Of a stretch of DNA of 64,000 nt, positions 1 to 64,000 are shown piece by piece. The translations under genes and the position numbers were made by a program. Under the pieces are notes generated by a model. That model saw nothing but the letters and a program-made list of their open reading frames with translations. It was not told the DNA's origin and ran no database searches. Source of the DNA: Podarcis muralis (Eukaryota); the NCBI RefSeq assembly GCF_964188315.1, contig NC_135658.1:41850001-41914000 (forward strand), written 5' to 3'. Position 1 is the first letter of the stretch. Every line of letters begins with the position of its first letter.

Positions 1-200
1 CAGGACAACTGTCAGCCTCAAATTTTATCAGCCTTCTAATAATAGCACTTCCAGGCACTGGCTGTCAGGTTGCCGAGAGAGAAGTGCAGTCCCTGCTTGG
101 GCTTTTTAACTCTATCCCCACCCATTGAGGGACCTCACTTGGCTGTGGAATAGGCCAAATATATGAAGGGCAATCATGCTATTTGTTTTTATTGGGCGCC

Positions 201-1065
201 TGAGCCGTGTCCGTTCAGAGGTCAGAAAGGAAGCTTCCTCCCTGTCTCAGAATTTTAGTCCTTGTCATCCCTACCCCCCTCTCCCTGTTGGACAAATTTG
301 CCCCAGGGATCTTCCCCAGAGGGAATCAATTGCTGCATGATAAGAAGGAGTCTGACACCGAGATCAGGCAAAAACAAACGTTGTTTATTCTTGAGACAGC
401 GCTGCATGTGCAACTCCCCAGCTCATGCTGTAAAGAGGGAGGCCCTATCCTGTTTACATTAAAGGTACCGTACTTTATACCCTATAGTCAGTCCAAATTT
501 CCCTCCTACATTCTCCTGTTGGTTAGGAGACTGCAGTTTTCAGACTTCCCGGGCCGCCTATTTCATATTTCCCCCTTGATATGTACCCCCTCCATTACAT
601 ACATCCCATGATCAGGCTGATTAGCTCTAGCTCCACCAGGGGTGGTTTGACCAAAATTCATAGCCTTTTCCAGCATGCTCAATAGTTTTCTAACTGTTCT
701 CCATTTTTCCTCGTGATTCTGAGTCACTCAGAAACCTTCCTAGTACCTTATAAGGCATTATCTTTCGGCTACTCTCAGTGATTTCTTAACTTGACTTATT
801 ACCACGAGTTTCCTCTTTCTTTGCAATGCAAGCAGTTACAACAACAAGGCATGGTCATTTCTGTTAAGCTTTTCCTACCCATTTATCCCACACACCCCAC
901 ATCACATTTCTTCTGAGCCATCTTGGATTACCACAGAACAAGACAAATGGTTAAATAAAAAGTCCTCTTAGGGGACCTCAGGAGATTAATATTCTTTCAT
1001 TCCCATGAGGTAACTCAGAACATGGGAATATGCCTTATACTGAGTCAGGGTGTGAGAATCCCACA
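201..1065 (-). mobile_element. Putative solo LTR (ERV-like)
   Basis: On minus strand starts TGTGGGA; TATAAA (474-479) then AATAAA (384-389); purine run upstream; no TSD found, so ends are uncertain. Confidence 0.4.
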
Positions 1066-1229
1066 CCCCTTGCCCTAGGCGCCACATTAGTGGGTGGTGG
1101 CAACAGAGAGAGACAGAAATAGAATGGGAACCCCAGATTTACTAGGCTACCCTACCAGGTTGGTACTGGAACATGTCACTTTCCTTATCTCAAAAGTACA
1201 GTCTTAGAAGAATGAGATAACCAACTATG

Positions 1230-1480
1230 ACTGAAAGACTATGACACATTAAAACATATTGGTGTAAGTTGGCTGCAATATCATCCACTCAACGGAATTT
1301 TTAAACAAGATAAAATGGAAAATGGGTATGACAAGATAATTTCTGAACTAGATAAAGAACTCCTCTCAAATAAAAAAAAAATCTGTCTAAAATGTATAAA
1401 TTATTATTAAATTGGCACCTAAAAGATGAAGAAGTCAAAGATGTAATGATAAAATGGGCGCAGGAACTCCAAACCTGCTT
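1230..1480 (+). mobile_element. Decayed L1 ORF2 fragment
   Basis: Reads FKQD...LSKMYKLLLNW..KDEEVK..MIKWAQE, homologous to the L1 at 46600-46800 in this window. Confidence 0.7.
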
Positions 1481-2240
1481 TACTTTTGTAACCTGAATTT
1501 TCTGTATGGATAGAATCCTACATAAAAATAAAGACAGTTTGGAAGTGCCCTCAGTTTCAAACAATGGACACAAAAATACTCCATACCTGGAATTTTCAAA
1601 TAGTTGTGATGTCTTGTGTGTACACAGAATGTGTTCCAAACTTGCGCCAAAGTTCAACTTTTTATGTATTGTGAAAGGGACACATTTCTGGTACTCTTGT
1701 ATGTGAGTGAAGCAGAAATATATGATAGCAACAATACAGTGATCTCTCAAGGGTTTGTGAGAGGTAACACAACCCTTTGGCCCCTGTTTCAGGCAACTAC
1801 AGGTGGTGCCTGAGGAAAATTAAGAAAAGCCAGGATTCCAGAAACATAATAGTGATTTTCTGAGCTATAGCTATAAATGTACCCTAGACAGTAAATTGCA
1901 GCACAGTGGGTGGAGAAAGTGGAAAGTGTTTTAACAGCACACAACATGAAAACAGTGCTGAATAAACAAAATATTGTAGCACATCTGTCAGGTTAGCAGA
2001 ATGAATAGAAATTAGGCTAGGCTGCCACAGATAACACCTAGTCTTGATGTCTTTAATGGCTGAAGCAAGCAGCACTCTTGAATAATCACCAAAAAAATTG
2101 TAGTGCCTGCAGCAGCAGCAGCAGTGTGGTCTTCTTACCATAATATTTTTCTCATGGTACTTGCACGAGCACTTTCACCTGGGCGTTTGTGATACGTTAT
2201 TGCTTCCTTTGTGTACTCGTCTGTCAGAAGGGATCAGGAA

Positions 2241-2356
2241 TGATAGGTTGTTTGCTTAGGTGCGGATAGGGTCAATTAAACAGGCAGGGTAGTTTCCTTC
2301 AGCTTGAAAGGGAAAAGATAAGAACACAGCCTGCCCTCCTAGTTTGAAGGGGCGGG
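2241..2356 (+). promoter_or_regulatory. Putative GPA33 proximal promoter motif cluster
   Basis: TGATAG 2241, TGTTTGC (FOX-like) 2249, GTCAATTAAA (CDX/homeobox-like) 2271, AGATAA 2316, GGGGCGGG 2349; motif matches only. Confidence 0.4.
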
Positions 2357-2520
2357 AAGGTGAGCAAGGGTGAAAGGGGAAGGAAGCAGAAACAGCACAT
2401 ACAGCACAGAAGAGGGGAGACAGTCCAGGCTACAGCAGGAAGGCAGGTTGTCCTTCCCTCAAACTTCAGATTTATCTTTCATTACCTGGATGTTTGCTTG
2501 GGTGAGGGGAAAAGCGCACC

Positions 2521-2563
2521 ATGATGGCGAACAAGGAAGTAACATGGTTTATACTCAGTGCAG
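2521..2563 (+). CDS. GPA33: GPA33 coding exon 1 (signal peptide start MMANKEVTWFILSA)
   Basis: GCGCACC-ATG Kozak context; 43 nt ending at CAG|GTGAGT; phase 1 joins exon 2 in frame. Confidence 0.85.
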
Positions 2564-5500
2564 GTGAGTAGTACTTTTTGCCTACCAGTGGTATGCTAGT
2601 GCGATGGACAGGGAGAAGGTGCCCATGGATATTTCATCGTACAAATCTCAGGCCTTGCAGTCCAACAAATTTATAGTAGATACCAATCTGTTGTGCAGGA
2701 TTTTGGTGTCTCCCATAAAGTCTTTCTGTTACTGGGATACTGCACTGACCCTGTACTCATACAATTCTTTGTTACTGTTGAGAAAATGTTATCCCCCCCC
2801 CCCCATTGGCACCTCTATGTACTTTGCAACAGCCGCGTAGAATGTGGATGAAGAAGCAGTGTTATGGGTACCTTTGTGATATTTCCAGGGTTAAGCAGCA
2901 CAGGACCTAGGACTACACCAATTTATAAATGCTGACTTTTTAATGTTTCATTTAAATTATTCCCTTAATGTTGTGGGCTACCAGAATGCAACAGCAGTGC
3001 CAAACTGTTCATCTAGCATTAGATTAATACAGAAACACAGAAGCAGGACGGCTACCCTGGCACACTGCTCTGCCAAGATTTTAATTATCCTAAGTTGTTT
3101 GCAGTGCATTGACACGAGGAAAGGAACATTCTGAAATGGTTTTCTTAAATGAATGAAGTCTCTCCACTTAGGTTAAGTGGAGAAATCCTAAGCATATGAA
3201 GCTTCCTTACACAGAGTGAGGACATTGGTCCACCTAAGTCAGTACTGTATTGCTCTAATTCATAGTGGATCCCTAAGACTTCAGAATCCGTACACGAGAT
3301 CCTTTATCCAGAGATGCCAAAGTTGAACCTTGTTGTACATTTGCTGCACTACTGAGTTATGGTCCTTTCCTAGCTTGCCACAGGTGGATAACTAACGGAT
3401 TTATGATGGAGATGGGATTGGGGGGGGGGGGGCTTGGGTTCCTGACTCATCTACTCTCTTAACCACTACACTATGCATTGTTCCTCCCTTCCCTGCTCCC
3501 CAGTAGAATAGATTAAAAAAAAATCCACAGTAATACAGGATGCAAGCTCACACCTCTTTGTGTGGCTATTTGTCACAAAAGTGATCAGCATTAAAAAGAG
3601 AGAGAAAAGAATAAGTGATGGATGGGACAGTGTTGCATACTCTCATTTCATTCAGGATTAGATACCTTGGCGGGACTTGGGCTATGACCTGAACAGCACT
3701 TTTCTGTGCAATCTGCTACTGATATTTGTGCACTGAGGGGACACAGCACACACTACAGTATTTTCTGAGCTAGATTGTCACTTCTTTTATTCCCCCCCCC
3801 CCATTCAAAAACATGTACCCCATTCCTGGGCACAAAAATATGGGAAACCCATAAAGACTTGTTCTGACATAGTGGGTGACAAAACTCAGATGATAGGAAG
3901 TGTGGCAAGGAGCATCTAAAGTGCATTTAACTGTGGGATGAATTCTGGCCGACCTCACTAGGGATGAGCAACCAACTGGCTCACCCTAGAAGTGTTCAGC
4001 TTTTCCCAGTGCTTGACTGGAACACTACAAGAACTTCCCCTCTGCTAATCTTAATTATCCAGCGTGCAAGCCTTAACCTTGAGGATTAAGTGGCACTCCC
4101 ATCAATGCAGCTAAAGGTCCACAGTGGGAGAGGGCAAAGAATCTCAGCACACCTGTGGGATCATTTGTCACCCTTCCCACCAAGGACCCAGCCTTCTCAT
4201 CACCTCTTGCTTCCCCAAGGCAAGAAGAAAGTGGAGATACTGTTGGAGGCATTGAGCACCAATGATTTGCAGAGCACCTTTTCTCATTTGGGACCTAGGC
4301 CTACAAGTCCCAGGATTCCTAATAGGAAAAGATGTCCCATGTATCAATTGTTGATGCACTATCTCTTGTCCTCCTGGAGTCAAGTTTCAGGTTCCCAGTG
4401 TGAAGAGATGCTCCATACATCTAGCAATGCATCATTTCCTTCCAGACATCCTAGGAAGTCCAGCCAATTGCCAAGTTCTCTAGGCAGGGGGAGATCAAGT
4501 TGATGGGAATGCCTTCCACTGCTGAGAACATACCCCATTCCTCTTCCCTAAGGCAGAAAAACCCTTATCTTGGGGAAAGGGGAGATGATTGTGGTAGAGG
4601 CAATGGACTAGCTAGCAGCAATGCATGGGGCATCTTTTCCTCCCAAAGATCCTGGGATATGATTATATGGTGCCTGGTAGAAAAATATATTTCTCATGTC
4701 ACTGGGGTGGGAGTGAGGTCCTGCCACCATCTCCTCCCGAAGTAGGATTTTTGTTGTTTTGCTTTGTGGATTGGTTCAGATGGGTGGGGAGGGAAAGGGG
4801 CAGAACTAAGCTAGGTTATATGCTTGCGCTGATTTTGTTCACATTGATTCAAACAGAGCGCTTGCATATTTAAGCACTCTTGCTTGAAATGCTTGCCTCC
4901 CCATCTGTGGATGAAGACATACAGTACAAGATAAGTTACAGAGAAACTGTGAACATTTAGAATTCAACAGATGCACCTTTCATAATAAATGAACTCCATG
5001 TTAACTGTGGGATTTGTGCCTGTTGGGCACCTTCTTAAGACACAAAGAGTGAATTCACCTAGAATGTAAGACAGAAGTAGATCACGAACCCTTTAGTTAT
5101 GTGATAATTGGAGCAAACACCATAACCTGAATGTGAGAAACTTGTGATAATCAAGTGATAAAACACCATCGTTCCCCCAAACTGAATCACATTTTCACTT
5201 TTTAAACATTTTCTTTCTGTTCGAGTTTTAACAACTGGCTGAAGTATTTCTCCTGTGTTCTTTGCAACTTTTGAAAACTACTCATTGAACTCTGATACTA
5301 AAACTGTCGAACTGATGATTTGAAAGAGTCAAATAGGTAGCTTACTGCAGCAGTTTGGATGTTTGACACAGGGGCGAGCTGGCATAAATCCCCTGAAGCG
5401 TGGCAAGTGACCTTTGGCGAGCCAACCCTTCTCATCATAACCTGCCTTATAGTATTGTTGAGGCAACAAAATGGAGGGCAGGAATTCATGTATGCTGCTC

Positions 5501-6934
5501 TGATCTCCTTGCAGGAAGGGCAGCATAAAAATGTCGTAAGCAAACAGAGCAAAGTTCATATGCTTACACAGCAGCAACGTGGCCCCACCCACCCAGAAAC
5601 TGTCCGTACCTGCTGCCTCTGCCTCTACAGACACCCGTGCAATAGCTTTCTGTGTATGATACAGGCTATTCTCTGTGTGATCAAGGCCCTGCCTTTTGTA
5701 GGGTCCTCCATTGTAGGTCCCATGCCAGGGATGGGGAACTATTTTCAGCCCAAATAGCCACAGGCCAGTGGTGGGCAGAGGAAGGCCAAAGTGGGAATGG
5801 CAGCAAATGTGAAAGTTACCTTTGTACAGTAGGCTAGTTTCTATGCCCATTCCCACACCCCTGCTCTTGTTTATCCAGGCAAACAAGAATCAATTGTCCC
5901 AGTTTCAGCCAGACGAAAGAACTCAAAGAAGGGTTGTGGTCTGATGAAAGGGGATGTGGCTGGGAAGGGGGGTATGGTCTGGGGAGAATCCCAAGGACCA
6001 GATAGAGAGCTGATGGAGAGTAGGAGCAGAAAGAACACCCCTGAATGGACATGCCTCCCTGGATTCCTGGCACACAGTTTCTATCGACTCTCTCGATGAT
6101 GGATTTCCTTCTAGAATTACAGGGAAAAAATATTTAAATTAGTACAAAGTTTCTGTTTAAAGTTCTCACGAAAGACATCCGTTTGTGACTGGGACACACT
6201 TCTAGCGCTCTCTCTCTTGTATCATCCTGCTGATCCTCAAACGAATATGAGCATGCTTCCACTTGCCCGATCATAGCCCCAAACTCGCATTTTGTGCAAA
6301 GGTATGTGACAAAGTTGTGAAGACCTTCTTCTGAAAGAAGAACAGCTCTGGGAGGAGAGGATTTTGAACAGAAAAATTGGAAGGGCAAGGAGAGTGGGTG
6401 GCATATACAGGAAACTATAGCAGGCATACCACACATTTCTCAGGGCTCTCTGGATGCTGCAGGTGAGGCTACTCTTGCTTTCTGGACCGCTTCTCACTGG
6501 GAACAAATGATCCATACAATCCTGCAGTAAACTCCACTCATTTTTGGCTCTCACCACCTGCCTTTTGGCTCTTCCTACCTGCCACCAGCATGTAGCGACC
6601 AAAAGAACACCCCCAAGGGAATGTGACCCTCAATAGAAAAAAATAATAACCTGAAGCCCTGTTCTAGACATAATAGTTATAATAATTTTTATTTATTGCA
6701 TCCTGCCCATCTGACAGGATAAGGAAGTGAGGAGGATTTGTAGTAGAGATAAAGCAGGCAGGGAAAGGGTTAAGCACCCCATCTTTCCTGCTCTCCCCTC
6801 CCAAAACTGTTTTTCTTTTAAAAATAATTATATTGGAGCTCCGTTACTTTTATTTGTCCATAATGCCTTGATAGCTCATCATGCTAGCAAACAAGCCTTT
6901 TTTTCAGTCCCCTGCTTCCTGGGTATCCCTAGAT

Positions 6935-7070
6935 CAGGCATAGGCAAACTCCGGCCCTCCAGATGTTTTGGCACTACAATTCCCATCGTCCCTAGCTAAC
7001 AGGACCAGTGGTCAGGGATGATGGGAATGGTACTCAAAACATCTGGAGGGCCGGAGTTTGCCTATGCCTG
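6935..7070. mobile_element. hAT MITE (palindromic)
   Basis: Long TIR CAGGCATAGGCAAACTCCGGCCCTCCAGATGTTTT; 8-bp TSD CCCTAGAT/CCCTAGAC. Confidence 0.88.
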
Positions 7071-7810
7071 CCCTAGACCCATCCAAGGGAATTTATAAAA
7101 TAAGCTTAATATTTTAAGCTTTTAATTGTATAGGGCACCCCCCACCCCCCATATTTGTGGAATTTTGTTAAAGTCCTGCATCTGCATTTGCTGGTCTTAA
7201 AACGATTTGATCAGTTTCCAAAACCAATTTATTTCATATTTTTAGCCTATTTTAACTTGCTTGTTCAACGGAGGGTTTTTTATTTTTTTTAAAAAAAGCA
7301 TTGACGGTTAGCGATGTGATGAACATCACAGGAAGAAAAGAGAAAGAAATACAATGGATGCAGAAGGAGACATGCCAGGATGGAACAAAACAGGGAGTTG
7401 TCAAAGCCCAGCAAAAAATGCAGCGATTATGCTTTGTTCTCGAGGATCTTCCCATGTTGAAACTGGATTACAAGCCAGTCAGGGAATGTCAGCGCAACGG
7501 TAAAAGAAAAGGCACCTAGGAAATTAACCCATTGCCTGCCTGTTGCAAACTAGATATAGAAATCTGATTAGGAAAACGTTTCACAAAACACAGGGCAGCC
7601 CAGGCTTTCCAAAGCACCTCATCAAAAGTTGCTTATGGCAATTACCTCATCAACTATGTCAAATGCATGACTTCATTAAAGGCTGCCAACTTCACTGTTG
7701 CCACTCCAAACTGTTGAGTGCCCTTATGATGACTGCTTGGACTTATTACTGCAAGACTCTTTTTGTAGGCTTTTGCTTCCTTTTTGTTCCTTCCAGTGTG
7801 GCCTTCTCTG

Positions 7811-7870
7811 TCTTCTTCTTCTTCTTCTTCTTCTTCTTCTTCTTCTTCTTCTTCTTCTTCTTCTTCTTCT
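7811..7870. repeat. (TTC)~20 microsatellite = RTE tail
   Basis: Perfect trinucleotide run. Confidence 0.97.
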
Positions 7871-8408
7871 TTTGCGATCACTCGTAGCCAAGTAAGATTG
7901 TCTTCCATAAACATAGTTTTAACAATGAGTATGTAAGTGACAGTGGAGGCCAATTCTGGATCCACACATCCTTACACAGTGGCGACATTGGTTCCCGGGT
8001 GGGAGTAGATCATGGTGTGGATTTGCCAAGCGTGCCTTCCTCTTAGCATGTTTCTCCCTTGCATCCTGAGTCTGAGTGTCTTCAAAGTCCATGACACCTT
8101 TGGTAAAGACTGTTCTCCAACTGTAGCGCTCGCAGGCCAGTGTTTCCCAGTTGTCGGTGTTTATACTACATTTTTTTAGATTTGCCTTGAGACAGTCTTT
8201 AAACCTCTTTTGTTGACCGCCAGCATTACACTTTCTATTTTTAAGTTTGGAATAGAGTAGTTGCTTTGGAAGACGATAATCAGGCATCCGCACAACATGA
8301 CCAGTCCAACGAAGTTGATGTTGAAGAATCATTGCTTCAACACTGGTGATCTTTGCTTCATCCAGTACATGATTATTAGTTTGCCTGTCTTCCAAAGTGA
8401 TGTGTAAG
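7812..8408 (-). mobile_element. 5'-truncated RTE-clade LINE with (GAA)n tail
   Basis: LRWTGHVVRMPDYRLPKQLLY and C-terminal C..C..H..H finger; 12-bp TSD GGCCTTCTCTGT at 7800-7811 and 8409-8420. Confidence 0.9.
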
Positions 8409-8455
8409 GGCCTTCTCTGTAGTGGCATCCTGACTAGAATAACCTCCCGCTAGAG

Positions 8456-8593
8456 CAGTGTTTCTCAACCTGTGGGTCCCCAGATGTTGTTGGATTACAA
8501 CTCCCATCATTCCTAGCCAGCATGACCAGTGGTGAGGGATGATGGGAGTTGTAGTCCAACAACATCTGGGGACCCACAGGTTGAGAACCACTG
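8456..8593. mobile_element. hAT MITE (near-perfect palindrome)
   Basis: TIR CAGTG(T/G)TTCTCAACC extends to about 59-bp arms; TSD CGCTAGAG/AGCTAGAG. Confidence 0.9.
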
Positions 8594-8678
8594 AGCTAGA
8601 GGCTCAGTGGAGACAAATGTAGTGTAGTTCCAATGGATGGTTAAAGCACACTTGTTCTCTTAGGCTTTTGGATAAATT

Positions 8679-8806
8679 CAGGGCTTTTTTTCAGCCAGAA
8701 TTCGACGGAACTGAGTTCTGGCACCTCTCTGGTGGGCATCATTGCCATTATAAGAGAACAAGGGAGGCATTCATGGTGAGTTTCTTTTTCTAGAAAAATA
8801 GCACTG
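8679..8806. mobile_element. hAT MITE (second copy at 15125-15262)
   Basis: TIR CAGGGCTTTTT/AAAAATAGCACTG; TSD GATAAATT/GATAAATC. Confidence 0.75.
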
Positions 8807-8921
8807 GATAAATCTCACTGGGTGCCTCCAACTCCTGGTATATTCTGAATTGCCCCTCTTTTTGCGGGCGATGTTTTAAATATTGCATTGTGTTGTATTA
8901 TCTGATATACTATGTTGTTTT

Positions 8922-9919
8922 TTTAAAAAAATATTGCATTTTTGAAAGTTACAGAGAAAAGAATAAATTAAAAGTTACACCCAAATACACAAAAAGAAAA
9001 GAAAAAAAGAGAAAAAATGAAAGAAAAAATACAAATAAGAGAAAAAAGGAAAAAAGAATTTAAAAGATACACACAATTGTTCAAAGGATACAAACTGTAA
9101 TTTGAATATTCTATACAAAAGGCTCCCAGAAAGAAATTGCATTAATATTTCTTCTTTGCTTTCTTTCCTTACAATCACTTTCTTTCTGTTCCATTAAACT
9201 TGTTTGAATCCCTGATAAGTTAATTGACTCTATCCCTTTGCGGCTTCAACACTTCTCATTAGTTACCAATAATCTGTATTCCTTTATTTAAATCAATTTC
9301 CCCCCATTATTTCTGTGAAATTTATATAAGCACAACCAGGTATTATTTTTGGAACCATATTTAGTCAAGTACTGTAGTTTTTGAAGCAAACCCATTCCTT
9401 TTTTACATTGTCGCCTGAGTGGTTTCTTATTAGTTCTGTCATTTTGGCTAGTTCAAGATACTCGCACAACTTCAATTGCCACTTGTATTTTGTTGATATT
9501 AACTCACTTTTCCAGTATTTTGCTATTGATATTCTAGCTGCTGTTGTCGCGTAAAGAAACACTCTTTTATATTCATTTGAGATGCTTATCATTAAAATGC
9601 CTAATAGAAAAGCTTCAGCTTTCTTTAAAAATGTATGTTTTAGGATTTTCTTTAGTTCTTCATAAATCATGTCCCAAAATTTTTACATTTGGGGACATGT
9701 CCACCACATGTGGAATAAGGTTCCTTCATTTTGTTTACATCTCCAACACTTATTACTGTTATTTTTATTTATTTTGGCTAATTTGCTTGGGGTCAGGTAC
9801 CATCTGTGGATCATTTTCATAAAGTTTTCTTTTATAAGATAGCACGTGGTGAATTTTAAATCTGTTTTCCAAAGTTTCCCCCATTTTCCCATCTCGATAG
9901 GATAACCAAAATCATGTGG
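8922..9919 (-). mobile_element. 5'-truncated L1 (ORF2 C-terminus, 3' UTR, A-rich tail)
   Basis: KCWRCKQNEGTLFHMWWTC finger; about 24-bp TSD TTATCTGATATACTATGTTGTTTT at 8898-8921 and 9920-9943. Confidence 0.88.
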
Positions 9920-12517
9920 TTATCTGATATACTATGTTGTTTTATATGTATGCTGGAAACTGCCCTGCGATTCCTATGTAATTAATCAAGGGTGGCCTAA
10001 AAGAATGGCAAACAAATAAAGTGCCAAAAAGATTCCCACTGCTAAATAACTAGCCCTTTGGAGAGGGGGTCACAGTTGCCAGGTAGGAATGCAAGTTACA
10101 TGCTGGAGCCCTAAGCTACTCACGTTCTGAGCTTAGTGGGGGAAGGCAGTTCAGAAAGCTCTCAGTTACAGATGAGTTGAGGATAGAGAGCACAACATTT
10201 TAATATTTTGCCATTGCAACCATGGATGTCTAAAGCTAGCCCTCCGTGGCTCTGCCAGGAAAAGCTTTTCTCTCTCCCTGAAAATAAGCTACCCCAAGTC
10301 AAGCAGAATGCTTGGGGTGGGGGAATGGGACACCAGAGGGTGAGGCCTTCATGCCTAGCAATGGGTCAATTTTGGTTTCTCTCAGTTTTCCATTTTTACA
10401 ATCAGCGCTCCACATTTCCATATCAGTTTAAAGTTTTTTTTTGTCCTCAAGAAAATCCATCTGCATTTAGTTTAAATTTCTCCTATTATACACATTTTTA
10501 TGCAATTTTGCCTAATATATACACTTTGTTGCAAAGCTATGTCTTCTAATAGAATTCATTTTTTAATTTTCACTAATATATGCATTTCTCTCTCTGTGTG
10601 TGTATACATACATACATGCATATGTGTATGCATTTTTCTACCCATTACATGGTTTGCATTGCAAAATTCAAATGATAACTGTATTACAAATGTGTCGTCA
10701 TTTACTGTATTAAGCTTATGTTTTTTTAAAAAAGATGTTGTGTTTGGTTTGCATTCAGAAAGTGTGAATTAGATAAGCTTGCCTTTAAATGAGAAATTAA
10801 TCTGATTTCTCCTACATCCCTATTCACAGCACAAGAAAAACACGGGAAGTGGCTGTAAACCAGGACAGACTATTTGTCCATCTAGCCCAGATAGAATTGT
10901 GACGGGCCATTAGCAGTTCCCCAGGGTCTCAAGCAGGGGCCTTTCTCATCACCTGCTACCTTAAACCTGCTACCTGGTACTCCCCAGATTCCATATAATG
11001 CGTATGGCTCTCCCACCATGATTTATATATCCTCGGTGTTGTATTGGGATTTGGATCCTATGGAAGCAGGGCCAGCCCTATCATTAGACACTTGTCTCTG
11101 GCAGCAGATTTGGAGAGGAACTGGGGTGGGCTCTCTCCTGCCGGTTGTCCAAGCTCACTCTGAGTGTGCCTCCTTGCCAACTTCTTCCACCGTGCTTCAG
11201 TCCCTGTTGCCAGCGGCCGCTTGTCGTATTTCTTGTGGCAAAATGGCTTAGGGCGACAATGTATGTGTGTTTGCACACAAAGGAATTAGTCTAAGTGTGT
11301 TTTATGGGACTGGCTTCCTGTGGCTACGTAGGATTGTAGCCTTAGTTTTGTTTTAATTTCTGGTCTCTAGACTTGAGAAAATTCCAGTGCCATAGACATT
11401 TAAACCAAAGAATTCTGGGAACTGTAATTTAAGGGTATTGGGAATTGTAGTTCTGTGAGGGGTAAACTACATTTCCCCAAGATATATTTTTTTGGGGGGG
11501 TGTCTTTTAAATGTGCTTTAAATAAAAACACTGGGAGTCATTCCTTAGTCCCTGAGCCCCTTCTCTTTAAGCTCAGCTAAATCCCCCATTAGGTGGGAGA
11601 CGTTCAAGGGGTTCCCAGGTTACCTTGGTTACAGAACAAATACAGCTTTCCGATAGGTTCTCGGCATATATGAATTTTTATAGAAACACTCCCCTCAACT
11701 TAAATTTCAGTGTGCGGGGGGCGGAATTTTCTGAGTGAGACATTCCTCTGCAGTTTCTCTAAAAGGGTTGGGCTCTCTCACTTTTTCTCTCTGCCTTTGT
11801 CTTTTTTCTCTCTGAATGCTGGTTTTATGACCTGATTATGAACCCACCCCTGGAGGAACCGGTTTCTCCAGCACAATTGAGTTACCTCAGAACATAATAA
11901 TGTACACTGCCAGGAAAAAAAAAGCCTTGTGGGCACACTTGTTTGCTCCCTGAGCTGAGAGAGGATCTGAGAGCCTTGGCCACCAACAGCAAGCTAGCTT
12001 TTTCCACAGATAGGAGGACTGTCCAGGAAGTTGGACAGGTGCCTCAGGGATGTAAGATATAGGATAAAATGCAAATAGATAGAATCATAGAGTTGTAGGG
12101 AGCCTTATGGGCCATCTCGCTTAATCACTTGCTTGTGGCAGAAAATTCAGAGGTAGGTGGTGGTCAAGCTGTTGCCAAGCTTCTCTTACTGTCAATAGGT
12201 TTTATGTGTGCAAACTGAATTATGGGGGACAGTGGATGGAACCTCCCACCTGCCATCCCTTATCGTACTAGTTGCAGGCAAAAAAAGTGGAACTGCATTA
12301 TGTGTCAGCTGGGTGTGGTGACAATAAAAACTTTACGTTCAAAGGACCTTGTCCCCCTGTACATCCCTGAATGAGTCATAGAACTCAGCCTCATGGAAGC
12401 CAGTGGGAGGGAGGGAGGGACAAATAAGATATCTGAGAAGTCACAGATGCTCTGCCAGATCCTTTCACACCCCATGTTGTGTTTTACTGTATAAACTGAT
12501 GTGATATGCACAGACTA

Positions 12518-12873
12518 AAGGTAAAGGTAAAGGAACCCCTGACCATTAGATCCAGTCGTGACTGACTCTAGGATTGTGGCACTCATCTCGCTTTATTGGC
12601 CGAGGGAGCTGGCGTACAGCTTCCGGGTCATGTGGCCAGCATGACTAATCCGCTTCTGGTGAACCAGAGCAGCGCATGGAAACGCCATTTACCTTCCCGC
12701 TGGAGCGGTACCTATTTATCTACTTGCACTTTGATGTGCTTTCAAACTGCTAGGTTGGCAGGAGCTGGGACTGAGCAATGGGAGCTCACCCCGTCATGGG
12801 GATTCGAACAGCCAACCTTCCGACCGGCAAATCCTAGGCTCTGTGGTTTAACCCACAGCGCCACCTGCGTCCC
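12518..12873 (-). mobile_element. Sauria SINE
   Basis: GGGACGC..GTGGCGCTGTGGG head, (ACCTTT)n tail; 13-bp TSD TATGCACAGACTA. Confidence 0.92.
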
Positions 12874-13301
12874 TATGCACAGACTACTATTATTTTATTA
12901 ATTGTTTTACTGATTGTTCTGCAAACCACTTTGTGATCATCTGTGGTCTATTAATACTGGAAAGAACTAATGCTTCTTGCTTGCCTGGATGGAGGAATGT
13001 GGGCGTGGATGTAGAAAGCTCTGTTTTTTGTGCAGCTGGAAGGCAACCTATTGTACAAAGGTCACATTGATTGCCCTGCGTACCTATGTCCTAAGGGGAT
13101 GCAGCCTTTGGGTTGGAAAACGTTTCTCCAACCCTGTCCTAGAGCAGGCGAAAAAGCGCGTTTCTTACAGAAGGCAGATACAGATGTGGAATGCAGATGT
13201 GTGCGATATCTTAGTAGGGCGTCCTAACTTATGCATACTGGCTTTCCAGTCAAAGTGACAAAGATAACAGTCGACCTTCTGACCTCTCTTTCTCTTTTTA
13301 G

Positions 13302-13456
13302 TTGTGGCAGCTGCTCACGCCCTCTCCGTAAACACACCTCAGAAGCAAGTGCAAGTGAAGAAAGGAGATAATATCACCCTACCGTGTACCTATGAAAGCT
13401 CTGTTGTTACTCCAGCTAAGGGGGACATTGTTGCCTGGATGAAAATGCCAGAAGAG
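13302..13456 (+). CDS. GPA33: GPA33 exon 2 (Ig V-set first half: VVAAAHALSVNTPQ...ITLPCTY...IVAWMKMPEE)
   Basis: Polypyrimidine TTTTTAG acceptor, GAG|GTGGGC donor, 155 nt; B-strand Cys and C-strand Trp. Confidence 0.93.
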
Positions 13457-14515
13457 GTGGGCAGCCATGGTGCAAGGCATATGATACGCATGAGTGTCTG
13501 GGAGAAAATGGCACTCTGTTAAGAAACAGGTGCGCCAAGACACCAGAGGAGCCTCTTTGACCTCTGTCAGTGAGCAGCCTTTCAAGGGTTCCTTTGGTCT
13601 TGGCTGCAAGAGGATGGGGCCAGATGGTAGCCTGAATTTTGTTTTAATTCCAGATCTTTAGTCTTGTGGCACATAACATCAGGCTGTCACTTTGGCTTTG
13701 ATCCAGCACTTGACAGAGGCCGCCAATCATGCATAGCAACTGGTGGCTCCAGATGGGGGCACATATCCCCTAGGGCCTATCCAGTTCAATTCAATGTGAG
13801 CAGGATGAGCAGTACTGGTTCAGATGGTTCAAAAGCAAGTCTGCCTGTGTTCAGCGGAGTTAACTCCCAACTAAATGTCCAGTACCCCAGGTCTGTGCAT
13901 GACTACATGGAGGCAAGTCCCATTGAATAACAATATTGTGCACTGGGAGCATTGCCTACTAATGTTTAAGGCTCCAAAGGAAAGGATTTGGTTTGACTGA
14001 TTGTTTGGAGGCAATGCAGCAGATTGACTTGGCCCCTAAAACAACTTTAAGCTCATGGAATATAAGTTTCTGATCATATCTTCCCTGCTGCTGCCAACCA
14101 TGTACATAAAATGTATTTCTTGAGGGTTGAGAGGTAGGGATGGAAAGACCTGTCAATTTCAGTTTGCTCACTTTCTCATTTTTTTCTGCCTTAAATTCAG
14201 CTCTCCAAATTTTTCCAGCAGTTTGTGTTTGCTTTGTTCATGAAAATTCATCATCATGAACATATATTTGTAATGCAGCTCTTGACTAATGTACACACTT
14301 AAAAGTGATTTCTTCCCCTACTATAATGCATTTTTTGATATATGTTTTTACTACTGAACTGCCTCAGCAATGAGACAATTCAGGAGACAGGGATAGGTTG
14401 GGTCTCCTTGTGTTTTGTTTGTTCATTTCGTGGTTAAAAATACTATAGTGACAAACAAAAGATTTGAGCCACAGTAATTAAGTCTTTTAAACTGATACTC
14501 TTCTCTTATTGTTAG

Positions 14516-14729
14516 GCAGAATTTATTAACCGGTACCTTGATGATGGTGGAACATGGATTAGTGATGCTTATAAAGGTCGGGTGAACTTCTCTAGCAATA
14601 CAAATAATCATGACATTGGCATCATCCTCAGTCAGGTGACCTTGAATGACAATGGTACCTATGAATGCTCAGTCCGTCTTCGCGATGATCCTCCCTTGAC
14701 ACATTCAACAATGGAACTTTTGGTCCTTG
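14516..14729 (+). CDS. GPA33: GPA33 exon 3 (Ig V-set second half: YKGRVNFS...DNGTYECSV...ELLVL)
   Basis: TTAG acceptor, G|GTAAGG donor, 214 nt; D-x-G-x-Y-x-C motif. Confidence 0.95.
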
Positions 14730-15124
14730 GTAAGGCATTCTGCCCTTTGTATACATACCAGTCTCACACCCTAGTTCAGTAGCAGCGCACAGCAAGCAGG
14801 AAGTGCTGCTTGCAATGATCAGGGCGTAATCGGATCGCTAAAACTGTGCTCCACTGCAACATAAGGCAGCCATGCACATTTGTTCTAGATGATGATATCA
14901 TGTAGTGTTTGTGCCACAGATCACTGGTCTTCAGCTGGTGGATCACGACCCACTAGTGGACTGTAGCCTAATCTAAGGTGAGTCATGATAGGAGCACTGC
15001 CACCATGCAAATATATGGTAAAAGATTAAGAAATGGGTCCCCAAATGCATGTTCAGGTTAAAAATGGATCCTGGGTCTGAAAAGGTTGAAGATACCTGCC
15101 ATAGATGATCTTAGACTTGGTACT

Positions 15125-15262
15125 CATGGCTTTTCCTCCCACCCGGAACTCACCAGAACTCAGTTCCGGCACCTCTCAGGAGGGCGCCATTGCTATTGTA
15201 AGGGAAAAAGGGAGGCATTCATGGTGAGTTCTGGCACCTCTTTTTCTATAAAAATAACACTG
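15125..15262. mobile_element. hAT MITE, same family as 8679-8806
   Basis: Shared core GGGAGGCATTCATGGTGAGTT; degenerate TSD TTGGTACT/TCGGTATT. Confidence 0.7.
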
Positions 15263-15275
15263 TCGGTATTCATTA

Positions 15276-15513
15276 CAGTGGAACCTCAGTTTTTGATTGT
15301 CTCGGAAGCTGAACGTTTCAGCTTTTGAACGTCAAAAACCTGAAAGTAACTGCTTTGGTTTTCGAATTAATGTATTTTTGGAAGCCGAACATGCCACACG
15401 GCTTCCGTTTTGAGTTTCCCTTTTGTATTGAGGCTTCCATATTGCGTTTCAGATGTTTCAGAAGTCGATCAGTCTTCTGGAACGGATTACATTCAAAAAT
15501 TGAGGTTCCACTG
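15276..15513. mobile_element. Tc1-mariner/pogo-type MITE
   Basis: TIR CAGTGGAACCTCA/TGAGGTTCCACTG with TA TSD. Confidence 0.82.
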
Positions 15514-16055
15514 TACTAATGGAAAGAATGGTGAAGACAACCATATATTTTAACCAAGTTTTCACTCAATGGGAATATGAAGAAGTGAGGAAGGTTGGAA
15601 GTTGTTCTATAGCAGATAACACTACCCACGTGTTCTGACAGCAGTTCTCCAGAAATTCAGATGTCTAATTTCATCTTGTTGCAAACTGACCCATGATCAT
15701 TGGATGAAGGGCACTGTATAAATTCACTAAATAATAATTTTAATATTTCCCATGACTTGCTATTGATCCTTAAATTGGAGTAGTTGAGGTATGAACTTGA
15801 TACCTTCTGCAGTGCACGTGCACTTCTGCTAAGCTGTTGCCCCCACCCAGTCAGTTTATGTGCCTAAAGAAAATTGTGAAGATGTGCAGATTTTGGAATA
15901 AAACTGTAATGGGTCAGTGTTGTTTGTGAAGGTCAGCATGCATTACTGCTGGTGATGGGATCTGAAGACAGAACATGTTTTAGGCTCTCCTCAACACAAC
16001 AGCTTCCATTCTTATGTTGCTGAATTTGCTCAAGTTATTCTTTCCTCCTATCTAG

Positions 16056-16220
16056 TGGCTCCATCCAAGCCAGACTGCAAAATTATAGGGACCACAGAAT
16101 TCGGACAAAACATTAACTTGACCTGCAATTCTATCGAAGGATTCCCCAAACCCGAATATTCCTGGCAAAGCTACAATCCAGAAAACAAACAACGAGCACT
16201 CGTAGGAACAGTAACGCCAG
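16056..16220 (+). CDS. GPA33: GPA33 exon 4 (Ig C2 first half: APSKPDC...INLTCNSIEGFPKPEYSW)
   Basis: CTAG acceptor, CAG|GTAAGC donor, 165 nt; typical CTX-family PSKP-C motif. Confidence 0.95.
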
Positions 16221-16964
16221 GTAAGCAGTGAGATGTTGGTACTTTGTGAAAATCGGTTTTCTGTATTCAGTTTTTAAATGCATGCAAATATTTTGAAGAT
16301 TATTAATGTAAAAAGAGGAATGAAAAACCATCATTTTAATTTAGTCCTTAAAGTGTTATCTAGCAAGCACAGTGTAGATGCGATCTTCCCTTGTCCATTC
16401 TAATGTTTTCCATCTCTCACTGGTTATCTCTGCCATTTTCTTCATGCCTGATTTCATTCAACGGCAGCAACCGTTTTAGGCACACCTGATATGTGTGAAC
16501 CCAGAATTGACTCAAAGACATCACAAAAAGGAGTGGAACATGGTGGGGGCGAAATGGGGGTAATTGCAGGCTTTTTCCATGGTGCTTCAAATATACACAA
16601 TTTCACTTAAAAGTGTGGTGCCTTGGAACGTAACCCCCACATAAATTGGGAGTTTACTGTAATAAATTCTGGATGCAACAAGGCAAAAGTGGCACTCTTG
16701 TGACTTTCATGCTAGCTCGATTGCAATGAATCCAGAATCATGCTCACTGCCTGGTTCTTCTCTCACAATGATTAAAATCATTACTTCGAAAACATACATT
16801 AGTTAATGTAGGGTGAACATAGACAATTGTTCACCATGAGGCCATTAACCACAGTGGGGCTTGTAATTAATGGGCAATCTAGTTGCTTCTCTCTCCTCCT
16901 CCTGCCAAGTGGTGGTAAGGAGGACTCTATCATGCTCTGGCCTCTCCAGTTCTCTGATGCACCT

Positions 16965-17372
16965 TGTCAGGGAACTGCCATCGGAGGAACAGGTGGTGGA
17001 GGGGCTCAGGGAGGCTGGGAGAGACTCAACAGCTGAAGCAGGAACCAGCCGGGGGAGGAGTGGATCTCTGAGGGAATGCGAGCAGGAGGGAGGGCTCAGA
17101 GACGCTTCCAGCGAGAACAGTGGGGAGATATCTGAAGCTCCCATAGGGAGACCCACGCCTCGCCGGAAACTGTCACGCCGTGAGTCCAGAAGACGTGTTT
17201 CCGTTAAGGAGCTTTTATGCTGGAAACGATTCCGAAAGCAACCACTGTCGGAATCTGCAAGTGACTAGAGCAGCCATGTCTGAGGGGCTCCGTCACAGAC
17301 AGAGGTTTGTGAACGTGCACAGACTCTGAGGGACTACGCTTTTACGCACAAGCAGCTCATCATCCCATCACA
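16965..17372 (+). repeat. 5' LTR (408 bp)
   Basis: Direct repeat of 21684-22091 with 2 substitutions. Confidence 0.98.
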
Positions 17373-17374
17373 GC

Positions 17375-17385
17375 ATTCCGACAGT
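17375..17385 (+). promoter_or_regulatory. Self-priming primer-binding site
   Basis: ATTCCGACAGT, 2 nt after the 5' LTR, is the exact reverse complement of LTR 17244-17254 ACTGTCGGAAT; no TGG tRNA-type PBS. Confidence 0.85.
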
Positions 17386-17417
17386 CTTTGTAAGCTGCTG
17401 GTGCAGGAAAAGGCATC

Positions 17418-18431
17418 ATGAGTGACCCAGCCGGAACCGGAGAAGCAGGGGTTGGAGCTGGTCCAAGCTTGGAAGAAAGGTACCGAGCGTTGGAGATCCA
17501 ACTGGCGCTGCAGACGGCGAGGCTTGAGGAGAGAAGGGCGCAGGATGCAGACAAGAAGGGGAAAACCACCCAGTTCACCAGAAAGGTACCAGGATTGGTG
17601 CAGAAGTTTGGGGGGGACCCCAAGGACTACCATGCCTTTAGAACAGAGATGCAATATGCTCTCAATGTGCAGTTTGAGGAATTCCCTGACGAGGAATCGC
17701 GAGTGGCTTTCATGATTGGGCATCTTGAAAAGGGGGCGCGGGACTGGGTTCGGCCCCTGATGGCAACGCATAATGACATCCTAAAGGACACAATGAAGTT
17801 CTTTCGTGCAATGGATCTCATGTTTTCCAGCGATATTGAGAAGGGAGTGGTGCGCAGACAGCTAATGGCTTGCAAGCAGGGAAGCCGATCTGTCCGTGAG
17901 TACTGGACTGAATTCACCATGCTGGTGCACAGATTGGGGTGGGACTTATCGGCGGAACCCATTCAAATGCTTTTTGAAGAAGGTCTTGCTTCGGCGGTGA
18001 AAGATGAGCTTTCCCGGGGGCCCAGGGCGGATTCTATGGATCAGCTAACCAAATCTGCGCTGACCATAGGAGCGCGCCAGGAGGCGAGAGCTTTGGAGAG
18101 GCGGGAAGGGAAGGGGGAACGTTGCAAGGAGTTCCGCATTCCAGACATTCCAGAGCCAGCTTTCCCGCCGGCAGAGCCGATGGAAATCGGAACAACGCGC
18201 GCGCGCGCAGTTTCAAAGCCCAGTGAAGGGGGGAAGAAGGAGGGAAAAGGCGCCCGGAAATGCTATCTCTGCCAACAGCCAGGTCACTTTGCCAGAGTAT
18301 GCCCCCAGAGGAAGGAATGGCAAGGGATGGTGGGGGCTGTGGAGGGAGGAGTGGAGGAAATACCGGAGCAAGTAAAAGCCAACGCCTGGCTGCCACCGTC
18401 GGGGCACAGCAGCCAGGCCAAAGAGCAGTGA
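17418..18431 (+). CDS. gag: Gag (337 aa) with CCHC zinc knuckle
   Basis: Retrotransposon capsid motif CKQGSRSVREY..EF; CYLCQQPGHFARVC; intact ORF. Confidence 0.93.
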   Translation: MSDPAGTGEAGVGAGPSLEERYRALEIQLALQTARLEERRAQDADKKGKTTQFTRKVPGLVQKFGGDPKDYHAFRTEMQYALNVQFEEFPDEESRVAFMIGHLEKGARDWVRPLMATHNDILKDTMKFFRAMDLMFSSDIEKGVVRRQLMACKQGSRSVREYWTEFTMLVHRLGWDLSAEPIQMLFEEGLASAVKDELSRGPRADSMDQLTKSALTIGARQEARALERREGKGERCKEFRIPDIPEPAFPPAEPMEIGTTRARAVSKPSEGGKKEGKGARKCYLCQQPGHFARVCPQRKEWQGMVGAVEGGVEEIPEQVKANAWLPPSGHSSQAKEQ

Positions 18432-20419
18432 AAGTGCCCACGCCAGAACCTCCTAAACCCGCCCTAGTGATAGAAGTGTCACTAGAGTTGCAAAACGGAT
18501 ACCCTCTAAAGATAAAGGCGCTGTTGGACTCAGGCAGCTCCTGCAATTTCATGAGCAAAGAGTTTGCAGCTGAACACCAGATACGGACGATCCCTTTAAG
18601 CAATCCCCTGCAGGTGACCACGATCGATGGCAGGGAACTGTTGGGAGGAGAAGTCAGCTTGCAGACCGTCCCAATGATAATGAAGGTGGCAAGGCACACA
18701 GAACTGATAGCGTTTAATGTGGCCACCTTGGGAGGGGCTCCCATTATTTTGGGGATGAGCTGGCTGGCGTTACATGATCCGCTGGTGGGCTGGCATCAGA
18801 GAGTGGTTTCCTTTGGCTCCGCACATTGCTTAGAACACTGCAAGGAGGGAAAGGGTTCAGCAGGAGCCCAAGCTACCCTAGCAGGGACGGAAGTAACGGA
18901 GAAAGTGAAGGTACCACGACAATATGCAGATCTCAGCGACGTGTTCAGCGAAAGGGAAGCTGACCAATTACCACCGCATAGACCCTTTGATTGTCAAATC
19001 AATTTACTGCCTGGGGCACAGCTCCCTGTAGGCAAGTTGTATGCCATGTCAGACAGAGAGATACAGGTGCTAAGAGAGTTTATTGACAAAAACCTGAAGA
19101 GAGGTTTCATCAGAGAGTCAAGAGCGGTGGGAGGTAGCCCAGTGTTTTTTGTGGATAAAAAAAACACGGACAAGCCGAGACTTGTGTGTGACTTTAGGGC
19201 CCTGAACGCAGTGTCAGAGCCCCTGGCTTTCCCCATGCCCAGGATTGATGACATTTTGAACAGGGTGCGGAAGGGAAAGATTTTTACAAAGCTGGACCTA
19301 AGGGGGGCGTACAACCTGATACGTATAAGGAAAGGGGATGAATGGAAAACCACCATGTTCACCCCTTTGGGGGCATTTGAATATCTCGTTATGCCATTTG
19401 GATTACAAGCAGGCTCGGCGTGCTTTCAATCGCTGATGAACCACGTACTAGGGCCTTTGCTTTACAAGAATTGTGTGGCCTTCCTAGATGACGTGTTGGT
19501 GTATTCTGAGAATGAGGAGCAACATGTAAGAGACATCAGAGAAGTGTTGAGCAGGCTGCTAGCCAACCGGCTGTGGGTGAAACTGGAGAAGTGTCAGTTT
19601 CATACCAAGGAGGTGGAGTTCCTGGGGTACCGCCTGTCAGACAAGGGATTGGCCATGGATCCCGGCAAGGTCCAGGCAGTGCTGGAATGGAAAACACCCA
19701 AAACAAGGAAGGATGTGCAGAGGTTCCTAGGGTTTGGGAACTTTTATCGTAAGTTCATCCGAAACTTTGCCCACCTGACGGCGCCCATTACGGACTGTCT
19801 CAGCAGTAAGAAGAAATTCGTTTGGACTGAGGAGGCGGAGCGAGCTTTTGAGGAGCTAAAAAGGGCCTTCGCCTCTGAAGAACAACTTCTGCATGTGGAT
19901 TTACAAAAAAAGATGAGAGTCGAAACGGACGCATCAGACAGAGCCATAGGGGCGGTGCTTCTTCTGCAGCCAGGGAAGGAGGAGTCAGAGTGGAGGCCGT
20001 GTGCTTTTTTCTCGCGAAAGCTGAACAAATCCGAGAGGAACTACACGGTGTACGATCGAGAACTTCTTGCTATTCATGAGGCTTTTCGGAGATGGAGGCA
20101 CCTGCTAATTGGCGCACAACATAAGGTGCAAGTGTGCACTGACCACAAGAACCTAGAGTATTGGAGAACGGCACGAGTGCTCAACCAACGGCAGTTGAGG
20201 TGGGCCCAGGAGTTCTCCAAATTTAACTTTGAGATTCATTACGTGCCAGGCCCAGAGAACGTTAGGGCGGACGCTCTCTCACGCAAACCTGAATATTTGG
20301 AGGGGGAGGGAGCACCCGAAGAAAGACATGTCATTCCAGAGGACCGCTGGGTGTGTGGGGCGGCATTGGTGGGGCGGCATTGGTGGGGCCAGAAAGACCA
20401 TGGGAAGCAGTGGCCATAG
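18260..20419 (+). pseudogene. pol: Pol N-terminal part (protease, RT, RNase H), -1 frame to gag, truncated by frameshift
   Basis: LLDSGS protease; MPFGL and FLDD RT; TDASD, RELLAI, TDHKNL, ADALSR RNase H. Real start is probably via frameshift near 18377; sequence after 20370 is out of frame. Confidence 0.92.
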
Positions 20420-21987
20420 ATTTTATGACTGATCTGCCAAGGTCCAGAGGGAAAACAGCCATCATGGTTGTGGTAGACCTGTTAACCAAAATGGCACACT
20501 TTATAGCCTGCTCACATGCTGTCACGGCAGAAGAAACAGCTAAATTGTTTGTAGAAAATGTGTTTAGGTTGCATGGCGCCCCCTTGAGGGTGGTTTCTGA
20601 CCGAGGGAAACAATTTACTTCCAGGTTCTGGAGGAAGCTCATGAGCTTACTGCAGGTAGAGGTTAATTTCTCGACTGCCCGGCATCCTGAGACCAATGGG
20701 CAGGCGGAAAGAGCCAATGGCATCCTCCAGCAATATTTGAGGTGTTATGTCAATGACAGAGAGAATGATTGGGTGGAGAAGTTGGCATTGGCGGAATTTG
20801 CCTACAACAATGCGGAGAACGTGTCCACGGGGATGAGCCCCTTTTTGGCTAATTACGGGTGCCATCCCAGGGCTTTCCCAGGGGGGGAAGGGGAGAGATG
20901 GAGCGTTCCAGCTGCCGAACAGTTCGTAGAAGAAATGGAAGCGATCCATCGCCAGCTCCAACTTAACTTAGACAGGGCCAAGGAGGAATATAAGAGGCAG
21001 GCAGACAAACACAGGAGAGAAGGTGAAACCATTAGGGCGGGGGACCAAGTGTGGCTGTCAACCCAAGGGTTACCCTTCAAAGGGGGTTGTAAAAAGTTAA
21101 GACCCAAAAGATTGGGCCCATTTGAAATCACACAACAGGTCAACCCAGTGGCTTTCAGACTCCGGTTACCGAACCACATGAAGCTGCACCCAGTTTTCCA
21201 CAGGTCATTGCTGTCACTGTATAAAGGGGACAGAGAAGGGAGGGTCACTCGGGGACCAGCAATGGAGGAAAGGGAACAAAGCTACCATGTAGCGGAGATC
21301 CTCGATTCCAGGTGGAAGGGAGATCAAGTAGAGTATTTGGTAATGTGGGAAGGGGAACCGGAGTCGGAAAACACCTGGGTCAGGGCAGAGGATGTCAATG
21401 ACGAGGTTTTAATAGAAACTTTTCATCAGAGGTTCCCACGCAAGCCTCAGCCTGTAGCGAGGTTCCGGAGGGAATACTTTGCCACCACCGACGAAGAAGA
21501 GGAGTTGGAGGGGTTCACAGAGTCCGAGGAGGAGGAGGATTCAGCGAGCCGGGACGGCGACCGATGGAGGGAAATGTTTGAGACGTCTGAAGATGAAGAA
21601 GATTCCTTTTGGGGTTTTACCTCCTCACCTCCCAGAGGAGAGGAAACGGGAGGGGGTGAAGGGGGCCCTGGAGGGGAGGTGGATGTCAGGGAACTGCCAT
21701 CGGAGGAACAGGTGGTGGAGGGGCTCAGGGAGGCTGGGAGAGACTCAACAGCTGAAGCAGGAACCAGCCGGGGGAGGAGTGGATCTCTGAGGGAATGCGA
21801 GCAGGAGGGAGGGCTCAGAGACGCTTCCAGCGAGAACAGTGGGGAGGTATCTGAAGCTCCCATAGGGAGACCCACGCCTCACCGGAAACTGTCACGCCGT
21901 GAGTCCAGAAGACGTGTTTCCGTTAAGGAGCTTTTATGCTGGAAACGATTCCGAAAGCAACCACTGTCGGAATCTGCAAGTGACTAG
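20385..21987 (+). pseudogene. pol: Pol C-terminal part (integrase core, GPF, chromodomain, acidic tail, LTR-encoded tail)
   Basis: PW..IDF, VVSDRG, NGQAERAN DDE core; RLGPF; YHVAEILD...YLVMW...NTW chromodomain; stop lies inside the 3' LTR. Confidence 0.92.
21670..21683 (+). promoter_or_regulatory. Polypurine tract
   Basis: GGAGGGGAGGTGGA directly before the 3' LTR. Confidence 0.85.
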
Positions 21988-22091
21988 AGCAGCCATGTCT
22001 GAGGGGCTCCGTCACAGACAGAGGTTTGTGAACGTGCACAGACTCTGAGGGACTACGCTTTTACGCACAAGCAGCTCATCATCCCATCACA
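21684..22091 (+). repeat. 3' LTR (408 bp)
   Basis: Direct repeat of 16965-17372; preceded by a polypurine tract. Confidence 0.98.
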
Positions 22092-22879
22092 CACCTGTTC
22101 CAAGCTCTCCCTTGTGGCACTGACACAACCAGGGTTCCTGTATAGCAATTAAGAGATCCAGACTTTTTAAGCCTACATGTGTCAGGCTGGGTACGTGGGA
22201 GGTTGCAGCACACTCATCTGTCTTGGAACAGATTATATCATTGTTGAAAGACAGGGCAACATTGCACTCTCCATATCTGTTTCCTTAATGTGAAACCACA
22301 AACATTTGTTTGCATTTGATGTTGAACAAACATAACCTGCTCCCGTTGGGATGCTGATTCCAGTGCCGATGTAGCGCTGGCTGAAGTGTCCAATGCCACT
22401 ACCCCATGAGATGCTGTGAGATCACTTGATGTTTATGCAGCCTAATGATGTCAGCAAGATACTTGCTACCCTCTGTTCCCCCTTGATCTCTGCCCCTCTT
22501 GGTTTATTCATCATCATCATAAACTTTATTGCACTAGCCAAAGGCCATGACATCATTCACAAAGGAAACAAAAAGAAAGTCAACAATAACCATAAAAGCC
22601 AAAAAAACACACCAGGCACTGTGAATACAAAGACCAACAATCACATCTCCTAGAAATTATTTGTTGCATATGATATAATAGCAGGGGGTTCTCAGGTAGA
22701 ATGCGCCAGCTTAAATGTCTGAATCACCTTTGCAGTTGACCACTATTTTATCTAGTTCTTTTCTCCTGATCTTCTTAGCTGCCAATGCATATGGTGCTAG
22801 TTTATAAGTTATGAAGTTCTTGATTTATTAAATGTAGCAGACTTGTTTGGTCGGGAACATGGTTAATGCTTCATTACTT

Positions 22880-24450
22880 GAGGGGATGGTTCCTGCAGCC
22901 ACTCATAATGAAGCCTCGTCCCCATCTGTTGCTTTGGACTAACTACTGACCAGTTGCTAATGCCCACTTTTTAGGAAATGTGGCTGAGAAGGTTATGATG
23001 GGGCACTTACAGTCATTCTTGAATGGTGTAGATTATCGAGCTCTAGTCCAAGTTCAGACCTGGCCATGGACGGGACTGAATCAGCCTTGGTCAGCCTGAT
23101 GGATGACCATTATCAAGAATGGGACAAGGGGAGTATGACCTTGCTTCCTTTGCAATTTATGTGTGGCTTTTGATACCTTTGACCCTGCATATCAGGCACA
23201 GTATTACATTATTCTAGCCATATTTATAGAGCGAAGAGTAGCATTGGCAGATTGTTTTTCAGCCCCTGGCAGTTAAGCCATAGGACACTGGAGGGAGCTG
23301 TTTTATTCCCAATGCTATTTCCTATCTATATGAAGCCATCAGGACTGGTCATGAAGGAATTTAGGACAGGATGCTGTCAGTAAGCTGATGGCATTCAGCT
23401 CTATTTCTCCATAACATCCGAATCAGGAGAGGCCATACAGGAGCTGAGCTGGTGCCTGGATGCAGTGATGAGCTAGATGAGGGCAAATAAATTGAGCCTA
23501 ATTTCTGACAGGACAAAGGCCGTATGGATCTATGGTTCTGGTGCATGGGAAACTGGCCAATTGCCTGCTCTGAAGCGGGCTGCATTTCTTCTGAAGGAGC
23601 AAGCCTAGGCATGTTCCTAGATCTAGGTTTTGTCCCTAGAGGTTTAGTGGCATTGGTAGCAAGGGGTACATTTTACCATCTTTAAGGTAAAGGTAAAGGG
23701 ACCCCTGATTAGGCCCAGTCGTGGCCAACTTTGGGGTTGCGGTGCTCATTTCGCTGCTGGCGTACAGCTTCTGGGTCATGTGGCCAGCGTGACTAAGCCG
23801 CTTCTGGTGAACCAGAGCAGCGCACTGAAACGCCGTTCACCTTCCGGCCAGAGCGGTACCTATTTATCTACTTGCACCTTGACGTGCTTTCGAACTGCTA
23901 GGTTGGCAGGAGCAGGGACCGAGCAACGGGAGCTCACCCCGTTGCGGGGATTCGAACCGCTGACCTTCTGATCGGCAAGTCCCAGGTTCTGTGGTTTAAC
24001 CCACAGCGCCATCTGCGTCCCTTTACCATCTTCAGCTGGTATTTATTTACTTAATTTATTTAGATGATTTTTGAACCACTTAATCAAAGAGCTAAGTGGT
24101 GTGCAAATAAAATTGCAAATAAAGCTAAAACCTACAAAACAACTGAACCATTTTAATTAAATTAAAATACGACAGCTGCCTGTTCCATGACTGGGATGGC
24201 CTGACCACAGTAGTCCAGGTATTGGTAACTTCAAGACTGGATTACTGCAACACACTACATAAGGCTTTCCTTGCTCCTGATTGGGAAACTGCTGTTGGTG
24301 CAGGGTGTGGCTCTATGTTTGGGGACCAGAAGCGAGATCTTGTCCACATATTATACTTGTCCTCAAAGATCTGCACAGTCTACAGGTTTGTAACTTGGTC
24401 AAGTTCAAAATTTCCTAATTAGTACATAAAGCCCATAATAGCCAGCAACC
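22880..24450 (+). mobile_element. Decayed L2/CR1-clade LINE, interrupted by a Sauria SINE
   Basis: Degenerate RT motifs and LVTSRLDYCN at about 24222; ends approximate. Confidence 0.6.
23683..24021 (-). mobile_element. Sauria SINE
   Basis: Same head and tail as other copies; 11-bp TSD TTTACCATCTT. Confidence 0.92.
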
Positions 24451-24513
24451 AGCTTGGTTGAGGGGTCACCTTGCCCATGAGGGCCTATTCAACTGCTTAC
24501 ACTTTTATGTATA

Positions 24514-24739
24514 CAGTGGTACCTCGGGTTAAGAACTTAATTCGTTCTGGAGGTCTGTTCTTAACCTGAAACTGTTCTTAACCTGAAGCACCACTTTAGC
24601 TGCCACTGCGCCGCCGCTGCATGATTTCTGTTCTCATCCTGAAGCCAAGTTCTTAACCTGAGGTACTATTTCTGGGTTAGCGGAGTCTGTAACCTGAAGC
24701 GTATGTAACCTGAAGAGTATGTAACCCAAGGTATCACTG
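24514..24739. mobile_element. Tigger/pogo-type MITE family A, copy 1
   Basis: TIR CAGTGGTACCTC, TA TSD; homologous to 30403, 40653, 43822, 48943. Confidence 0.88.
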
Positions 24740-24870
24740 TACCATGTAATGTTTGTTGTGTATTTATGGGGAGGTGATGGTAGTGTGGTGAAACCACTGC
24801 TCTGGAATTCACAGTCTATTGACATTTTAGGCATCTGCTGGAGATATATATATGATGATATATATATATA

Positions 24871-25180
24871 ATGACCCACCCAAGTGGTACTCAGGATATC
24901 ACTCAAGAAATCACTCAAGATATCCCTCAAGCAATTAAGGAACAAAAGAAGAAAAGGCACACTAGCCTGGGAACTTCCTCTCTGCCCAGAACATTGGAGG
25001 CTATACACCACACCTCCTCAACAGTATTTATAGGAACTCAAACACTGAGATCCTGCTCTGTTCCAGTAACAAGAAGCCGAAAGCACCAGCCTGAAGATGA
25101 CGAGTGAGACCTCGTCGAAACGTCGCCTAGACACCCCAACTTTTACACGGGAAGACACCCGAGGACACCAAAACCTGCAT
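24871..25180 (+). mobile_element. Penelope-like element fragment between (TA)n tracts
   Basis: Hammerhead-type CTGAAGA...GAAACGTC motif typical of PLE repeats; flanked by (TA)n on both sides. Confidence 0.6.
25091..25124 (+). ncRNA. Minimal type I hammerhead ribozyme-like motif
   Basis: CUGAAGA core, stem II GACGAG/CUCGUC, GAAA, palindromic ACGU, GUC cleavage triplet; stem I is weak. Confidence 0.6.
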
Positions 25181-25643
25181 ATATATATATATATATATAT
25201 AAAATTTAGCTGCCTTTGGTTTTTTTAAAAAAGCTTTGTTGACCTCATTTTGTACTCTGCTTTAGGTAGCCTACATATTTTTCTCAATAGTTCTTCAGCT
25301 AACCTTTGTGGATGCAGATTGCCCACCCCCAAAACATGCTTCGTTTTGATTGTCTAAGTAAGCCCTTAAAATAGCTCAAGATTTGCAAAGAAAATGTGTG
25401 CAAAATGTGCTCATTGTTCACTAGTTTTGCCCATAGGTGGCACCACTACACCAGAAAATAGGATCCCAGTCAGGCACTGTAAATACTGGCATAATCCCCA
25501 TCTCTAGGGGTATTGGTTAGTTTATTGTTTTCTTTTCATTTTGCTTCAGAATGACGATTTAACTCTGGCCCATATTTTTATATATTAAATTGTCAGTCAA
25601 GAAATCTACAAAGAAAGATTAGAAAAGTGCAACTTAAAGAGTA

Positions 25644-26004
25644 AGCTAAAGGTAAAGGTACCCCTGCCCGTACGGGCCAGTCTTGCCAGACTCTAGGGTT
25701 GTGCGCTCATCTCACTCTATAGGCCGGGAGCCAGCGCTGTCTGCAGACACTTCCGGGTCACGTGGCCAGCGTGACAAGCTGCATCTGGTGAGCCAGCGCA
25801 GCACACGGAACGCTGTTTACCTTCCCGCCAGTAAGCGGTCCCTATTTATCTACTTGCACCTGGGGGTGCTTTTGAACTGCTAGGTTGGCAGGCGCTGGGA
25901 CCGAGCAACGGGAGCGCACCCCGCCGCGGGGATTCGAACCGCCGACCTTTCGATCGGCAAGCCCTAGGCGCTGAGGCTTTTACCCACAGCGCCACCCGCG
26001 TCCC
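25644..26004 (-). mobile_element. Sauria SINE (CpG-rich, young)
   Basis: 13-bp TSD AACTTAAAGAGTA; many intact CpGs. Confidence 0.92.
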
Positions 26005-26663
26005 AACTTAAAGAGTAGGGTCCAGTTATTGCTGCAATTGGAGCCCGTAATGGAGGGCGGAGGATAGGCCTGGCATATTCTTGCATGTATCTGTAACCAT
26101 GTTAGGATTAATGCAAGTTGCATGGGTAAAGTACATAAAACATTGAAAATTGTGCTACAGTCACATGAAAACACGGAACAAATGGGGTTTCGTGTTGTTC
26201 CGACGACCCGCCTAGTTTCTATGTGGTGTGAAATGTGGAACTGCTAACTCAGTCACAAGCATTATCAGAAAGCCAGCATTGTGCACTAAACTGGATGCTA
26301 ATCCCTCTTCAGTAGTGAGCCAGTCAATCTCTTTCATTTTAACCCATCTCATGGATTGCTGCAAGAATAAAATTGGAGCAATGGCCGCCTGTACTGACTG
26401 GTCCACTAAAACAGAATAAGGGACTGCATTTGGGAACACATGGTGACAAATGCAGTAAAGCAAAACCACACGTGTGGCTTGCCTGCATCTTCTTCCAGAG
26501 CTGAGGCTCCTGGGCAATGCTCTGGTCACTATGAAACCACCATCCAGGGTCCGTAAGACTCCCCACATAAGGTGGATTTAAAACTGCAATATGGCTGAAG
26601 ACACTGATTCTATTTGCACCTGCTAAATAATGATGACCCTTTGCATCTTCTCTTTTGCATCAG

Positions 26664-26774
26664 GAGTGCTTATGCTGAAGAACATCTCTATAGACACCAC
26701 TGGCTACTACATCTGCCTTGCCAAAAACTCTATCGGAGAGAGTTCATGCAACATCACTGTTAATGTCACACCAC
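26664..26774 (+). CDS. GPA33: GPA33 exon 5 (Ig C2 second half: LKNISIDTTGYYICLAKN...CNITV)
   Basis: CAG acceptor, C|GTAAGA donor, 111 nt; matches the GPA33 LKNIS-D-GYYIC-N-C-ITV pattern. Confidence 0.95.
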
Positions 26775-27710
26775 GTAAGATTGCAACATGCAAGGGTGGG
26801 GGGGAAAGAAAGCATGGCTACTGTGGTCTGATCGGCAAAGCATTTAAGTCCCTAAACAACCCCACGTCCCATTTTAAGAACTAGACTCACTTTGCTTAGT
26901 TGCAAAGCTTAGATGTGGCTGCAGTTGAGAATAAGCCCAAGACTTTGTGGTGACATATGGCTCTGATTATGTTTCCACCCTAGGTATTTGTTGCCTAATA
27001 GCCATGCTTCGTTTGCTCACTTTTTAGGGAGTGTCTACATAGGACCATCAAATCATCCCCCTATTTCCTCTAGGCTCTTCCTCTTTTTTGAAAACAAACG
27101 GAAACAGCACCACATTGGTAGATCACCAAAACTCAGCTATCTATTTTCCCTAAAAGGCTGGTTTTGATGTGTGTAATAGCATATTGATCAAACAAGTCTA
27201 CTGTCATTCATCTATACCTCACACACCTCCTTTACTACTGATCACTTTTCTGGCCAAATGACATTTTAGCTGTGTTTCTTTTAAAGCGACCTTTAAACTT
27301 GCATCTTCCCACCTATTTTAAATTATTCAAATACTAATACAATAGAATTTGAGATAAAATTTATTTCAGTGAATTAAAAAATGATTTTTTTTAAAAAGAC
27401 CAGCTTTCTCTATCAGTGCCATTTTATCAGCATGTTTATTAGACAAAAGGCAAGTTACTTCCTGTTTATTCTGCTTTTAAGTAAAGCAGTCATTTTTCTG
27501 AGAAAATTTCTTTAAAATTTTCGCTCACCCCCTAGAAAAGCCCCCCCTTGCATTCCCCCCCGATTATTCTCCTCCATTATTGTTGTTCTTGGTGGCAGCT
27601 GCCATTTCCAACGTGCTGAACCCCCCCCCCCCCAATTAAGTAGTAAACTACCCTACTGCCATAGTGAACCACTGAGAAACTGCTTGGTAATTTTCCTTGG
27701 GGTGTGTGAG

Positions 27711-27858
27711 CAGTGGCGTAGCGTGGGTTGTCAGCACCTGGGGCAAGGCAAGTAATTTGTGCCCCCTAACCCGTGGATTTGCGCCCCCTAACACTAACCC
27801 CCAGATGTTGCGCCCGGTGCTGCCGGCCCCCCCCTGCACCCCCCACGCTACGCCACTG
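27711..27858. mobile_element. hAT-type MITE
   Basis: 17-bp TIR CAGTGGCGTAGCGTGGG; perfect 8-bp TSD TGTGTGAG. Confidence 0.9.
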
Positions 27859-28146
27859 TGTGTGAGTTTTGAGTGACCATTTTCACATAACTCTGTGTTA
27901 TTCATTTGACCCCAACAGCAGCTAGAGGGCCAGAGTTTCCCTAATCCTGTTTTACAGAAACCATCTAGTTCAACCTAGATGAGCCCCCTTCCTGGCTTGT
28001 CATTCACAAGTTGCTCATTTGTCATATTATATTTAGCCAGAGCCACCCTCAGGCTAGAGGGAGAACAGTAGTAAGAGCTCTTCCCCAAAGGAAGAGATTT
28101 TGTTTCTCAACTATGAGGTGACTAATGCTAGTATTTTCTTCTACAG

Positions 28147-28270
28147 CATCCATGAATTTTGCCCTACTTGGTGGAGTCGTCGGTGGGCTTGTTGCTGTTG
28201 TCATTATTATTGCTGTTGTGGCTTACTGTTGTTGCTGCAGGAATGGGAAGGAAAAAGACTATGAGATGAC
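28147..28270 (+). CDS. GPA33: GPA33 exon 6 (transmembrane helix plus YCCCCR juxtamembrane motif)
   Basis: CTACAG acceptor, AC|GTGAGT donor, 124 nt; hydrophobic helix then the four-Cys cluster characteristic of A33. Confidence 0.95.
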
Positions 28271-28471
28271 GTGAGTGCCTTTCATTAGGTGGGGGGGGGT
28301 GGAATAAAAGTAGCATGGAGAAATTACATACTGCATGCACCTCTGAGGCAGCCGTCTCTCTCTACTCCCCTACCATGTCCCTTCCAATAGCTTTGTACTC
28401 AACACTTCCCCAACAAGCACAGCAACTGCTGAGCTTTCTAGCTGCTAGCAGCAGGTAGAAATGGTTTAAAC

Positions 28472-28675
28472 CAGAGCTTTCCAAACTTTTCAAGTTGGTG
28501 ACGCACTTTTTGAACATGCATCATTTTGTGACACAGTAATTCATTTTACTAGCAAACCGGAGGTTGAACTAACCCCTTTCAGCCCCAGGAGGAGTGTGGG
28601 GAGCATTTGTGTGACACACCTACACACTGCAGCCAACACATTAATATGTTGTGACACACAGCTTGAAAAGCTCTG
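28472..28675. mobile_element. hAT MITE
   Basis: TIR CAGAGCTTT; perfect 8-bp TSD GTTTAAAC. Confidence 0.88.
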
Positions 28676-29409
28676 GTTTAAACAAAAGAATGAGGAAAGG
28701 CTTTGGATCCCTTGGTAAATAGTTCCAAAGCAGTTTCAATCTGCAGATTTTTTTTTTTTGGGGGGGTGATTTTCCCTTTAAAAATTCATACTTAATTGAT
28801 GGGAGTGGAATTGCTGATCTACTTGTGTGCAAGAAAAATGGATCAGCTCAAGATGTCCATCCCTACCTGCTACCAGGGAGGTGTTTAAAACACACTTTCT
28901 TTTGGTCCACAAACTATAACATTGAGGGTAGCTACATAAACAATTAGGTTTAAATGCATGTGGCTTTACCATTTCTTCGTGAATTCCTGCTTCATAACAG
29001 CAAGCCTCAATTTTATATTACCAATTTTGAAATTATGCTGTGAAAATGTTGCAAATGGAGATTTATACCATATGAATTCTCCAAATGGAGGTTATTCCTG
29101 TGAGATTAGGCAATCGTGAGAGTAAATAAAATAAAGCTGGCTCGGAAAGCACACAAGGATATTTTGAGATTGACTTCAGAAATAGATTTGTAGCACGACT
29201 TAATGTTAAAGTGTCTAGCATTTACATCGTGCTAGTCCTCTTTTTAGTATGCATAACAAACAACATATGCGAGGGGGCTCTGGAAAGCTTAAGCAAATGG
29301 AAATTTACCCAGTAGGCCAGAGACACCTCTTTGCCAAACTAAATTATTAAACAACTGTCTCTGAAGTTAAGTTGTTAACAAGAACCAATTCACTCCTCAC
29401 TTTCAGGTT

Positions 29410-29670
29410 TGTTCATGAATTACTGTTTTTACATACATGGGCAAAGCATAACATAATGGTGGTAGCACACAGATCTCCACAGGGAGACTCATGGAACCTC
29501 AAAAGCCATGGGGCCAAGTAGTAATTTCCTAGTATTACTTTCTGGTAGGAACAGAACAACTCTAATATGGTACCTTCAACTCCCACTTCCTTGGGCCCCT
29601 CCAGGAGGATGTCATGATCGACAGTGTCAAAAGCCACTGAGAGATCAAGGAGAACCAACCGGCTTGCACT
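29410..29670 (-). mobile_element. L2/CR1 RT fragment
   Basis: LVLLDLSVAFDTVDHDILL motif. Confidence 0.75.
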
Positions 29671-29761
29671 CCCCATCTCTTTCCTATAATACTAAGTCAT
29701 CAGTTAAAATTAAGAAATACAGATAACTGAAAATCCATCTTCTTCTGTGCCAAATTATTAG

Positions 29762-29906
29762 GGAGACGGAAAATGGCGATCATCCACCTGAGGTAAAAAT
29801 ACGGGGACCTGCTGAAGAGGAGATTCAGGACGAGGAGGAAGAAGAGGAGGAAGACAGGCACCAGCCAGTACGGCCACCCATTTCCAAAGTGTCTCCGGAG
29901 GTTTAA
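29762..29906 (+). CDS. GPA33: GPA33 exon 7 (acidic cytoplasmic tail, ends KVSPEV-stop)
   Basis: TTAG acceptor; phase 2 completes a Thr codon; total CDS 957 nt = 318 aa + TAA. Confidence 0.88.
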
Positions 29907-30402
29907 GAAGCTGTGGGCCAGAGTTGAGCATTTCCATTTGAGGGGGGGGGAGAGACTGTTGTTAAATATTTCTCTTTCACCTTAACTCATGTGGCTTTCC
30001 AAGACAGTATAGGCAGCAAGTTTGTGGAGGCAAAATCTGACTTGTTTCCTTATACGCATTTGGTGCATATCTACTCATAAGCTCCTTTCCCATTTGCCCA
30101 TCAGTTACCTTAACATGGAAAAGGAAGGGGGACTCCAGGACAACCCTTATATTGTCAAATTGACAATATACACTCCATTCAAGTTTTCACGTGGTGCGAT
30201 TTGAATTTTTGTGAACTGACACTTTCCAGTATATAGGAAAACAGGGGTATCTTTTATTTCACTTTTCACTAAGTAGGCCACTGCGATGCAAGAAACCTAG
30301 AGCCTTTAGATGAGCAGTTTAAGACACCAGCTGTTACTTATTTGTTGTGCAGCATCTACATAACACCCATTATAACTGTGTTGCTATTATCGGAATATTA
30401 TA

Positions 30403-30628
30403 CAGTGGTACCTCAGGTTACATACACTTCAGGTTACAGACTCCGCTAACCCAGAAATAGTGCTTCAGGTTAAGAACTTTGCTTCAGGATGAGAACAGAA
30501 ATCGTGCTCCGGCGGCGCGGTGGCAGCAGGAGGCCCCATTAGCTAAAGTGGTACCTCAGGTTAAGAACAGTTTCAGGTTAAGTACGGACCTCCGGAACGA
30601 ATTAAGTACTTAGCCTGAGGTATCACTG
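30403..30628. mobile_element. Tigger/pogo-type MITE family A, copy 2 (probably in GPA33 3' UTR)
   Basis: TIR and TA TSD; lies between the GPA33 stop and the candidate poly(A) signals. Confidence 0.88.
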
Positions 30629-30932
30629 TAGTTTCCTCAATATTCAAATCAGAAGCTGCTAATTCCCGTCAGTGCATTATTGTTTCTGCTCTATGGAGTT
30701 TGATACGACTGTCATGCACATTTCCTGGACAATGCATAGACATGCCCCATCTCTATTATTTTATTTTAAAATGGCTCTGCACTCTTAATGGCTAACAAAA
30801 GCAGTCATCTCACATGTTAGGAAAGGATCAGACTTTCCCTGCTTTTGGAATGTATTTTTAAAAATATATAAATTGCTTGCTACTAGCATTGTCACTGCTG
30901 GTGCAATTATACTGCTAACAAGTTTTTTTTTT

Positions 30933-31063
30933 AATAAAAAAAATCACCTGGGGGAGAATTAATTTTCAGCTGCTTGGAAAATTTTCAATACATGGGTTAT
31001 TAATGATGTGTTTTCTTTGAAATTTGCTGTTTTTGAACTTGCATTTTTTAAAAAAATAATAAA
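30933..31063 (+). terminator. Candidate GPA33 polyadenylation signals
   Basis: AATAAA at 30933-30938 and 31058-31063, about 1.0-1.2 kb after the stop; which is used is unknown. Confidence 0.45.
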
Positions 31064-34000
31064 GTGACACTTCACCACTACTCTAAGCATTGGCTATCAC
31101 AGCTATCACAGCTGAACTCAAATAGAAACAGTAATTACATTGAATGAAGCTGCTTTCTCTCCACCCCTTTCTAGTCCAGTACTTGTCCCTCAGTCTACAT
31201 TATGTTAACATGCCTATATAATTGCAGCCATACTGGATAATGTATAATCTAGTTTACTAGTGCATCCTCTAGCAGTTTTTAAAATCCTGAAAATTACATA
31301 TTCGAAATATAGTCACCCTATTTTTCGGTGATAAGTGTGTTGTTTTTGGATGCCAAGGAGGGGAAATTCAGCAAATCTTTAAAAACATGCCAGTACTTCT
31401 GGTGCTTTGAGTACTTAATTCCCAAAGCAAGAAGTCTTCTTCTTTTAGTACACCCCAGGTACAGCACAGGGAAAGCTCCCAGTCCCACCATCATAGTGCA
31501 GAGAACAGAGTGCACTGTGACTAAACTGTAGGCAACACAGAGGTGGGGTCTAGGCAAGGAACAGTCGAAGCTATATAGAGGTTAGATGTGTATCATTGCA
31601 GTATCTGATCAACAACTAACCTAGTTTGAAATAGACGCAATGAGTCAGGATTGGAAAGGATTGGAAAGGCTGGGTGGGTGGATAGATTTTGGCATCTACC
31701 ACAGAACTCTGTTCTCAACATACAGCTTGCTTTGCAATGCGTTCCCTGTAGTCCTTCACTATTCTTGCCCTTGCCTAAATACCTCATTTCTGCAAAAAGC
31801 TGCTATCTTTGTTATTCAAATAAGTTAGTAAATTTATGCTCTTTTTCCTAATTGTCAAATACAAATTAAGAGCAGACCTCACAACGGGGCACTGAAACAT
31901 TAATTTCATTTCAGCAAAGGATGCTTAGGACCTGCAGGACTCGCTAAGAAAGATTACAAGCTTTGTCTGCTCCATTTTAGCTCCACTCTTTCCCAAGGGC
32001 TAGTTCAGAAAACAGACTTACAGAATCATACCAAGGGGGGGGGGGATGCTGCCCTTACTAACTTTATAATCCTTTATTATGACATGAGGCAATAAAAGGA
32101 ATGAAAGCCTGGACAAAGCTGAAAAGGAAATCTGCCGAATCAACATTTAAAACATAAAAATGTCAACGCTTTATGTTCCTGAAGCAGTAACACATGTGCA
32201 AGTGGGTCTTACTGAAAAGAGAATCTGATGACACAATCCTGTAGCATCAGATGGAAAGGCCTCTAAATTCCTGGCAAAGAACTTCCCCTCCCACCTTAAA
32301 GTCCTGCCCTTTATGAACTTGTCGTTTCTTTTAGGGTCACAATCTGGCTGGAGGTTTCTTTGTTGTACCCATTAGGAAAGGGACCTTTCCTCCACTGTGT
32401 ATTTCAGACCTGACAAATGACCATTCCTGATTATTTATTTAGGAGCTGCCATTACATGGGTTTGGAACTGGAATGCACCTTCCCTTGTAACACTGAGCCC
32501 TGGGACAGTTATGGTTTATAGTTCATCACATGACCATGGTCAATATCCCTACCCGGTATACAGTAATATCCAGTGCTGCAGACATGCCAATGGAGAATTC
32601 AAGTTGGAAAGCTGCCAGACTTACAGGATCCAAATTTAGGGCAGTTCTGTCATATTTCATCACAGTCACTTTTTTTTTATCAACACCTTCTGCCCCTTTT
32701 CATCATTGCGTAGTGTTGGTATCTAGTACCTGCACACCCACAATTTCATGCACAACTTTAGCCAAGAAAATCCAGGAAGCTTAGTCATACTGGCGGTGTC
32801 CGATGAGATATGGGAGGTTAATTTTTACACTAAGGAAGCTCTCTCTAAACAGGACACACACACTTTCCTGCTTCTGGAGACCCTCCCAAGTTCTCAGAAC
32901 AGAAGAGCAGAAGTGTTTCCTGTTAGGATATAAACTAAGCAAGAATTCTAAACAAATTAAACAAGAATCCAAACAATTATCTGCAGAATTTCTGAAGCAT
33001 TCACATCACAAATGGACAACCCCTAGATAGGATGTGTGTGTGTTTCTGGTCTGTAATAGGTTTCTATTGCAGCCCAAATACATTGTGCTTGTTTCATTTG
33101 AACTTTCTGGGGCAGAGAACTTTGATGGTCATACAAATGCACACATCAACAAACCAGGAGAATTGGTACTACATGCTGCTCCACTAAAAGGAGATCTGGA
33201 AGAAACTTACATCCTGGCTTCACCTGCTGTCCTGGGGGTGTGGAATTGCCTGAAAGTGGCAATTACAACAGCTTGCGAGGCTTTAAGTCAGAGCTTGGGA
33301 AAAGTGAGGGAACAGAGATAATACAAGGTTAAGTTAATAATAGCATTCTTTGTACTCCTTTAAAGAAGTTTATAAAGCGACTCTCATTAGCTGCTTGGGT
33401 ATTATCAGGAAATCAGGGCTTCATGGATATCGCAGACAATACCTTGCAGGCAGGCAAGCAAGCAATAGCATCTGAATCAAAAGTCTAAATGAGCACTTTC
33501 CAAAGTTTCCTCCTCAGATCTCCTCTCAATAAGTTTCCAGCTGTCATGCTGTACAGAAGACTCTTCCTTCAGATGACAAGCTAGTGAGTTCTATGTTTGT
33601 CACACTCAGCTATCAGCTAGGAATAAAATTCCCTCGTTTGCAAAGATGCTGCCTGTAATTGCTTTCAGGTGCACATGGACCCAGCTTATTTATACATTTG
33701 GCTGCTGATAATTATGCAACGTAGACTAGTTCACAGCCCAGTTGAGTCGTTTTAGGCCTTAGGCCTTATGCCCAAGGACTTAATTTGTGCCACAGCTCAA
33801 TCCTGGAATGTATAAAAACAGATAAAGGACTCATTTACCTCATCACACACACAGGGCATTAGGGAGAGGTTCCCTAAAAAGATACAAACTACAGCTCCAT
33901 CAAGTTTTCACCCTGAAATCAATGAGTGTGCATTCATTCATTCATTCTGCACCTTTCCCCTAGAACTGGGACTCAAAGCAGGTCACAAAAAGTAAACCAA

Positions 34001-34149
34001 ATACAGATATAAAATACAGAGCTTAACATTTAGTGTTTTTTTTAAAAAAAAGGAATTAAGCTATATATGGATTTTTAAAAAATATAAAAAACCTATTAAA
34101 TTGCAGGTTACACTCCTCCAGTACAGCACACTATGAAGACCACTTTAAA

Positions 34150-34560
34150 AACAGTCAATTCTCAAAGACCTCCTGGAATAATAGTCTTTGCCTGGAGGGA
34201 GCCAGTCTAGCTTCTCTAGGTGGCAGCCACTTCGAAAACCCTCTCCCAGTTTCCTTTAGATAGCCTGGACCTAAGCCATACAGGGCTTTATAGGTCAAAA
34301 CCAGCACTTTGAATTGTGCCCAAAAACAGACTGGTAGCCAGTGCTGCTGTTGTAACAAGGCAGTAGCTCTATATGAGCGCCAGTCAACAACTTGGCTGAA
34401 GCTCTTTGGGCCAGTTGAAGTTTCTGAGCACTTTTCCAAGGTAGCCCCATTTAGGGGACATTACTGTGATCTAAATGGGGTGTAACTGAGGCATGTGCCA
34501 CTGTGGCCAGATCAGACATCTCCAAGAATGGGCACAGCTGGCACACTAAGCATTTCCCCC
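34150..34560 (-). mobile_element. L2 fragment
   Basis: HWLPVCFWAQFKVLVLTYKALYGLGPGYL motif. Confidence 0.78.
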
Positions 34561-35173
34561 CAAGCTCCTTATCAGATACAGTACTTGAGAAGATACCCAA
34601 ACTCAGCACTTCATACAAGTTGTGATGGGGCTAAATATCGAGACTATACATAGGCCTGCTTCATGTATCACCCCCACCCACTGATACTAGAAAGCCCCAA
34701 GAAAACAGTGGCAGCTAACTTTTCCTTCCTCCCAGCTAACCCAAGCCAGTTATTTCTAGGTAGTGGCAGCATCATTAGCACTGCTACAAGAAGTGTGGTA
34801 GGGGCTGCCATTTGGTACAGCAAACCCTTGAAGCAAAGAGCTGCTATATGCTTGAGGCATCCATACATGTAGGAGTGTAAGCTCTTGTGTGGAACAACCC
34901 TTTGAGGTGAGGTGCCTCCGAGATTCATCTGACAATGATGCCTTCTGCTCAAGAGATTGCTAGGGGAGTTTCTGATTATCTTCCTCATTCCTTATTTACA
35001 CAGCTGTGAGTATAGGCCAACTAATGACAGAATGGAGGTGGCATGATACCTCGAGACCAGCTGAACCAGCCTTCACCTGATGCAAGCATATGCCCAACTG
35101 CAGCCGGGTCCCTTGACTTCCTACTGGTTTGGTTCAACACTCTTCTGTAAGAATTAGGAAGCTACAGGTGTCT

Positions 35174-35177
<4 letters not shown>

Positions 35178-35227
<50 letters not shown>
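35178..35227. repeat. (TC)25 microsatellite
   Basis: Perfect dinucleotide run. Confidence 0.97.
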
Positions 35228-35230
<3 letters not shown>

Positions 35231-35693
35231 GAAAAGGGCCTCAACAAACTTGTTCTTTGTATATCCCATTTTGTAGCAAAAGTACAAAGCAAGCATGGTG
35301 GCTGAAGGATAACAAAGGGAAGAAACTGTACTGCAAATATATATCTGGTGACTAGATATTGCATGAATACCTGAGACTCTGTCTTCAAGTGCTGCAGAGA
35401 TAAAAGTAGTAGAATATAAGGCCAATTTCTGTACCCATGAGTGCACTGCAGCACCCACTTTAGTCCAAAACACTTTAATGCATTGGAAACCTCACTGCAG
35501 CAAGGAATGGAATCGGTTGCAAGAACTGTGACCTTAACAAGTTACAGAAGCAATTGCATCTGTTTGGACTTTGACAGTGAGAATGAAAGAATTTATAACA
35601 GGCAGTCCTCTAACTACAATATCCATGAGAAGTAGAAAAAGACAGCAGCAGCTGAACAAGGCCAAATTAGTATCCAGCAATGGTTGTCTACAG

Positions 35694-35815
35694 AAAGGGT
35701 GTGGAAGGTTTGGCCCTTCAGATGTTGTTGAACTACAAATCCCATCAGCCTCAGCAAGCATGACCAGGAGTTGTAGTTCAACAACTTCTAGAAGGCCAAA
35801 GGTTCTCCATGCCTG
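35694..35815. mobile_element. hAT MITE related to 6935-7070
   Basis: Palindromic; perfect 8-bp TSD GTCTACAG. Confidence 0.8.
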
Positions 35816-36545
35816 GTCTACAGGACAGATGCAGAACAGAAAAGGGCAGACCACCGCTTCTTGTGGCTTGTAGTTCACAGCTGAAATCACTGAAATGTAT
35901 CACCAATGATCTACATCTCATCCTCTCACTGGCCTTGGAAGCAGGCCTGTACTGGCTTACAGATGGCCCCCTAACCTAAAACTGCTCCTCATCTCCAGCA
36001 AAAAGCCAGTAAAGGTGCAAATCCAGAAACCTGACTTGCAGATCCAGATGTCAACTCTGCAACACGACTTAGTAATTTATTCTACAATTAACAGGGGATC
36101 ATTCACCTGTGCATTTTCCAATGTGATTTTTATAGCAACAATGTCCTGCTGCCTTTTACACACAGCAGACTGGTTTCTATGCAAATGAAAGGGCACAAAT
36201 CTGACATCAGAAATTGTAGTATCTGCAATTGGGATGGGGGTCAGAGGGAGTGGATTTGATGTCCACTCCCACTGGACCAATAGCATATTCCTTTTCACAG
36301 CAAGGAAGCAAGGATGCATTTCATACATCTAATTTTCCCTAAGTTACTTTGACAGATCTATATTCTAGTTGCATGTTTCTTCAGTGCATGACTGTCCTTC
36401 AGACAACTCAATCTAAAATTTGTTTTCATCTCAGTTTAAACAACTTTAGCATTTGAGTTTTCCCTTTCTGCACTTGACAATACCATACTACATTTGGAAC
36501 CACAAAATACAGACAGAACATGTCAAATCAAATTGGAAAGAAGTG

Positions 36546-36551
36546 TTTAAT
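36546..36551 (-). terminator. Candidate MAEL polyadenylation signal ATTAAA
   Basis: About 530 nt after the stop; followed on the minus strand by a GU/U-rich tract (TTCTGTCTGTATTTTGTGG). Confidence 0.5.
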
Positions 36552-37082
36552 TAAACACACAAGCTGGTCTATCATGGTTAAGTTTTAGAAGCTTTCTGTA
36601 CTAAATGACTGAATGTATGTATAACACTTATTAAAAAAAATGTATGTATAACAGCTTATTAAAAAAACATAATTGCAACTGGTTCCTTAGCAAAGGTTTA
36701 CTTCAGTAAGGTACCAGTAGGTGTAAATAGGCTTTGCTCTAAAGAAAAGGCACAACAGAACTTAAAAATCCAGACATCATTTCACAAAGTTGCCCTTCTG
36801 GTTTCATTATCTAATCTCTTATCCTACTGACTTCATTATTTCAAGTTTCTACTAATATTCCTACATACAAAAATAATATTTCACAACTCACAATAACATT
36901 TGTTATTTTAAAAACTTAAATTTTACCCCTTGCAATGGGATTAGAATGGCTTTTTTCATTAAACAAAGATAATATTTAACACATGACAGACCAAGGAAAT
37001 ATAAAGTATTTATATTCCCAACAATGGTGGGAATCATTATATGCAGAGCTGTTCTGAATGGGAGGCACTGTACTACAAATGT

Positions 37083-37186
37083 CTAACTGCTGGACTGCTT
37101 TGAGACGCTCTCCAGAAACCGGGCAATTCCTCTTCCACGCCTAGTTGTTGCTTCACCTGTTGTTTTCACTCCTGAAGGATGCCGAC
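37083..37186 (-). CDS. MAEL: MAEL exon 12 (…RRGRGIARFLESVSKQSSS-stop)
   Basis: TTAG acceptor; conserved RGRGI-R-LES; total CDS 1227 nt = 408 aa + TAG. Confidence 0.92.
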
Positions 37187-38049
37187 CTAAGCAAACAATG
37201 CATGTGTCAATATATAACACAGAAGCCATAATTAAATCTTAATTTACACTCAACACCAACAGCTAGATATTTTCTATCATAAATATCAAAAAATAAGCTC
37301 ACAGGACAGTCACAACAGTTTAAGTGGCTTCTATAAAACTGCTAAGGGAAGTGGAATCACAAGGTTTTGCTCTACCTTCCGAGCAAAGCCTACAGTTTCT
37401 TGCTTTCAATTGAGGCCTTTATAATCATGGAGAACTGATAAAATAGCAAGAGCCACATTTTATTTTATCAAAATAGCCTTGGCACAGTGATCCACACCTA
37501 GTAATCTCCATCTTCGGTACTAAAGCCAAGATTGATACCAAGGTGGGTTAAGCCAAGGTGGGTGTTTTCATGTGGCTAAAGGAGATTGCCCTAGTACAAG
37601 CAACCACTTCTTGAAGCTGCAGCACCGCAGAGAGATCTGTAACAAAAATGGGTGCCGATATTGAGTGCAAGTACTTAGCTGGCACTTGTGGACCTGTTTT
37701 GGAATGCTCATCTCGCAGGCCTCTGGCAATGGGAGCAGTTGTCTACTTTATGCTCCTTGCTTTAGGAAGAAAAGACAGCAGTTGTGACCACAGGATGACA
37801 TGGTGGTTGGTCGTCATGGAGGAAGTTTGCTGCCACAAGTTGAGCACTTAATGTACACTATGGCATTCAGCAAGTATTCAGATGGCACAGACTATAGAAT
37901 TAAACAGGTAAAATGTGGGGGGGGGGGAATGAAGATGGGGGTAGAAAGAGCCTTGCTTCTCTACTGATGAGTTTGAAGGAGGAAAGTTTTGAAGTTGCAG
38001 CTGTGGTGATCAACAAGGTCTTGGGACCATGTAACACCAGTCTTTAAGC

Positions 38050-38300
38050 ATTGGCATTGGCTGCCAATTAGCTACCGAGTCAAATTCAAGGTCTTAGTCT
38101 CCACAGACTAAGCATTTTAAGGCCTAGGACCCAGTTACCTGAAAGACTATCTTCCTCCTCAAGTCTGTAACTTGAGATCTCCTAGTGTCTTGACAGCAAG
38201 ACTACTCAGTTTTAACACCCCCGTTTTGAAATTCACTTCCCTTGGAAATTCATTTGGTGCCAAACCTACAGTTTTAGATGCCAACTTTTGTCAGGCCCTT
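38050..38300 (+). mobile_element. Decayed L2 fragment
   Basis: CATTGGCTGCCAATT...TTCAAGGTC (HWLPI..R..FK) signature. Confidence 0.55.
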
Positions 38301-38724
38301 TATGCATAATATGCTTGTTATCAAGGAAGGTAAGTAACTTGACGGTTTAACTGATTTTAATATTCAACTAAATAAAATCAATGCAGAATCTGCCATGAGG
38401 TCTACAAAGGACAGTATATAAATGATAAAAGTAAGTTATAACGTGAGTGGAGGAGCAACTCACTCAAGGAGAATGCCTTCTTAAAATTTTAGCCAGAATC
38501 ACTGTAGAGAAATTCTGTGACTGTTTAAACATACCACAAGCTTCATTACATTTCCTTTATGCAGATGTTTTAGTGGTAGACTACAGTCAGCAGGATCACT
38601 CAAAACTCCAGAAAAGAATCAGGAAAGAATGTGTTGGACTTAACAGTATACAGGCACATTTTCTTTGACAGACATGCAGGTGTGAAACACTAGTAATGAT
38701 TCTAACAGCAACTCGTTTTCATTA

Positions 38725-39005
38725 CAGTGGTGCCCCGCAAGACGAATGCCTTGCAAGACGAAAAACTCGCTAGACGAAAGGGTTTTCCGTTTTTTGAGTC
38801 GTTCCGCAAGACGAATTTCCCTATGGGCTTGCTTCGCAAGACGAAACGTCTTGCGAGTTCTTGCGAGTTTGTTTCCTTTTTCTTAAAGCCGCTAAGCCGT
38901 TAATAGCCGCTAAGCGCCGCTAATAGCCGTGCTTCGCAAGACGAAAAAACCGCAAGACGAAGAGACTCACGGAACGGATTAATTTCGTCTTGAGAGGCAC
39001 CACTG
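38725..39005. mobile_element. Tc1-mariner/pogo-type MITE (GCAAGACGAA-repeat family)
   Basis: TIR CAGTGGTGCC; TA TSD; CpG-rich; 35 nt from the MAEL exon 11 donor. Confidence 0.88.
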
Positions 39006-39039
39006 TACGTTTAATTTTCCAACATAGATAATCACTCAC

Positions 39040-39121
39040 CAGTACAAGAGGCAGCACCTAGTTCCTCATTAAGAGATTGGAAGTACCTTTCATTTCCAGT
39101 GCGCTCAGCAGCCCTCATTTT
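39040..39121 (-). CDS. MAEL: MAEL exon 11 (KMRAAERTG...AASCT)
   Basis: TTACAG acceptor, G|GTGAGT donor, 82 nt; phase fits exons 10 and 12. Confidence 0.85.
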
Positions 39122-39445
39122 CTGTAATGCAAAAAAGACAAGATCACCCACACAGATATATTCTTTCACTGACTCATTCACCAGGTTTTCAGGACATCCT
39201 TGTATACAAAGAAAAGATGGATATAGTGCATAAGGAATATCTGTCTAATGTGCCTATTGATGGATGTATTAATATTCTGCACATAATTAAACAGACATAT
39301 TGGTCAAATAAAAGTGTTTGTAAAATATAATTATATCATTATTTTTGAGCATATATCATGATTACATCCTACATTTCCAAGTACACTCCAGAAATGTTAC
39401 CGATAAGATATAGAAGAACAAATCTGTTAAATGAACAAGGCTGAC

Positions 39446-39578
39446 CTGGAAACGTCCAGCATCCAGAACCACCATTTTAGGATTTGCTGTGCTTTGGGAG
39501 TCCTTCTCACTCAAGGGTAAGTGAGATGCAGTCAGCTGGACACAATACATATTGGCCAAGGAATTGCTGATACAGTAT
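39446..39578 (-). CDS. MAEL: MAEL exon 10 (YCISNSLA...PKMVVLDAGRFQ)
   Basis: 133 nt; conserved YCISNSLA and PKMVVLDAGR. Confidence 0.97.
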
Positions 39579-40050
39579 CTATATTGGACAGAAAAACACC
39601 AACATGAAGATGTGTTATCATTTCCACGAGCTGAACAGAAATTTAAAAACTACATACTACTGACAATATACTGCACCAAGACCATGGATACAGGAACATA
39701 ATTTGTGATAGGAGGCATTGGTTGAACTGCAGGGGCGCAACCAACTTGGGTGAGCTAAAGAAGGAAAATCAGCCAGGAGGCAATAAAAAGCCGTTCCTTT
39801 TAGCAACTTCTTCCAAGCGAATAGCAGCAGGAGCCTACAGAAACTGGGACCTCAAGAACCCCTCTGCCATGAGCAGAGACTATAACCTCCCAAACAACTA
39901 CTTGTAAGTGAGGCCCAGGTTATTAAATTGCAGGTATCAGCCTATCAGAGACAGCAGAAAGGGGAAGATCTTTTGAGTTGTCTGAGAGACAAGTTGCTGC
40001 TTCTCAAGCCCCTTCTAGTTAAGGCCTTGGGCAACCAGTTTGGATGAACC

Positions 40051-40052
<2 letters not shown>

Positions 40053-40090
<38 letters not shown>
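40053..40090. repeat. (GT)19 microsatellite
   Basis: Perfect dinucleotide run. Confidence 0.97.
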
Positions 40091-40092
<2 letters not shown>

Positions 40093-40544
40093 AAACTGGT
40101 CTCTGCATATGTGTGGCACATCCTCCTCCAAAATAAATAAACCACAACAAAGTTTGCAAATGCAAGGTAAAAAAATTCTTCCTCATGAAATATACTCAAA
40201 ATTCAGAGACCTTTTTGGTGACAATGCAAACCTGAAGTTTTTCCCAACTGACCTCTCTAGTAAGTGACACTTGGAAAACTTAATCAGAAAGAAATAGATT
40301 TTATTTTATTTGGATCTTTAAAATTCCTTTCTTCCTATAATAGCAGAAGTGCCACAAAATCACATCAGTTGCTCCTTCATTCAAATGCAGCCGACAAAAT
40401 GCCTACTAAAGAATATCCAAAAGAACCAACAGGTTATACTTGAAAGAGACAAGACGACCCCAGACATTGTATATTAAACTAATGTCCAAAATAGTTTTAA
40501 GATGCAAAAACATTCTAACATATTCACTGTATTTTCATACTCAC

Positions 40545-40607
40545 GCAATTTTCTTGCAAGTAGCCAGAGCACAGAACACTACATCGTTTTCTTCATGCCA
40601 CTTGCAC
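40545..40607 (-). CDS. MAEL: MAEL exon 9 (RCKWHEENDVVFCALATCKKIA)
   Basis: 63 nt; carries the Cys/His/Cys of the MAEL-specific ECHC motif. Confidence 0.97.
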
Positions 40608-40652
40608 CTAAGTAGAAATAATACTTTCATCATGAATGTCGAGTTTCAAATA

Positions 40653-40838
40653 CAGTGGTACCTCGGGTTAAGTACTTAATTTGTACGGAGGTCCCTACTT
40701 AACCCAAAATTGTTCTTAACCTGAAGCTAATGGGGCCTCCCGCTGCGCCGCCGGAGCACGATTTCTGTTCTCATCCTGAAGCAAAGTTCTTAACCCGAGG
40801 TACTATTTCTGGGTTAGCGGAGTCTGTAACCTGAAGCG
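40653..40838. mobile_element. MITE family A, copy 3 (one end lost), MAEL intron 8
   Basis: Left TIR intact; opposite orientation to copies 4 and 5. Confidence 0.82.
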
Positions 40839-41203
40839 GTTTTTAACCAAATTTTACTCAAGAGCAGACCTATTGAAATTAATGAACCAAACACAAGCAT
40901 ATTCATCAATTTCAATAAGTCTAAACATTACTTTAATGTCTCAAACTCTTTTCTGAACTGAGTGCAAGGCTTTAGATTAGCATTCAACATGCACGCTTAT
41001 AGCACCATAATTTATTTGTACCCCACGCATCAGACTGGGTTGCCCCAGACACTAAGCCATAGTTTTGTGTAATGTACAACTATGGAGAATCTGTCAATCA
41101 CATTTTTTCCTGCTCATAACAGACTCTCATCTCATAGTAGTCAAGTCACTGTGGTTCAGGGAGGTACAGCAGTTATTATGATTTTTAGAGCTAGATATTA
41201 TAC

Positions 41204-41345
41204 CTAGTATTGCTGGAGTAATCCCACATGGAGGCATCCAGAGAGTTACACACCCATGCCTTGGAAGGCTCCTTTTGAAGCTTCTGATAATACAGCTCCA
41301 CAACAAGGTCTTCCACACAGAGACTCTCCAGATTATTAACTGTGC
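41204..41345 (-). CDS. MAEL: MAEL exon 8 (VEDLVVELY...KEPSKAW...MWDYSSNT)
   Basis: 142 nt; conserved EPSK-W and MWDYSSNTR. Confidence 0.97.
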
Positions 41346-41431
41346 CTATTATAAAAAAGTAAGTTTTAGGAGCAGCAGAGACTGTATCTAAATATTAACT
41401 TATTTCCTGTTGTAAAGGAAAATTTTCTTAC

Positions 41432-41486
41432 CCACTTCTCTAGCCATATGCTGCAGGCACCAGTTGACCCTAAACTGGTCAGAAGA
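41432..41486 (-). CDS. MAEL: MAEL exon 7 (SSDQFRVNWCLQHMAREV)
   Basis: 55 nt; conserved RVNWCL-HMA. Confidence 0.95.
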
Positions 41487-42050
41487 CTGCAAAAGAAGTT
41501 TTAAGTATACATTATACAATCAAATCAACAGAATTAATAAATCTATACTATATATTCTTATTATAAGACCTCTATGGTTAAGGTTTCCTGATATGCGAGA
41601 AAACTGTTATTCTTGATAAGGGCTCCAACACCGAAACAGGAATTTTTCCTGTCTACAGCTGTTTGGTACATAATCTGACCAAAGCTAAAAGAACTGTCCA
41701 TAGGTATTTGGTCTGCCTTGGAGAAGCAACAATTCAGGAATACAACTCTACGCTCTTTTAGGTTGAATGTAGACACCATTTTGTACAAACGAAATATCCT
41801 TAAGGAAAGGCCTCAAAACTGGAAATCTTTATGTGAAGCCCTTATGCTATAGAGATTGTCAATGGACAGCTTAAAAGTTAAAACATCTGTGTACTCCAAC
41901 CTTACTTGAGGTGAGGTCACCTATATTTTTATACACACACACCACAGCTAACCAGGGAAAAGGCTAACTGAAGCATGTGGGTAGAGATTTTTGTTCTGAG
42001 TTCTTCTGAAAAGCAGAGAGCCATTAAAGTCTAAAAATGTTACATTATAC

Positions 42051-42178
42051 CTTACAATACACAGGTGGCCAGGCGCCCCACCGTGGCTGAATAAATGAGT
42101 ATAGCTCACGTAACACAACGGAATGATTTGCAGTTACAAGCTCAAAGCCAGATAGGGGAATCCTATGTGTAGCATCAC
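42051..42178 (-). CDS. MAEL: MAEL exon 6 (DATHRIPLSGFE...WPPVYCK)
   Basis: 128 nt, AG/GT sites, phase consistent. Confidence 0.95.
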
Positions 42179-43146
42179 CTAAAAGAAAATCAAAGTGCCT
42201 TATTAGGGCTTTTCAGAAGAAACACCTCATTTCACACGCATTTGTACTTTTAACTTTAGTTACAGTTCGCAGGATTAATATATCAGTTTCACTAAAAACA
42301 CCTAAATATATCATTCAAGAACTTGTCTGTGTTTTATTCAAGTATTTTATCATTGCAACAACACTGTGAGATAGGGTTTATCACCAATGTAAAGGAACAG
42401 TGTTAGACACAAGATGTCTAGTTGAGCCAAGTGCAGGTCAGTCAAGGCCTGTCAATGGTTGAACTTCACTAGCTGTCTAGAAAGGTAAATGATTACCCAA
42501 GGATCCTATTTATTTACATGCGTTTATAGCCTGCCATTCACCAGCAGTCCTAAGGCAGGGGTATTCAAGAATTGAACTACTCTGTGTAAAATATCACTGA
42601 AGCAGAGATTAGGGCAAACCAGACAGCAAACACCACTAACACAGCAGTCCAGATACTTTAATTTCATCTTCCATCCCCAAAGATTTGGGCAAGGTGGTGT
42701 ATGCAATGTCTAACCATTATTATCTGGAAACACAAGTGAGTGACTGAAACCTAAATGAATGCATGAATATGAGTCCAGTTAAGAGCATAACTTCAACATG
42801 TTACTTGGGAAGACATACTAAGCTTTGTTACGGAAACAGGCCCATACAGTTGTTTAAAACTGTTCTTTAATTTTTTTATTGAGTAGCCAGTCCTTTTAAA
42901 GATTGCTTTGTCCTTCTTTTAATAGTTTGTGTTTTTATACTGTTGTATATTGCTCTGATATTTTATGAGGGTGATATAAAAATATTTTGTATAAATAATA
43001 ATAAACAAAATACAAATAAAATGCCATAGGATATCTGGCATAAAAACCGTTCTTTAAAATAATTAAAAAATAATTGGAAGACTATATGTGGGTCATAAAA
43101 AAATGCTGCCAATCCATAGGTTTCACATCTCTTGCCCAATACCTAC

Positions 43147-43188
43147 TTGCTGTCTGGCAATGAAAGCGAAATCCCCTTGGCACCTCTC
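43147..43188 (-). CDS. MAEL: MAEL exon 5 (GEVPRGFRFHCQTAS)
   Basis: 42 nt; highly conserved PRGFRFHCQ. Confidence 0.97.
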
Positions 43189-43625
43189 CTGCAAAAGACC
43201 AAAAAGAACTCAGGCTTATGCAATACCAAGCTGTCTGTAGGATTGCATGGTTATAATACACCATTTTCCGCTTTCCTACAGAATAGTAAATCAGTGTCCA
43301 AATACTCATCTAGAAGTACAATTTTATTTCTTTATAATGTATCTTTCGTAACACAGAGATTAAAAATGCACAACATACGAACATACTGATTTGGGCAGTT
43401 CATGTCTTCTGCTGACACAAGGAATGTTTCCAGTTAAGTTTCATTTATTCATTAAGTAATGCTGTCATTGTGGCTTTGTCCACTATATGAAGCCATTTTT
43501 ATTTTTTCATAGTGCAAGAATGCATACAAATAAACTGTCCTGGACAAACAGAATCCTGCATATCTTCTCCCCCCCCCCCCCCCAGGGAAAGACAAATTTC
43601 ATCTCTTCTGATTCCAAAAGCTCAC

Positions 43626-43781
43626 CAGGATCTAAAAAATGATGAAACTCTGCAATTATGCCGTCTTTTAGTGAATACTTCACACATCCAATTTCGCAAG
43701 GAAGGAAACGTTGTTTGCAATGAGAGGGTAGAACTCCATGGCTGAAGATATTCAGGTAGAAGAATGTGGTTTCAAGTACAA
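43626..43781 (-). CDS. MAEL: MAEL exon 4 (FFYLNIFSHG...RFLPCEIGCVKYSL...HFLDP)
   Basis: 156 nt, AG/GT sites; start of MAEL domain with the conserved PCEIG Glu. Confidence 0.97.
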
Positions 43782-43821
43782 CTGAAACAAGATTTTGTAT
43801 TAAGAATATTAGTGGAGAGTA

Positions 43822-44047
43822 CAGTGGTACCTCAGGTTACATACGCTTCAGGTTACAGACTCCGCCAACCCAGAAATAATGCTTCAGGTTAAGAACTTTG
43901 CTTCGGGATGAGAACAGAAATTGTGCTCCGGTGGTGCGGCAGCAGGAGGAGGCCCCATTAGCTAAAGTGGTGCTTCAGGTTAAGAACAGTTTCAGGTTAA
44001 CTACAGACCTCCGGAACGAATTAAGTACTTAACCCGAGGTACCACTG
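43822..44047. mobile_element. MITE family A, copy 4, MAEL intron 3
   Basis: Both TIRs and TA TSD; 41 nt from the exon 4 acceptor. Confidence 0.9.
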
Positions 44048-45068
44048 TATTTGTTTATTATTACTATAACAAAAAAGTAAAATAGTTGGAGTAAAATGTA
44101 CACCTATAGCACTGAAAAAAAAATCATGAAACTAAGTCACTTACCTGCAACTCCAATTTCCAGGCAACCCTCAACCAGACTAGGACTGCATGCACATTAT
44201 AACTTTAAAGCACATTTCCCCTCTCAAAGAATTCTGGGCACTGTAGTTTATCTCTCACAGTTAGAATTCCCAGCAACTTGTAGCAAACTAGTGTCCTTGA
44301 GAGGGGAAACAGGATTTAAAGAGGTAATGTAGCCAAGTTTTGAATTGTCATGTGGTGTTCCACCCCCAACCTGCTACAGCCACAACAGTCTGCTTATAAC
44401 GATGCAGCAATCTCAGATTATAAAACCAAGGCTAATATCATTCTTTATAATACAAAAGTGGTTAAGAAACCTCAGATAAGACAGTGTCTACATTGAAAAA
44501 GTGGTCAACAGTGGTCCACTCCCCACAAAGTAGTAGACATTATCTGTTTAATTACGTATGTTTTTTGGCAGTTGAGTAACAATGGATGCCATCTCAAAAT
44601 ATAGTTTTCTGGTAGACCAGAGACTACATTTTCCCTGAGTTGAGCCTAAAAACATCACAGAAACTTGTCTGGGATGTTGAGATGCAACCTCAGAACTCAC
44701 AAAGCCACTGCTGACACCAAGAGAATTGGAAAGTGTCATCTTAGATCGAATGCTTTAAATGTGTCGGTGAATCCTATGTAATACTAGAAAACTCATTCTG
44801 TTAAATTTATTCTGTATGGATCCCTACGCATTCCACATTACACCACCCATGCACTAGGGGAAGTATTACAGGCTTGAGGAAAGCCTGGGTTTGCAAAAGT
44901 ACAAAAAACCAAAATCACACCATCTTTACATATCAACTGGTGGCTAGTCACAGGCAGTGAATCCTTCTAAACCTGCTTAGCAAACTTTCAGCTACTCCCT
45001 TAGTTACTGAATGACGTTTTATCCTGCTTTGCAGTCAAAGAAAACCTCCAAAGTGGCTTACAAATCAC

Positions 45069-47642
45069 CATTGAAGGAAGTCTGCAACGAAATTTTGGAG
45101 GGGAAGAAGGCACCCGAATCGTGGAAAGAAGCGTACATCACACTTATACCAAAAACTGAGACTGAGAAGAACCAGGTTAAGAACTACCGCCCTATATCAT
45201 TACTCAATGTGGATTACAAAATTTTTGCAGACATTTTGGCAAAAAGATTGAAAAGGGTATTGGTTGGAGAGATTCATAAGGACCAAGCAGGCTTTCTCCC
45301 AGGTAGACATTTGTCAGACAATGTGAGAAACATAATAGACATTATGGAATTATTAGAAACCAGTATTAATACTAAAGCAGTATTAATATTTGTGGATGCG
45401 GAGAAAGCCTTTGACAATATTTCTTGGAGTTTTATGAAAAAGAATCTACAAGGGATGGGGGTAGGCCAAGGTTTTGAGAATGGTATAGGTGCAATTTATT
45501 CTGAGCAAAAAGCAAAGTTAATTGTAAATAATGTGGTAACTGAAGAATTTAATATTGAAAAAGGGACACGACAGGGGTGCCCAATATCCCCACTACTTTT
45601 TATATCTGTCTTGGAGGTTTTGTTGAATATGATCAGAGGGGACCAGCTGATTAAAGGGATTCAGGTCGGAGCTAAACAGTACAAACTGAGAGCGTTTGCA
45701 GATGACCTGGTATTGACTTTACAGGAGCCAGACACTAGTACGAAAAGAGTTTTAGAATTAATTCAAATATTTGGTCAAGTAGCAGGCTTTAAGTTGAACA
45801 AGCAGAAAGCGAAAGTACTGGAGAAAAATTTAACAGCTCCGGAAAGAGAGAGGTTTCATAGCGAAACTGGTTTAACGGTAGCAAAGAAAGTGAAATACCT
45901 GGGGGTTAACTTGACGTCTAAGAATGTGAATTTATTTAAAGACAATTATGAGAAATGTTGGACAGAAATTAAGAAAGATTTAGAAATATGGTCAAATTTG
46001 AGACTTTCCTTGTTAGGCCGAATTGCTGTTATCAAGATGAATGTTTTGCCAAGAATGCTGTTTTTATTTCAAACATTGCAGATTTTGGATAAAATGGACT
46101 GTTTCAAGAGGTGGCAGAAAGATATATCTAAATTTGTCTGGCAGGGCAAAAAGCCCAGAATAAAATTTAAGATATTAACTGACGCAAAAGAAAGAGGGGG
46201 GTTTGCCCTGCCGGACTTAAAACTATATTATGAATCAGCGGCTTTCTGCTGGTTGAAGGATTGGCTACTCCTTGAGAACACGGACATTTTAGATCTGGAA
46301 GGTTTTAATAACAGGTTTGGTTGGTATGCATATATATGGTATGACAAGGTAAAATCTCATAAAGGTTTTAAAAACCACATTGTTAGGAAAGCACTATATA
46401 ATGTCTGGACTTGATATAAAGACTTGCTGGAAAACAAAACCCCTAGGTGGCTGTCACCAATGGAGGCTAAGGAAGTAAAAAAACTTAATATGGAATCTAA
46501 ATGGCCAAAATATTGTGAAATTCTAGAACAAGAAGGTGGAAAAGTGAAATTACAGAGCTATGAGAATTTGAAGTTTAAAGTAAGAGATTGGCTTCATTGC
46601 CTTCAGATAAATGAGGTATTCAAACAGGACAGGAAAATTGGCTTCCAGGTGGAGAGATCAAAATTAGAAACGGAATTGTTAGAACCCAATACCAAGAATT
46701 TGTCAAGAATGTATAACTTGCTGTTGAAGTGGAATACACAAGATGAAACAGTCAAATCAGCTATGATTAAGTGGGCACAAGACATTGGTCATGACATTAT
46801 GTTTGCTGACTGGGAACAGTTATGGACCACCGGTATAAAGTTCACGGCATGTAATGCCTTAAGAGAGAATATTATGAAAATGATTTATAGGTGGTACATG
46901 ACCCCAGTCAAGCTTGCAAAAATTTATCATTTGCCCAATAATAAATGCTGGAAATGTAATGAGACTGAAGGTACTTTTTATCACCTTTGGTGGACGTGCC
47001 CGAGGATTAAGGCCTTCTGGGAAATGATTTATAACGAAATTAAGAAGGTCCTTAAATGTACCTTTCACAAGAAACCAGAGGCCTTTCTCCTGGGCATGGT
47101 TGGCCAATTGGTGTCAAGGAAGGATAGGATGTTTTTTATGTATTCTACAACAGCAGCAAGAGTTCTTTTAGCAAAGTATTGGAAGACACAAGAACTACCC
47201 ACGCTGGAAGAATGGCAGATGAAGGTGATTGACTACATGGGACTGGCTGAGATGACTGGCAGAATCCGTGACCAAGGAAAAGAGACGGTGGAAGAAGACT
47301 GGAAGAAGTACAAAGATTATCTTAAGAATTGTTATAAAATTAATGAGTGTTAAAATGTCAAGGGTATTGGAAAAAATAGAATTACAGCTGTAAATGATTG
47401 GGTAAGAGAGGTAGGATCAAAGAAAGCGAACAATATGTTAATGAAGTGAGGGGTTGCTGAGAAAATCTTAAAATAGGGATGCAGAAAAGGGAGGCATGGG
47501 GAAGTCGGTGAAACAAGCTTAAGAAAAGGAGGTTATGAAATTATACGTGTTTATATGTCTTTTGTTTGTTTGTGTATTGTGAAGTGTATTGTGTTTATTT
47601 TATGTTGGAAAATTAATAAAAAAATTTATAAAAAAAACAAAA
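45069..47642 (+). mobile_element. 5'-truncated young L1 in MAEL intron 3 (antisense to MAEL)
   Basis: YRPISLLNVDYK, QGCPISPLLF, FADD, CWKC..H..C; one in-frame TGA at 46412-46414; AATAAA 47615 and A-tail; perfect 20-bp TSD CAAAGTGGCTTACAAATCAC (45049-45068, 47643-47662). Confidence 0.96.
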
Positions 47643-48199
47643 CAAAGTGGCTTACAAATCACTACCAAAAAAAGTGCCTTGCAGACAGCCATGCAGGCAT
47701 AACCAGAGAAGTCACCAGGAGATTTTGGATGTTTTATACATTTGGAGAGGGAAGAACGGATGATTTAAAAGCAGTGCCATGTGCCAGTAACTGCAACATT
47801 GCTTGTAAAATGATGAGTCATTGTCACAAATATGCTGCAGTTGAGTGTCACTCAAAAAAAATGCATAAGCAGTTGGAATATCTGGGAGAACTAGAACTAC
47901 TTGCCCATGTTAAGAACTACTTCATGGGTCACCATAACCATCAGACCAAAGCAAGTTGCTTGTACCATAAGCATCAGAAGGACCAAAATGTCATGGACAC
48001 AAAATGCTGCTCCTGAATATTCCAATGAACTTTTTGATCAAGACATGTAGACAACAACTCTTAAGGATTACATTGGGCTTCAATAACTTATTGTTTCAAC
48101 ATCAAATCCTGTAGCAGCTTTAGTTTCTTATTTGGAGTCCCCACTCCCAATACTCTATCACCCACTGCCTCTATTCCATCAGGTTCAGTACTTTCACCT

Positions 48200-48540
48200 C
48201 CTCCTTATTTGAACTCTGTCCTGCACTCAGGCTTTGGTCCTGTATACCTGAAGGTATGTTTCCACCCCCATCGTTCAGCCCGGACACTGAGGTCCAGCAC
48301 TGAGGACCTTCTGGCGGTTCCCTCACTGCGAGAAGTGAGGTTACAGGGAACCAGGCAGATGGCCTTCTCTGTAGTGGCACTTGCCCTATGGAACACCCTC
48401 CCATCAGATGTCAAGGAAATAAACAACTACCTGACTTTTAGAAGACATATGAAGGCGGCCCTGTATAGGGAAGTTTTTAATGTATGATTTACTGTGGTTT
48501 TATAATTTGTTGGAAGCCACCCAGAATGGCTGGGGTAACC
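48200..48540 (+). mobile_element. L2 3' end fragment
   Basis: RTLRSS..LLAVP...RAFSVVA..LWN.LP motif. Confidence 0.85.
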
Positions 48541-48659
48541 ACAATTACCACTCAATTTCCTGGAAGCAACAAAAAGCAGACCTGCTAGCACAGTCTCCAG
48601 TCACAATGAACACATTGAAGGTTGGGCAGATCAGGTGAACTAATATAACCATCATTTAC

Positions 48660-48765
48660 CTTTATCACTCTTCCCAGGTGGACCAATGAGGTTTGGAGCA
48701 GAAACTCTCTTCTCAGTTTGTGTGGAAGGAAATGTGGGAAGAGGTGGTGGGACTTGCCTGGGCGG
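48660..48765 (-). CDS. MAEL: MAEL exon 3 (Pro-rich linker PPRQVPPPLPTF...GKSDK)
   Basis: TTTTCATAG acceptor, G|GTAAAT donor, 106 nt; restores phase between exons 2 and 4; sequence itself is divergent. Confidence 0.8.
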
Positions 48766-48942
48766 CTATGAAAAGTGTAGACAATCCATCAGTTAATCAT
48801 ATATGAACGAAGGGAAAGCAATTACAGTAGTATCCAATTAAAACTGCTAAGACTAATCTTTCCCTCTCCTAGCCCTGTAGAACCTGCAAACTATGAGCCA
48901 ATCACATAACATACACCACACTGCCATGAAGTCACCTCATTA

Positions 48943-49165
48943 CAGTGGTACCTTGGGTTAGATACGCTTCAGGTTACATACGCTTAAGGTTACACACTCC
49001 GCTAACCCAGAAAAAGTGCTTCAGGTTAAGAACAGAAACCGGGCTCCGGTGGCACGGCAGCAGCAGGAGGCCCCATTAGCTAAAGTGGTTTTTCAGGTTA
49101 AGAACAGTTTCAGGTTAAGAACGGACCTCCAGAACGAATTAAGTATTTAACCTGAGGTACCACTG
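48943..49165. mobile_element. MITE family A, copy 5, MAEL intron 2
   Basis: TIRs and TA TSD. Confidence 0.88.
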
Positions 49166-49431
49166 TACTGGTCTTACACCGAGGTGACATCTGTATGAAT
49201 TCCCACTTTCACATAGGTGATGTGCAGGCACACCAACAGCAGGGGTCCAAATTACCACAATGGAATACTAATGAAGTTTGCCCCTCACAAAAATGGCACC
49301 TTGACACAATCCTAGCAGCAACCTTATATATTATCAAGTAGGATGGAATGAAACCTCACCCAGTACTTTTTTCTGGGGGGACGCAGAGCTCTAAATATTC
49401 TGTGAATCTCTACTTCTGTCCATTTACTGTA

Positions 49432-49649
49432 CAGTGGTACCTCTGGATGTGAACGGGATCCGTTCTAGAGCCCTGTTCGCATCATGAGCAGAACGCAACC
49501 TGCGTCTGCCGCGATTGCATGTGATGTCATTCTGAGCATCTGCGGATGCAGTGAAACCCGGAAGTAACCCGTTCCGTTACTTCCGGGTCGCCGCAGGACG
49601 CAACCTGAAAAGATTTAACCGGAAGTGTCTTTAACCCGAGGTATGACTG
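49432..49649. mobile_element. Tigger/pogo-type MITE (different internal sequence)
   Basis: TIR CAGTGGTACCTC/GAGGTATGACTG; TA TSD. Confidence 0.8.
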
Positions 49650-50164
49650 TATTTATTTCCCTCAATTTGAACTATAAAATGGTCATTTTCTTGAGTCAAA
49701 ATGAGAGTACCCCTAAACATTTTTTTTTAGAAAAAAAGAACTGACCTCACCTATAGACCTTCCATTGTAACCTATGGGTGGGAGTTAGTGTAGTGCAAAT
49801 CTGCTCTGGATTTTGGACCTTTCCAGAGCAGGTTCTGTGGGGACTGGGAAGAAGAACAAGGGAAAGTCCAATTTCACAAGCAGATTTCAGTTGTGCAAAC
49901 AAATAGGCATCACTGGACGCCATCATATGCTAAAAACAATCTTCTTGTGGATTATCTATAGTTGAAACTCAGTTACACTGTGATATATCTAATTTAAATA
50001 TTAACTCACAATTTTCAAGACTAGAAAGTTTACAATTCAGACTTCCCATCTATTTTTACAAGAAGGAAGAAAAAGTAACATACAACACAACCACCAGTTT
50101 TAAGGCTCACGTTTTTGAATTATAAACGTTGATCCCTGCATTCTATTGTTACGTTTGCTTATTA

Positions 50165-50296
50165 GGTCACATCCACACCACACATTTATTTCCGCCGAAG
50201 AATCCTGGGAACTGTACTTTACTCCTCACAGAGCTACAATTTTCAGGATTCCTTGGTGGAACTCACGTGTCTCGAATGTATAGTGTGGATGTAAAC
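50165..50296. mobile_element. Short palindromic MITE-like repeat
   Basis: Imperfect terminal inverted repeats CACATCCACAC.../...GTGTGGATGTA. Confidence 0.4.
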
Positions 50297-50571
50297 TTTG
50301 TCAAAGGATTCAATCCTCCTATTTCAGGAACAGCTGCAACGTAAAAACCTACCTGGCTTGTTTGGAAGGGCTCATTATAATCACAACTATACAACACCTG
50401 TGACTGACCAGTTCACTCAGAACCTTCTTTCAAACACATCAAAGTTACTTTTCTTTTGTTCCCACAGACTATAATGGGATTTTCTTCCAATTTATACTAT
50501 AATTATATAATTACTAACTTGCCTCTGAAAATATAAAACTGATTTTCCCTATTCCAGATTCATTCATTCAC

Positions 50572-50655
50572 CTCTTTTGTTGCTACATCTGATTTCTTAG
50601 CTTTCCGTTGACGAGCCATTTCTGCATACTTTTCTTTTTGTTCCTCAGTCAGCAT
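50572..50655 (-). CDS. MAEL: MAEL exon 2 (MLTEEQKEKYAEMARQRK...)
   Basis: AAG acceptor, GAG|GTGAAT donor, 84 nt; HMG box helix 3 EKYAEMAR. Confidence 0.93.
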
Positions 50656-51779
50656 CTTGAAGTAAAACCAGTGTAACATAAGGGCTTGCCATTATTTCTC
50701 TACCATAATTAAAGCAATTCCCCCCATCACTACAACACCAAGATACTGAACACGATGCAGTCAGTTAAGGCTTTTAAGCCTCAGTAATTCCACTGGGAAA
50801 GTTAAGAACAATCTTAACTCTCATAGAAGTCAGCCTAACTTTAAAAAGTGATTAACTTTGGGTTGATTGTGCTCAGCAACTTTCCCACCACTCAGAACTT
50901 TGCAAGCTTGTCTAGAGAAAAGCCCTAGCCTACAGAATTCAATGTGGTTCACTCACCAGTAAATGAGTGGTATCCGATATTAGCCATACTCAGAGCAGAC
51001 TTGGAGTACAGTTAAGAAATGTCAATCATTTGATTCCAAATGGTCTAAACTGAGTACAACTTAGTTGGATATATCCCAGGGTGCTTGTAGCATAACCTGA
51101 AGCAAGACTGTTGTACCTAAAGGGTGTAAACCCTGTTCACATACCAAGAATTCAAAGCCACAGTTAAGTAACTCAACTTTTAAGGGAGGATTTGGGAAGT
51201 CTGCAACCTGTATATCTGCAATCTGTATATTTCTATGCACTGACTTTAGTCATCTTTCTAGTTTCTCCAATCTTTCACCTTTTGGATTATTGCGAATAGC
51301 ATGGCATGACTACTTTTTCAAACCTTGGTAGAAGCCTCTTTGTGCATATGACTGGCAGTGGGGAAAAAACCCATTTGGGGAATGCACCTTACAAGAGTCC
51401 ACCATTTCTTTACAAACAGACTTTTTTTTAAAAAAAAAAGGAGGGCTGAAACCAGTGGTAGGGTAGCCAGTCACTCCCCATCACTACAATAGTAGTTACA
51501 GGCTCTACTAAAGTCCGCGTCAAACTTTTTTTTTTTTAAAAAGTTGCTCATTCTAAGCCACCGTGAGTCTTTGATAGGAAAAGTAAGGTAAAAAGGGTCT
51601 AATTAATGAAAATGTTGACCTCACACTTGTTTTTTTAAGTATTTTACAGCACTCATTCTTCAGCTGGGGTTATTATGGGGGGTTTAAATTCCCCAAACAG
51701 CTTATACGTAACAACTATCGACAACTTGTCCCCCTCCCTCCTTGAGAATCAAAACCAGGTTATCCAACTCCATGGAGGG

Positions 51780-52110
51780 TCTAACATGGCTCCCCGCGCC
51801 GACCAAGAAGGGCGAGAGAGAGGAGGCCCGCCTCGCCTCGCCCCGCTCACCGCCCAGTCGTCGGAACAGAACGGGATGGCATCCCGCACGCCCGTCACGG
51901 CCAGGCCCCGCCGCTTCAGCTCCGGCAGCTTCTCCAGCACGAAGAAATAATAAGCGTTGCGCGCGCCTTTGCGGTTAGGCATCGCGCTCGGGGCAAACGG
52001 CCGAAGCAGAGAGGAGCAGCACGTCCGCCTCCTTCCCCTTCTCCCCTCTTATAAAGGAGAGGCCGAACGCCCTTTGGCTGGCGGCGGGGGGAAGCCGGGA
52101 TTCGCTGAGG
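51780..52110. promoter_or_regulatory. CpG-rich island over MAEL exon 1 / promoter
   Basis: Visible CpG density far above the flanks; TATA-like TTTATAAG on minus strand about 65 nt upstream of the ATG. Confidence 0.7.
51851..51982 (-). CDS. MAEL: MAEL exon 1 (HMG box start MPNRKGARNAYYFFVLEKLPEL...DDWA)
   Basis: Closely matches the vertebrate Maelstrom N-terminus; 132 nt, GCG|GTGAG donor; lies in a CpG-rich island. Confidence 0.97.
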
Positions 52111-52809
52111 GGAATGAGAATGATTTAAAAAAAAAAAAATTAATTAAAGTGACCCGAGGCAGAGCCAAGCGCTTTCTTCTTTTTTCACGTCTTTGAGATT
52201 AATTCGCATGGAAGTTGTAGAGTGTTTTCATGGGGCTGTGGGGTGAAATGCTTTTCTAATAAGCAAGTCTTGATCTGAGGCCTACACCCACCACGGTGCC
52301 TCGGAGCTTGTTTGCTCCTCAGAGGTTCGTCTCTTGTGAATTTCTGCAAGCCAGTCATGGAATTCTTCCAAGTTCACCTTCTTGGCTTGCTAAGTTTGAC
52401 CTGGCACGCCCCACTATATATTTATCTTGATCGAAACATATTATGAAACTGGCAAATGGTGGTGGTGGTGGGGAGGTCAAATGAAAAGTAAGAATACACC
52501 CCCATTCAAATAAAGATTAAACACACAAGAAAAGAGAGAGGTACGCATTTGGGCTGATGCATTCACAGTCCCTGGAATAAATTATTGGTATTGGAGGGTA
52601 ACCTCCCACCCTTTCTTATTTCAAAGTCATCTTGGCTCATTGGGTTTGAACCTGCAAACTATATTTCAAGATCGCAACCCTGTTTTGTGAGAGGGCTCCT
52701 TGTACTTTTAACTGGACAAGCTTTTCCTATCAATTCATCTCTATGCTGGATAAAACTGTTAGATTGTGGTTCAAGAACATTTAGATACCAGAACGGGAGT
52801 TTAGTTCTT

Positions 52810-54551
52810 TGTTGTTGTTGTTGTTTAGTCGTGTCCGACTCTTCGTGACCCCATGGACCAGAGCACGCCAGGCACTTCTGTCCTCCACTGCCTCCCGCAG
52901 TTTGATCAAATTCATGCTGGTAGCTTCAAGAACACTATCCAACCATCTCATCCTCTGTCGTCCCCTTCTCCTTGTGCCCTCCATCTTTCCCAACATCAGG
53001 GTCTTTTCCAGGGAGTCTTTTCTTCTCATGAGGTGGCCAAAGTATTGGAGCCTCAACTTCACGATCTGTCCTTCCAGTGAGCACTCAGGTCTGATTTCCT
53101 TAAGAATGGATGCGTTTGATCTTCTTGCAGTCCATGGGACTCTCAAGAGTCTCCTCCAGCACCATAATTCAAAAGCATCAATTCTTCGGCGATCAGCCTT
53201 CTTTATGGTCCAGCTCTCACTTCCATACATCACTACTGGGGAAACCATAGCTTTTACAGTACTATACGGACCTTTGTTGGCAAGGTGATGTCTCTACTTT
53301 TTAAGATGCTGTCTAGGTTTGTCATTGCTTTTCTCCCAAGAAGCAGGCGTCTTTTAATTTCGTGACTGCTGTCACCATCTGCAGTGATCATGGAGCCCAA
53401 GAAAGTGAAATCTCTTACTGCCTCCATTTCTTCCCCTTCTATTTGCCAGGAGGTGATGGGCCCAGTGGCCATGATCTTCGTTTCTTTGATGTTGAGCTTC
53501 AGACCATATTTTGCACTCTCCTCTTTCACCCTCAATAAAAGGTTCTTTAATTCCTCCTCACTTTCTGCCATCAAGGTTGTGTCAGCTGCATATCTGAGGT
53601 TGTTGATATTTCTTCCGGCAATCTTAATTCCGGCTTCGGATTCATCCAGCCCAGCCTTTCGCATGATGAATTCTGCATATAAGTTAAATAAGCAGGGAGA
53701 CAATATACAGCCTTGTCGTACTCCTTTCCCAATTTTGAACCAATCAGTTGTTCCATATCCAGTTCTAACTGTAGCTTCTTGTCCCACATAGAGATTTCTC
53801 AGGAGACAGATGAGGTGATCAGGCACTCCCATTTCTTTAAGAACTTGCCATAGTTTGCTGTGGTCGACACAGTCAAAGGCTTTTGCATAGTCAATGAAGC
53901 AGAAGTAGATGTCTTTCTGGAACTCTCTAGCTTTCTCCATAATCCAGCGCATGTTTGCAATTTGGTCTCTGGTTCCTCTGCCTCTTCTAAATCCAGCTTG
54001 CACTTCTGGGAGTTCTTGGTCCACATACTGCTTGAGCCTTCCTTGTAGAATTTTAAGCATAACCTTGCTAGCGTGTGAAATGAGTGCAATTGTGCGGTAG
54101 TTGGAGCATTCTTTGGCACTTTCCTTCTTTGGGATTGGGATGTAGACTGATCTTCTCCAATCCTCTGGCCACTGCTGAGTTTTCCAAACTTGCTGGCATA
54201 TTGAGTGTAGCACCTTAACAGCATCATCTTTTAAAATTTTAAATAGTTCAGCTGGAATATCATCACTTCCACTGGCCTTGTTATTTGCAGTGCTTTCTAA
54301 GGCCCATTTGACTTCACTCTCCAGGATGTCTGGCTCAAGGTCAGCAACCACACTACCTGGGGTGTACGAGACATCCATATCTTTCTGGTATAATTCCTCT
54401 GTGTATTCTTGCCACCTCTTCTTGATGTCTTCTGCTTCTGTTAGGTCCTTACCACTTTTGTCCTTTATTATGGTAATCTTTGTACGAAATGTTCCTTTCA
54501 TATTTCCGATTTTCTTGAACAGATCTCTGGTTCTTCCCATTCTGTTGTTTT
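52810..54551 (-). mobile_element. 5'-truncated RTE-BovB LINE upstream of MAEL
   Basis: NYRTIALISHASK, RQGCILSPCLFN, YGSESW motifs; catalytic YADD reads YAAD; frameshifting insertion near 53255; (AAC)n tail; no clear TSD. Confidence 0.93.
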
Positions 54552-54997
54552 TGCCCCCATGCAAATAATGTTTATTGCCCCCCTCCTGAAGCTGCAATCA
54601 GCCATAGTGTGGGGAAGATTTTCCTGTTCTGTGGCTAATAGCTTCAGAGAGGGAATATTTGAATCCCTGATCCAAACTGGGGATCCCATGGCTACTCTTT
54701 AAGAAAGAAAAAGCTGTCGGGATTGCCAATGGAGCTTCAATGTTATCTTTTGTTTGAACCACACTTCAACAGTAACAGAAACTCCAACTTGAGTATATTC
54801 AGTTTGGTTTTAATTGGGACTCTAGATATTCACTTAGCAAACCGCAGACAGGAAAATAAAATAGTGTAGTATTACCTGGGTCTACTGCTGTGCATTGGTC
54901 ATTTTGTTGTTTTGGCTCTGCACATAAATGCTCCAGACTCTTGAATTTCAGGACTGTTTGGCCCCATTAGTTACACTCGTCCCCTCCGTTCTGTAGC

Positions 54998-55070
54998 TGT
55001 GTGTGTGTATCTATATCTATATCTATATATCTATCTCTATCTCTATCTCTATATATCTCTCTATATATCT
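54998..55070. repeat. Compound (TG)/(TATC)/(TA)/(TC) microsatellite
   Basis: Visible simple repeats. Confidence 0.9.
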
Positions 55071-57221
55071 GAAAGTAACCTTTCATGTCTCTGGTGAGGA
55101 GGAAGTCTAGTCAATGCAAATTTATGCAGCAATACATCTGTTAGTCTGACTCTTTCTTGTTTTTATTTTTATCTGTAACCCAGTACCCACACAGTACAGA
55201 TGGGCTTTGCATAGTGAACACCGTAGTCAGAATTTCCAGCAGTTTTTTTATGGTGAATGTTAACAAGTTGGGCTCATGCTGTACCAATGCTGCAGAATCT
55301 CTTGTTGTGCATTAGCATTGCTAGTTGCCTCAGCGCATCAGAAAAGTGCAAGCTGAAGCCATAATTGTTAGGTGCTATGTAATGGCATCATATAAAGCTG
55401 TTATGTAGAACAAAGTACTACAGAGGCAAGACCGGGTATGAGTCACTTCCTAAGGATATTTTTGGCCATCATGCAAAACCTATGCTAGGTATGTTACAGA
55501 TGAGTTTTCTTAATTCCTCATCATTTGCCAATGTAATTGTCATACATAGTCCCCCCATGCATATCTCTGCAGTTTCCCATTTGAATTAGGCACAGTAGAA
55601 CTCACCCCTAAATTAAATGAAGTCCAAGAATGCATAGTGGGCTGCATTTGCTCAAGTTTATACCTTATTATTCCAACACATCCCTCCCTCTCTTCTCTTT
55701 CTCTGCTGTTTCCCAACATAGCCTATATTGCTTATACTGTATGTAGACTGCAATATTCTGGAGGCAGGACCTACTGTAAAGTGCAGTGTACATTGATGGT
55801 GCCTTATCAATACAAGTATAACAAAACCAGATATGTTGATGATAGATAGGAGCAGAGATCGAACACTTACAACCCTATCCTGTATATTGTGGTGTTAAAA
55901 TAGATAATCTAAATTTGAAAGCTTGCTGTGCCCTCCATAACAGTGGCAGCTAGTCTGAAAATATTATCAGGCTGTGCATCTCTGCCAGGAGAAGGATGCT
56001 ATCCATGCTCTCAGAATGGCTACCACTGAGCCCTGGATTGCACCAGTACATGGTAGTCAGTATTAAGCTGTCCTTATTCAGAAGCACCTCTACAACTCAT
56101 TACCTCAGCAGCACGTAAAGACATGCAGGCACACATGAACACATGCAGACAGATTGTACCCACTTTACTGAGCCTTATGGAAAGGAAAGGCTGCAGACTA
56201 TAAATTGACTAGATTCAGCCAAGAACAAAAATATTTGTCATGAGGCAAAGTAAGTACCGTAAGTGCTTCAGCAGCAATTTGTTGTGAATGTGCTAGTGAT
56301 GAAAGAGAGATTCCAATGTGGAGTGCTAGCAGAGGAAAGCTTTTATAGTGTATGGCAGTCTTAAAGAAACTGACTGAACAATATGAAGTCACTGCAGTAT
56401 TAAATGGTGCTTTTTGTGACATGCTGGCCTTTAGCAAATATAATGAAGCAATTTAGCAGCAACTATTTGTTGAATGCTGCCTCACGTCTCAAAAAGCTAT
56501 AGAAATCACAGTTTCTATGGAAATTGCTACAAGGTAAATCCAGAGTGTGAGCTGTAGGGATGTGCAGACGAAGACAAAGAATCAAATAAAGATTCAAGGG
56601 GGAAGATTTTAAGTAAGGGGATGTATACCCTACCATTTTCTTGCAGCTCAAGCTGCCATTTTCTTATACCTGACATAGCGTAGCCTAGGACAAGTTGCTT
56701 GTGCCCCTATGCTCCTAATATTTGCAGACATGCAGGTGAAGTGTTGATGCTGGCCCACCCTGTGCCATCATTCCCCCATGTTTAGAATGGCATTCTTAGA
56801 TGCCTTGCATCCTTCTTTTTAGCTTCCTACCATGTGGGAACTTTAGAAAAGGAAAGTGCAACATATGGAGACAGCTTATATGGAAGCCTGATTATGCAGA
56901 TAGAGGGTGCAGATGTCAGGAGTCACAGCATGTTGAGAGAGGTGGGGGGGGGGAGGGAGAAACATGACTATAGTGAGAAGAAATTAGAGATAGAGATTAA
57001 AGCTGATAAATTAGGGGGAAAGGAAGAATAACTGGGCAGAAGAGCAGCTTTTATGGTCTGCAGCATCACTTTGATAGCACTGTATTACTCTTGCTCTTGC
57101 AGATTGCTAGGACACTATTACAAAAAGGGCATCAACAGTTCAAAACCATTTGTTCACAGAAGTCCCAGTTTTGTTTTGGTATTGAATTTAGTGTGGTATT
57201 CTTTCTCAACTCATTTTAAGA

Positions 57222-57359
57222 CAACCTTCACCAGCTTGGTGGTCTCCAGAAGTTTTGGACTACAATTTCCATTAGCCTTGGCCACCTCAACAGTACTAGC
57301 TGGGCCTGATGGGAGTTGTAGTCCAAAACATCTGAAAGGCACCAGGTTGGCAAAGGCTA
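57222..57359. mobile_element. Older hAT MITE (GGACTACAA-palindrome family)
   Basis: Imperfect inverted arms related to 6935 and 8456. Confidence 0.6.
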
Positions 57360-60325
57360 GACTAAGGTATTTCCAACACTTGATTTATATATTTTATTGG
57401 TCTAACAGAGGTTTGTTTACGAAAAAGTATCAGTGTCTAATTGGAATGTGTTACACACCAGGACAATCATGCTCTTTCCTGTATCAGCCAAATATAAATC
57501 CTTTAAAGTCAGTTAAGAACTGCAATTGGTGACTGGGATGGGATCAGAGAGATTCAAAATTAAACTCCATTATACAATGCAGGCTTGTGCTGAATAATGC
57601 AAAACTGTTCTTCTTGGCCCAATAGTGGATTATACGTGCACTACTAAATAATTGGCCGGTAACTGAGAGAGAGGTTTTACAACAACATGTTTTTTCCCTA
57701 CTGAAAATTAAAAAGAAGAAGAAATATATCACTGTAAAGAGGGGGAAAACACTCAAACCCTCCCTAATTTAAGAAAAATATTGTTTGAGCTGCCTGGAGT
57801 GTAACTGAGACAGTACAAACACAAGAGTGTTTGTCTGGTAGATTTCACCCTCGTCTTGGGACAGAGTCCTATCAGATCAACAGAAAAGAATCTCTGTTCT
57901 GTAGTATCACTGAAGGTCCATAGAATGGGGCCACACAGAAGCAAAAAGTATGCAATGTGGTATTGCTCTTCCATTGGCCCATTCAAATGCTTTTTCAAAC
58001 AATGGGAAGGCACACAAGTATACAGATAAACAGACATACAAATAAACAGGTGATGACAGCTGTTGGCTGGGAAGTAGAGCTATGAGACAGGTTAGCACTC
58101 CACATCCTGACCTAAGTCAGGAACCAAAACAACAGGACTGGGGGAAATGGTGTGTCAGGAAGGTGCTTGTTCTGTTCCCCACAAAAATGACGGGTTCATA
58201 CCTCCATAGGGAGGCTTATGGAACTCTGGTTTTCAAATTAATTTTTAAGCTGAGCAATCAGCATGAATGTCAGAAAGGAGGAGAAGGAGGCCAAAGGTCT
58301 ATTCTGTTCTGTGGTTTGAGCTACTAGGAGAATTAAATTGTTTGTTGTGCTTAGCACACAGAGCCTAACTAATAATAAACTCAGAACACAGGGGTATTTT
58401 AAAGTGAGAATAAATCAGCATTGCACACAGAACAATACCACTTCCTTGAATTGAGAATATATTTCCTGAGCGATGAGTCAAACTTTATTTTCAAGAAAGG
58501 TGGTCTTTGCCAAGTTTGCTTGCCAGCACTGGAGGGAAAAAATAAATACAGAAAACATTAACCAAATACTTATGTTTATAATTTGGGAAAACATCTGCAG
58601 ATTTGTTCCAACAAGGAGCTACGAGTTAGGTTTTGCTGTTTAACAAATAGTTGAAATAAGCAGAGAAAAGGAATATCTAATTCCGTATCTTTGTGTTGTG
58701 AAGACTTGACTCTGTTCTATACAGAACTTCACAGATAATATTTTATGCATAAAATAAGGAATCAGTCTTCAGCTGGTACAAATCAGTCTAACTCCATTCT
58801 TATCATGAAATGTGTTACTGTGGTGCCATGATTCATGCCTCTGCTGAGAAAGTGAAGGGGTTGCATACATGTGGTATTGTGGTAGGTGAACTGCACAGTG
58901 GAATTTGTAGTTAAAGGCATAAAATGGATCTGGGAGGAATGGCAAAGAAAGGGCAAGGCTGAAGTGTTTGGAGAACAGCAGAGTTTAGCTTTAGGCTGCA
59001 TACACATCACGGTACTGTTTACTCTGGCTCCAATGCAACACCCACTGTCTGAAGTCAAGTACACATGACGTTAGCCACAATCCATGTATCCTGTAGCTTC
59101 TTGAGAAATCCTGTTGATTGATGGACTTTTCCTCAAACCAGCTTCCATCTGATTTGAAAACGTAAGCCACAGCCTAATGATTTGTGCCTTTGTGCCAGCA
59201 GATCCCTACAATCTTCAGAGAAGGTCCTGCTGACTATACTGAAATCAGTGGGGTGTCTGTGTCATCACGAAAGAGGGTCTTCTATGTTGTGGCACCTAAC
59301 ATCTGAAATACACACTTGGGAAATTGGGTATATATTAACTGTGATTTCAAGAGGCATCTGAAAACCTTTCTGTTTAGAGAAGCTTTCCCTGACTGCAGAT
59401 TTTTTTGATCACATATTGATCAGTTTTTGCTTATTGGTATTCTGAAATTTTAATTTTTTTTTAATTGTGTGCTACTTTGATGTGTTTATTTTTTTGCATT
59501 TTTCATCTGTAAATTGCTTGATTGATTATATTAAGTGCTGTATAAATATATAAGAAAGGATTCATTTAACACAGTTATCTACTAAGCCGCATCAGTACCA
59601 TTATTCCCTCCCTAGGTTTGAAACCAACTGCTTAACTAGCTGACTGATTTCTGTTACTCTTTTTCTTCTACAGTGACAGCTGTCTCATTCCACCGCTTAC
59701 TTGACAGATGCTACAAAAGATAAAAGTTTAATACAGCACTTTCATGTTGAGCATTTGCAGATATTACGATTAACAATTCATGGAAAATCTTTCATAGTTT
59801 ATACCTTGTGCATTCTCAGAGCAAATCCACAAGGTAGGTCACAGTTGCACACCTTTTATAGGGAAGGAATGGAGGCTGAACTCAAGGCAGGCCACATAAA
59901 CAATCCATTACTAAGATGGGATTTTATCCCACATGCCTTAGATCCAAAACAAGTTGGACGTAGACCATCAATGGACCACTTCTTTGACACTTTTCTTTTA
60001 AATACATTGTTATAGAAATATGTTTTAGTCACAGAAGCTTTGTGGGTGTATCTCTGTTCTGCTAGCAGAGGGGGAATGAAGGCAGAAAAGGGCGGTGATT
60101 TGGGGAAGAACAAGGAAGGCAAAAATCTATGGTTGAAACCCTTTAGTAAAGAGCATGGCAACAGCAGCTTTAAGTAACACATGATTTAGCAACCCCCCCA
60201 ATCTATCATTTAATTGTTATTCAGTGAGCCAGAAATTTTCTGTGGGTTGAATCCAGACTTAATCATGCATCAAGTAAACCCATTGAAATCAAAGGAATTA
60301 AGTTAGCAACTTAAGTATGATCAAA

Positions 60326-60465
60326 CAGCAGTTGGTAGAGCATAAAACTCTAAATCTCAGGGTTGTGGGTTCAACCCTCACATTGGGTGAAAGATCCCTG
60401 CACTGCAGGGGGTTGGACTAGATGATCCTTGTGGTCTCTTCCAACTCTGCAATTCTATTATTCTA
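60326..60465 (+). mobile_element. tRNA-headed SINE with CR1-type 3' end (Squam3-like)
   Basis: Box A/B-like head GTTGGTAGAGCAT...GGTTCAA; then GGGTTGGACTAGATGATCC...TTCCAACTCT and a TTCTATTA tail. Confidence 0.75.
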
Positions 60466-61299
60466 AGGCTGGATCCAAGCCTGATAATTTAATTGTTAGT
60501 GGTAGTACCTGTTTGTGCCAGGAAAAAATTCAGGTTAACTCAGACTTTTAGGCTGAGGTAACTATTGCCATTCCTATTTTGTAGTTGATAAGTGCAATGC
60601 CATTTAGAATGGGAGAGGTGTTCTGTGCAAGTATTTGATGTGCCTTGATCACTGCTGGAATAGTCCAGAAAGTTCAAATCATATATATTTTATATTTGTG
60701 CACTATCTTCTTTAGAATTGTGTAAATATAAAATCATTGATATATAAATAGTTATCTGAATGCATACCAAAAACACTCCTGCTAAATTTTGCAACAACAC
60801 AAAGAGATTTTGCCATTAGCTTCAGTGAAATGAGATAAGGGAGGGGGGGAATAAGAGATAAGATAAGACAGAACAGGGGGATAAAAGCCTGCGCTGTTCT
60901 ATTGCTAGCTATAACGTGAAAACCGTAAGAAACTATACATAAGAAGCCATTTATTGGAAGAGGAGTTTTAACTAATGGTGTTTGGCTATCTTGTTCCTGC
61001 ACATGTGGATGGATATACAGTATATATATCTGCACCAGCGAAGGATTAATGCATCCGGTGCTGAGCATTTATATGTGTTTTCTCTGCATGCCTAGGAAGA
61101 TCCCTTTTCAGGTTTGGGACCACATGCTCCTTCTTTCCCCTCAGCTTCGTTGGTACACATTCTTAGATCCGGCTGCTTGTTCTCACTAGTCTTTCAGTTA
61201 CACCACTTAGTCCTTAAACACGAAGACTGCCCAGTGTGATGAACTCCCTCCAGTTCCTGGACAGCTTCAATGGGCAGCCATGTGATTTAGAAACTCCTG

Positions 61300-61701
61300 C
61301 AGCCTCGGAATTCTGGTTGCGGGGGGCGGGGGAGGAGAAGACTTAAAACCTTGGAAGTTTTCAGCCCATTGTCAATCCGAGCTTGGTTTGAGGACTACAG
61401 CTGACTAACGGTGATTCCCCCGCCACCGTCTTGCCTGCGATGCATAAATTACGACGCAGGGAGCAGAATTCCCGAAGGAGGGCAGTGCAGCCCCCCTCCC
61501 CTTAGCAGAATGGTAGCTCCCATTCAGAACTCTCTGTCTATTCACACGCTGAGTTATGTGGCGGAAGACCCGCAGATAACGGGAAAGAACACTTGAGGTG
61601 CCAGCCGCTTCGTAGCGGGGAGCCTCATTTTTTACTTTCCTGGCTCCGGTTTCTCCCCCTCTCTCCCCTTCTTTTCCTTTCTGGAGGGACAGACCGCGAA
61701 G
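61300..61701 (+). promoter_or_regulatory. ILDR2 CpG-rich promoter / 5' UTR
   Basis: GC box GGGGCGGG near 61323; elevated CpG up to the ATG. Confidence 0.55.
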
Positions 61702-61747
61702 ATGGATGGAGTCTTACTAGGCTGGACTGCTTTGCTGTGGCTAACAG
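61702..61747 (+). CDS. ILDR2: ILDR2 coding exon 1 (signal peptide MDGVLLGWTALLWLT)
   Basis: Resembles mammalian ILDR2 MDRVLLRWISLFWLT; 46 nt, CAG|GTAAGG donor; head-to-head with MAEL as in mammals; rest of gene is outside the window. Confidence 0.88.
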
Positions 61748-64000
61748 GTAAGGGATTTCATGGGGATCAATAACTTTTTTGGATTCCCAAAGGAGTTGCC
61801 TGCCTTCTCTCCCTCTCTCTCCCCCCCCCCCCCCAGCTCTGTTTGTGTCGTGTTGCAGCAGGTTTCAAGCTTGTTCAGCAAGTGGGAGGCACGGAAGGGA
61901 GGGGGTTAGAAATGTCGAACAAATAGTAAACAGCATGTTTGATTGAGGTGCCCGTTATCGGTGTTGCAGGCACTAAACTGCTCCACACCCCCGCAGCGTA
62001 TCTCTTTCTAAAGGGGGGAAATGATATTTACTTCACCCCCCCGCCCCCACTTTCCCTCCCAAATCTCTTTCGTCCTGATCTGATTCAGAAGCAGGCGAGC
62101 TCAGCCTGGGTGTGGGTTTTTAGCGTGGCTGTCTTTTCCCCCAGGGTGCCACCCCTGGATTTCTTTGGAGTTAGTTGGATGTGGGGGAAAACATCTTTCG
62201 GAAATGTATTGGGGCATCGGAATTGGCAAGGTACGCTGCAGGTTTTTGTGGGCTCCCAGGCAAAGCTCTCTGCTTGCAGATGACCTGCACAGACAGATTG
62301 ATAATTAAGGCAGAGTCATTATTACAGTACTCTCTTCGGTTCTGAATCACTAACTCTGATTAATGTCCCAATTTCACTCATACACATGCATTATTTTTTA
62401 ATTTTTTTTGAGGGGGTGTTCTTCTCTTTTTTCCATAGATTCTAAGTCTATTGACAGGGTTAAACGGGCAGCTTTCCCATCAAGCGATAGAAATCTCTTC
62501 TCTGGCTACATGTGCCAAACATGCCCCCAGGACCACTTCTGCAACTGGGTGTGTGTGTAGAAAAACATCCAAATGTCACCATCCAAGCAACCCTCAGCTT
62601 ATGAAGCTCATTTTTCTAGCTCCCAGGGTCCCAGGCCACCATTTCCCCCAGCAGAGTTGCTTGCAGAGAATTTGTTCAACTGAGGTTTCTAGTCCAGGGA
62701 GCTATGTGGCTATCCTCCCCTTGAGCTTGCTAATATCACCCACCCCACAAGCTTGCTACCCACCCTGGTCTCAATCCTAAACGTGCCCTATGTAGAAGAG
62801 TTTTCTGTTTCTTCCTTTCCAGCATATCTGCCTGCTGTACTGAAAAACAGAGCCCAAATCCTTCATCTCCATCATTTGGGGCCTGAAGTTTGCTGGTTTA
62901 CTAACCGTTCTGGGCTCACTTCCACACCTTGCCTTTCCTGAGCCACTGCAGCTCATTAACCCAGCCATCCCATTTCTGGATTGCTGCAACGTAAGCATGC
63001 CAGCTGGAGCCAAAGAGGCCTTGCTTGAGTTTTCAGACCACAAGGATAGCCTGCACCAAGGGATACCAAGAATTGGGACACTAAAGCAAGCACTGAGTAG
63101 CTCACTAGTCACCAGGGATCCTGTCCCTGGCATTGCACAGCACAGCATAGCACAGCACATGCATGAACTAGGCTGGCTGGAGTCAGGATGCTGTTTTTGC
63201 TTCCTGCAAAAATCAGGCAGAAGTTATGGGTGATGATGGGGCTGTCTGTGTGTTGACCAGCAGGTTATGGTGGTGGCACTCATGTGGGTCCTTAAGCCTC
63301 TCTTTGGTCACAAGGAAATGCCCAGTTTTGCTGACTGTTAATGCCCATCATGTCTGTTGAAATTTTGGGAGAACAGGCCAGCCCCAGAGATTGTGTATGT
63401 GCGTGCTGAGGTCTAGCCTAAGTGAAAAGGCTAAGATGACGTTTTGCCAATGGAAAACACAGATTGTATTGGTTGGATTAGCAGTTCTGCTTGCTCAGGG
63501 GAAAAGAGTGTCATTTCCTCTTTCTTCATGGAAAAGTAGTTGCTTACTTTGGTCAGTAGAACTTCCTCAGAAAAAAAGAATTCATTGCTGCTATTTCCTG
63601 TAAGGTTATTTTGGCAGCAGCTAGCTTTGCTTCTCGCATATCTCTTTCTCCAGGTTGTTTTCTGTGGAAAATTATTGCATTCAAAGCAGTGTGCAGAGAC
63701 TTCCATATTTATGGTTACCTACAGTAAAATAGATACTTGCATAATTTTCACACATGACGGTGTATGCAAACATACACAGTTGTTTTCCTTCATCCATGCA
63801 GAAATGGTGCCCTGTATGAAGATGCCCTCAGGTAATCCTCTGCTAATGTATGAATGGGGAGAGGGGAGGGAAATCCCAGGAATATGTGTCAGATGAGTAT
63901 TTCTATGAGTGTCATCAGTTCACTTTTACAAGATACTGAGGAGGATGTTGCCTTGGTGCTAAGCTACAGAAGATTCTAGGAATTGCTGCTTTGCAGTATT

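What the first reader, a model, noticed from the sequence alone, without database searches (positions are those of the whole stretch)
21463..21618. Two tandem TND/LEDGF-IBD-interacting-motif-like (FxGF) sequences in a chromovirus integrase tail
Seen: right after the chromodomain the integrase frame reads FRREYF-ATTDEEEE-LEGF (21463-21516) and then WREMF-ETSEDEEDS-FWGF-TSS (21565-21618). Each is a short hydrophobic stretch ending in F, an acidic linker with CK2-type S/T-x-x-E/D sites, and (F/L)xGF. Established: this helix-acidic-FxGF layout is the motif by which KMT2A/MLL1, CDCA7L/JPO2, POGZ, IWS1 and DBF4/ASK bind the TFIIS-N-terminal-type domains of LEDGF/p75, HDGFL2 and elongation factors. 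As I recall it, the ASK motif (LFQTSEEKSEFLGF) is very close to copy 2. Other LTR elements also target via short integrase C-terminal motifs (Ty5-Sir4, Ty1-AC40, MLV-BET). Inference: this family may mimic the motif to tether integration to transcribed gene bodies, which fits its intronic position here. I do not know of this being described for vertebrate Gypsy elements, but I cannot search to confirm.
Basis: partly seen in the sequence, partly recalled or inferred. Interest (0 to 1): 0.85.

Follow-up and report, generated by a model that had tools for sequence, protein, structure and literature searches.

The report
FxGF motifs in lizard Gypsy integrase
A young Gypsy-type retrotransposon of a lacertid-like lizard has two short motifs in a disordered tail of its integrase that are conserved among its relatives and are built like the motifs cellular proteins use to dock onto the chromatin reader LEDGF, which suggests, without proving it, a new way for a retrotransposon to choose where it inserts.

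Summary
Both sequences lie in the integrase frame of a chromovirus-type LTR element (16965-22091; LTRs 99.5% identical; 5-bp target duplication), between the chromodomain and the polypurine tract.

They are not chance. In 16 related proteins (Podarcis muralis, P. lilfordi, two unnamed contigs) the helix aromatics, an 8-9-residue S/T- and mostly D/E-rich linker, and the F, G and F of FxGF are kept, while x and the rest of the tail drift:
- Motif columns have mean pairwise identity 0.72, against 0.25 for other tail columns.
- Conserved F and G residues use different synonymous codons.
- 214 other chromovirus tails (10,444 residues) contain no F-x-G-F.

The tail is a clade-specific, predicted-disordered extension. 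The same clade has lost the chromodomain's methyl-lysine aromatic cage, which 190 of 234 other chromoviruses keep.

The anatomy meets every sequence-level criterion of LEDGF/HRP2-type TND-interacting motifs. Binding, phosphorylation and gene-body targeting are untested, and no known motif-bearing protein came back from the PDB or Pfam searches. I found no published description.

Verdict: a real, selected short linear motif. Mimicry of LEDGF partners is the best-supported mechanism (about 0.5). It is a new variant of integrase tethering.

The parts
16960..16964 (.). Target-site duplication, left copy (CACCT)
   Evidence: Same 5 bases directly flank both LTRs.
16965..22091 (+). Whole LTR retrotransposon (Ty3/Gypsy, chromovirus type), 5127 bp
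   Evidence: Two 408-bp LTRs with TG..CA ends and 2 differences; gag, PR-RT-RNaseH and IN-chromodomain in order. It is the only copy in the window.
16965..17372 (+). 5' LTR
17418..18431 (+). gag (Retrotrans_gag, zinc knuckle), open
18260..21987 (+). pol (protease, RT, RNase H, integrase core, SH3-like domain, chromodomain, tail). Broken once: a deletion with a change of frame. The integrase zinc-binding H2C2 domain found in relatives gives no hit here.
   Evidence: Pfam hits show no PF17921. Relatives P0002 and P0153 carry PF17921. Comparison with L003.
21283..21432 (+). Chromodomain. Cage positions are Y (21283-21285), W (21346-21348) and E in place of the third aromatic (21355-21357).
   Evidence: Pfam Chromo E=5.6e-12. 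AF2 pLDDT above 90. Cage positions, mapped with PMC3350952.
21463..21516 (+). Motif copy 1: amphipathic helix-like stretch (F..YF), 8-residue linker (5 D/E, 2 T), L-E-G-F
   Evidence: AF2 predicts a helix over this stretch. It sits at the same offset (24-25 residues after the chromodomain) in 14 of 15 relatives.
21565..21618 (+). Motif copy 2: W..MF, 9-residue linker (6 D/E, 3 S/T), F-W-G-F
   Evidence: W, F, F, G and F are kept in 6-7 of 7 group-A proteins, and the linker is exactly 9 residues in 6 of 6.
21637..21683 (+). Polypurine tract region (85% purine), directly upstream of the 3' LTR, read through by the integrase frame
   Evidence: The PPT and LTR start are 92% identical at DNA level to L001 while the motif region gives no DNA match.
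21684..22091 (+). 3' LTR. Its first 304 bases (21684-21987) encode the end of the integrase frame.
   Evidence: The LTR-encoded end and its stop are shared with L001 and L002.
22092..22096 (.). Target-site duplication, right copy (CACCT)

Best explanation
The two sequences are functional short linear motifs in a clade-specific, intrinsically disordered C-terminal extension of the integrase of a lacertid-lizard chromovirus clade.

Shown:
- They are translated in the integrase frame.
- They are conserved at the protein level in position, spacing and key residues across relatives whose synonymous sites are saturated.
- They are absent from all other chromovirus tails sampled.
- The same clade has lost the methyl-lysine aromatic cage of its chromodomain.

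Inferred from anatomy: each module (amphipathic helix with aromatic anchors, 8-9-residue acidic/S-T linker, FxGF) mimics the TND-interacting motifs by which cellular proteins bind the integrase-binding domain of the H3K36me readers LEDGF/PSIP1 and HRP2/HDGFL2. The helix would sit in the first hydrophobic pocket, the two Phe of FxGF in the second, and the acidic (possibly CK2-phosphorylated) linker on the basic patch.

Inferred further: this tethers the integrase-cDNA complex to transcribed, H3K36-methylated chromatin, replacing the heterochromatin reading that an intact chromodomain provides in other chromoviruses.

My probabilities by step:
- Selected protein motif: about 0.9.
- Partner is a TND, with LEDGF/HRP2 first: about 0.5.
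- Consequence is integration targeting to gene bodies: about 0.4.
For: Relatives
- The search of 1.84 billion representatives and the profile search found the tail only in a few proteins. These are Podarcis muralis and P. lilfordi proteins plus two unnamed contigs, L001 and L002.
- These proteins form one NJ clade.

Conservation
- Copy-1 cores in group A are F-V-G-F, F-E-G-F, F-K-G-F, F-I-G-F and this copy's L-E-G-F. Copy 1 is lost in 2 proteins.
- Group B has F-Q/R/H-G-F in 9 of 9 proteins, at the same offset.
- Copy 2 is F-R/L/W-G-F in 6 of 7 group-A proteins.
- Ten motif columns chosen in advance have mean pairwise identity 0.72. The other 68 tail columns have 0.25, and none of 100,000 random column sets reaches the motif value. 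The chromodomain has 0.59 and the x position 0.14-0.19.
- Linker length is 8-9 residues in all 20 modules of copies 1 and 2.

Protein-level, not DNA-level, constraint
- Third-codon-position identity is 0.45-0.50 even where the amino acid is identical. Tail pN is 0.29-0.47 against pS 0.7-0.9.
- Conserved G and F use GGG/GGT and TTC/TTT in different copies.
- There is no blastn match across the motif region, while the PPT is 92% identical.

Specificity
- There is no F-x-G-F in 214 non-family tails. This includes a 592-residue frog tail with 40% D/E.
- The median chromovirus tail is 22 residues.

Disorder and helix
- AF2 gives pLDDT below 50 for the tail and a helix over the copy-1 anchor. There is no sign of docking onto the integrase's own domains.

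Fit to the family definition
- The definition is in PMC9987994. Having two motifs in one protein is also seen in JPO2 and CDC7-ASK.

Cage loss
- The third cage aromatic is lost in 7 of 7 group-A proteins and the first in 6 of 7.
- All three are lost in 8 of 9 group-B proteins; the ninth (P0267) keeps an F at the third cage position.
- 190 of 234 other chromoviruses keep all three (positions per PMC3350952).
Against: - No binding, phosphorylation or insertion-site data exist here.
- Sequence searches returned no known TIM-bearing protein. The PDB profile search gave 0 hits at E<=10. The single-sequence PDB searches gave only chance hits at E about 1. Pfam gave nothing. This is expected for a short motif, but it means the likeness rests on anatomy alone.
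- This copy's first motif has L for the first Phe.
- The group-B linker has no D/E (4-5 S/T instead), so it would be acidic only if phosphorylated.
- AF2 predicts no helix for copy 2.
- The sample is 16 proteins from one clade, mostly one species, several from decayed copies or gene models. The tail gain and the cage loss therefore count as about one evolutionary event.
- Synonymous sites are saturated, so no formal dN/dS could be given.
- It is unknown whether the tail stays on the mature integrase.
- The one relative seen in genomic context lies in a V2R gene cluster, which is not an obvious germline-transcribed gene body.
Confidence: 0.5

Rival explanations
1. The modules are selected short linear motifs, but for a partner other than a TND domain. 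One possibility is direct histone binding, since acidic stretches with aromatic anchors are typical of histone chaperones. Another is an unrelated docking site, for example for nuclear import, stability or assembly.
For: The conservation evidence shows constraint, not the partner. No known TIM protein came back from any search. The tail sits next to a chromatin-reader fold that has lost its cage, so some other chromatin contact is plausible.
Against: The invariant G between two aromatic residues and the fixed 8-9-residue spacing from an amphipathic helix are the specific marks of the LEDGF/HRP2-type motif (PMC9987994). Generic acidic-aromatic histone-binding stretches do not need them (my knowledge). 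Other aromatic-acidic motifs I considered have a different residue order.
Confidence: 0.25
2. The modules do bind TND proteins (LEDGF/HRP2, or IWS1, TFIIS, Elongin A, MED26, PPP1R10), but the benefit is not choice of insertion site. It could instead be, for example, nuclear retention or stability of the integrase.
For: TND-TIM contacts organise transcription elongation generally (PMC9987994). The anatomy alone cannot tell the outcome.
Against: The motifs sit on the integrase, next to the domain that targets integration in other chromoviruses (PMC3350952). Their gain coincides with loss of that domain's reading cage. The known use of LEDGF by integrases is tethering.
Confidence: 0.15
3. Chance: the motifs are a by-product of translating purine-rich, low-complexity DNA upstream of the polypurine tract, in a frame that is open only because the copy is young.
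For: The region is GA-rich and several frames are open there. The motif pattern was defined after seeing it.
Against: Two modules arise in 0.015% of composition-preserving shuffles. There is no F-x-G-F in 10,444 residues of other tails, including a 40% D/E frog tail. The motif is conserved across relatives with saturated synonymous sites.
Confidence: 0.03
4. The conservation reflects a cis-acting nucleic-acid element of the 3' untranslated or PPT region, not a protein motif.
For: The PPT and LTR start just downstream are 92% identical at DNA level between the window and L001.
Against: There is no DNA-level match over the motif region itself. Conserved residues use different synonymous codons. 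The variable x codon sits inside the motif. First and second codon positions are better kept than third positions.
Confidence: 0.02

Closest known systems
TND-interacting motifs / IBD-binding motifs of cellular LEDGF and HRP2 partners (KMT2A, JPO2/CDCA7L, POGZ, IWS1, CDC7-ASK, MED1, DPF3a; fly JIL-1 with JASPer)
   Same: Disordered context, short amphipathic helix with aromatic or aliphatic anchors, an acidic S/T-containing linker within the published 8-16-residue range, and an FxGF core. Two motifs in series also occur in JPO2 and ASK (PMC9987994; JIL-1 in bioRxiv 10.1101/624023).
   Different: It is carried by a retrotransposon integrase, not a cellular transcription factor. No sequence search links it to any of these proteins. 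Binding and phosphorylation are untested. In this copy the first Phe of module 1 is Leu, and the group-B linker is S/T-rich without D/E.
Lentiviral integrase tethering by LEDGF/p75 (and HRP2)
   Same: An integrase would use the same host tether to reach H3K36-methylated, transcribed chromatin.
   Different: By established knowledge, lentiviral integrases bind the IBD through the folded catalytic-core dimer interface, not through a linear FxGF motif. Here the proposed contact is mimicry of the cellular partners' linear motif in a disordered tail, which would be a convergent solution.
Short integrase-borne tethering motifs of other LTR elements and retroviruses (Ty5 with Sir4, Ty1 with AC40, MLV integrase tail with BET proteins)
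   Different: The motif, the partner and the predicted target compartment all differ. None of those uses a helix-acidic-FxGF module.
Chromodomain targeting in chromoviruses (MAGGY group I chromodomain reading H3K9me2/3; plant group II chromodomains lacking the first and third cage residues)
   Same: The same element class and the same position at the integrase C-terminus. The fold is kept (Pfam E=5.6e-12, pLDDT above 90).
   Different: The cage is degenerate in this clade. PMC3350952 says this state had been identified only in plant elements. A long acidic tail with FxGF modules is added, whereas typical chromovirus integrases end a median 22 residues after the chromodomain.

Membership tests
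Chromovirus (Ty3/Gypsy LTR retrotransposon with chromo-integrase) | LTRs with TG..CA ends and a target-site duplication | tested here: met
   408-bp LTRs with 2 differences; 5-bp duplication CACCT.
Chromovirus (Ty3/Gypsy LTR retrotransposon with chromo-integrase) | Domain order gag, protease, RT, RNase H, integrase | tested here: met
   Pfam hits in that order. The zinc-binding H2C2 domain of the integrase gives no hit in this copy.
Chromovirus (Ty3/Gypsy LTR retrotransposon with chromo-integrase) | Chromodomain at the integrase C-terminus | tested here: met
   PF00385 E=5.6e-12. Confident fold.
Group I (HP1-like) retrotransposon chromodomain | Three aromatic cage residues (Y24, W45, Y48 of the reference numbering) | tested here: not met
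   The window has Y, W, E. Group A lost the third in 7 of 7 proteins and the first in 6 of 7. Group B lost all three in 8 of 9 proteins; P0267 keeps an F at the third position. 190 of 234 other chromoviruses keep all three.
TND-interacting motif, LEDGF/HRP2 type | Lies in an intrinsically disordered region | tested here: met
   AF2 pLDDT below 50-55 across the tail in two models. No Pfam family matches.
TND-interacting motif, LEDGF/HRP2 type | Obligate short helix with F/V/L/I-type anchor residues | tested here: inconclusive
   A helix is predicted over the copy-1 anchor. None is predicted for copy 2, whose W and F lie at i and i+4 (with M at i+3 in this copy) and are conserved in 6-7 of 7 proteins. 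Folding on binding cannot be tested here.
TND-interacting motif, LEDGF/HRP2 type | Acidic linker of 8-16 residues enriched in D/E, G, S/T | tested here: met
   8 and 9 residues with 5-6 D/E and 2-3 S/T in the window. 8-9 residues in all 20 modules of copies 1 and 2 in relatives. The group-B linker is S/T-only (definition).
TND-interacting motif, LEDGF/HRP2 type | FxGF core (required by all known LEDGF and HRP2 partners) | tested here: met
   Copy 2 is F-W-G-F. Copy 1 is L-E-G-F here and F-x-G-F in 14 of 15 relatives.
TND-interacting motif, LEDGF/HRP2 type | Conservation of the motif residues against a drifting background | tested here: met
   0.72 against 0.25 mean pairwise identity; 0 of 100,000 random column sets reach it. 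Synonymous codon variation at conserved residues.
TND-interacting motif, LEDGF/HRP2 type | Physical binding to a TND/IBD domain | not testable with these tools
TND-interacting motif, LEDGF/HRP2 type | CK2-type phosphorylation of the linker that raises affinity | not testable with these tools
   S/T-x-x-D/E sites are present by eye in both linkers. There are no phosphorylation data.
TND-interacting motif, LEDGF/HRP2 type | A known motif-bearing protein returns as a named hit in sequence searches | tested here: not met
   The PDB profile search gave 0 hits at E<=10. The single-sequence searches gave only chance hits at E about 0.7-1.3 to unrelated proteins. Pfam gave none. Proteins I had in mind: KMT2A, JPO2, POGZ, IWS1, ASK, MED1.

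The most novel reading that the evidence does not exclude
A vertebrate retrotransposon clade exchanged its chromodomain-based reading of heterochromatin for mimicry of cellular TND-interacting motifs. It thereby hijacks the LEDGF/HRP2 gene-body tether through a disordered integrase tail. This would be convergent with lentiviruses in the host factor used but would work through a completely different interface. It would be the first linear-motif mimic of this interaction network in any mobile element or virus.
Probability: 0.4. Interest if true: 0.85.

Novelty: new variant of a known kind. Interest (0 to 1): 0.72.

Why it matters
Where an integrating element lands decides its harm to the host and its own survival. 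Only a handful of tethering mechanisms are known.

A chromovirus clade that drops its methyl-lysine cage and gains LEDGF-partner-like motifs would show three things:
- Target choice can be rewired by gain of a short linear motif.
- It would be the first natural TIM mimic.
- It would give direct sequence-level support to the so far unsupported idea that LTR retrotransposons use the LEDGF/p75 family. PMC10018349 raises this for flies and states that no interaction data exist.

The clade also offers a natural within-genome contrast, cage-intact chromoviruses against FxGF-tail chromoviruses, for studying insertion landscapes in lizards.

Tried and rejected
- A tail-only word search of the 5.8-billion-protein set found nothing at E<=0.01. 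The region is short and compositionally biased, so relatives were reached only with the whole integrase frame.
- No DNA-level tandem duplication explains the two copies.
- The PDB profile and single-sequence searches and Pfam on the tail gave no meaningful hit. A weak match to a papillomavirus E1 acidic end (E=0.67) is at chance level.
- Formal dN/dS failed because synonymous sites are saturated. I used pN against pS, codon-position identities and synonymous codons at motif residues instead.
- Considered and rejected:
  - The integrase 'GPY/F' module is a different feature. It lies inside the SH3-like domain, upstream of the chromodomain.
  - Adaptor-ear, FFAT-like and phosphatase-docking motifs were recalled from my own knowledge. 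They have a different residue order or are not shared by the relatives.
  - Intramolecular docking of the tail is not supported: there was no rise in model confidence in the full integrase model.
- Nine literature searches were run. None found a description of FxGF or TIM motifs in a retrotransposon integrase.
- I could not identify the host gene or test the intronic claim.

Slips, stated as required:
- I also worked out there where pol is broken.
- My first notebook entry lists the bounds of the open frames of pol, and the output lists match bounds. The place of the break can be inferred from either.
- One search printed translations of decayed relatives with their stops.
- One search was a frame mistake, corrected.
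Full report
**1. What is there**

The finding lies inside a complete-looking LTR retrotransposon at 16965-22091 on the + strand.
- The two 408-bp LTRs (16965-17372 and 21684-22091) start with TG and end with CA. They differ at 2 positions.
- They are flanked by a 5-bp target duplication, CACCT. The insertion is therefore young.
- Pfam finds gag with a zinc knuckle, then protease, RT and RNase H, then integrase core, the Tf2-type SH3 domain and a chromodomain. This makes it a Ty3/Gypsy element of the chromovirus type.
- gag is open.
- pol is broken once, by a deletion with a change of frame. The integrase zinc-binding H2C2 domain that relatives carry gives no hit here.
- It is the only copy in the window.

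**2. The observation**

- Copy 1 (21463-21516) has an F..YF stretch, an 8-residue linker with 5 D/E and 2 T, then L-E-G-F.
- Copy 2 (21565-21618) has W..MF, a 9-residue linker with 6 D/E and 3 S/T, then F-W-G-F.
- The chromodomain ends at 21432.
- The 47 bases before the 3' LTR (21637-21683) are 85% purine and form the polypurine tract.
- The motifs therefore sit in a short stretch between the chromodomain and the tract.
- The frame stays open through the tract and about 100 codons into the LTR.
- The two copies are not a detectable DNA duplication.

**3. Chance**

- Shuffling the 84-residue tail gives one full module in 1.6% of 200,000 trials and two in 0.015%. The pattern was defined after the fact, so I looked for independent controls.
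- Among 264 related proteins, 214 non-family tails (10,444 residues) contain no F-x-G-F at all. One of these is a 592-residue frog tail with 40% D/E.
- The 192,961 residues outside the family hold two full-pattern hits, one of them in the folded RT.

**4. Relatives**

- A search of 1.84 billion cluster representatives with the integrase frame gave 78,189 hits. The tail aligned only in a few.
- A profile search and a search with a group-B protein added more.
- The named ones are all from Podarcis muralis or P. lilfordi. Two are unnamed contigs, L001 and L002.
- Two subgroups appear:
  - Group A (7 proteins with the window's): 50-70% identical in the SH3-chromodomain part.
  - Group B (9 proteins): about 42% identical in that part.
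- Together they form one clade in a neighbour-joining tree of 249 integrases.
- The tail itself is a clade-specific extension. Chromovirus integrases normally end a median 22 residues after the chromodomain, whereas these run on for 90-400 residues.

**5. Conservation**

Copy 1 sits 24-25 residues after the chromodomain in 14 of 15 relatives.
- Its core is F-x-G-F with x = V, E, K, I, Q, R or H.
- One relative has lost the G and one has lost the module.
- The window's copy has L for the first F.

Copy 2 is present in 6 of 7 group-A proteins, as F-R/L/W-G-F with a linker of exactly 9 residues.

I chose ten columns in advance from the motif definition: two helix anchors plus the first aromatic, G and F of each copy.
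- These have mean pairwise identity 0.72.
- The other 68 tail columns have 0.25.
- None of 100,000 random column sets reaches the motif value.
- The chromodomain averages 0.59, and the x positions 0.14-0.19.

**6. Protein or DNA constraint**

- Between the window, L001 and L002, third codon positions are saturated (identity 0.45-0.50 even under identical amino acids), while first and second positions are kept.
- In the tail, pN is 0.29-0.47 against pS 0.7-0.9.
- The conserved G and F residues use different synonymous codons in different copies.
- blastn finds no match over the motif region. It does find 92% identity over the polypurine tract and the LTR start, as expected for a cis-acting element.
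- The motifs are therefore kept as protein.

**7. Structure**

- AlphaFold2 models of the chromodomain plus tail, and of the whole integrase frame, give a confident chromodomain (pLDDT above 90).
- They predict a helix over the anchor of copy 1.
- The rest of the tail has pLDDT below 50, with no sign that it docks on the integrase's own domains.

**8. An unexpected correlate**

The chromodomain's methyl-lysine cage needs three aromatic residues (PMC3350952).
- Of 234 other chromovirus integrases, 190 have all three.
- Group A lacks the third in 7 of 7 proteins and the first in 6 of 7.
- Group B lacks all three in 8 of 9 proteins; the ninth (P0267) keeps an F at the third position.
- In the window the cage reads Y, W, E.
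- That paper says cage-less retrotransposon chromodomains were known only from plants.
- Because A and B are one clade, the tail gain and the cage loss count as roughly one event. The pairing still suggests a change of targeting device.

**9. Mechanism**

The published definition of TND-interacting motifs is:
- an obligate short helix with F/V/L/I anchors;
- a flexible 8-16-residue linker rich in E/D, G and S/T, often phosphorylated by CK2;
- an FxGF that all known LEDGF and HRP2 partners need (PMC9987994).

Several partners carry two motifs. Every sequence-level criterion is met here.

My best explanation is that the tail mimics these cellular partners and docks the integrase on the host's H3K36me readers PSIP1/HDGFL2. 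That would direct insertion to transcribed chromatin.

Which steps are shown and which are inferred:
- Shown: a real, translated, selected, clade-specific linear motif in a disordered tail, with cage loss in the same clade.
- Inferred: the partner and the outcome.

Points against:
- No known motif-bearing protein returned from the PDB or Pfam searches.
- Copy 1 here has L for F.
- The group-B linker is S/T-only.
- The sample is small and nearly single-species.
- The one relative seen in context (L003) sits in a vomeronasal-receptor gene cluster.

**10. Known or new**

- Nine full-text searches found no description of such a motif in a retrotransposon integrase.
- PMC10018349 reports that fly LTR elements prefer H3K36me3 gene bodies. 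It speculates on the fly LEDGF homologue and states that no interaction data exist.
- Integrase tethering by host chromatin readers is a known kind. Linear-motif mimicry of LEDGF partners by a retrotransposon would be a new variant of it.

**11. Verdict**

- Observation: confirmed.
- Interpretation: partly supported. The anatomy and conservation hold; binding, targeting and the intronic argument are untested.
- Interest: 0.72.

Noticed in passing
window 21684-21987 (inside the 3' LTR); L001 and L002 gene ends: The integrase frame continues about 100 codons into the LTR. Its end (a basic run, an LLCWKR-type stretch, a serine-acidic end and the same stop position) is shared by the window, L001 and L002. 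pN is 0.33-0.60 against pS 0.68-0.74. This could be a conserved LTR-encoded integrase C-terminus, possibly a nuclear localisation signal, or a DNA-level LTR element.
   Followed up: partly
window 18260-21987: This young copy (LTRs 99.5% identical, intact target duplication) nevertheless lacks the integrase H2C2 zinc-binding domain. It is probably a non-autonomous deletion derivative that was mobilised in trans, or it was damaged soon after insertion.
   Followed up: partly
window 45011-46414 (+) and 53254-54597 (-): Two long ORFs whose only Pfam hit is reverse transcriptase RVT_1 (E about 1e-36). They are probably non-LTR retrotransposon copies.
   Followed up: no
window 23852-23997 and 25834-25979: A 146-nt direct repeat, 87% identical, with copies 2 kb apart downstream of the element. 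It is possibly two copies of a short interspersed repeat.
   Followed up: no
L003 (Podarcis muralis OZ076966.1, 22.29-22.32 Mb), about 9170-14650: A decayed group-A copy (71% nucleotide identity to the window's element, both FxGF modules still readable) lies in a cluster of vomeronasal type-2 receptor genes. It has been fused into the gene model XP_077774286.1, which is an annotation chimera.
   Followed up: partly
L004 (Podarcis lilfordi contig CANTUW010000103.1): One 17-kb stretch holds a group-A copy on the + strand (P0211, one F-I-G-F module) and a group-B copy on the - strand, whose module reads F-R-G-V.
   Followed up: partly
Group B proteins P0007, P0151, P0152, P0159-P0161, P0265-P0267: About 25 residues after F-Q-G-F these tails share a second conserved aromatic stretch of SYWWD type, of unknown meaning. 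Pfam no longer detects their chromodomain.
   Followed up: no
P0103 (Ranitomeya imitator, CAJ0953556.1): A frog chromovirus integrase has an independent 592-residue acidic tail (40% D/E in its first 150 residues) with an intact aromatic cage context and no hydrophobic-x-G-F at all. It served as a natural control.
   Followed up: partly
P0005, P0006 (Haematococcus lacustris, 2438 and 3046 aa): Two giant proteins of a green alga rank 5th and 6th among 1.84 billion representatives for this lizard integrase, at 37-39% identity. That is above most vertebrate chromoviruses.
   Followed up: no
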